Assembly: GCF_964204645.1 (NCBI RefSeq)
Contig: NC_134036.1
Location: 6,416,600 to 6,480,599, forward strand
Source: Tubulanus polymorphus
Taxonomy: Eukaryota > Animalia > Nemertea
Reading direction: 5' to 3'
Length of the DNA: 64,000 nt
Below the pieces are notes generated by a model. That model was given only the letters and a program-made list of their open reading frames with translations. It had not been told where the DNA came from and ran no database searches. The position numbers and the translations under genes are program-made. Shown here in pieces: positions 1-64,000 of the stretch (the first letter of the stretch is position 1; every line of letters begins with the position of its first letter).

Positions 1-305
1 ATTGATTTGAAGAAGAAAATTGAACGCGACAAACTATCTACTAGCGAACCTAACGCATCCTCGCCTGCCATATGCGGAATCCTCGATTACCACATTAGCA
101 CACTGCGGCTACCCCATTGATTCTAATCAGTATATGAGCATGTAATATTATCTATGAGATCTAATTCGTTGAATTAATTCGTTCGATAATCATCTACTTA
201 ATCGATAAATAACTACTAAATGTGAACTGATAATTACAAATTTTAATCAATGCGTATAATTCGTGGAATCGTACGAAATCGTGTATTGCATTCCCGGTTA
301 CTTAC

Positions 306-381
306 GCGCGTCTACAATGGCCACGGCACTGACGACAATCACAGCAACAGCACACATTCGAGTCATTAAATGAGCCAGCAT
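306..381 (-). pseudogene. Signal-peptide exon of a small secreted-peptide gene (paralog of the knottin gene); downstream exon appears degenerate
   Basis: ttctag acceptor, then GCGCGAAAATG, MLAHLMTRMCAVAVIVVSAVAIVDA, phase-1 GTAAGT donor; similar to the exon at 5267. Candidate next exon 122-34 has an in-frame TAG. Confidence 0.55.
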
Positions 382-1827
382 TTTCGCGCCTAGAATTTTA
401 CTAAAATATTTGAAGCCATGGAAATTACAATATCCGTGATAAGACGATGAGCAAAAATCCCACAATGAATCAAAAAAGTTTATTTCAAAATTATAAATAT
501 TCCGGGTGATTGCCACCACCGATCTTCAGTCTAAAAAAATAATTTAAAAATTACCACTCGGAATATTTCTAATTTCAAATAAGCTTTTTAGATTCATTCA
601 TATATTGTGGGATTTTAACTCATGAATGATATCTATTAGCAATCACAAATTCTGATTATGCAAAAACTTTCAACGGGCTCTCAGTTAATGAACATTTTGT
701 CAGGTAATGTACCAGGTTTAGAAAAATGCAGCTCTCTGCATATAACGGGTTTTCTGTATTTCTGGTTTGAATGCTGTTCCATAAGTTCATTCTTTTTTAA
801 TCTATTGTATCGTATCGTCCTTGCAATCAAAAGGAAAGTACGTTGAAGCCCAAATTTATAGGGTGCATATATAAATGAAGGTTCCAGCGAGAAACATCAA
901 ACTAAAAGGTAAAGAAGAAATCTCGCTGATATCCGTAACCGTTTGTTCACATAGAATAATCGCGGCTCGTTGTCGAAAATTCAAATGAAATGAAATGATA
1001 AAGAAATGTTAAAGAAATGATAAAGAGCTAAATTTCTGATAAGGCATCGCATTGACTGGAACGGGAACGGTGTTTTCACTCTCCGCATCCTCGTTTAGAC
1101 CCTATCTTAATCCAAATACCATCCGAAATTGACAAAATCAGGACTCGCCATATTTTAGACAAGCGTCGCTAGAATCTATTCTTTGTATGAAATTGATGAA
1201 ATAATTAATCTGCGTTTTTATGTATTTTGTTTAATTCTATTTCTTATTTCAACATTTGATCGTGAAAAATATAGATTTGAATTACCGGTATTTTATCGAC
1301 GGACCTACCTCAGTCGCTTGTTCTGACGTATTCAACTTTTCGAATCGAAAATGTCTCGTTTTCCCGAGCTAGCACAGTCGACGAATGAATAAAACACATC
1401 GCGCGTAAAATAGTATACGTGTTGAAATAGAAATCGAAATTATACAGATATACTACACACAGCTCGATATAGATTGAAACTCGCGTCGATGTGTTTGTTC
1501 AATCGATACGCACCCGGCTCTTCAAAATCGATCCACGCGCATCACCATCTCACTTCACAATGATCCATGAGTATAATGTTTCGAACTTACGGGATATCAT
1601 TATGTATATTTAAATCAGCTGTCGCCTTTCATAATTTATGAATATCAATTTTTCATATGCTGTTTGAGTATTTTCGCTCGTGTGCGGTGAATACCTACAC
1701 AGAACGCATCATTCTGACTAGAAACAGGTCTTAAATTGCGATTGAAAGTGACTATTGAATCCGATCGATATTTTTGATTGGAGGTTTCCTACGCGTGTTT
1801 TGTCGACCACTATGTGCGGTCCCGACT

Positions 1828-2135
1828 ACCGTCCTCCCCAGGTAGGGATTCGAACCTGATGGCGTCGCTACACTCGGCCACGGCACGAACCCCTGCCACA
1901 ATAGAACGAATGCGGCACCGATCAGATTGTTCGTTGTATAATCACTAAAGCAAAGTTCACGGAAGAACTATCGATCGGAAAACCCGGACTAAATTGAATA
2001 AAACGGGTTTTCTAATTGGCTAATATTGTAATCATCTAAGCTGCGTGTGCATCTGTACACTCGGTCTAGTCTGGCAGGGTTTCGTACCGCGGCAATCTCG
2101 ATGCCATCATGTTCGAATCCCTGCTGGGGGAGGAT
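1828..2135. mobile_element. Inverted (head-to-head) pair of tRNA-derived SINE-like sequences
   Basis: gggattcgaacc near 1845 (B-box on minus) and gttcgaatccc near 2111 (B-box on plus); about 1828-1915 is an imperfect reverse complement of about 2058-2135. Duplicated at about 19860-20170. Confidence 0.45.
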
Positions 2136-3756
2136 GCTGACTGCCGAGTAACTATCGTAGACCTCAGTAATGACATCATGTGCAAATGCATCGTGTACAG
2201 TGGTCACGCTATTGTGTCATATTGACCGTCATCTGGTCATAGATGACTAATTTCGCCCGAGTGTACTGGTCTGCAAAGTCTTGGAGAAATGATTCTGCCT
2301 GAATGAGATCCGTCTTGTTAACTTCTCCGGTGTATATAGTTGAAAGAACTGCTAAAACTGAATCGTTTGCTTTTATTTGATTAACTGATTTGCATATATT
2401 TGCATATATTATATATTCATCATAGTCAGTCAGTAACCTGACTGTGATTTAGTTTTATAATCGCATATTTCCCAAAACCACCGCGAGTAATCCGATTGTA
2501 AACCCAATTTTCACCAACGATTAGCAACACCTTGCCTGGTTACATTTGCCGCTGCAACACTCAGCATCGTGGGCGCAAAGTCCCAAGTTTGTGCAACCTA
2601 TATTTTATAATAGAAACAATAAATTCAAATAGAATTTTGATGTGAAACAGAGCTCTTACTTAAAAGCGAAGAAATAATTGACTCGCTATCGTTCGAGTCT
2701 ATACGTTCATTCGTTAAACAAATACTCAATGTTAACTGATGAATGCAAATTTGTGTATTTTATGCAAGACATCCAATGGCATTCTTATCACAGCGATAGA
2801 TCTAAATCTAGAAGTACATAGAATATAAACAGGTGGTTTGCAGGCCCGTGTCGAGCTTTTCTGAGGGGCACGTCTATTTCAAGAAAAACGTTTTTCCCTG
2901 CAAAGTGCCACCTAACAGTTAAAAAGGACAAAAAACGCTTTTCATCTTCCAAAAAAAAAACACTTGAAAATTGTATCAAAAATTTGCAAAATCTTGACCC
3001 AAATTGTTTTTACACTGACTTTGAAGAGCACTTTGAAAATTTAAGGGGGTTCGTTCGCTTCCCCCGGACCCTAAACCAAATTAAGTAAATGAAAGAAGTG
3101 ACAGGAAGGATAAGCCTACACTGTCCCTACTGATCCCTTACCTTAATTTCTTCCCATTCTTAAAAAAACCCAAAAAACATCCTCCCAACGACTCGCATAA
3201 TTAGTAGACATTTGCATCTCATTAGTTGAGACTAACGTTTGCCGAAAATCTAACTTAATATGATGAGAAAGATGAAATTTTACTTCTGTCGTCTTTCTGA
3301 TGTGATATATGCTGCATGTTAAAGTGTATATCGCTTTATCGATGGACAATCAACGGCCGATTACGAATGATGTGGATTTGAGTATTTCTTGAGCATAACA
3401 GCTTTTCTTGCCTTAGTCGCTTCGTTCAACGTAGCTTTTTCAACGTTCGAATAGAGAATATCTCGTTTTCTCGAGTCAGGATCCGTCGACGAATGAATAT
3501 AACACATATGATGAAGCGATCATTTATACGTTCTTAAGACATATTCAAACAAATTCCAACATTTGCACAGCTTAATATTAGTTACCCCACTAATGTTTGA
3601 TGATTCTTGCAAGCTGAATCGATGCGAAACCGAAAACTTTCAAAATCGATCCTCGCTCATCACTATTTTCTCACACTAACCATGCGTATATTTCTTTTTG
3701 TCATTCGGTCTCGCGGGAAATAATACTTTTCATATATTAACCTGTCATATGTAGCC

Positions 3757-3940
3757 AGCATCACCATCATCGCCTTCATTGTCACCACCACCTTCTCCAG
3801 CATCACCATCATCACCTTCTCCAGCATCACCATCATCGCCTTCATTGTCACCACCACCTTCTCCAGCATCACCATCATCACCTTCTCCAGCATCACCACC
3901 GCAATCATCACATCAACTTCCCCAGCATCACCATCATCAC
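3757..3940. repeat. CAT/CAC-rich low-complexity tandem repeat, about 63-bp unit
   Basis: Repeated ccagcatcaccatcatcgccttcattgtcaccaccaccttct; produces the spurious SPPPSPAS and VMLEKV ORFs. Confidence 0.9.
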
Positions 3941-4949
3941 AAATCAATTGACTATCAATTCGAACTACGTCATCATCGTCGTCATAACATCCACCATCAC
4001 ACACTCATTATCATAATCACTCCCTCCGCCATCTCCACCATCCCAACCTCCACCTATTGAGCGAGTCATCTAGTCATCCAATCGTCCGGTTAATCAGTCG
4101 GCTACGAATCTACTTTTTAATCGGATTCTACGCCTGGGTCGAAGAAAACTACTCACAGAAGTGATCTTAATGGATGGTGCAGCAAAGCGCGTGAAATTCA
4201 CAAATTCTCACAAATCCAGCGACGTTTTTTTTTCTTGAGCAGACCATACGCACCTTTCGAAACTAGTTCATTAATGTAAATTTCACTCTCATCCCTAACT
4301 AATCTCTTTGCCCCCGCCTCAAATCGAATGTACTTACACCATTAATTTATATAATTCAGCAAAAAACATATGTTTTTAGAGTGTAAGGGTGTCGTACAAG
4401 CTCGATTATTAAACCGCGAGCTTCAATTATGTATATTATATCAACAAGCAGCTGACTTATTCCTATTCATTTTGTCTAACCAATAAAGCGCTTGATGTAT
4501 AACCACCTGCTGCAATAACGTTTCGAGTTCCTGAAATTTGCGACCGAAAAATAATCATCGTGAATAGAAAAAGCAAACACTCTACTACACGTTGTTCTAA
4601 ACGTCCCGTTCCTATAGGCGTTCTAACGAATACTTTACAACTAACAGCGGCAGTTGTGGGCAGGACGTACGAATCGAGTATAGGTAAAGTAAGTATGAAT
4701 GCAATAGAATAGAAAGGATGCGATACGTTTAACATACATCAATACCTAGATTATGAATCTATACAAAACGAGGTTTCACAGTCGAATCGGTTAATATAAT
4801 ATGCGACAGGGACCAGTTGCTCAAAGGTTGGTTGAAGCTTTCGAGTTAATAGGTGACATAGAGACAATCAAAAGTTCATTATTGTTATGACAATATTCGT
4901 AGAGTAGCCGTGTTAACCAGGTTTAAAATACGTATAGGTTACTGTATAA

Positions 4950-5091
4950 TACTGTATAGGTTAACTGTTTATTTGACGCATGAGCTTTCGTTTCTAATGA
5001 ATAGAAGCTTCATCACTCATTCACCTGATGAAGCTTTTATACATCAGTAGCGAAAGCTCGTGCGTCAAATAAATAGTTAACCTATACAGTA
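4950..5091. mobile_element. Long inverted repeat with a minimal type I hammerhead-ribozyme-like motif (Penelope-like pLTR remnant)
   Basis: Arms of about 65 bp; cac-CTGATGA-AGCT...AGC-GAAA-GCTC-gtg at 5022-5062. Confidence 0.6.
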
Positions 5092-5266
5092 CTACTCGTC
5101 TCGTTACTTATTATTATTATGGTATTCTATCCGGCGGTTATCTTCGAGCATGTTTTTAACGTGTAGCCCCTGGTTTGTTTCATACAAGACGAATTATTTC
5201 GTTCATATTCAAGTTCGGTTGATGGGTAATATCGATGTTCTCCGTTTCTAGTTCGATTTCTAGGCG

Positions 5267-5945
5267 ATGAAAATGCTTGCTTATCTATTAACTCGCGTAT
5301 ATGCGATCGTCGCGATTGTGGTCACTGTTGCGTCATTTGCGGAGGCATGGGGTGAGTGGTCACGACTGAGAATTTATTACAGAAATTTCCATCGGATTCA
5401 TCGGAGGAAACAACCTAAAAAAATTCAGATAGACGTTTCAAACCCATCGAAATTTAGCGAAAAGTTTCCAAATATTTAATGCAGACATTTTTGCACGGCA
5501 TTTTACTGAGTAATTTTTCATAGAAATATATCACGATCAAGTGATTAGATTTACGTATTCCAAATTATAAAAATCCTCTAAATAACCTCTCATTTGTTCC
5601 CGAATATTTTCTAAATAAGGCATTCACTTTTGGGCCACGGTAAAATAAAAAGCCGGCTCTGATTAATGCGAATTTAGTCGGGGGATTGAAATGGGATAAA
5701 TGCTTTGCGTGCGGGCGTCTATCAACCCTCAATGCTAACATATCGCTCACTCGTCTAAATGGATCTACCTGAACCCGGGCTTAATAATAGAATTTTGTAA
5801 AACACTGTTGTTTTTGAATGTAAATTTCGTTTCTTTTGGTCATATTTTAGCTTGCGGCTCCATAGGCCAATCGTGTAAGGCTTCCATCGAATGCTGCGAC
5901 CCTAACCCTTGTCAAAACTCGGTGTGTACACCGTACGCGGGCTAA
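5267..5945 (+). CDS. Secreted inhibitor-cystine-knot (knottin) toxin-like peptide precursor, 59 aa; join(5267..5351,5851..5945)
   Basis: GTGAGT donor at 5352 and ttttag acceptor at 5850 (phase 1) give MKMLAYLLTRVYAIVAIVVTVASFAEAWACGSIGQSCKASIECCDPNPCQNSVCTPYAG*; C-X6-C-X5-CC-X4-C-X4-C; several AATAAA near 6110-6130. Confidence 0.85.
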
Positions 5946-8047
5946 TCGCAGATAGTAAGCTGGTGTAATCGGATGGATCGATTCGTGGTGATTGTCGAAA
6001 TATCCGATTATGAAACTGAACCGCAGTCACGATACCGACTGACTATGAAAAAGCTCGAATTGAATCTATATTTTAACTGCGTAGTAAGATCTAGTCTTAT
6101 AATCAAATTCAATAAAATGAAAATAAATAAATCAATATGAGAATGTTATAAAGTTATCAATGAAGCGCCATATCAGTCATCGATATTGTAGATCCACGTT
6201 TTTACTTAAACTCGAAAAGCACGACGTAATAGTCCGATGCAGCTATATGGTCCAAACACATTGCACACGTGACGATGTTCGGTGTCGTTGCTGCTCTGTA
6301 TATTTGGGAATACATAAAAAGGTGTTTAAACAAGAGACGAGTGTAAACCAGTAGAGTGTGTTCCACCGTGTCATTAAATGTCCCCTTTTCCCCCGAAACA
6401 TCCGCACTAAATTCTTAAACCATTTTTCAGAACTAGGCAAAGTGCGCTCAAATTTACCCTAACTAATGAAAACTAAAGGGAAACAACTTTCTCAATTCAT
6501 CAAAACTGCTTCCAAATACGTTTAAGCCATCTTTGTATATGTCGTTGTATAATTGATTCTGTATGTATTTTCTATGTGTGTGTGTTAAGTGCGTCTGGTT
6601 ATGTTAATCATTTGTTAATTTTCTGTTTATACGTGAAGCGCATTATTCATTGTTTTTTTCTTCATTTCGATTTTGTTTTTTCGCTCTAAGCAATTGTATT
6701 TTTGTCGAGCAATAAAACATATTCTATTCACCCATAATATAAAATTTAAAAAAAAAACAATTTTGTTCAGGCGTGTCGGGAGGATTACGTACTTCCACCC
6801 ATTTTCAGCGATTTATTTGAAAATGAGATACGAAAAAAATATGGTTATAATCGGTTTTTTTTTAAATTTATATCGTTAGTGAACCAACTATAATCCAGAC
6901 CTAAAATACTTTCAACTATCTACGAGTGTAAACCAATTTGGATCATCTTAGATTGTATGGTCTGATCAGTGAGGTCTGATATGTGTGGATATGGCTTTTT
7001 GATGCGTTATCTCAACACGTAACAGCCATTAAAAGGCGCGAGATACAGTCACGTGTAATAAATAAATTCCAACAACAAATATCATTAAATAAAACATTCG
7101 AAATTTTTTATGACAACGTTTTGCATAAAACTACAATATACAAACTATCTATAATGTATACACTACGGCGGGGGTTCGGGTTCCTGCTGAGCCAGGTTGG
7201 GCGTGTCTACTGAGCTAGAGTTTCGCGTAGGATAAATATTTACAATACAGTATTAGCTTAATCTGTAAATTCAGGAGTATACCACTGACCAGGGCCTATA
7301 CTTTGAGGACAAAATAATCACTAGGATGCATCATTCACAGTCCATCGAAGTGTATCGTATACACACTTTTATCTCACTTCGTATTCTGTATCACAACGAT
7401 AATGATGATTAATACATTTCCTAAAGAAAAGTGAACGTTGCATGTTTCGATACTGCGGCATAGGAACAACAATTACCACGAATTTTTCATTATTAATGAA
7501 AAATAAGTCATCTTGCCGGATAGACACATAACAGTTGGACAATTTATTTCGGTTGGCATCGTGGGTTGTGGATGTGGGTGCCTGACCTGAATGACAACGA
7601 TTGAATGTCGTGTCTATAGGAGTGACGGCTATCCGACCTGATAAGTTTTACTTCACGCAATTATCATTGACATATTAATTAATGATATATCAAACAATAG
7701 ATCGACTCGAGATTATTGAACGTGAATAAAACGGTGAAAGTCGAACGGAATACTTATCGCAGTGATATTTAGTGCTGAGCCTATTACTATAAAACTGAGC
7801 GAATTTGGACAAATGACAATATTTTCACACAAATCATATCGCGCGGGGAGGGTATTTTGACAATGGTAACCCAATATTGCATAATTCATTAAAAAAAAAC
7901 GATAGGCTAGCTGTAATGCCCCTTAGGGCTCTTGTTTATGCCCTAAAATCAATTATCCCCATCAGAAAATGCTTTCAGAAATTAGAAAACAACGTTTTGA
8001 CTGGCAATATATTCTAATTACCCTGCGCTGGGTAAAACTGGATGAAT

Positions 8048-14633
<6,586 letters not shown>

Positions 14634-15766
14634 CACTGCGACAGAATGAACGATATTCGTCAAGTTTCAAAAAATGCGTTTATTGGTCGGATCAAGATCC
14701 GTTCTCATCCAATCAGAAAAAGTCACTCCGCCGAATTGAAAATTCTTGAAATATTTTCAGAAAAAAATACGCACGTTTGAAATTCAACCAAAGAAAAAAA
14801 TGTTGCAACGGCATACAGAATTCCATCTTTTCATTTTTCGCAATTTCGTATTCTTATGTTTGATTCGTTCGAATATTATATTTCTCATTATTATATGTTG
14901 TGTTCGTAAAGTCGTTATGCGTCATACTCTCAAAACAACGATGCCCAGTTGTATAGACTAGTTCAAACTTTAACCGGGGGCTAACTTGATTCATTTTCAA
15001 TTGAGTTAGCCCCCGGGTTAAAGGTAATACCAGTCTATAAAACCGGGCCCAGAGTTTACCTGAGCAGAAAAAACACATTGTGGTTCGATTCACCGATTCG
15101 ATTCACCGATTCCGTAGACCTTTACCCACAAATCTGTAGATAAATTCTAACTCTATTTCTTCATATTTATTGCGAACGTTATGTGTATTCTCAAAACTCA
15201 GTCGCCGATATTCGAATAAAAATGAATTTCTTTTTCATTCCAATTCTAATCAATTTCGAGTCTAGAACTGCGTATACTGGGAACGGTTTTTTTTGTCTCG
15301 AAAAATCCATCGATATCGAGACCGCTGCTGATTTGACTAACATTCAGATTATGAAACGTTAATCAAACTCGATATCATTTAACGCTAATCTCTGAGCCTT
15401 ATCGAGTCTCGTTAGAGCCTCTTACAAGCGATTTGGATTTGAAAATCTAGCGCATACCATATATTGTATGTGTGTTGAGAAATCTCCCTAAGCGTCGCGT
15501 ATTAAGGGTTTGATCCCCTTTTCGTCTCATAGGAATTTATTCAAACAAATTACTGTGTGTTATCTGAATGGTCCACAAACATCGATATCGAATTTTAAAA
15601 TTCGGACAGAATTCACGACAGATTAAAAATTTCGCAATGACAAATATAATTAGTTTAGATTGACGAACTTACGCCTTGTGATAGAAAAAAAAACAAAACA
15701 AATACAATTACAATATTCGTTTGAAAAATAAAGATTTCTCGTCGACAAAATCTGGAGATTCCATTG

Positions 15767-15917
15767 GGCCTAGCTGCACAGTCGTGAGTTAAGGCTGAAA
15801 GTGGTCTTACATCTTTAACAAGGAACGAGTTTATACTGGACTTTAGTTGTTAGATTGGGCATCAAGTTGGACTGAGACTGGTCTTAGATCTAAGGCATGG
15901 CTCCTGCAACAGACCCC
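15767..15917. mobile_element. MITE-like element
   Basis: Imperfect terminal inverted repeats gggcctagctgca / tgcaacagaccc; related to the 43178 family. Confidence 0.5.
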
Positions 15918-18318
15918 TCAATTCAAACTGCATCGCAGACTAAGATAGATTATAGCCGAACAAATGCGTTCGTATTCGCAACATCTTGCTTATATCAGCA
16001 TTTCTAGAATTCTAGAATTTCTAGAGAGCGGGAGAGAGAGAGATACCGAATAGATATTACAGCGAGGCGTATATAAGTTAAACGCCTCGAGGCAGTTACT
16101 GTAAAAACGGTCTAAACTTTCTGTACACGACAGCGGATTTCAGCATGTATCATGTATCCGTCTAGATCAAAGATATATTTACACTGATTTCGTGCGCCGC
16201 TTGAAAAACAGCGAATAACTAATTTATAAATCACAATTACACAAACCTTAAGTCTTATGATATAGGAAAAACCTTGAAAAAAAAACCTAAATTAGTAGAT
16301 TACAAAGTTTAAGGAATGTGCAACGATTTTCATGTTTGCCGCGAATGTGGAAAAATCGATTGGATTCATCGATGTATTTTGAGGAGCGATAAAGTTTTAT
16401 TTCTATCAGGGAAAACTTTTGAGACGATAGTGTCAGTATTCGGTTGATTAGTGATTAGATTCATTAGATTCGAAGATTTTAGACTAGCTCATTGCGTGCG
16501 ATTCTTATTCTTTCTCGTTTAAGGGAAGCAACCTGGAATTAAATCGTTTTTGTAAAATTATTTGATGATGGATATGGTTGTACGCAAGTAATATGTACAT
16601 GTTCATTCTACTTATTTCTAGCTTTGCTGCGCGCTGTTTATTGAGTAAAACGGTTCCAATAAAATATCTGAAATTGATCCTGGTGTTATGGGTAGATCCC
16701 GCTAAGTGTCGTAATAAGTTGGTCAGCATTCTTCCAAACCAGGACCTAAAACGACGCGATGCAATGTAAAAAGCCAAAAAACGCAATGTTAAATGTAATA
16801 AAATATCAGAAATATTTCTGGTAGTTTCTACCACCCTAGTATTTCGATAATATTGTTCAATTAGGATCCGTTAAATCTACATAAACTATTTCTGATTTGG
16901 AATAAACGTCACTCACGATTATGCTCGAATAAACCAAACAGGATACAAATGTTCAAGTAGCACGGTGTCAGATATTAATTGTCATAATATGAAATCAAAT
17001 CATACTTATGTCGAGCATTTGGCGCGGTTAGGATTGTAGGTTTAGAGCGCTGCGATTCGTACAGCGAGTGTAAGGCACGTGGATTGCGTTTACAAACACA
17101 GAGGACAGCGTGCGCACTGTAGCAAAAGATGGCGGAAACTTTCTTGTGAACATATTTCGTCGAAGTAACGATTTAAAGGAGGAACTAGAAATGACCGTGA
17201 GTGCTCGCAAGCCGCGGACGAAACGGCGTATCCTATTGATCTGACATTTTTTAACTTCGAGTTCACTTCGATTTGTTTACTCGCAGTTTTATTGAATCTA
17301 ATTATGACACGAGATTTGACGTCGGAGTTACACATATGAATTCAATTCGAGTTAAGCTTTTTCTCAACGTGCAAAACCTTTTCAGTCAGTAGGTAACCTG
17401 CCGACTGTGGTTATTTTCATAATGGGATATTACCCGAACAACCGCAAATTCATATCCCATTATATAGGCCCTTATCGCCATAACGATTAGCTACAAAATC
17501 CGGCTCTGCATTTTTTGTCGCAACAGTCAGAGCTATAGTAACAACTATCTGCTTTTTTCATGCAACGTCGAGTCCCTGAAAGTACGAAATTGAAAATGGA
17601 ATTTTTAAGTGAAACAAGCTTTTCTTACTTAAGTGAATGTATGATTCCGAACCCAGAGCATATATATAACCGGTAATGATCCCGACGATTGGGATCTTAG
17701 AAGCCACTCATTGTTGTCGATCATTTAGACGAACGAATGTATTTAAGAGTTGCATGTTCATAAGATCATTATTTCAGGTCAATTGAATGGACTACCCACA
17801 AAACCAGCTATCCCGTCAGATGGCGTGATGAGCAGTAGATCGTTCGTTGTCAATATTACTTCATTTTCGATTAACTTTGAAATGGATTGTAAGACTCCCG
17901 AATCCATGTATTATCACAGGACTCGCCAAATATGAAATACTTTCATTCTTATTGTGAGATTTGGAGATAATCTTCAGAGATAATTGATTCAAGAGAAGAG
18001 TTCATTCAGATTTAATTGAATTCAAAAAGAAAATTGAACGTGGAAGACAAACTATCTACTAGCGAACCTAACAGATCCTCGCCTGCCATACGTGGAATCC
18101 TCGATTACCAAATTAGCACACTGCGGCTACCCCATTCATTCTAATCAGAATATGAGCATGTAATATGATCTATGGGATGTAATTCATTCAATTAATTCGT
18201 TCGATAACCATCTACTTAATCAATAAATAACTACTAAATGTGAACTGATAATTGCCATTTTAATTCATGTTATTCGTGGAATCGTACGAAATCGTGTATT
18301 GTATTCCCGGTTACTTAC

Positions 18319-18394
18319 GCGCGTCTACAATGGCCACGGCACTGACCAAAATCACCGCAACAGCACACACACGAGTCATTAAATGAGCCAGCAT
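18319..18394 (-). pseudogene. Signal-peptide exon, duplicate of 306-381
   Basis: MLAHLMTRVCAVAVILVSAVAIVDA with phase-1 GTAAGT donor; candidate next exon begins with a stop. Confidence 0.5.
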
Positions 18395-21300
18395 TTTCGC
18401 GCCTAGAATTTTACTTATATTTGAATCCATGGAAATCACAATATCCGTGATAAGACGATGAGCAAAAATCCCACGATGAATCGGTAAAGTTTATTTCAAA
18501 ATTATAAATATTCCGGGAGGTTGCTACCACCCATCTTCAGTCTAAAAAAACTAATTTAAAAATTACCACCCGAAATATTTCTAATTTAGAAATAAGCTTT
18601 TTTAGATTCATTCATATATTGTGGGATTTTAACTCATGAATGATATCTATTAGCAATCACAAATTCTGATAATGCAAAAGCTTTCAACGGGCTCTCAGTT
18701 AATGAACATTTTGTCAGGTAATGTACCAGGTTTAGAAAAACGCAGCTCTCTGCATATAACGGGTTTTAATCTGTATTTCTGGTTTGAATGCTGTTCCATA
18801 AATTCATTCTTTTTAATCTATTGTATCGTATCGTCCTTGCAATCAAAAGGAAAGTACGTTGAAGCCCAAATTTTTAGGGTGCATATATAAATGAAGGTTC
18901 CAGCGAGAAACATCGAACTAAAAGGTAAAGAAAAAATCGCGCTGATATCCGTAACCGATGGTTTACATAGAATAATCGCGGCTCGTTGTCGAAAATTCAA
19001 AGGAAAAGCGTAATTGAAATGATAAAGAGCTGAATTTCTGATAAGGTATCGCATTGACTGGAACGGGAACGGTGTTTTCACTCTCCGCATCCTCGTTTAG
19101 ACCCTATCTTAACCCAAATACCATCCGAGCGAAATTGACAAAATCAGGACTCGCCATAGTTTAGACAAGCGTCGCTAGAATCTATTCTTTGTATGAAATT
19201 GATGAAATAATTAATCTGCGTTTTTATGTATTTTGTTTAATTCTATTTCTTATTTCAACATTTGATCGTGAAAAATATAGATTTGAATTACCGGTATTTT
19301 ATCGACGGACCTACCTCAGTCGCTTGTTCTGACGTATTCAACTTTTCGAATCGAAAATGTCTCGTTTTCCCGAGCTAGCACAGTCGACGAATGAATAAAA
19401 CACATCGCGCGTAAAATAGTATACGTGTTGAAATAGAAATCGAAGTTATACAGATATACTACACACAGCTCGATATAGATTGAAACTCGCGTCGATGTGT
19501 TTGTTCATGGACTCTAAAACGAAGTCCATGGTTTGTTCAATCGCTTCGCACCCGGCTCTTCAAAATCGATCCACGCGCATCACAATCTCACTTCACAATG
19601 ATCCATGGGTATAATGTTTCGAACTTGCGGGATATCATTATGTATATTTAAATCAGCTGTCGCCTTTCATAATTTATGAATATCAATTTTTCATATGCTG
19701 TTTTAGAATTTTCGTTCGTGTGCGGTGAATACACAGAACGCATCATTCTGACTAGAAACAGGTCTTAAATTGCGATTGAAAGTGACTATTGAATCCGATC
19801 GATGTTTTTTGATTGGAGGTTTCCTACGCGTGTTTTGTCGGCCACTATGTGCGGTCCCCACTGCCGTCCTCCCCAGGTAGGGATTCGAACCTGATGGCGT
19901 CGCTACACTCGGCCACGGCACGAACCCCTGCCACAATAGACCGAATGCGGCACCGATCAGATTGTTCGTTGTATAATCACTAAAGCAAAGTTCACGGAAG
20001 AACTATCGATCGGAAAACCCGGACTAAATTGGATAAAACGGGTTTTCTAATTGGCTAATATTGTAATCATCTAAGCTGCGTGTGCATCTGTACACTCGGT
20101 CTAGTGTGGCAGGGTTTCGTACCGTGGCAATCTCGATGCCATCAGGTTCGAATCCCTGCTGGGGGGGGGATGCTGACTGCCGAGTAACTATCGTAGACCT
20201 CAGTAATGACATCATGTGCAAATACATCGTGTACAGTGGTCACGCTATTGCGTCATATTGACCGTCATCTGGTCATAGATGACTAATTTCGCCCGAGTGT
20301 ACTGGTCTGCAAAGTCTTGGAGAAATGATTCTGCCTGAATGAGATCCGTCTTGTTAACTTCTCCGGTGTATATAGTTAAAAGAACTGCTAAAACTGAATC
20401 GTTTGCTTTTATTTGATTAACTGATTTGCATATATTTGCATATATTATATATTCATCGTAGTCAGTCAGTAACCTGACTGTGATTTAGTTTTATAATCGC
20501 ATATTTCCCAAAACCACCGCTAGTAATCCGATTGTAAACCCAATTTTCACCAACGATTAGCAACACCTTGCCTGGTTACATTTGCCGCTGCAACACTCAG
20601 CATCGTGGGCGCAAAGTCCCAAGTTTGTGCAAACTATATTTTATAATATAAACAATAAATTCAAATAGAATTTTGATGTGAAACGGAGCTCTTACTTAAA
20701 AGCGAAGAAATAATTGACTCGCTATCGTTCGAGTCTATTCGTTCATTCGTTAAACAAATACTCAATGTTAACTGATGAATGCAAATTTGTGTATTTTATG
20801 CAAGACATCCAATGACATTCTTATCATCTGTCCAGTCGTTACTCACCCGCAGCGATAGATCTAAATCTAGAAGTACATAGAATATAAACAGGTAGTTTGC
20901 AGGCCCGTGTCGAGCTTTTCTGAGGGGCACGTCTATTTCAAGAAAAACGTTTTTCTCTGCAAAGTGCCACTTAACAGTTAAAAAGGACAAAAAACGCTTT
21001 TCATCTTCCAAAAAAAACACTTGAAAATTGTATCAAAAATTTGCAAAATCTTGACCCAAATTGTTTTTACACTGACTTTGAAGAGCACTTTGAAAATTAA
21101 AGGGGGTTCGTTCGCTTCCCCCGGACCCTAAACCAAATTAAGTAAATGAAAGAAGTGACAGGAAGGATAAGCCCACACTGTTCCTACTGATCCCTTACCT
21201 TAATTTCTTCCCATTCTTAAAAAACCCAAAATACATCCTCCCATCGACTCGCATAATTAGTAGACATTTGCATCTCATTAGTTGAGACTAACGTTTGCCG

Positions 21301-21803
21301 AAAATCTAACTTAATATGATGAGAAAGATGAAATTTTACTTCTGTCGTCTTTCTGATGTGATATATGCTGCATGTTAAAGTGTATATCGCTTTATCGATG
21401 GACAATCAACGGCCGATTACGAATGATGTGGATTTGAGTATTTCTTGAGCTTTTCTTACCTTAGTCGCTTCGTTCAACGTAGCTTTTTCAACGTTCGAAT
21501 AGAGAATATCTCGTTTTCTCGAGTCAGGGTCCGTCGACGAATGAATATAACACATAGGATGAAGCGATCATTTATACGTTCTTAAGACATATTCAAAAAA
21601 ATTCCAACATTTGCACAGCTTAATATTAGTTACCCCACTAATGTTTGCTGATTCTTGCAAGCTGAATCGATGCGAAACCGAAAACTTTTAAAATCGATCC
21701 TCGCTCATCACTATTTTCTCACACAAACCATGCGTATATTTCTTTTTGTCATTTGGTCTCGCGGGAAATAATTCTTTTCATATATTAACCTGTCATATGT
21801 AGC

Positions 21804-22055
21804 CAGCATCACCATCATCGCCTTCATTGTCACCACCACCTTCTCCAGCATCACCATCATCACCTTCTCCAGCATCACCATCATCGCCTTCATTGTCACC
21901 ACCACCTTCTCCAGCATTACCATCATCACCTTCTCCAGCATCACCCTCATCGCCTTCATTGTCACCACCACCTTCTCCAGCATCACCATCATCACCTTCT
22001 CCAGCATCACCACCGCAATCATCACATCGACTTCCCCAGCATCACCATCATCACA
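21804..22055. repeat. CAT/CAC-rich tandem repeat, one 63-bp unit longer than the 3757 copy
   Basis: Direct comparison with 3757-3940. Confidence 0.9.
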
Positions 22056-23061
22056 AATCAATTGACTATCAATTCAAACTACGTCATCATCGTCGTCATA
22101 ACATCCACCATCACACACTCATTATCATAATCACTTCCTCCGCCATCTCCACCATCCCAACATCCACCTATTGAGCGAGTCATCTAGTCACCCAATCGTC
22201 CGGTTAATCAGTCGGCTACGAATATACTTTTTAATCGGATTCTACGCCTGGGTCGAAGAAAACCACTCACAGAAGTGATCTTAATGGATGGTGCAGCAAA
22301 GCGCGTGAAATTCACAAATTCTCACAAATCCAGCGACGTTTTTCTTTCTTGAGCAGACCATACGCACCTTTCGAAACTAGTTCATTAATGTAAATTTCAC
22401 TCTCATTCCTAACTGATATCTTTGCCCCCGCCTCAAATCGAATGTACTTACACCATTAATTTATAAAATTCAGCAAAAAACATTTGTTTTTAGAGTGTAA
22501 GGGTGTCGTACAAGCTCGATTATTAAACCGCGAGCTTCAATTATGTATATTATATCAACAAGCAGCTGACTTATTCCTATTCATTTTGTCTAACCAATAA
22601 AGCGCTTGATGTATAACCACCTGCTGCGATAACGTTTCGAGTTCCTGAAATTTGCGCCCGAAAAATAATCATCGTGAATAGAAAAGCAAACACTCTACTA
22701 CACGTTGTTCTAAACGTCCCGTTACTATAGGCGTTCTAACGAATACTTTACAACTAACAGCGGCAGTTGTTGGCAGGACGTACGAATCCAGTATAGGTAA
22801 AGTAAGTATGAATGCAATAGAATAGAAAGGATGCGATACGTATGACATACATCAATACCTAGATTATGAATCTATACAAAACGAGGTTTCACAGTCGAAT
22901 CAGTTAACATCTATTCGACGGGGGCCAGTTGCTCAAAGGTTGGTTGAAGCTTTCGAGTTAATAGGTGACATAGAGACAATCATAAGTTCATTATTGTTAT
23001 GACAATATTCGTAGAGTAGCCGTGTTAACCAGGTTTAAAATACGTATAGGTTACTGTATAA

Positions 23062-23203
23062 TACTGTATAGGTTAACTGTTTATTTGACGCATGAGCTTT
23101 CGTTTCTAATGAATAGAAGCTTCATCACTCATTCACCTGATGAAGCTTCTATACATCAGTAGCGAAAGCTCGTGCGTCAAATAAATAGTTAACCTATACA
23201 GTA
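23062..23203. mobile_element. Second copy of the hammerhead-like inverted repeat
   Basis: Core motif at 23134-23174. Confidence 0.6.
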
Positions 23204-23378
23204 CTACTCGTCTCGTTACTTATTATTATTATGGTATTCTATCCGGCGATTATCTTCGAGCATGTTTTTAACGTGTAGCCCCTGGTTTGTTTCATACAAG
23301 ACGAATTATTTCGTTCATATTCAAGTTCGGTTGATGGGTAATATCGATGTTCTCCGTTTCTAGTTCGATTTCTAGACG

Positions 23379-24061
23379 ATGAAAATGCTTGCTTATCTAT
23401 TAACTCGCGTATATGCGATCGTCGCGATTGTGGTCACTGTTGCGTCATTTGCGGAGGCATGGGGTGAGTGGTCACGACTGAGAATTTATTACAGAAATTT
23501 CCATCGGATTCATCGGAGGAAAGAACCTAAAAAACTATGTTAGACATTTCAAAACCCATCGAAATTTAGCGAAAAGTGTCCAAGTATTTAATGCAGACAT
23601 TTTTGCACGGCATTTTACTGAGTAATTTTTCATAGAAATATATCACGATCAAGTGATTAGACTTACGTATTCCAAATTATAAAAAATAACCTTTCAGATA
23701 ACCTCTCATTTGTTCCCGAATATTTTCTAAAAAAGGTATTTACTTTTGGGCTATGGTAAAATAAAAAGCCGGCTCTGATTAATGCGAATTTAGTCGAGGG
23801 ATTGAAATGGGATAAATGCTTTGCGTGCGGGCGTCTATCAACCCTCAATGCTAACATATCGCTCACTCGTCTAAATGGATCTACCTGAACCCGGGCTTAA
23901 TAATAGAATTTTGTAAAACACTGTTGTTTTTGAATGTAAATTTCGTTTCTTTTGGTCATATTTTAGCTTGCGGCTCCATAGGCCAATCGTGTAAGGCTTC
24001 CATCGAATGCTGCGACCCGAACCCTTGTCAAAACTCGGTGTGTACACCGTACGCGGGCTAA
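23379..24061 (+). CDS. Knottin peptide precursor, copy 2; join(23379..23463,23967..24061)
   Basis: Same splice sites and same 59-aa protein as the 5267 gene (one synonymous CCT/CCG difference seen). Confidence 0.85.
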
Positions 24062-26173
24062 TCGTAGATGGTAAGCTGTTGTAATCGGATCGTGGTGTTT
24101 GTCGAAATATCCGATTATGAAACTGAACCGCAGTCACGATACCGACTGACTGTGAAAAAGCTCGAATAGAATCTATATTTTAACTGCGTAGTGAGATCTG
24201 GTCTTATAATCAAATCCAATAAAATGAAAGTAAATAAATCAATATGAGAGTCGTATCAATAATGCGCCGTTTCATCATCAGTCATCGATATCGTAGATCC
24301 ACGTTTTTACTTAAACTCGAAAAGCACGACGTAATAGTCCGATGCAGCTATATGGTCCAAACACATTGCACACGTGACGATGTTCGGTGTCGTTGCTGCT
24401 CTGTATATTTGGGAATACATAAAAAGGTCTTCAAAAACAGACGAGTGTAAACCAGTAGAGTGTGTTCCACCGTGTCAGTAAATGTCCCCTTTTCCCCCGA
24501 AACTTCCGCACTAAATTCTTAAAACCATTTTTCAGAACTAGGCCAAGTGCGCTCAAATTTACCCAACTAATGAAAACTAAAGGGAAACAACTCAAACAAC
24601 TTTCTCAATTCATCAAAACTGCTTCCAAATACCTTTAAGCCATCTTTGTATATGTCGTTGTATAATTGATTCTGTATGTATTTTCTATGTGTGTGTGTTA
24701 AGTGCGTCTGTGTATGTTAATCACTTGTTAATTATCTGTTTATACGTGAAGCGCATTATTCATTGTTTTTTCTTTACTTCGATTTTGTTTTTTCGCTCTA
24801 AGCAATTGTATTTTGTCGAGCAATAAAACATATTCTATTCACCGATGATAGAAAATTAAAAATAAAACAATTTTGTTCTGGCGTTTCGGGAGGATTACGT
24901 ACTTCCACCTATCTTCAGCGATTTATTAGACAATGAGATACGAAAAAAATATGGTTATAATTGTTTTTTTTTTAAATTTACATCGTTAGTGAACCAACTA
25001 TAATCCAGACCTAAAATACTTTCAACTATCTACGAGTGTAAACCAATTTGGAGCATCTTAGATTGTATGGTCTGGTCAGTGAGGTCTGATATGTGTGGAT
25101 ATGGCTTTTTGATGCGTTATCTCAACACGTAACAGCCATTAAAAGGCACGAGATACAGTCACGTGAAATGAATAAATTCGACAACAAATATCATTAAATG
25201 AAACATTCGAATTTTTTTATAACAACGTTTTGCATAAAACTACAATATACAAACTATCTATAATGTATACACTACGGCGGGGGTTCGGGTTCCTGCTGAG
25301 CCAGGTTGGGCGTGTCTACTGAGCTAGAGTTTCGCGTAGGATAAATATTTACAATACAGTATTAGCTTAATCTGTAAATTCAGGAGTATACCACTGACCA
25401 GGGCCTATACTTTGAGGACAAAATAATCACTAGGATGCATCATTCACAGTCCATCGAAGTGTATCGTATACACACTTTTATCTCACTTCGTATTCTGTAT
25501 TACAACGATAATGATGATTAATACATTTCCTAACGAAAAGTGAACGTTGCATGTTTCGATACTGCGGCATAGGAAGAACAATTACCACGAATTTTTCATT
25601 ATTAATGAAGAATTAGTCATCTTGCCGGATAGACACATAACAGCTGGACAATTTATTTCGGTTGGCATCGTGGGTTGTGGATGTGGGTGCCTGACCTGAA
25701 TGACAACGATTGAATGTCGATTCTATAGGAGTGACGGCTATCCGACCTGATAAGTTTTACTTCACGCAATTATCATTGACATATTAATTAATGATATATC
25801 AAACAATAGATCGACTCGAGATTATTGAACGTGAATAAAACGGTGAAAGTCGAACGGAATACTTATCGCAGTGATATTTAGTGCTGAGCCTATTACTATA
25901 AAACTGAGCGAATTTGGACAAATGACAATATTTTCACACAAATCATATCGCGCGGGGAGGGTATTTTGACAATGGTAACCCAATATTGCATAATTCATAA
26001 AAAAAACGATAGGCTAGCTGTAATGCCCCTTAGGGCTCTTGTTTATGCCCTAAAATCAATTATCCCCATCAGAAAATGCTTTCAGAAATCAGAAAACTGT
26101 TTAAACTGGCAATATAACTGTTTAAACTGGCAATATATTCTAATTATCTTGCGCTGGGTAAAACTGGAGGCAT

Positions 26174-29100
26174 CTATCTATTTTTACGGTGTTGCCTGCG
26201 TTTCGTTTTTGCTCGTATGGATTTCATATCGATAGTCAGTATTGTGTAAAGAAGGGGATTGAGGGACGAGTTGATCGGTAAGAAAAGAACCGCCAGCCAA
26301 GCCGCCACCTGATTCGGTATTTCTACCCGTAATACGGCGCAAAACTGAACGATAATCAACGGCAGCCAGCAAAATAGATTACACAGATTTATCACCAAAC
26401 TCCTGCGCGCTAAAACTAGTTCTGTAGGGTCAATTCTACCCGAACCAGACCTGCTTCCAGATACGAGTCGGTACATTTGCGCATAAGTGGCCATTATCGT
26501 AGAAAGAATGAAGAAGTTGGTTAATGAAAAAATAGCGAATGAATATTGCCAGGCGTTGACATCAATTGAAACCAAATTCATAGGTAAACAAACTCCGGTA
26601 GTGCCGTAGTAATTGTCTCCAAAGTAAGAGATCGGTGTAAGTGGTAGCATTGCAATAACACACAAAACAATCCAACATGCGCAACAAATGATACACGCAT
26701 ATCTCGGAGATGTAATTGGGTTATCAGAGAATGGGTCTACGATATTTGAGAATCTATGACGTGTCATGATTAGTAAAAATATCAATGAACCTTCGCAAGA
26801 AATAGTGACCACGACTCCAGCAAGACGACAAATCAAACTGTCCGTCCAGGCTTCCGAATTGAGAAAGTAAATACCTTTGTAGATATAATCAGCTCCAGCG
26901 ATCAGAAACAAATATATAGACATCATAAAATCACACAGAGCAACATTAATGATGATGATGTCTGAAAATGGATTTGAGGAGGAGAATCGAATCGCTCGAA
27001 TGCGAATAGAAATGACGATTCCATTAGCGATGAAACTGAATGAAGCGATCACCCAAATGATAGCTCTGAGGACTGTGTTACCCATCAGATCAGAACAAGA
27101 GGAAAATTGATCAGCTTCGGGAAGGCACCGGTCAACATTCGGAGCCATGCAGCAAAATTTGTAAGCGTCTGACCTCAGTGAGACTAATGATGTCAGATTG
27201 TCAAAAACATGTCTGGGGACGGAAATAATTTTGTTATTATTGGTTAAATCAAGAATTTCGAGTGACGTTAATCCAGAAAATGCGTATCGTGAAATTTGAT
27301 AGATTTTGTTACCGCTGATATTCAACGACTGTAATGTAGATAAACCCACAAACGCGCGTTCAGAAAGCATCAATATAAAAAGTCCTTGAATATCAAGAAT
27401 TCGGAGTGATCTCAATCCCGAAAAACTGCTTTCCTGCAAATAATGAATCGGATTTTTAGTTACGAATAACTCCTTCAAACTGTACAAACCAGTGAATGTA
27501 TTTGTTGATAATGATGTTACGTTGTTGTATGTCAGGTCTAATGTATGTAGATTATGCAGGTTTGAGAACGAATTCGGTAAAATATAAGTCAATTCATTGA
27601 AGGAGATGTTGAGCATTCGAAGATAAACATATGGGGATAATGTGAACACGTCCAAGATGATTCGGTTGTTCGACAATATCAAAACTCGGGTTGATGCCGA
27701 GAAAAGTCCGGTAATATTTGTTAAACCAGTATTTCCACAATCGATAAAGTTACCTTGACATGTACACACTCTTGGACACGTGACCTTACAGTAAGCCTCG
27801 TCATCAGTTGTATGTTTACAATTTGCGACTCCGTCACAGACCTCAGATTGTGGAATACATCTATTTTCCTGACCACATTTAAACATTCCCGGACATGAAA
27901 ATGTCTCGCAGTTTTGTTCATCTTCTGAATTAGGACAATCTGATTGACCGTCGCACACCTGTCTGATCGGTATACAGTACGATGAGGGACATTTAACAGT
28001 ACCAGCAGGACATTGAAATTCTTCACATCTCAACACGTGCTCGAGATTTCTACAAACAGGGTAACCATTTGTCATTCTCTCTAGAATACATCTGTGACGT
28101 CTTGAATAACAATGAGGTGAATTGAAAGAACATCTTTGTTCATCAGATTCCGTACAGAGATTTGTGAAGTTAGTCGTACAGTGGTTGTCATTATTGCACT
28201 GAACCGTAGGATTCACTGTAATATTAATATTTGTTACTAGTTCATCTTCTTCGAGGCTCCCACTGCAATCTACGACACCATCCTGATACAACTGAGAACT
28301 GATACAGTCTCCACTGTAACATAGGAATCCCTGGCACAGTTGAGCGGTGCATCCTATTTCGTCGGAGCCGTCTTCACAATCAGTGACACCATTACATCTA
28401 TCAAAACTGCTGATACATTGTCCACTTTGGCAGCTAAATTGTTCAGATAAACACGGGGTATAAAAACACGCGTTCTCATCAGAGCCATCCACACAATCCT
28501 GTATGAAATCACAGAAACCACTTATTGATATGACCTGACCATCATTGCATTCAAACTGATTTTGTAAATTAATATCCGTACAATTAAGTTCATCTTCACC
28601 GTTTTGACAGTCGTGTCTGGTATCACATACGCGATGGTCGCTGATACATCTTTGATCGTTACATTCAAACTGCCACGATTTACAACCGCTTATAGAAGCT
28701 AACTCTTCATCAGTGACATTGTGTGAACACAAAACAGAACGCGCTGTATCTGTCGCATTATCAAACTGTTTCATCGTCCATTTGACTGATTGAATATAAT
28801 TAATTTTATCTCTCGTGAGTATTGGGTTTATAACTTGCAGTTTTTCATTAGAAGTCACCATTAGTATTGAGCTATATTGATATTTGAAATGAAATGTTCT
28901 TATCAAGTTCATCGTGTCGTTTTCGGTGTTATCGGTTATCACAGCGCCTATTTCACCTCGTATGCCACGACACATCTCTGTTGCAGTTTCTATATCTAAA
29001 CCTCGATGTCCGTTCCAATTTGTCAGTATTTGATAGCATTGTCTATCCATGCTTACCCATCCAACCGTGCAGAAAGGTTTGTCCCGTATCAATAATGTGT

Positions 29101-32100
29101 CGTTGTTTGTTGAATTTATCGTCCTCAGTGTTTTATTTTCGGAATCATTTCTTTCCGTTTCGCAAATGAAACTCGTGTGAACCTCTTCGATTCCGCAGGG
29201 GAATCGAACCCAGTTCGCTGATCCGCGTGGATTATTCAGTATCATCGCCGTACACGGCATATTGACGTCATTTATCGGTTGTTTTCTAATAGCAGATATC
29301 AATCCTTGAATAACTTCTGGTATCGTGTCGTTATTTGTAGGTTTATACCACTCTGTGTAGCTCAATGGTTTCCCGTCAGACCACGTGTAAGAACTAGATC
29401 TAGCCTGGAAATTTAAGTGGCCTATATATTATTATATGTACATCATATATATCATTACATGTAATCTGTTGCCATTAGTAGTTTTTAACGAGCTGATCTT
29501 AAAATCTACCTGCAGTTTTAATCCAACCATCATAACGAGCGCTTTCAGCGAGTATGCTTTACGAAGAAGTTCCGTGGCAAATAATGTCTTAATAGAAATC
29601 ATTTCCTGTTGTGAGTTGATACTGAGTAGATGTCCCGCGTACTTCTGTCTACAGTACAATTCAGCATTCTCCCAATTCAGACGTTTATCTCTGATGTATT
29701 TCACGCATGAAATTCCCGAATCTAGAAATCCTGATTTACAGACATTTTCAAACTGTTTTATCGGTAACGACTGTTCTAATATGTATTGTATTCGAAATGT
29801 CGGTACGCGACCTTGTACCTCTATTTTCAAGTCCATATGACTAAGACTATAAAAAACCTGTCCTGGTATCGCGAAATTGTTACATATTTTACTGCTGTGC
29901 TCCTGCGATTGGTCGGGGCCTACAGTGATGAAACGTTTGACCACGATAGGGTTGTAGTCAGAATCTTTTCTAATCGCACACGGTATCTTTGCGATATATT
30001 TTATTATGAATCTGAAGTATAGTATTTTGAATCTGAAATATAGCATTATATACCTATCTCGGATATATATTTTATATGCCAATAGTTCATTGGTTTTACC
30101 CGCTAATCCTGGATAGTTTGGTGACTGAATAATTCCACACGTTACCACGACGTTACTTTGTCGTTCCCTTATTTTCAACAACCGTTGACATTCACTCCGT
30201 AGTTCAACTAGTAATGGATATGTAATGAATGCTCGATCATTAGATACCCGGACAGTGTTTAACACAAGACCGCTATTAAGGAACTGGCTATTCAACCGCG
30301 TGTGACAGTGGCTGTATAGATAGTGATCCTGAAAACATCGGTCAACTTGATATTCATACTCTGATAATATGTTAATGTACCTTTGAGGAAGGCGTCGGTT
30401 TTCGGGTGTAATCACGAGACAATGTGACGTCATATTGATTTGAAGTTCTCCTTCCTTTAAAACGTACCCGTCACAGTCGGTAGGACGAAATCTGAGATAT
30501 GAATAATAACTATCGACTGTTAACTTACCGTCCCAGCTATAAGCGTATCCAACTACGGTGACCGATCCACCTGATGTAATCAGACTGACAACTGATCGAC
30601 TAAAGTCATTGCCGGGACAATACGGACCGTAGCGTCTAGCCGTGAAATTACCACCGTCGTATATGTAAAATCCAGCTCGCTCGCAGTTCTCTGATAAAAC
30701 TGTTAGTTCCATATTCTCTTCATAGATAGCGACTCTTAATCCAAACACTTTTCGATTGACGCGATATCTCATCGAGTTCTTCTCTGGAGTTGGGAACAGT
30801 GATTGTGGTGTCATTTCGTTATATTTCTGGACATAAATGAGTTATCATTAACTTCTTTAAACTATTATCTGTTTATCATTATATAGTGATACATAGTAAC
30901 CTTATATAAAATATGTGACTCACCCAACCTTTGTAGACCTCTACATCTTCTATCGAAATTGATTCAACTTTGTACGCTATTTCAAACGTCACATCGTCGT
31001 GGAGTGTTGCTATCAAAACGCACAGTACGACGAGAAAGCCGTCAGATTTGACACTCAGTGATTCCAGGTAGTTGTAACTGAGTAAAACATCAGTTCCTAC
31101 TACGCGTAACCCTTCTAGTTTATATACACCGATGACGCCACCGGATGTGCTGAGATCACGTGTCCAGTTGAAGACGACGTACTGTAACACCTGCACCGTG
31201 ATAGACCAGCAGTGTAAGTGTTTTGATCGAGTTATTATGTGTAAACTGTTGTCATCGGGAATGAGCACTCCCGACTCATCATTAGAGATCTGAATCAACG
31301 GATTAGAGACGTTCCAATCAGATATTTTATAAAGTTGAACCACAAGCTGTGATTTGATTAGAATTTTATAGGATACTAAAGAAGCCTTGTTCATTTTAGT
31401 ATAAAACGAGGATGTTGGATGTCCGGATTGTTGGCGTATAAGACCTATCGGTTCACTGTTGGAGTTCCATCCGTCGTGAATTTTAAATGGTGTCTTGACG
31501 TAATACCGTGATTTGAGATTGATGAGGGTTAGATTCATTCCTAAACCGTCTGGCATTCCTATCCATTCAAGAAACATTGTACAAAAACGAATAAATAAAT
31601 TGAATTTGTATCCCATTGGCGTTTTTAATTCATTCACGTTGAGAAATGAGTTTCCACAGTTGCCACTGATTCTCAATCGGCTTCGTTCATAACGGTATAT
31701 GATATAAACCCGACTACCTCGCGCACCATCGACGCGGCTCCTAAACATCAACGAGATCGAATCTTTGCGGCGGATTTGATGTTTTCCGTTACTGCAGAAT
31801 CTGATATCAGCCTCGTAGACGAGAAGGTAGTTATCACTACAGAATATTGACAGCTCGATGTCGTAGTAAAATTGGACGAGAAAAGTTCCCGGTAAAGAGC
31901 TGTTGATGAACCAACGACATTCAACACCGCGCGTTAACGTAGGGTAATTCGGTGAAACGATGTAACCGGACGTAGAATCTAGCGGGTACCACGTGTTGTT
32001 ACAAGACGAACTTACCGTCACAGACGATTCCTCGATAGAGTCGGCTCGATCAGCGCGCGCGATGCGAACTTGACAGACGATCAGCGACGCTATAAACAGC

Positions 32101-32132
32101 GCTCTCAGTCGCTGCTCCATACCGAACAACAT
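26174..32132 (-). CDS. GRL101-like CUB/C-lectin/LDLa/LRR GPCR, copy 2, intact, about 1918 aa; exons 32132-30924, 30826-29510, 29404-26174
   Basis: All three exons open and joined in phase 0 by short GT-AG introns (97 and 105 bp); same domains as copy 1. Confidence 0.9.
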
Positions 32133-33350
32133 CACTGCGACAGAATGAACGAAATTCGTCAAGTGACACAGAATCAGTCATTGGACGGATCACGATCCGA
32201 TTTCATCCAATCAGAAAATTCGCTCGCCGAGTCGAAAATGCTTCTAGTATTTTCATTAAAAATACGTACGTTGCAAATTCAACTCAAGAAAAGATAATAA
32301 AGCAATATGATATAGAAAATTCACGAGATTTTAGTTATGCCAGTTTTAGTTAGTTCACTGACTGCTATATGTTATAAGTCCGTATAATTCATTAATTAAA
32401 CCTCGAACACTTTAACAAGTCGAGTTTCATCCGCGCAGAAATATTCCGATCGAAATTTCCGATGCAATAGATATGTTTGCAACGAATGTATAGACAATTT
32501 CTTTTTATCTTTTTCTTCGACATATGGATCGTCAACGTCATATACCCTGTGAAAAATAAAACCGATATTACATTGAAGATAAGATTGAAGTGTTTTGGAA
32601 AAAAATGAATTCTAATCAATTATGTATACCGCGTAGAAAGCAAAGTGATATATAGCGTATACGTCGGTCTAGAATAAAATTTACTATCATATGATTTTTA
32701 TCAATTTCGAAATTATAAGTTTTCGTGTATCTTCGTGCATTTATAATTCGAACATGTTATATCTTCCTAGATCATTCTTGATAGAGACTGGATACATGAT
32801 ACGTTTGACTCGAGTGAACATCGCCTTGATAGTGTTTATTACTGTTTTTACCACAATATGACAACTGTTTCCGAGAATTTTGTAAAGGAGTCGGAGTTTG
32901 ATTTTCCACTTAATGTCTGGATCCTCGTTGTGACTAGGAATCCCCATATCCGATGTTTGAAAACCGAGATAGTATAATTCTAGTTTGTTCTAAATTGTCA
33001 GCTAGTTCAGATAAACTACTGTTTCAACGGGAATCTGACTTTTGTCGTAAACTCAATCGAGGACTTCGACCTATAAGTCACAGATAACCGACAGAATTCG
33101 CGACGCGTTTATATCATTCACCCCGGGAATCAAGCTAGTTCCCAACTGACAAGCGAGAAACTTTTACCATAATTAAATAACAGTAAAATTGCAAGAAATG
33201 GATAGATACATCTGTTTATGATATATCCATTCATTTCTTGAAATGAACTCGAAAAGAAGAGTCAAAATCGCATGAAACGCGTGCGATTAGAAATCATTTG
33301 ACCGCCATGAAGATTTTGATAGTTGCGTTTTTACTACCACTTAACTATTT

Positions 33351-33460
33351 GGATCCAGTTCCACGGTCATGAGTTAGAGTTAACTCCGAGTCAAAATCAG
33401 TTTATTCTCAATGAGTTGAGTTGAGTTGAATCTTAACCCACAACCGTGGAACTGACTCAT
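33351..33460. mobile_element. MITE (ccagttccac...gtggaactg family); duplicate at about 61619-61730
   Basis: Terminal inverted repeats cagttccacgg / ccgtggaactg. Confidence 0.65.
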
Positions 33461-35257
33461 GGACGAAATTATGTTATTATAATTGCCCGGTGAAATTTTA
33501 CGTTACTATAGTTATACTGAAAGTAATTTAATAAACGTCGAAACCGCTGTTGATTTGTTTTAATGCGATTAATATTTAGAATATGAAACGTAAATACAAC
33601 TCAATATCATTGAACACAGATCTCTAATATAATCCTCAACGAGTCCCGCAGAGTCTTTTATCGGAGATTTGGATTTGAAAATCTAACGCGTAAAATATTG
33701 TGTATGCGTGTAGCGAATTAATATGCACAGTGTCGCGTATTGTCAGCTTAACCCTTTTAGGTTCAAGTTTTTTACTCTGTGACTACCCTAGAAATTCAAT
33801 TTTTTTCGGCCATTGTTGCGCTTTTCCGAAAACTCATATTTGAAGCCATAAAGTTCAAAAACTATTGGTCCTATAGCTTAGCAGCGAAAGAAAAGTTTGT
33901 AGACAATATTATGACCTTTCATATGATACCAGGTTTGAGTATTTTAGTTAGATTGCATAGGTCAGTCGTTGTCGGATTCATCAGAGTCGGGGCCAGGACT
34001 TGGCCTTGAGAAGGGTTTGATTTTCGTCGTCTATATCAAAAATATCATCTGAACTGTTTCATAAAGTCACTGGATTCACTGTCTATTAGCTCTAAATCAT
34101 CGTCTCCAAACTCATCATAAGCACAGATTTATAATAAAACTTGATCTGTATTTTACCTTATTTATTTCGAAAAATGACAAATTTTGACTCAAAATTGCTC
34201 AAAAACAATGAATTGCAACCCATCAAAAATTCTTACGGCGAATAATCGACAGAAACGCCATCTACCGACTAATGATGTGCTATGATGAAAACCTGTAGGT
34301 GAAACGACGATTATTTACACTTTTACAGCGCACGCCGGGGCTCGACCTACGGTCGAGCATGGACGTAAAGCCAATGTTTTTCCATCTCGACCTAGGGTCG
34401 AGCATGAACCTAAAAGGCTTAATCCCGTTTGTAGATTTCATCCGATTGGAATTTATTCAAACAGGTTTTGATGTTTGTGGTCTGAAGAATCTACGAAATA
34501 TCGACCCAGAATTGCCAAAATTCGAAAAGGACGGAATAACCGGTACATTGAATATATTTCGTTCAAAATTAGATATCTTCGGTCGGATGGACGTATCTCC
34601 GTAATATTTGATGTCTTTCGGACAATCTTTTGCCTAGAATTGCGATTCAAAAATAGAAAACAAGAAAAAAAATCAAGATTTATCATCTGAACATTGCGTT
34701 AGATTGGAACTATTTCGGTTATGAGGAAAGCTCGCTAAAATCCATTCGTATTTGAAATACCTTGCAATATCAGCGTATTCTAGAATCGACTGTAACCGAG
34801 AGAGATGCTGAATAGATTTCACAGCAATGCGCGTATATTGTTAAATGCCTCGAGGCAGTTACTTCAAAAACGGTCTAAACTTTCTGTGCACGACAGCGGT
34901 TTTCGGTATATCAGTATTCGTATACATCGAATATATACACGCCGATTTCGTGTCCTGTGGTCCTTTCAAAAATAAGCGTTCAGTTAATCTATGCACGTCA
35001 CAGCAACGTTAAACCTTAAAAAGTCTATTTCTTTTAACTTAAGACAACTTGAATTAGCAGATTGCAAAATGTAGTAATCTAAAATTTGAATGACATCTAA
35101 ATGTGGTATGATGTGCTTTTTACCGTGTTCAATTATCTTTATCAGTTTTTAAGTAATTGCGAGTGAAACTTTCAAAACACGTTTTCTCGTGTCTCCTGCG
35201 TGTACCATATCAGGAAATTTCGTAATTAAACCGGTCCTTACTTTGATGAATATCAAA

Positions 35258-35493
35258 TGAATATTGAATGGATATTGCCAGGCTTTGACATCGATTGAAA
35301 TCAAATTGATAGTTAATAAACAAACTCCGGTTTTGCCGTAGAAAATGTTTCCAAAGTAAGAGATACTAGGTGAAAGAGAAATGCAACGACACACAAAACA
35401 ATCCGACATGTGCGACAAATGATACCAGCATATCTCGGGGATGTGGTTGGGCTATCAGAGAATGGGTTTACGACATTTGAGAATCGATGACGT
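35258..35493 (-). pseudogene. Isolated, frameshifted 7TM fragment of the same receptor family
   Basis: RHRFSNVVNPFSDSPTTSPRYAGIIC and SYFGNIFYGKTGVCL...ISIDVKAWQY in different frames. Confidence 0.85.
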
Positions 35494-36412
35494 AATGATG
35501 AAAAAGTGAGCGTTGTTGTCGTTCCATTTACTAAACTAAATTTACACGAATTGACTGTCACGTGCTACACAGTTCAGTTTTCGGTTACTTGAAACTCATT
35601 CGCAAGTTTCTTTCATAAATCTCATTCCAACTTCTACATCTATGAAGCAGTATCTGAACATTGATTCGTACACCCATTCAGGTAACAGAAAGTGACAAAC
35701 CGAACGTGAAACCGAATAATTTTAGGAAATAAACTATTTCTACAAATTTACTGCGGGTTTTTATTCGTGAACTGTAGTGAGATTTATATCAGTTCACTAC
35801 AGTCAGTTTTTGACGATGTTCGTATCATTTGGCAACGTGTTATTCGCAAATAGTCTAGTCTTCATATTTCGAATGAAACGATACTTATCGGATTACTCGC
35901 GATGGTTTTGGAAATATGCGATTACGAAACTGTACCGCAGTCAGGTTACTGTCTGGCCAGGCTCGAATTTAATTTGTATTTGTAACCCATCTGCGTTATA
36001 AATGAATCGACGATCGGTTTGTGAAAAGTTCTCGAAAGCGATGAAAAGGATGTGTCGCAGAAGCGAGGAAAACATCATCGTCAATTCGAGTTATGCGTTT
36101 CACTCGTGGCAGTTACAAAAAGACTCGTCTAAAAAATGAATTGCCCGTGTACCCGAATCATTTGAGAATGGATTGCTTTTCATTTTGCAAAAAGACTCGT
36201 TAATCATCCGCCGCTTGTCTTTAACCATTTTCTTACCTACCTACTTTAAAGATTCGGAGATTTTACCTAGGGGAACTTTATCTAGGAGTCTCACCCAGGG
36301 GATTTTTACCTACAACCCACAGTTCGATAAAACGTGGTGGTCACTTATGATCACAGTTGTAAGAACGGTCGGTCACCCTTCAGAATAATGTGTTCCACAT
36401 AAAGGCACCTTA

Positions 36413-36770
36413 AGCCTAGCGCACATCGACACTGCGATCGGAGACAACTAGTTGCTACCGACCGATTACCCCGCGCACATCGAAATCTAGTTACAACCGG
36501 TCAGTTGCAGCAACTGCATGGCGCGTGTCGATCGTCGAGATCCAGAGCGCGCACATCGACGGATATGACTGCGATTGAGTACAACCATTTGCTCAAAAGT
36601 AGAACATGGGCAACTGGCTGGAACTGGAGATAGATCGACGCTTACCAATCGTAAGCTCGCTCACATCGACACATTAAAGCAACTGATCGTATCCAGCCAG
36701 TTCCTCTCATGCACCGAAAACTGCCTTGCAACTAGTTGTCTCCAATCGCAGTGTCGATGTGCGCTAGGCT
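36413..36770. mobile_element. PIF/Harbinger-type (Tourist-like) MITE
   Basis: About 43-bp TIR agcctagcgcacatcgacactgcgat...; TTA on both flanks (36410-36412, 36771-36773); internal gcacatcgac repeats. Confidence 0.8.
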
Positions 36771-37664
36771 TTAGATCAGCGAAAATATCGAAATATAGCG
36801 TATGAAACAAATCAGTATTCAGAAATTTCTAAAAAGCGACAGCTCGATAAATAGAATGTTTTTTTTTCCGTGAGATCGAACCAGGAAAGCACTTTTGCCC
36901 GAGTAAATAGTGATGCGCGCGTGGGTCGATTTTGAAATCGACCGGGTGCTCATCGATTCGGCTCGACAAAACACCGATATAGATTTCACTCAATATCAAG
37001 CTGTACAATCGTTGGTATAATTAATGAAATATTTCACACAGCGTGTTTTGTTCGAACAGTTCGTGTTCTCCATAAAGACTAAGGTACGCCCGGAGAATGT
37101 ACGATTATTCAATTATTTCGCAATCGAACGTCCATTGTCAGAGTATGCTGGTTAAAGTTTCATGAGGACATTTTGGTCATTAATTTCTATACAGCATGAT
37201 AGTCCAGTCATATTAAAGTTGAGGTTAGACAAAATTGCTCAAACTCTAATTTTATGATAAATTGACAGAACGTTCTTACCTCAGTTCATATACGATATCA
37301 ATATGGTTTGTATTCTTTTGCGACAATGTAACAAAATGCATTTCCATGGCAACAGCATCCTGTTTTCACCATATTTTGGGTATATAGATAATTATGTGGG
37401 GGCCAAGTCGTTACAAAAATACAAACATAGGGTCAAAACTTATGTTTTCTAATATGCGCTGTCCATATATGGCATTTAGAAATTGATTCAAGGTCAAGGT
37501 CATGTCAAATTTCAAATTCAAATTCAAACCAAGCACAGCAATTCCAATATGTCTTACGCTAATTCTTATTTTAAACGCCTTCTTTACGTACGGAAATACA
37601 ATATATCAATTACAAATGATCAGGTTAAATATTCATCATCAGATGAAAACATTGTTTCTTAGAT

Positions 37665-38390
37665 TATGAATTGTCGCAGGCGATAAAACCAAAATATTGA
37701 AGTGTCACAGGCGATAAAACCAAAATATTGAAGGGTCGCAGGCGATGAAACCGCGACAAAAAAAAAAAATTGTCGCGGGCGATAAAACCAAAATAATGAA
37801 TTGTTGCAGGCGATAAAACCAAAATAATGAATTGTCGCGGGCGACAAAACCAAAATATTGAATTGTCGCGGGCGATAAAACCAAAATAATGAATTTTCGC
37901 GAGCGATAAAACCAGAATAATGAATTGTCGCGGGCGATAAAACCAAAATAATGAATTGTCGCTGGTGATAAAACCAAAATATTGAATTGTCGCAGGCGAT
38001 AAATCCAAAATATTGACGTGTCGCGGGCGATAAAACCAAAATATTGAAGTGTCGCAGGCGATAAAACCGCGACAAAAAAAAATTGTCGAGGGCGATAAAA
38101 CCAAAATAATGAATTGTCGCGGGCGATAAAACCAAAATATTGAATTGTCGCAGGCGATAAATCCAAAATATTGACGTGTCGCGGGCGATAAAACCAAAAT
38201 ATTGAATGTCGCAGGCGATAAAACCGCGACAAAAAAAAATTGTCGCAGGCGATAAAACCAAAATAATGAATTGTCGCGTGCGACAAAACCAAAATAATGA
38301 ACTGTCGCGGGCGATAAAACCAAAATAATGAATTGTCGCGGACGATAAAACCAAAATCATGAATTGTCGCGGGCGACAAAACCAAAATTA
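37665..38390. repeat. About 31-bp tandem satellite (aattgtcgcgggcgataaaaccaaaataatg) with higher-order variants
   Basis: More than 20 units; explains three overlapping spurious ORFs. Confidence 0.95.
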
Positions 38391-38494
38391 TTGTTTTGTC
38401 GCGTTATTTTAATTTTTTTCGTTTTGTCATAATGTCGCCCTTTGCATATTTGCATATACGTGTTTTATACGCATGGCCCTTATCAGCCACCACA

Positions 38495-39785
38495 CTAAAG
38501 CCTTAAGGTCGCGTAAAACTCGATAAACACTTCAAGCGACACAGCGAACGATCTCCTTTCTCCAACAGCCAACGCTTAACCTAGTAGAGGCTACTAGCCT
38601 ATGTAGGCCTATGTATATGCGTAGGCCTAACATCCGGACAGATTGGTCGTAGGCCTATTGAATAACAACCCACCTAAATATCGTAAATTTTGTTTTGAAG
38701 TTCAATCCAATGAGTCCGTTAATAAACGCAACAATTATACTGTGTTTGTTTGTTTGAGTAAAGCTCAGTACCGGTAGGCCTAAAGCCGCGTCAAACTCGA
38801 TAAACACTTCAAGCGACACAGCGAACGATCCCTTTCCCCCACAGCGAACGCTTACTCCGAATGTCAAGTGTGAGTCCAGCATACGGAAAGGATTGTGTTA
38901 TATACTTGTATTTAGTAAATACCTTGTGCATTTGACAATGATCGGTATGTACTGTAGGAAATATAGAATATTGATGGTATTGATATAGAGGTTGAAGCCC
39001 GCGGCCGAATAAAGTAATATATTTCTTTATTTTGATACCTCGTCGACATAACAGCTTTTCTCCGCTATATCTCTTCGGCGTGTTTAGTTTAGGCCTACGA
39101 CTCCCCGGTACACTTATGATTTATCTTAGTAAATACACGGTTAATTTGGTAAAGAAAAATAGATATTGCTAAACTAACTGCTTGAAACCCGCAGCCAAAT
39201 CACTGGTAGTTATAAATTAATTTGTACTCGATTTGATTCTCATGATGAGGAGAAACTCGCAGCTGATCCCCGGAACGACGATGTAGTAACACTCGTCGAT
39301 TCGTCGATGTTTACGGCTCGACAGTGCTTTCAAAATCTAAAGTAGTAAATTTCCAGTGTATCGGTAATATGATTTGATGAGGAAAATGGGCTATTGTTAA
39401 AATCACTGTTTGAAGACCGCGACTGAATGTGAAGTCTGCGGCAATAAATTAGTTCATTTATACTTGAATTGATAATCGAAGTGACAGTCGGCCTGCGGGT
39501 TGATTTCGGGATGACGACTCGAAAAACATGTCGCCCCATTGAATGGGGCTAAATTTTCGATGTTTACGGCCCGACAGCGCTTTTGTAACGATGATTCGTG
39601 AAAAAACACGCGGGCTATTTGTAGATCTCAGTGAGCTGAACGATATTATATGGATTGTATATGAAACAGCGGTAAGGTAACAAAGCCTATGTTCTTTTGG
39701 TAAAAATAGTGTGGAAGAAAATAATAATAATAATAATCACGCGGATATCAATAGGGTTTTCTGTGAAATAACAGAAAACCCTAAA
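38495..39785. mobile_element. Probable non-autonomous Helitron/Helentron-like element (left boundary uncertain)
   Basis: Ends in (aat)n followed by a perfect 13-bp hairpin tagggttttctgt-gaaata-acagaaaacccta (39752-39783); internal direct repeats near 38515/38793 and 39305/39558. Confidence 0.4.
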
Positions 39786-39815
39786 AATAGAATCCAATTT
39801 GATTCAACTGTGTTT

Positions 39816-39887
39816 TGCTTCAAGGAAGGGAAACAGCGCGTGGGACTTGCGTGTCAGAATTCGGTTGGTGAGTGGTCAACTTATTGA
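39816..39887 (+). pseudogene. Possible degenerate knottin mature-peptide exon
   Basis: Reads CFKEGKQRVGLACQNSVGEWSTY*; shares CxxxG and CQNSV with the knottin but lacks the central cysteines. Confidence 0.4.
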
Positions 39888-41554
39888 AATTGAAATTTAT
39901 TTTCATTACGATGTTACATTATTGAACGATATAATAAGTATGATTAGACGAAGGGAAATGTAACAGGATAATGGGGCTGTACAGAGAGACTGAAACAGTC
40001 TATCTAAGCCGTATCACCAGAAGCATCCACACCACATTCATCACACTCACACATCATGCACACAAGTAATTAACAGGCGAAAAGTAACAAAAAAGTTGCA
40101 CATATTACACATTAACATAGGTTTGTATAGAATGAAAATTTACAAAGTGTTGAATAATGATTTATTGTAGGTACGCTTAAAGGCAGTTTCGCTTTGAATA
40201 GTTTGAATCGATTTAGAGTATTCCATAATAGGGGTTAGTTGATTTATTCAGATTTCTATAACGATATCAGTGTGTGCATGTATGGAAAACGTGACTCGTA
40301 CTTTCTTTGGGGTAAGAAAAACCATTCGTTGTTTTACGCGATGCAAACCAACGCACATTGAAGTAAATACATCTTGGAAAATTTGAAGCTTGGCCCGTAG
40401 AGCATGTAAAAATCTGGTGATTTAGTCCGGAACGTCCGCCGCATTATATAGCTAAGCCGTCCGACCACGTAGTTTTTTTCAAAAGTTATGTACCGATATC
40501 TGAATTCATGAGGAGATATTTGCCAGTTGTTTTAATAAAACGTGCTGATTAACATATTCAATTGATCCAATATGTCCATGAACTCATAATGTATATGGTC
40601 GGATGCGTATTTCAACAGGAGAGTATTTGGAAAAACTTCCTGGGAAGCTTAAACAAAAATATATCATCATATGAACTTTATTTATCTTTTTTTAACCACA
40701 ACTGTTTACAAATACATTATATATTTTACATTATGTTTAAACATGTAATAGATAAGGAATGCTTATTGAGATGAGGGAATATGATTAATAATTTGTAGCT
40801 ATAGCCGAACATATTTGTATTGGAAAAAAAAATATTTTACTGCTTTCTAGAGTCGCCTATTGAGAATAGAAAGCACGTGAAGAAGAATTTCATTGTTTTA
40901 AAATCAAAACCCATTTCCGATATAAAAGACTTGATTTCCATTTGCTGCGCTAGCTTCTGAGGTGTATTGAAATCAATAGATGATTTATTCTAGGTAACAA
41001 TACTAATGACAGTCAATTTTTGAAGTCGAACAAAGTCATCATTCGGGTGATGTCAAAATTGTGAGAGAACTGTTCTTTTGGTTAACTTGTCTTATGTAAT
41101 TATCCATTTGAATACCTCTACTAACTACCGACGGCACATGAGTATAGTAGTACAGGGACTGTTTAGATAGTTGTAAACGGAGAATTCTTTTTGTACTGGA
41201 GCTAAAAGAAATCGTCTCTTTGATTCTAGGAAATATTAACCCTTCGAAAAAAGACCAACGGCATTGTAGGCTCTAGCAATTGTATCACCCAAGCGAACTG
41301 TTTTATTACGTTTTCAGAGTTGAATTCTCGTTAGAAATTCGAGAAAGAAGACATTTTCGAGGCTGGATTTGATACGCATGATGCGAGGAAGGAAAAATGA
41401 TGTTTTTGGCAGAATATTTTCCCCCGCGATATGAAGTACTAGCGGTCTGTTGTGGTTATATAGCTTGAAACGACTAGTGCCGCGTGGTTTGCGCACGCAA
41501 AGGTGAGCATACGATTTCTGATATATTTTGATCACGCATCGAGTTCATGCTCAC

Positions 41555-41710
41555 GGCGCCGGTTCCTAATTCGAGACTTAAGTCCGAAATTTGTCTTAAC
41601 AGCATTTACAATTAAATGTGCATTTCATTCTAAAGTCTTTCGATTGACTATAGAATTAATGTTAACTTAAACTGGTCTGCAGTCTGATTTAACTAAGGAA
41701 CCGGCCCCTG
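41555..41710. mobile_element. MITE-like element
   Basis: TIR ggcgccggttcct / aggaaccggcccc. Confidence 0.55.
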
Positions 41711-43176
41711 AAGTCGTGTCTTTTTATTTGAAATGACCACCCATATTAGTCGACATCGCTGCAGATGTCTGAAATATATCTAGTATTTTATTTGATAGCG
41801 TGTAATATCTACGCGGATTCTGCGAAATCGAACACACATTTTTACTAGACAAATTTTAGCCCGCTTCATGTATTTTTTATTGCTGGAACCTAAACCGTTA
41901 CTTAGTGAGATTCGGTGTAGTTTACTATATTATCATCTTTAGTAAAGCCAGCCTATATAAAGGCTTACAATACACACAATATGATGTTGAATAACGAGAG
42001 CCTGTCGGTCGTTAGGACGCCCTTTTTAACCAGATAAAAACATATTTGATAATTTAGAAATGTGTAAGAATGAGACATATTTAATGACATGGCAATCATT
42101 TAGTCTCCTAATTGAATCAGATTGACGTAATATTCCGACATAAGAACAAGTTCATAATACACGTAACACACGAGTGCCTTGCTGAGGGAGAACTTTTCAT
42201 TTTAGAACGCAACTATTACCCCGTTTATACCCAGTTAAGTAGTTGATTTGTGCAAATTTCAACAATTTCTATATTGAATGTACTCTTAAACCATGATAAT
42301 CGCGACGACTCACATATCGATGCTGCAGTTTCACCTGTAGAGCTTTTTTTTGTAAAAATCTGTAATTGCGCAATTAATTTTATATTTGGATGTATTCATA
42401 ATAGTTTCGTGTTAATTGTCTTTGTGAACGGCGATGGATCAAATCAAACGGTTACCGCTTAGTGAAATCGTCTTGTTCGCGTTAATGATTTTAATAAATA
42501 GAGAAAAGGAAATTGATTGGATAGAAGAAAATGTCCAATAAAACACGCAGTAAATCCAACAACATTAAACACAAATTGAGATTTGCTTTTAATTGATGAA
42601 TTCAAACAACGTTTCGGATATAAACTAATAGCTGTGCGCACTTTATACTGAGGCGTGTTTCGAACTGTGGTATCGAGCACCATTAAATTCGGCTCCCTAG
42701 TGGGACAGGTTGGACGTACGTATCTACTGAGCCGGTGTTTCGAACCGAACCAGAAATTCAAAATATCGGATCGATATATCATAACTATCAGGATTAAACC
42801 AGTGTCCGGGAGCGCACTTCATGAAAACGACATCAAATATATTCAGTCTTTCAAAATACGCCTTTGTACTTTTATCTAGCTGTTTAGTCTATCTTCAACG
42901 ATAATGATGAAAGATACATTCAACCCTTTCGTAACGTGGTACGCGGTCACCTGTTACTCGCATTTTTTGTTGAGGATCTACTTGATACCAATGCGCCATC
43001 TATCGCAAAACCTTAAGTATTTCCGCTACTATGCACCTACGGTCGTTTCGAAAGATATTTTGCGCATCATTATTAATTGGTATATTTCTCTAATTGCGAT
43101 GACTACCTTACTGAATAAATCAGCCATAATGTTTTGATGTACGGGAAATTTTACCATCAAATTCTCAGATAATCAT

Positions 43177-43290
43177 CAGGCCCCAGTTCCACAGTTCTGA
43201 GTTAAGATTTGACTCTGGGTTAACTCATTGAAAATGAACTAACTTTAAATCAGGGTTAACTCTAACTCACGACTGTGGAACTGGGTCCTG
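43177..43290. mobile_element. MITE (ccagttccac family), cleanest copy
   Basis: TIR caggccccagttccacagt / actgtggaactgggtcctg. Confidence 0.75.
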
Positions 43291-45985
43291 AACACACTGC
43301 AGAAAAGAAAAGCAGGCTATGTATAGCAATTGGTTGGATATTCGCATTTTATTATTGATTATTTATGTCACCAAGGAGCCTATATAATAAGCATGTACAT
43401 ATATTTTTGTTACCTGCTATAGTGCCCTGCTGTGGGTAAGGTACCTCTTTAGTAATACTTAGAGTATCTCTTTACCGGCGGTTTGTGTTGAATCACCCGG
43501 GGAATTTCTGGCTGAGTACGGTCGGTGGGTATGGTCAGTACTGAAATTGTTTTAACCAGGAGTGCTTCAATTGAGTGTTGAGCGCATAGGAGATACAGCG
43601 ACCCGAATTGAAAGCTGTAACCCGGGTGTAACGATTAATACTCCATACATCCATTGCAGATATTGACACGTTAATGATATCCAGTAATTGAATAAATGTA
43701 ACAAATTTATTGCATGCGAAAAAAAAACGGTGAAATGTGAACAACGCAAAAATAAGGGGGAGTCTAGTGTATATAATGATGATTTATCATAGAATATCCC
43801 CGACAGAAAATAAAATTGAAAGATCGTTTTGACTGGCGATATATACCAAACACTCTGCGCTATTTCATTTATCTGTTCGATGTTGCCTGCGTTTAGATTT
43901 TGCTCGTATGGATTTCATATCGATAGTCAGTATTGTGTAAAGAAGGGGATTGAGGGACGAGTTGATCGGTAAGAAAAGAACTGCCAGCCAAGCCGCCACC
44001 TGATTCGGTATTTCTACCCGAAATACCGCGCTAAACTGAACGATAATTAACGGCAGCCAGCAAAATAGATTGCAAAGATTTATCACCAAACTCCTACGTG
44101 CTAAAACTAGTTCTGTAGGGTCAATTCTACCCGAACCAGATCTAATTCCAGAAACGAGTCTGTACATTTGTACATACGTTGCCATTATCGTAGTGAGTAT
44201 GAATGAGTTGGATAATGAAAAAATAGCTAATGAATATTGCCAGGCATTGACTTCAATTGAAATTAAATTCATCGGTAAACAAACTCCGGTTGTACCGTAG
44301 AAATTGTTTCCGAAGTAGGGGATAGGTGTTAGAGGTAGCAATGCAATAGCACACAAAATAATCCAAGATGTGCAACAAATAGCGCACACATATCTGGGAG
44401 ATGTAATTGCACTTCCTGAAAATGGATTAACGATATTTGTGAACCTATGACGTGTCATGATGAGCAAAAATATCAATGAACCTTCACAAGAAATAGAGAC
44501 CGTGATCCCAGCAAGATGACAAAATGGACTATCCATCCATAATTCCGAATTGAGAAAGTAAATGCCAGAATAAATGTAATCGGCTCAAGCGATCAGAAAC
44601 AAATATATAGACATTATGAAATCACACACAGCAACATTAATGATGATGATATCTGAAGATGGATTTGAGGAGGAAAATCGAATCGATCGAATGCGAAGTG
44701 AAATGACAATTCCGTTAGCGATGGAACTGAATGAAGCAATAACCCAAATGATAGCTCTGAGGACTGTGTTACCCATCAGATCAGAACAGGAGGAAAATTG
44801 ATCAGCTTCCGGAAGGCACTGGTCAACATTCGGAGCCATGCAGCAAAATTTGTAAGCATCAGACTTTAAGGAGACCAATGATGTCAGATTGTTGAAAACA
44901 TTTCTGTCGACAGAAATAACTTTGTAGTTGTTGGATAAATCAAGAATTTCAAGTGAAGTTAATCCAGAAAATGCGTAAAGCGAAATATGATGGATTCTGT
45001 TATTGCTGATATTCAACGACTGTAATGTAGATAAACCTCGAAATACGTTTCTACCAAGCACCAACAACGAAAGTTCGTGAAGGTCGAGAACTTTAAGTGA
45101 CTTCAAATCTTGGAAGGTATCGTCCTGTAAATGACGTATTGGATTTTCAGTAATCAATAACTCTTTCAAACTATACATACCGATGAATGTTTTTGCAGAT
45201 AATGATGTTATGTTGTTGTGTGTAAGATCTAATGTATGTAGATTATGCAGGTTTGAGAACGATTTAGGTAAAATATAAGACAATTCATTGGCGGAGATGT
45301 TGAGCATGCGCAAATAGATATGTGAAAGGAATGTCGACATGTCTAAGGTAATTTCGTTATTCGACAAAATTAAAACTCGAGTTGATGCCGAGAAAAGACC
45401 GGTAATGTTTGTTAAACCAGTATTTCTACACTCGGTCAGATGACCTTGACACTTACAACCACTCAGACAGGTGACGTTACAGAAAGCCTCGTCATCAGTT
45501 GTATTTTTACAATTTACGACACCATCGCAAACTTCAGATTGTGTAATACATCTATTTTCATGGCCGATTTAGCAACACTAATCTGACAGCTAAGCTCTAA
45601 AATAGATATTGAAAAATGGGTATCAAAATAATCGACAGAATCTTGCGATTCTGAATTTTGTATTTATATTCAAGTATTATAAGTTTTATAAATCAATATG
45701 TTTGTGTTTTTTTTTATTAACTAAAATATTGTCTGAACCTATTGGAGTATTAACATGTTCATGCAAGCTGTTACCTTCCTGGCAGGTATGACCAGTCAAG
45801 GGTATCGCAAACAAGCGAACTTGTCATTTCTTGAGATCGACAATCTGTCGTTCTGAGTAATTATTTATAATTTATAACAATGTGTAATTAACAAGTTTGT
45901 ACCAACAATTAGCAGGTTTGGCATTGGTTACCACCAACAAGGGTGATCCAAACCTTAGTTACCGTGGGCAAAGTCACGGAACAGA

Positions 45986-46050
45986 CCAATCAGGGTTATG
46001 GTATTTTTGAGGTATAAATAGTGGACGAAGGGCAGCTGAGGTCACTTTAT
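45986..46050 (+). promoter_or_regulatory. LTR promoter: CCAAT, TATA box, initiator
   Basis: CCAAT 45986, TATAAATA 46013-46020, Inr-like TCACTTT with A at 46044, 31 nt from the TATA start. Confidence 0.75.
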
Positions 46051-46116
46051 GATGAACCTCGCTTTAAGGAATAAATCTGTGTATATTTTAATCGTCTGCT
46101 CTTCGTCAAATTACAG

Positions 46117-46599
46117 GTATGTGTAATAAGTTTTATAATATTTTATTAAGTCATATTCTATGGAAATATTGACTAGGCCTAGGATGTACTTTATTTAATA
46201 ATATTACTTATTAAGTATGGCCGAATACATGGTGTTTTAATATAATAGTTGAAATAATATTAATCAATTATACTAGAGCAATAGTATGTGTTTAAATAGG
46301 TTAGATGTTCTTGAGCAGTTATGTTCTATTTTAATTAACTTGGCCGCCATTTTTGGCAAGTAATCAATGAGAATTACGGCCAGAATATGCTCGATATCAG
46401 AGAACATTAGTTTCGTATTTAAGTATTATGAAATAAGTCGACAGTATACTAATCATTAAGATAAACACGTTTTATATTTAATCTGTATCATTTATACTCA
46501 TATATCATCACATATCTATTAATGTCACTTTATGATGAACCTCGCTTTAAGGAATAAATCTGTGTATATTTTAATCGTCTGCTCTTCGTCAAATTACAG
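46117..46599 (+). other. Predicted 483-bp GT-AG intron inside the LTR, bounded by a 77-bp direct repeat (46041-46117, 46524-46600)
   Basis: CAG|GTATGT donor; AT-rich body; ttaat...tctgctcttcgtcaaattacAG| acceptor. Same in the 3' LTR (repeats 55535-55611, 56018-56094). Confidence 0.6.
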
Positions 46600-46681
46600 G
46601 GTCTGGCGTTTGTAGTTGTCTTAGCTAGAACTACCGAAGGTTACTGAGGAATACATCTATCCAAACTTTCTATTATTAAAA

Positions 46682-46691
46682 TGGTGGAGAA
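46682..46691 (+). promoter_or_regulatory. Primer-binding site, probably tRNA-Ala
   Basis: TGGTGGAGAA 1 nt after the LTR, complementary to a ...UUCUCCACCA tRNA 3' end. Confidence 0.7.
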
Positions 46692-46708
46692 CCCAGCTTC
46701 GAATACCG

Positions 46709-47684
46709 ATGCCACAACCATCTAACTACCGTACGATCGTAACAAGACAACAAACGAACCAAGTTCGGCAAAACGTTGAAGACCCAGTATTGATTCCGCT
46801 ATACGAGCCGCCGAGAGATATTCGACAAATTGTAGTTCGCGAGGAGGACGAGGAGGTACATCTGGCAGAAATCGACCAGGTGGATAACGGTATAGACATT
46901 AACGAAAACCTAGAGGGTAACATGCCTTATAAACTCGACCTTCCGGGTTACGACCACAGTCGGCCTATCAAAAGTTGGCTGAATGACTTTGACCGTTGGG
47001 TCCAAGCGACAAATATACCGCTCGAGCAGCAAACCACAGCCCTAATACTGCGTTTATCTGGTTCCTCCAGATCCGCCATAGATACATTGACTCTCGAACA
47101 ACAGAACGATTTGGAGGAAGTAAAAAAATGCTTGGAAAATAAATTTAAACCTATAAGAGACCCAATGAGAGGTCTAGATAAACAACAAGCAGGCGAGTCC
47201 GTACAGGCGTACATGGACCGAGTAGAAAGGGCAGCTAGCCAGTCAGAATTTACGTTGACATGTGCTATCGAACAGGCCATAGATTGCCTTAACGACTCTA
47301 TTAAACCTTTAGTCGCAACTCATTGCCCTGATACATTTGATAAATTAAGGAAAATTGCAATGAACGCAGAATCAGCAGCAGGGGGTAAAATTACCGCGAC
47401 TTGTAGTCTCACCACAGCGGTCGACAAACTAACTAGTCATTTGGAAAATGTACAATTGCGACCGGACAATAAGGTGTGTGCATGTCAAGTAAACGCGATA
47501 ACCGATAGTAAAAGTGACAATGGATTTAATTATGCGAATAGACAGAATTATCAAACACAGCAACAACAACAGTCCTGGTCTCCTCAATTCGTGCCACAGC
47601 CACAACAGTTTTGGCCGCAGCAGCAGTTTTGGGCGCCACAACATCAGCCGCAGTTCCAGCAACCGCATTTCCAGCAGCCGCAGT

Positions 47685-47715
<31 letters not shown>

Positions 47716-47983
47716 ATTCCATCAGCCGCAGTTCCAGCAGCAGCAGCAGCAGCAACAGTTCCAACAGCCGCAGTTCCAGCAGCAGCAGCAGCAGTTCCAA
47801 CAGCAGCAGTTCCGGCAACAGCACTACAGGGGACACCAGCGGCATAGAGGGAACAGCAATAGGAGAAATCAATGGTCGCAGCCGAATGGACAAAATAATT
47901 CAGGTAAACGCGTTCCATTATGTTATACATGCAATACCCCAGGTCATATATCTCGAAATTGTCCGAACTCAGGTCAGAAATAG
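46709..47983 (+). CDS. gag: Gag with polyglutamine tract and CCHC zinc knuckle
   Basis: Capsid-like region (QQAGESVQAYMDR), QQPQF repeats, CYTCNTPGHISRNC. Confidence 0.92.
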
Positions 47984-50900
47984 GGGTGCGAGCCTGTCCA
48001 AGAGAATCCAACTATGGACGGGCACCCGAAGGTTGAAGTTGCGTTCCTGGCGACATTAGAGAAAAATGTTGCCACAGTATTTGTGTCGGGGCACAGAATT
48101 AACGCATTGCTTGACACAGGTGCTGGTATTTCTTGTATATCATTGTCATGTCTGAACAAAACTAAATTTGCTAATGAAACGTTGTCAGCGCCTGAGATAA
48201 AAGAAGTAGTTGGCGTGAGTGGAAGTAAGTTGTCGGTCCTAGGTACGGTAAACCTGCCCCTAATCTTCCCGGGTATAAAGACGCCAGTCGAGCAAAAATT
48301 TCATGTATTTCAACATCTTCATCAACCCCTTTTACTAGGTTTAGATTTCATAACGGAGAAGCAGGTAATAATTGATATACCCAATAAAGTCTTTAGTATG
48401 ACGAGTGTTGAGGATAAAGTTTTGAGCATGGAGATCCATACTAAGTTTGCACGCACGATTAAACCAATCAAATTGAAAGCTAAATCAGAACTTCAAATTC
48501 CTGTGAAAGTTTCTAAAACTCTTGATAAACAAACTGTACTTTTGTCACCAATATAAGAATTGGTGGCTATGAATTATACAGGTGCCCGTTGCTTAGTAAC
48601 AGTTAATAATGGTAGAGCAGTAATGAGATTATTGAACCCAACTAAATCAGTTATAAAAATTCCAAAAGGGCAATCTATAGCATATATATCGGATGTTGAA
48701 GAGTCATCAATTATGTCACTTGACGCAGAAGAAACTGTTTCTGTAAATAATATTAATGATGAAACACCGGATTATGATACTAGCGAAGCTATGAAGTTCC
48801 CTCCTACGGGACACACTCCAAAAGTTGAAGATTTACAATTTGACTTATCTAATTCGGATCTAAATAATGAACAAAAAGAATTGTTACTAGCTTTCCTTCA
48901 TAGGAATCGTGATAGATTTTCTTCCAACTTGAATGAATTAGGGCATACTTCCATATACGAACATACTATTGATACTGGGGATAGTCCCCCGGTTTGCCAG
49001 AGGCCATATCGCTGTAATGGGATAATTAGAGAAGAGCAAGATCGTCAGATAGACGAAATGCTCAAAGCCGATGTTATAACTACATCAAACTCACCGTTTA
49101 ATTCACCTGTTGTGATGGTAAAGAAAAAGTCAGGCGAATATCGCTTCGCGGTGGACTATCGTAAATTAAATGCTATTACTAAATCGGTTTCTTACCCACT
49201 ACCACGAATTGCCGACGTTGTTGACTCCGTAGCAGAGTCTAAAGCAAAATTATTTACAACTCTCGATATGACCTCCGGTTTCTGGCAAATTAAGTTAGAT
49301 CCGGCTACTATGCATAAATCTACCTTTGTTACTCAAAATGGCGCCTACATGTTTAAAAGACTACCATTTGGTCTTAAGAATTCACCCATGGCATTCCAAA
49401 TGACCATGAATGAAGTCCTCCGTGGCTATCATTGGAAATTTTGCTTAGTGTATGTAGACGACATTTTGGTATACAGTAGAGACTTTACAGAACATTTACA
49501 GCATTTGCAACTGGTTTTTAACCGTTTACGACAAGCTAATATGACATTGAAGCCGTCCAAATGTCACTTTGCTCAAAGCAGTGCCCCATATTTGGGATAT
49601 ATTTTCACCAAAGATGGTGTAAAAGCAGATCCGTCGAAATGTCAGGCAGTACAAACGTTCCCAGTTCCTAGAAACGTGAAAGAACTGCGCTCATTCTTGG
49701 GCTTGTGTAACTTTTATCGCCGTTTCGTCTGGAATTATTCGCATATCGCTACTAAATTGACTCCATTGTTACAGAAAGAATCCAAATTTATTTGGACTGA
49801 TGAGCATCAGGAAGCATTTCTACAATTGAAAGAGTGCCTATTATCGCCACCCATTTTAGCCTATCCTGATAATGATAAAGAATACTTACTCTGCACTGAT
49901 GCGTCTGATACAGCGGTAGGTTATATACTGGCTCAGCGCGACGATAATGGTCGCGAGCGCGTTATTTGTTATGGTGGTCGTGCTCTTTCTGCCCAACAAC
50001 GTCGTTGGGATACTAGGGAAAAAGAAGGTCTAGCTATTGTGCTAGGAGTAGACGCATATAGGGAATATTTGGCCCCTAAAAAGTTTACTATTTATACTGA
50101 TCACCAGTCCTTGACTTTCTTAGATAATGCTAAGGATATGACCACGAAAGTTGCTAGGTGGGCAACAAAGTTACAAAATTATGAATTTGACATAATACAT
50201 CGCCAAGGCAAGAAAAATGATAATGCGGATAGCCTATCTAGACGCGAATACCCTACTGTCATTGATACTAGTGAACATGACGACTTCCCGGCGCCTATTG
50301 ATGTAGTGTCGCCAGGAGTACATGAACTATTCGCAGATCTGTTTCAAAAGGATACAGGTGAATCACCGCCGGCCGGTAACCATACATCGTATGGATGGCG
50401 GCAAGCTGAGTTTCAGTACGATACTAAGGGTTGCGAGACTGAAAGTACACGAGACGATATGGAAGCTGAGGTTCCTGTTTGTGTAGTGGATGATTTAGAT
50501 ATCGCTACCACTCAGCGTGCTTGTTCAGATTGCTTGCCTATCATTCAATATTTGGAACATGATATCTTACCCCAGGATCGGAAGTTGGCCATCAAAGTGC
50601 AATGGTCGTCTCAATGCTTTCACATGTACAAAGGAGCGCTTTACCGTAGTTATCAGCGTAACCAGTCTCCTAGAGGTCTACCTTCGGTTACTCAGCTAGT
50701 AGTACCGATAAGCTTGAGACCAGACGTGCTGTTCGCGTATCATGATTGCAGGGCTGGAGGAGGCCATGTCGGTATCCAGAAAGTATACGATGCTATGAGG
50801 CAAAAATATTACTGGAAAAATATGTACCGAGATATTACTCAATATGTTTCTTCATGTATGTTATGTCAGAAAGCTAAAGCTCCTACTCACCAAAAATCAC

Positions 50901-52125
50901 CACCTCTCGCTAACATGCCTATAACCGACACATTTGCTAGATGGCATATGGATTTCCTCGGTCCACTTCCGGAGGGCCAACTGGTGAGAAGCATATCTTA
51001 TTAGTCGTAGATAGTTTCTCTAGGTGGCCCGAAGCCTTTGCGCTTAAAACTCAGGAAGCTTCAGAAGTAGCCAAAGTTTTGTACGATCAGATATTCGCTC
51101 GATACGGTGCACCAGGTGCATTAGTTTCAGATCGAGGTGCAAACTTTCTATCCAAACTGGTAACAGCAGTTTGTGAGCTGTTCCAAGTCACACGTACTCG
51201 TACATCAGCTTACCATCCTCAAACAAATTCTACCTGTGAACGGACCAATAGAACCATCGCTCAGATGTTCCGTACTTACGTCAAAGAAGATCAAACAGAT
51301 TGGCCCGACGTGTTGTCGAGTGTTCTTATGGGTCTTAGGTCTTCAGCTAGCCAATCGACGGGATTTTCCCCCTTTCAGGTGTTATTTGGCAAAGAAATGA
51401 ACCTACCTATTGATACCTCATTAATACCCAAGGATAACCTCCCTACCACGGTCACGGACCATATAAATCAATTGAAAGATCGCTTGTCTATTGTTAAGGA
51501 TATAGCTAAATCCCAAAATGAGACCGCACAATTACGAAACAAAAACTTACATGATAAGAAATCAGCCACACCTACGTTTAAATTACATGATAAAGTATTG
51601 CTTAAGAATAATAAAGTGGGGAGAGGTAAATCCAAGAAATTTACTACGAAATATAAAGGGCCATACTATATTTCTCAGTATGGTAAGAATTTCACGTATC
51701 AATTGCGCTCTTGCGAAGATGATACACCTTATAAGTCGCCACTTAATGCATCACTGCTGAAACCATATGTTGATAGTGGAAAATTTCCGCATTTGCGAAA
51801 AACCGCAGCGGATGGGGATAAGCCACAAACCGATAATACCAATAGTATCCCTGCACCTAGCAGCAACAAAGTTCAGGCCAGGCCCAACACTAATGTCACT
51901 GCGAAAGATGGCAAAATGTACAAAATTGACAAAATATTAGGCACGAAATTCAAAAATAATGTAAGAGTATTCAAAGTTCAATGGTCAGACAAAAACTCAA
52001 CAAACTCATGGGTCAATGAGGACGATGTCACTCAACTCGCAATCGACAAATATTTTGAAACCCACACCAGAAAAGGCACAGGCCGAAAAAGAAAAAGACA
52101 ATCAGTTTTCAAATCGCGGCGCTAG
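47984..52125 (+). CDS. pol: Pol: aspartic protease, RT, RNase H, integrase, chromodomain; internal TAA at 48554 and frameshift near 50975
   Basis: LLDTGA; LPFGL and YVDD; CTDAS and YTDH; H..GGH..C..C zinc finger; D, D(SDRG), E(CER) core; GPY motif; YKIDKIL...FKVQW...NSWVNEDDV chromodomain. Confidence 0.95.
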
Positions 52126-52230
52126 GTGTCATTCGAGCATCTTTGTTGCAACATTGCAATCGCCTCATTTCAACTCCGCTTGGGAGCAATTTAGATCAGA
52201 ACTTAATTTTATGTTGAAAGTTTCTGTGCT

Positions 52231-54753
52231 ATGGGTCACCGGCCGGGACCTCTTTTACTTATCAATACTAAATTTTGGCCTCTCTTCTTCTTTTCTCCTG
52301 TAGGCGAATCTTCTCAAGTTGGGCACTGCCTCATAATAGTTGCTTTGTTAACGGTGTTTTCATTAATACCCGCAGCCGCCGCTTTGAATCAGCCCATCAA
52401 TTATGGTGTAACTTTCGGAAAAGTGGGCACAGTAAGTCAGTCCAACGAATATTGGCTACATACATTCTGTATTGTATTGCCTCGAGAAATGAACATGGCC
52501 CAATTCGGCGATTGCCACGACCAGAGTCCTATATGCGTATTGCGACACAAAACAGCTATTCACCTAAACGAGTTACAAACGCGACTAAATACTCATGTCC
52601 GCTACGTTAACCAGTATGTTCACGATTTAATTCCGGAACACGTCAGCTTAAATAAATCTAGAAGTCGCCGCGGAGCCCCTTTAGGCTTCATTGGCAGTCT
52701 TTCAAAAACTCTATTTGGTACCGCGACAATGGATGACGTGGAACTTTTAGCCTCGCATATCAATGCTTTGCAGCAACGTTCGTCAGAATTAGCTACTGCT
52801 TTAACGCAGCATGGCGATCATTTGTCCTCATATACGAGGAACATGCTTAAAAGAACTGATAAGGCGTTCAAGGGTATAAAGGCGAACCATAGAGCGATAT
52901 CGGATTTATATACGCAATTTCAAGCAACCACCAATGATATTATAGCAGCTTCAGCTAGCATTGACAAAATTTACGCGACTTACGCGGAAACTAGCTTAGA
53001 AGCAGAACTGCACTTATCTGAGTTTAAAGCGTCGGTAGCTCAATTATTACGTGGGAAATTATCACCAAGTCTCATTCCTATCCAGGTCCTACAAGACGCC
53101 ATGAACCAGATAAGCGCAGTTCTTATTACGAAACATCATAATTTCAAATTAGTCAAAGTAGCACCCACATTTTATTATGACCATGGAAGGCTTTTGATGT
53201 CTAGGAAAGGACCAGAAATATTTGTTTCGGTTAAGTTTTTAATTACGCCCTTAGCGGCTCCACTTCATATGTTTCGGGTGAATTCATTCCCTATGCCTGT
53301 CCATGACACTTCGAAGCACTCGACCACAATTGGGAATTTACCAACGTATCTAATTGTATCAGCGGATGCTCAGTATTATTCAGCTTTTACAGTATCTGAC
53401 GTGGCCGAATGTCGGCATTATTATAAGCATTGGCTTTGCCCATTTAATCAAGCCTTGTCGACGGCATCTAGTAAATCTTGTATACTTGCTTTATACTTAG
53501 GAGATAAAGATAATATTATAAAGTTTTGCGATTTTAGAGTCAATCTGGATTCAGTACGTTCGAAAATTGTCGAATTGGAACCATCCACTTTAGTTTTGTA
53601 TAACGTACCAAGAATTGCTTTGAAATGTTGCCTTTCGGAAAAGTACGTCGAGGGTTGTTCCTTTTGTATTAAACACATTCCTTGTTCCTGTCAAGTCAGC
53701 GCACCCGGTTTAAAATTAAGTCCGCGTTTAAATTCATGTAGTCAGGGTAAGAATATTACGACAATTCACCCAGTAAATCTGGCCGTTATACAGTCATTTT
53801 TTGATATATCTACGCATGAAGCTATTTCTAGTGGGTTAGTCTTAGAAAGACCAGTTAAAGTGATACCACCTTCGTTTGATATCTATAATCATTCCATGAA
53901 CAGTCTTATTGCGGATGACGAGAAGCATAGTTTAAGTTTGAAGCGCGTAACTTCTGCAATTAAAAATGATAGTCGTATATTTAGAACTCTTTCTGAATCT
54001 GTAATGGCAGGAGAAGTAGCCATTAACGAGTCATGGCCCAGCAACAGGGACTTAGTTTCGTTACTGGCCCTTATTTTAGCGAGTACCTTGTTAGCTTTAA
54101 TAATTATTCAACAGTACCGTATCACTAAGTTAGCGGGTCTAGTTGCAATTTTACAAAATATTCACTCTGCTTCAGCAGCTACTATACCACCGGAATTTCG
54201 TTACGTGGGTCCTACCTTGGCAACCAAGACTGGGCCACTCGGATGGGAACCTCTTATTAGCTACATAACGTCATCTCTTGTCGTAACCTTTACGTTATTA
54301 GGCATTTGCACCTTAATCTATTTATTGTATCGACGCTTCCGCTTTACTCCTCATTCTACTTTAGTCATTGAGCTCTCTGATTCTGTTAGTTGCGTGCAAA
54401 TTCCCTTAATGAATTTTCAATTGTGCCCAGTGCATTTGTTGGTTTCGATACCTAGTAAAGTTGATGATGTAGATGTTGAAGGTCACTGCTTTCCCAAATT
54501 GATAGGAAAATGGGACAATTTTAGAGTAACCAATAGGTTAAGTCAACAATCTTGGCTAGTACCGACTTCTGTTAACTTATCGCTGGCACAAGCAAGGGCA
54601 GCACGATGTGCATTAAACTGTCCCTTGTCATTTACCATACATTTTGCTTTAGTTCACCATGATCGATTTTATATTTTGGAGAGCCCAGCTATAGCGCCAG
54701 GTCCGCGTGTTACTTCCAATCATGGACAACTACTCCCTATTACCAACGAATAA
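52231..54753 (+). CDS. env: Envelope glycoprotein, class I fusion (baculovirus F / errantivirus Env-like); probably spliced at acceptor 52303
   Basis: Hydrophobic signal LIIVALLTVFSLIPAAAA, furin site RSRR (52660-52671) followed by fusion peptide GAPLGFIGSLSKTLFG, heptad region, Cys-rich domain, C-terminal TM segments. Confidence 0.88.
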   Translation: MGHRPGPLLLINTKFWPLFFFSPVGESSQVGHCLIIVALLTVFSLIPAAAALNQPINYGVTFGKVGTVSQSNEYWLHTFCIVLPREMNMAQFGDCHDQSPICVLRHKTAIHLNELQTRLNTHVRYVNQYVHDLIPEHVSLNKSRSRRGAPLGFIGSLSKTLFGTATMDDVELLASHINALQQRSSELATALTQHGDHLSSYTRNMLKRTDKAFKGIKANHRAISDLYTQFQATTNDIIAASASIDKIYATYAETSLEAELHLSEFKASVAQLLRGKLSPSLIPIQVLQDAMNQISAVLITKHHNFKLVKVAPTFYYDHGRLLMSRKGPEIFVSVKFLITPLAAPLHMFRVNSFPMPVHDTSKHSTTIGNLPTYLIVSADAQYYSAFTVSDVAECRHYYKHWLCPFNQALSTASSKSCILALYLGDKDNIIKFCDFRVNLDSVRSKIVELEPSTLVLYNVPRIALKCCLSEKYVEGCSFCIKHIPCSCQVSAPGLKLSPRLNSCSQGKNITTIHPVNLAVIQSFFDISTHEAISSGLVLERPVKVIPPSFDIYNHSMNSLIADDEKHSLSLKRVTSAIKNDSRIFRTLSESVMAGEVAINESWPSNRDLVSLLALILASTLLALIIIQQYRITKLAGLVAILQNIHSASAATIPPEFRYVGPTLATKTGPLGWEPLISYITSSLVVTFTLLGICTLIYLLYRRFRFTPHSTLVIELSDSVSCVQIPLMNFQLCPVHLLVSIPSKVDDVDVEGHCFPKLIGKWDNFRVTNRLSQQSWLVPTSVNLSLAQARAARCALNCPLSFTIHFALVHHDRFYILESPAIAPGPRVTSNHGQLLPITNE

Positions 54754-55059
54754 TTCGTTGTTTTCCTTTTTATATGCTACGATTTTGTACATTATGAATA
54801 TTATGTAACTTTAAGATATCGTACATTAAAAAAGTACGTTTTAAATGTATGTAACTTTTGCATGTTTACGAATGTTGTGTAACTATAAGCTATCACGGAA
54901 CATTATACATGTATGTAACTATATTTCTTTATATTTGATTGTATCACCAACTATATTTGTGTAGGTAATTACGTTTTGCTGGTATTATTTTATATCTCTT
55001 ACCCATAAGGTAGGGTTTCATTTTGCTTTTGAGGACAAAAGCCAACCATAGTGTGTGAG

Positions 55060-56174
55060 GATTTAGCAACACTAATCTGACAGCTAAGCTCTAAAATAGA
55101 TATTGAAAAATGGGTATCAAAATAATCGACAGAATCTTGCGATTCTGAATTTTGTATTTATATTCAAGTATTATAAGTTTTATAAATCAATATGTTTGTG
55201 TTTTTTTTTATTAACTAAAATATTGTCTGAACCTATTGGAGTATTAACATGTTCATGCAAGCTGTTACCTTCCTGGCAGGTATGACCAGTCAAGGGTATC
55301 GCAAACAAGCGAACTTGTCATTTCTTGAGATCGACAATCTGTCGTTCTGAGTAATTATTTATAATTTATAACAATGTGTAATTAACAAGTTTGTACCAAC
55401 AATTAGCAGGTTTGGCATTGGTTACCACCAACAAGGGTGATCCAAACCTTAGTTACCGTGGGCAAAGTCACGGAACAGACCAATCAGGGTTATGGTATTT
55501 TTGAGGTATAAATAGTGGACGAAGGGCAGCTGAGGTCACTTTATGATGAACCTCGCTTTAAGGAATAAATCTGTGTATATTTTAATCGTCTGCTCTTCGT
55601 CAAATTACAGGTATGTGTAATAAGTTTTATAATATTTTATTAAGTCATATTCTATGGAAATATTGACTAGGCCTAGGATGTACTTTATTTAATAATATTA
55701 CTTATTAAGTATGGCCGAATACATGGTGTTTTAATATAATAGTTGAAATAATATTAATCAATTATACTAGAGCAATAGTATGTGTTTAAATAGGTTAGAT
55801 GTTCTTGAGCAGTTATGTTCTATTTTAATTAACTTGGCCGCCATTTTTGGCAAGTAATCAATGAGAATTACGGCCAGAATATGCTCGATATCAGAGAACA
55901 TTAGTTTCGTATTTAAGTATTATGAAATAAGTCGACAGTATACTAATCATTAAGATAAACACGTTTTATATTTAATCTGTATCATTTATACTCATATATC
56001 ATCACATATCTATTAATGTCACTTTATGATGAACCTCGCTTTAAGGAATAAATCTGTGTATATTTTAATCGTCTGCTCTTCGTCAAATTACAGGGTCTGG
56101 CGTTTGTAGTTGTCTTAGCTAGAACTACCGAAGGTTACTGAGGAATACATCTATCCAAACTTTCTATTTTTAAA
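55060..56174 (+). repeat. 3' LTR
   Basis: Direct repeat of 45566-46680. Confidence 0.95.
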
Positions 56175-59100
56175 CCACATTTAAACATTCCTGGACATGA
56201 AAATGTCTCGCAGTTTTGCTCATCTTCTGAATTAGGACAATCCGATTGACCATCGCACACCTGACTGATCGATATACAGTACGATGCTGGACATTTTACA
56301 GTACCAGCTGGACATTCAAATTCTTCACATCTCAATACGTGCTCATGATTTCTACAAACTGGGTAACCATTCGTCATTTTTTCTAGAATACATCTGTGAC
56401 GTCTTGAATAACAATGAGGAGAATTAAAAGAACATCTTTGTTCATCTAATTCCGTACAGAGATTTGTAAAGTTAGTCGTACAGTGGTTTTCGTCATTACA
56501 ATGGATCGTAGGATTCACTGTAACATTAGTAGTTGTTACTAGTTCATCTTCTTCGAGGCGTCCACTACAATCCGCAACACCATCCTGATACAACTGAGAA
56601 CTGATACAATCTCCACTCTTACACAGGAATCCCTGGCACAGTTGATCGGTGCATCCTATTTCGTCGGAGCCGTCTTCACAATCAGTGACGCCATTGCATC
56701 TGTCAGAACTGCTGATACATTGACCACTTTGGCAGCGAAATTGTTCTGATAAACACGGGGTATAAAAACACGAGTTCTCATCAGAGCCATCCACACAATC
56801 CTGTATGAAATCACAGAAACCACTTATTGATATGACCTGACCATCATTGCATTCAAACTGACTATGTAAATTAATATTCGTACAATTAAGTTCATCTTCA
56901 CCGTTCTTACAGTCGTGTCTGGTATCACACACGCGATGGTCGCTGATACATCTTTGATCGTTACATTTGAACTGCCACGATCTACAACCGCTTATAGAAG
57001 CTAACTCCTCATCAGTTACATTGCATGAACACAAAACAGAATGCGCTGTATCCGTCGCATTATCAAACTGTTTCATCGTCCATTTAACTGATTGAATATA
57101 AGTTATTTCATCTCTAGTGATTATTGGGTTTATAACTTGCAGTTTGTCATTAGAAGTCACCATTAGTATTGAGCTATATTGATATTTAAAGTGAAATGTT
57201 CTTATCAAGTTCATCGTGTCGTTTTCGGTGTAACCGGTTATCACAGCGCCTATTTCACCTCGTATGCCACGACACATCTCTGTTGCAGTTTCCATATCTA
57301 AACCTCGATGTCTGTTCCAATCCGTCAGTATTTGATAGCATTTTCTATCCATGCTTACCCATCCAGCCGTGCAGAAAGGTTTGTCCAGTATCGAGAATGT
57401 GTCGTTGTTTGTTGAATTTATCGTTTTCAGTGTTTTATTTTTGGAATAATTTCTTTCCGTTTCGCAAATGAAACTCGTGTGAGTCTCTTCGATTCCGCAG
57501 GGAAATCGAACCCAGTTCGCTGATCCTCGTGGATTATTCAGTATCATCGCTGTACACGGCATATTAATGTCATTTATCGGTTTTTTTCTAATAGGAGATA
57601 TCAATCCTTGAATAACTTCTGGTATCGTGTCGTTATTTGTAGGTTTATACCACTCTGTGTAGCTCAATGGTTTCCCGTCAGACCACGTGTAATAACTAGA
57701 TCTTGCCTGGAAATTTAAGTGGCAAATATATCATTACATGTACATCATAAATATCATTTCCTGTAATCTGTTGCCATTCGTAGGTTTTAACGAACTCATC
57801 TTAAAATCTACCTGCAGTTTTAATCCAATCATCATTACGAGCGCTTTCTGTGAATAGGCATTTAGAAGAAGTTCGATAGCGAATAATGTTTTAATGCTAA
57901 TCATTTCCTGTTCTGAGTTGATACTGAGTAGATGTCCCGCGTACTTCTGTCTACAGTACAATTCAGCATTCTCCCAATTCAGACGTTCATCTCTGATGTA
58001 TTTAACGCATGAAATTCCCGAATCTAGGAATCCTGATTTACAGACATTTTCAAACTGTTTTATCGGTAACGACTGTTCTAATATGTATTGTATTTGAAAT
58101 ACTGACCTTTTACCTCAATTTGCAAATCCGCATAAGTAAGACTTTAAAATACAAGACCCGGTATCGCGTTATTGTCACATATTTTACTTTGGTGCTCCTG
58201 CGATTGGCCGGGGCCTGCGGTGATGAAACGTTTGATAACTATAGGGTCAAAGCTATCCCCTTCTCTTTTCGCACACGGTATCTTTGCGATAGATTTTATT
58301 ATGCATCTAAAGTATAACATTTTATATCTCCTTCGAATACGTATTTCATATGATAATAGTTCATTGGTTGTATCCGCCAATCCTGGGTAGTTTGGTGACT
58401 GAATAATTCCACACGTTACCACGACGTTACTTTGTCGTTCCCTTATTTTCAACAACCGTTGACAATTACTCCGTAGTTCAACTAGTAACGGATATGTAAT
58501 GAATGCTCGATCATTAGATACACGGACAGTGTTTAACATAAGACCGCTATTAAGGAACTGACTATTCAACCGCGTGTGACAGTATCTGTATGGATAGTGA
58601 TCCTGAAAACATCGGTCAACTTGATATTCATGCTCCGATAATATGTTAATGTATCTTAGAGGAAGGCGTCGGTTTTCGGGTGTAATCACGAGACAGCGTG
58701 ACGTCATATTGATTTTACGTTCTCCTTCTTTTAAAACATACCCGTCACAGTCGGTAGGACGAAATCTGAGGTGTGAATGCACATTGACATTCAACTTATC
58801 GTCCCAGTTATAAGCGATACTACGGTAACCGATCCACCTGATGTAATCAGACTAACGACTGATCGACTAAAATCATTACCGGGACAATACGGACCGTATC
58901 GTCTAGCCGTGAAATTACCACCGTCGAATATGTAAAATCCAGCTCGCTCGCAGTTCTCTGATAAAACTGTTAGTTCCATATTCTCTTCATAGATCTCAGT
59001 TTTCCATTTAAACTCGTATCTAGTGACGCGATATCCAATTGAGTTCTTCCATGCAGTTGGGAACAGTGATGTTGATCCAATGGACCATATTTTGTTTACA

Positions 59101-62100
59101 AATTCCTGACATGAATAAATCAATATGAAACTTTTATTTGTTGATTATCATATTTAGAAACAAATTAACCTCACATGTGTACTCACCCGAATATTCTCAA
59201 CGTATAAATCTTTAATCGAAAAAGATTTGATTTTGTAATTTATTTCAAACCTCACATCGTCGTTAAGTGTTTCTTTCAAAACGCACAGTACGACGAGGAA
59301 TCCGTCAGATTTAACACTCAGTGATTGCAGGTAGTTGTAACCGAGTAAAATATCAGTTCCTACAACGCGTAACCCTTCTAGTTTATATACACCGATGACG
59401 TCAGCGGATGCGATGAGATTATGTGTCCAGTTGAAAACGACGTACTGTAACACCTGCACTGTGATAGACCAGCAGTGTAAGTGTTTTGATCGAGTTATTA
59501 CGTGTAAACTGTTGTCATCGGGAATGAGCACTCCCGACTCATCATTAGAGATCTGAATCAACGGATTAGATACGTTCCAATCAGATATTTTATAAAGTTG
59601 AACGACAAGCTGTGATTTGATTAGAATTTTATAGGATACTAAAGTAGCTCTGTTCGTTTTAGTATAAAATGAGGATGGTGGATGTCCGGATTGTTGGCGT
59701 ATAAGACCTATCGGTTCACTGCTGGAGTTCCATTCGTCGTGAATTTTAAATGGTGTCTTGACGTAATACAGTGATTTGAGATTGATGAGGGTTAGATTCA
59801 TTCCTAAACCGTCTGGCATTCCTATCCATTCAAGAAACATTGTACAAAAACGAATGAATAAATTGAATTTGTATCCCATTGGTGTTTTTAATTCATTCAC
59901 GTTGAGAAATGAGTTTCCACAGTTGCCGCTGATTCTCAATCGGCTTCGTCCATAACGATACATGATATAAACCCGACTTCCTCGCGCACCATCGATGCGG
60001 CTCCTAAACATCAACGGAATCGAATCTTTGCGGCGGATTTCATGTTTTCCTTTACTGCAGAATCTGATAGCAGCCTCATAGACGAGAAGGTAGTTATCAC
60101 TACAGAATATTGACAGCTCGATGTCGTAGTAAAATTGGACGAGAAAAGTTCCCGGTAAAGAGCTGTTGATGAACCAACGACATTCAACACCGCGCGTTAA
60201 CGTAGGGTAGTTCGGCGAAACGATGAAACCGGACGTAGAATCTAGCGGGTACCACGTGTTGTTACAAGACGAACTTACCGTCACAGACGATTCCTCGATA
60301 GAGTCGGCTCGATCAGCGCGCGCGATGCGAACTTGACAGACGATCAGCGACGAAATAAACAGCGCTCTCAGTCGCTGCTCCATACCGAACAACATCTCTG
60401 CGACAGAATGAACGAAATTCGTCCTTAGTGACACCGAATCTGTCATTGGTCGGATCACGATCCGATTTCATCCAATCAGAAAATTCGCTCCGCCGAGTCG
60501 AAAATGCTTCTAGTATTTTCATTAAAAATACGTACGTTGTAAATTCAACTCAAGAAAAGATAATAAAGCAATATGATATAGAAAATTCACGAGATTTTAG
60601 TTATGCCAGTTTTAGTTAGTTCACTGACTGCTATATGTTATAAGTCCGTATAATTCATTAATTAAACCTCGAACACTTTAACAAGTCGAGTTTCATCCGC
60701 GCAGAAATATTCCGATCGAAATTTCCGATGCAATAGATATGTTTGCAACGAATGTATAGACAATTTCTTTTTATCTTTTTCTTCGACATATGGATCGTCA
60801 ACGTCATATACCCTGTGAAAAATAAAACCGATATTACATTGAAGATAAGATTGAAGTGTTTTGGAAAAAAATGAATTCTAATCAATTATGTATACCGCGT
60901 AGAAAGCAAAGTGATATATAGCGTATACGTCGGTCTAGAATAGAATTTACTATCATATGATTTTTATCAATTTCGAAATTATAAGTTTTCGTGTATCTTC
61001 GTGCATTTATAATTCGAACATGTTATATCTTCCTAGATCATTCTTGATAAAGACTGGATACATGATACTTTTGACTCGAGTGAACATCGCCTTGATAGTG
61101 TTTATTACTGTTTTTACCACAATATGACAACTGTTTCCGAGAATTTTGTAAAGGAGTCGGAGTTTGATTTTCCACTTAATGTCTGGATCCTCGTTGTGAC
61201 TAGGAATCCCCATATCCGATGTTTGAAAACCGAGATAGTATAATTCTAGTTTGTTCTAAATTGTCAGCTAGTTCAGATAAACTACTGTTTCAACGGGAAT
61301 CTGACTTTTGTCGTAAACTCAATCGAGGACTTCGACCTATAAGTCACAGATAACCGACAGAATTCGCGACGCGTTTATATCATTCACACCGGGAATCAAG
61401 CTAGTTCCCAACTGACAAGCGAGAAACTTTTACCATAATTAAATAACAGTAAAATTGCAAGAAATGGATAGATACATCTGTTTATGATATATCCATTCAT
61501 TTCTTGAAATGAACTCGAAAAGAAGAGTCAAAATCGCATGAAACGCGTGCGATTAGAAATCATTTGACCGCCATGAAGATTTTGATATAGTTGCGTTTTT
61601 ACTACCACTTAACTATTTGGATCCAGTTCCACGGTCATGAGTTAGAGTTAACTCCGAGTCAAAATCAGTTTATTCTCAATGAGTTAAAACTCTGAGTTGA
61701 ATCTTAACCCACAACCGTGGAACTGACTCATGGACGCTCTTCCGAAATTATATTATTATAATTGCCCGGTGAAATTTTACGTTACTACAGTTATACTTAA
61801 AGTAACTTAAAAAACGTCGAAACCGCTGTTGATTTGTTTTAATGCGATTAATATTTAGAATATGAAACGTAAATAAAACTCAATATCATTGAACACAGAT
61901 TTCTAATATAATCCCCATCGAGTCCCGCAGAGTCTTTTACTGGAGATTTGGATTTGAAAATCTAACGCATACAATATTGTGTATGCGTGTAGCGAATTAA
62001 TTTGCACAGTGTCGCGTATTGTCAGCTTAAACTTTTAGGTTCAAGTTTTTTGCTCTGTTATTACCTTAGAAATTAAATTTTTTTTCGGCCATTGTTGCGC

Positions 62101-64000
62101 TTTTTGAAAACTCATTTTTGAAGCCATAAAGTTCAAAAACTATCGGTCCTATAGCTTAGCAGCGAAAAAAAAGTTTGTAGACAATATTATGACCTTTCAT
62201 ATGATACCAGGTTTGAGTATTTTAGTTAGATAGCATAGGTCAGTATTTGTCGGATTCATCAGAGTCGGGGCCAGGACTTGGCCTTGAGAAGGGTTTGATT
62301 TTCGTCGTCTATATCATAAATATCATCTGAACTGTTCCATAAAGTCACTGGATTCACTGTCTAAATCATCGTCTCCAAACTCATCATAAGCAAAGATTTA
62401 TAATGAAACTTGATCTGTATTCATGATTTTACCATATTTATTTCGAAAAAATGACAAATTTTGACTCAAAATTGCTCAAAAACAATGAATTGCAACCATC
62501 AAAAATTCTTACGGCGAATAATCGACAGAAAGGCCATCTACCGACTAATAATGTGCTATGATGAAAACCTGTAGGTGAAATGACGATTATTTACACTTTT
62601 ACAGCGCACGCCGGGCATGAACGTAAAGCCAATGTTTTTACCGTCTCGACCTAGGGTCGAGCATGAACCTAAAAGCGTTAATCCCGTTTGTAGATTTCAT
62701 CCGATTGGAATTTATTCAAACAGGTTTTCGATCTTAAAATAGGGATTGTCCCCATTATTTATTTATTTGGCTGGTAAATTTTGTTTGATTTTTCGATTGA
62801 GTGTCCCTTACAGACCCACCACACCTGCCGGGAGCGAAACAGGGGGTTTGATTTTGAAATCGGAAATCGAAGTACAGATATAGATGTGTGATCGGCGGTC
62901 GAGTAAACAGAATATTTTAAAATCGAAGTACATAATTGGAAATTCGGTTCCGGTTCATCCAAACAATCTTCCATTCAGTCTGAACCGGCAAGCGACTGAT
63001 TGGGATGAATTTTTCTGGCTGCCTAATTTAATACAATGAGATTCTGGAAATAGCTATATTACAAGATCATTTTGTCCATTTTTATATTTTTTTGGTCGTT
63101 TTCTACGTGTAAATAGTCCGATAGTTTAGTGTGGTTTTAATGTTTGTGGTCTGAAAAATCTACGAAATATCGACTCCGAATTGCCAAAATTCTAAAACGA
63201 CGGAATAACCGGTACATTGAAAATATTTCGTCCAAAATTAGATACCTTTGTTCGAATGGACGTATCTCCGTAATATTTGATGTCTTTCGGACAATCTTTT
63301 GCCTAGAATTGCGATTCAAAAATAGAAAACAAGAAAAAAAATCAAGATTTAACATCTGAACATTGCGTTAGATTGAAACTATTTCGGTTATGAGGAAAGC
63401 TCGCTAAAATCCATTCGTATTTGAAATACCTTGCAATATCAGCGTATTCTAGAATCGACTGTAACCGAGAGAGATGCTGAATAGATTTCACAGCAATGCG
63501 CGTATATTGTTAAATGCCTCGAGGCAGTTACTTCAAAAACGGTCTAAACTTTCTGTGCACGACAGCGGTTTTCGGTATATCAGTATTCGTATACATCGAA
63601 TATATACACGCCGATTTCGTGTCCTGTGGTCCTTTCAAAAATAAGCGTTCAGTTAATATATGCACGTCACAACAACGTTAAACCTTAAAAAGTCTATTTC
63701 TTTTAACTTAAGACAACTTGAATTAGCAGATTGCAAAATGTAGTAATCTAAAATTTGAATGACATCTAAATGTGGTATGATGTGCTTTTTACCGTGTTCA
63801 ATTATCTTTATCAGTTTTTAAGTAATTGCGAGTGAAACTTTCAAAACACGTTTTCTCGTGTCTCCTGCGTGTACCATATCAGGAAATTTCGTAATTAAAC
63901 CGGTCCTTACTTTGATGAATATCAAATGAATATTGAATGGATATTGCCAGGCTTTGACATCGATTGAAATCAAATTGATAGTTAATAAACAAACTCCGGT
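56175..64000 (+). repeat. Segmental duplicate of about 27863-35330 (receptor 5' half and upstream region; offset about 28.3-28.7 kb)
   Basis: E.g. 32392 vs 60658, 32741 vs 61007; extra about 400 bp at 62730-63135. Confidence 0.93.
63928..64000 (-). pseudogene. Duplicate of the isolated 7TM fragment, cut by the window end
   Basis: Matches 35258-35330. Confidence 0.75.

Follow-up and report, generated by a model that had tools for sequence, protein, structure and literature searches.

Retroelements are thought to lose introns that are spliced from the RNA they copy. Penelope-like elements, which Arkhipova reportedly described in 2003 as keeping introns, are also intron-carrying retroelements, but not LTR/integrase elements. 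In the Rogers model, an intron is said to be gained by duplication of an AG/GT segment (the slash marking the splice junction); there, as at the locus described below, a single AG/G serves as both the end of an exon and an acceptor, but the duplication at our locus spans only the first exon, and strand transfer is expected to renew it.

Among the nearest parallels are the HIV-2 5' UTR intron (PMC3315320) and the HTLV-1 LTR intron (bioRxiv 10.1101/2023.01.28.526022), which likewise have a donor and an acceptor within an LTR-derived leader, although in the accessible text of these reports no duplicate of exon 1 is described. Splicing of the HIV-2 leader raises Gag translation, and the intron is kept by excluding the spliced genomic RNA from particles (PMC3315320), unlike the cycle proposed here. 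In split-intron and intron-disrupted-poly(A) retroviral vectors (Ismail et al. 2000, 2001, as summarised in PMC3182074), a working intron is also put together during reverse transcription, when LTR sequence present at one end is copied to the opposite end; however, these are engineered and one-way, their product is no longer packaged, they have no doubled R region, and the intron is not rebuilt later. Foamy virus controls polyadenylation through U1, with a donor upstream of the signal that is masked at the 3' LTR (PMC3694450), whereas in the present element the donor follows the poly(A) signal of a first R copy, and the signal of a second copy would end the RNA. Insect errantiviruses splice env from leader exons (PMC12992720). 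The invertebrate Ty3/gypsy errantiviruses with F-type env, including a chromodomain clade of Cnidaria, Mollusca and Annelida (Chary and Hayashi, PMC13524379), share with our element the gag-pol-env order, a Baculo_F env, a tRNA primer binding site (PBS) and possibly a chromodomain-like integrase tail; neither an LTR intron nor a doubled R was found in the accessible text of that paper, the main text of which has no match to 'splic' and one to 'intron'. The accessible text of two further reports (10.1101/2022.12.06.519325 and PMC5542766) has no bearing here. No natural equivalent, in which a doubled R rebuilds an intron, was found in the literature searched, which extends to few subscription papers; further supplements of PMC13524379 could list the element.

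The window, by which we mean the whole 64-kb stretch of DNA analysed, contains a complete-looking LTR element at 45566-56174 (Table 1). This is a gag-pol-env Ty3/gypsy errantivirus with an F-type env, and hence an element of a known kind; its LTR design is new, with partial support from RNA and from other families. The order of the pol domains after gag (PR-RT-RH-IN) fits this assignment, env lies 3' of pol and encodes an F-type fusogen (Baculo_F, E 6.8e-11), an env search found 60 relatives, and the two LTRs and tRNA PBS expected of an errantivirus are both present. By comparison with the PBS table of PMC13524379, the PBS appears tRNA-Ala-like. The named env and RT relatives are mostly molluscan, spiders also being among the RT matches. 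Whilst the integrase tail has no match to Pfam Chromo, it is 33% identical (E 2e-11) to that of a related element, L091, which matches Chromo at 1.8e-9. The termini are (GA)TTTAG..TTAAA rather than TG..CA, and the target duplication is at most 2 bp rather than 4-6 bp, features treated here as non-defining for Ty3/gypsy errantiviruses. Non-TG termini occur in insect errantiviruses; L091 has TG..CA. The left junction retains GA, the two bases after a PPT-like tract (55050-55059), as though the cDNA end had been joined to the target before it was processed. The pol of this copy is broken by a stop codon at 48554-48556 and a frame change in the 50941-51004 overlap.

Table 1. Features of the element in the window (all positions are those of the window).
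Feature	Position	Strand	Details
5' LTR (U3 - R copy 1 - intron with R copy 2 - U5)	45566..46680	+	true start may be 45568
CCAAT box	45986..45990	+	58 nt before predicted TSS
TATA box, TATAAATA	46013..46020	+	
U3 arm, predicted to pair with R pyrimidine tract 46096-46107	46024..46035	+	-20 to -9, 12 bp
R copy 1, predicted exon 1	46041..46117	+	Inr 46042-46047; predicted TSS ~46044; AATAAA 46070; ends CAG/G
Candidate 5' splice site, CAG/GTATGT	46114..46122	+	8/9 to U1 consensus
Candidate GT-AG intron, 483 nt	46117..46599	+	27% GC; missing from some LTRs in DNA
R copy 2	46524..46600	+	AATAAA 46553; branch-like TTTTAAT 46569-46575; pyrimidine tract; acceptor CAG 46597-46599
U5	46600..46680	+	
PBS	46682..46694	+	TGGTGGAG..., TGG at 46682; common to L126, L129, L131, L051
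gag frame	46625..47983	+	first in-frame ATG 46709; zf-CCHC zinc knuckle; final TAG in frame with pro
pol (protease, RT, RNase H, integrase, chromodomain-like tail)	47984..52125	+	
env frame, F-type (Baculo_F)	52207..54753	+	strong acceptor ending at 52303
3' LTR	55060..56174	+	copy 1 55535-55611; intron 55611-56093; copy 2 56018-56094; AATAAA 55564 and 56047

The two LTRs differ by one mismatch over 1115 bp, being identical across 45566-46674 and 55060-56168; a copy at another locus aligns from 45568 (run X4). A preliminary description of this DNA had reported an exact 77-bp repeat within each LTR, running from an initiator at TATA spacing to the donor and containing AATAAA in each copy, and all of this was recovered at the expected positions. 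The A of the TCACTT initiator is 31 nt after the first T of the TATA box, and the repeat starts 3 nt before that A; that R starts at the cap is predicted from motif spacing. TATA boxes with TCABTY at the tested spacing occur six times on the forward strand, two of them in the LTRs and three in a TA microsatellite, and seven times on the reverse. No other near-perfect U1 donor lies on the forward strand, the two sites with at most one mismatch to CAG/GTAAGT in the 64 kb both being those of the LTRs. Were the ends of the repeat placed at random in a 1115-bp LTR, the chance of both meeting the two motifs would be about 3/1115 x 7/1115 = 2e-5, a figure from hand arithmetic with motifs chosen post hoc. 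The candidate intron ends in TTACAG, with no other AG in the preceding 46 nt, and carries the marks of a U2-type intron, namely GT..AG, a U1-complementary donor, a pyrimidine tract and a branch point, the last matched by eye. No AATAAA is present in the LTR outside the two R copies. The preliminary description misplaced one feature: the U/GU-rich tract following AATAAA, said to be a GT-rich tract after copy 2, belongs to the repeat itself, which gives each copy a full candidate poly(A) signal. Judging by its motifs, the same 73 nt of the repeat can act as a first exon, as a poly(A) cassette and as an acceptor, and copy 2 is predicted to be both the strand-transfer acceptor and the poly(A) site at the 3' LTR.

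The best explanation of this arrangement, to which we give a probability of roughly 60%, is that the intron is spliced out and then rewritten by way of the doubled R during reverse transcription. Transcription would start near 46044 and the cap-proximal intron would be spliced, as the motifs suggest. Splicing at the 5' LTR would remove the copy 2 poly(A) signal, together with 14 of the 17 ATGs upstream of gag, leaving three; the signal in copy 1 would be kept silent by U1 bound at the donor and by lying so near the cap. At a 3'-type LTR, the RNA would be read unspliced through copy 1 and end in copy 2, before U5, for which one RNA-like run provides support. The U3 just upstream of the start site is predicted to pair there with the copy 1 pyrimidine tract, masking it in its roles of acceptor, poly(A) element and landing site. 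The spliced RNA would be packaged as the template, and strong-stop cDNA, composed of U5 and exon 1, would anneal to the terminal copy 2 and be extended through the intron, copy 1 and U3. Both new copies would then descend from copy 1 of the parent and so stay identical. Landing on copy 1 instead, or recombination between the copies, would give an intronless LTR of 632 bp; this form is found as DNA, and the route to it is what we infer.

The reads covering 45380-46880 were examined in four (X1, X2, X4 and X5) of ten sequencing runs. Depths of X1 contigs are 345-381 over U3, 369 over the intron and about 360 over U5; being near-equal, they indicate that nearly all X1 LTRs hold the 483-nt segment. 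X5 consists of raw whole-genome reads from a different sample, with depths of 58-62 over U3, 29 over the intron and 25 over gag. Four of its reads, with four different starts, skip exactly 483 nt, compatible with a depth of about 10-25 for the intronless form, or roughly a quarter to half of LTRs. Dropout of AT-rich DNA was ruled out as the cause of this reduced depth over the X5 intron, because bins of U3 with 26-30% GC stay at 56-60. A 666-bp contig in X2 skips the same 483 nt at a depth of 126, against 31 for the intron piece, a difference to which graph simplification may have added. The predicted 632-bp LTR, shown by these reads and this contig, thus exists as DNA, and its abundance in two samples other than that of X1 means that the cycle would be leaky rather than obligatory.

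The 3' half of the cycle fared better. X4 is RNA-like, its library type not being on record, and its contigs have depths of 139 over U3, 113.5 over copy 1 and the intron, 5.8 over U5 and 0 over gag, with a single foreign upstream flank. The depth falls from 113.5 to 5.8 between 46553 and 46582. A multi-copy host gene has a depth of 37 in X4 against 4819 in X2, which is from the same sample, a depletion of more than 100-fold relative to the LTR. These data support, but do not prove, RNA that enters a 3'-type LTR from upstream, ignores the AATAAA of copy 1, remains unspliced and ends in copy 2; a restriction-site library could hardly pass copy 1 and yet stop in an identical copy 2. No spliced 5' RNA was seen in X4, where gag coverage is nil and the LTR covered is of the 3' type, retaining the segment. 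A 46116^46600 junction, previously suggested as the RNA check, has the same letters as copy 2 followed by U5, because spliced exon 1 joined to U5 is that sequence, and is therefore invisible to short reads starting at the predicted TSS. Family members differ at few sites only, which makes the 77 identical bases weak evidence when taken alone. In X5, 9 of 45 reads, with six starts, carry an extra AG behind 46525, where copy 2 begins, and no insertion of this type at copy 1 was among the X5 indels listed. The insertion falls where strand transfer is placed by the model; in HIV-1, cap copying and misalignment mark the point of minus-strand transfer (PMC12172438).

The strongest competing account is that copy 2 arose by accident, once or on occasion, when a spliced leader was reverse-transcribed and jumped to the end of an RNA; an unspliced genome with a long R, of about 530 nt from the TSS to copy 2, would have been packaged since, with splicing used only for mRNA and the repeats identical by virtue of being recent. 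The abundance of intronless LTRs accords with such a history, as does the exclusion of leader-spliced genomic RNA from HIV-2 particles (PMC3315320), and an R ending in CAG/G would be predisposed to repeated independent origins. However, the unspliced genome must pass two AATAAA motifs at the 5' LTR, the second of which is 530 nt away from the cap and is not followed by a donor, and the AG variant lies at the start of copy 2 rather than at the U3-R border. We regard the accident as unlikely, though a serious competitor; the relatives of the element provide evidence in both directions.

Ninety loci from metagenome and viral collections were examined, most of which lack whole LTRs, and none has a repeat running from TSS to donor. 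The viral collections, searched with a single RT and with an env alignment, gave no match, and an env search of genome collections led to L091, which is host DNA inside a bacterial bin. From gypsy contigs of bacterial bins 104 stretches were then taken. Two Sedimenticola MAGs, G002 and G001, the source of L091 and L126-L238, have 151 and 18 gypsy RT matches respectively, as well as env-bearing elements, and are heavily contaminated with repeats of the host animal. An RT tree was built from the window and the 44 rows with the highest identity to it; here the window groups with L131, L127, L129, L130, L126, L128, L091, L149 and L001, at a support of 93/91, which is below the star threshold of the tool. 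These relatives have about 51% RT identity to the window, and no similarity was found between their LTR DNA and that of the window.

The R end is visible in five of the nine clade relatives. L127 (52% identical in RT and 33% in env) has U3, AATAAA, CTAAC, pyrimidines and TTTCAG/GTTAGT, followed by 64 nt of 23% GC to the end of the contig, a layout that matches copy 1. Its donor is the sole site of at least 8/9 in the 8-kb contig, and the full signature of poly(A) signal, acceptor and donor occurs once, in L127, in 107 sequences totalling 732 kb. A looser pattern gave six matches, against two for a reversed control; two of the five besides L127 were inspected and proved unrelated, one at the end of a recombinase-like ORF (judged by eye) and the other at an ordinary exon end. 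The presence of an acceptor-plus-donor R end in L127, a distant element with no LTR similarity to the window, argues against a one-off accident and in favour of the cycle. If this R end dates back to the split from L127, the 100% identity of the window copies needs continued homogenisation, which the cycle would supply.

No relative, on the other hand, displays the complete layout, as an accident would lead one to expect. In L129, the sister of L127 (74% nucleotide identity in pol), the homologous R end leads into U5 and then the PBS, with no insert, and L126 is also assembled without one, as U3-R-AG-U5. In L131, 300 nt of 25% GC DNA with neither TATA nor CCAAT precede, in order, AATAAA, a strong acceptor, a U5 of 53 nt and the PBS; the arrangement resembles copy 2, although the upstream DNA could instead be a TATA-less U3. 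The L091 scaffold, which lacks a canonical AATAAA, is broken by 100 N exactly after AAG/G at the R end, and each side of the gap has a k-sized overlap of 91 nt, suggesting that the assembly graph branched at the end of R. No second R copy of L091, L127, L131 or L129 was found in G001 or G002, nor one of L091 in five genomes of the genus, and no relative had both copies among the matches listed in a search of 81 contigs for exact repeats.

The acceptor before the PBS is common to more of the clade. Four relatives score 8.7, 5.8, 2.9 and 2.1, against 26 outgroups with a best score of 6.6 (L135) and a next of 3.0 (p = 0.0007), on a crude home-made matrix and with outgroup PBSs picked by eye, L051 being added; outgroups with an ambiguous PBS or with little sequence upstream of it were omitted. 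L135, from an unrelated gypsy family, has AATAAA and a strong acceptor 71 nt before the PBS (580-700, reading orientation), with no duplicate in its contig. Donor-like sites of 7/9 lie within 150 nt before the PBS in six of the 26 outgroups (L160, L179, L184, L189, L194 and L200).

The predicted U3 arm would be present only in RNA in which U3 is transcribed, at the 3' LTR, hence it could mask copy 1 at the 3' end. In the transcript of the 3' LTR the U3:R helix is predicted with copy 1 at 0.71-0.98, though the hairpin of the window is not significant by itself (119 of 2000 shuffles reach 12 bp; z -1.08). Folds of U3 with R give z scores of -5.75 in L127, -3.38 in L129 and -3.97 in L091, compared with +1.53 for the copy 2 context of the window and 0.24 for L131. 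The equivalent helix is long in both L127 and L129, covering the pyrimidine tract and acceptor, whilst the fold of L091 comes partly from other stems, within TATA-R rather than between U3 and R. Immediately 3' of the TSS, the RNA is no more stably folded than its shuffled versions, whichever context is used (z +1.27 and +2.05), so that no special hairpin is attributed to R alone. L129 keeps the hairpin though assembled without the intron, hence the structure may have an older role in 3'-end formation. CCAAT-type motifs also recur, ATTGG being found at -62 in L127 and -64 in L129. A wider proposal, which we put forward tentatively and hold to be somewhat short of an even chance, is that a split R is an old, clade-wide strategy of invertebrate gypsy elements and errantiviruses, in which R would be exon 1, poly(A) cassette, splice acceptor and transfer target at once, a U3:R hairpin would steer the cDNA to the second copy, and a true spliceosomal intron would be removed from the packaged genome and rewritten in each cycle.

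A further alternative, which we consider improbable, is that the segment came from duplication or insertion at the R end at the level of DNA, and that the donor is only a U1 site suppressing polyadenylation or a donor for env, never being spliced to copy 2. Donors in or near R that suppress polyadenylation without splicing are known (PMC3694450), no direct splice read was seen, and the acceptor score of the window is moderate (4.4, compared with 10.6 for the env acceptor). Yet an accident in DNA has no reason to begin at the initiator and finish at the donor, and in relatives, too, R ends with a branch point, a pyrimidine tract and YAG. A role for exon 1 as the env leader was rejected, its ATG frame being out of phase with the env acceptor by eye. 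The last possibility, that an assembler made the repeat or the insert, is largely refuted: X2 contigs without part of the segment would fit it, but the segment is in both LTRs and is covered by contigs of X1 (depth 369) and X4 (113.5) and by raw reads of X5.

If the intron is indeed rewritten through the doubled R, the layout is a way round intron loss that uses only the standard steps of reverse transcription. It would also be a new solution to the problem of having identical LTRs in which poly(A) signals must be ignored at the 5' end and used at the 3' end, and would provide an LTR element with a promoter-proximal intron. Possible benefits of an intron include expression, export and escape from the silencing of intronless RNA. 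The model predicts that the R copies co-vary, that scars of strand transfer lie where copy 2 begins and that a collapsed form of 632 bp occurs, and the layout suggests a design for vectors that retain a leader intron.

A number of other features of the element and its surroundings were observed. The gag stop codon is in frame with pol in the window (TAG, 47975-48040), L091 (TAG, 5881-5883), L129 (TAG, 2401-2403) and L126 (TGA, 3428-3430, reading orientation), and a hairpin lies directly behind that of the window (z -2.59). Gag-pol readthrough is a feature of gammaretroviruses, and the in-frame stop with its hairpin suggests possible stop-codon readthrough here; the gag and pol frames of L051, L171 and L135 overlap instead. 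A CAG/QQQF-type repeat is found within gag (47627-47845). A second subfamily, about 90% identical, is present in X1, X2 and X5 (45790-46060 and 46552-46880), differing by an extra 29 nt in U3 and the loss of 3 nt from R; the contig that spans R, U5 and gag of this subfamily is unbroken for 2.1 kb. The window copy belongs to a sub-lineage of its own family, since it carries the minority base at 46605, 46639 and 46781, in U5 and gag (41 of 47 X5 reads differ at 46605, for example).

The element is inserted into an LDLa-LRR-7TM receptor gene of its invertebrate host, one of several such genes in tandem on the reverse strand (8048-11530, 26174-29428, 44585-45568 and 56135-57730), which we take to be those that go under the GRL101-like label. 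The gene family has a very high copy number in the DNA runs, with depths of up to 9793 in X1 compared with about 350 for the LTR. A 31-bp minisatellite is also present in the window, at 37600-38450.
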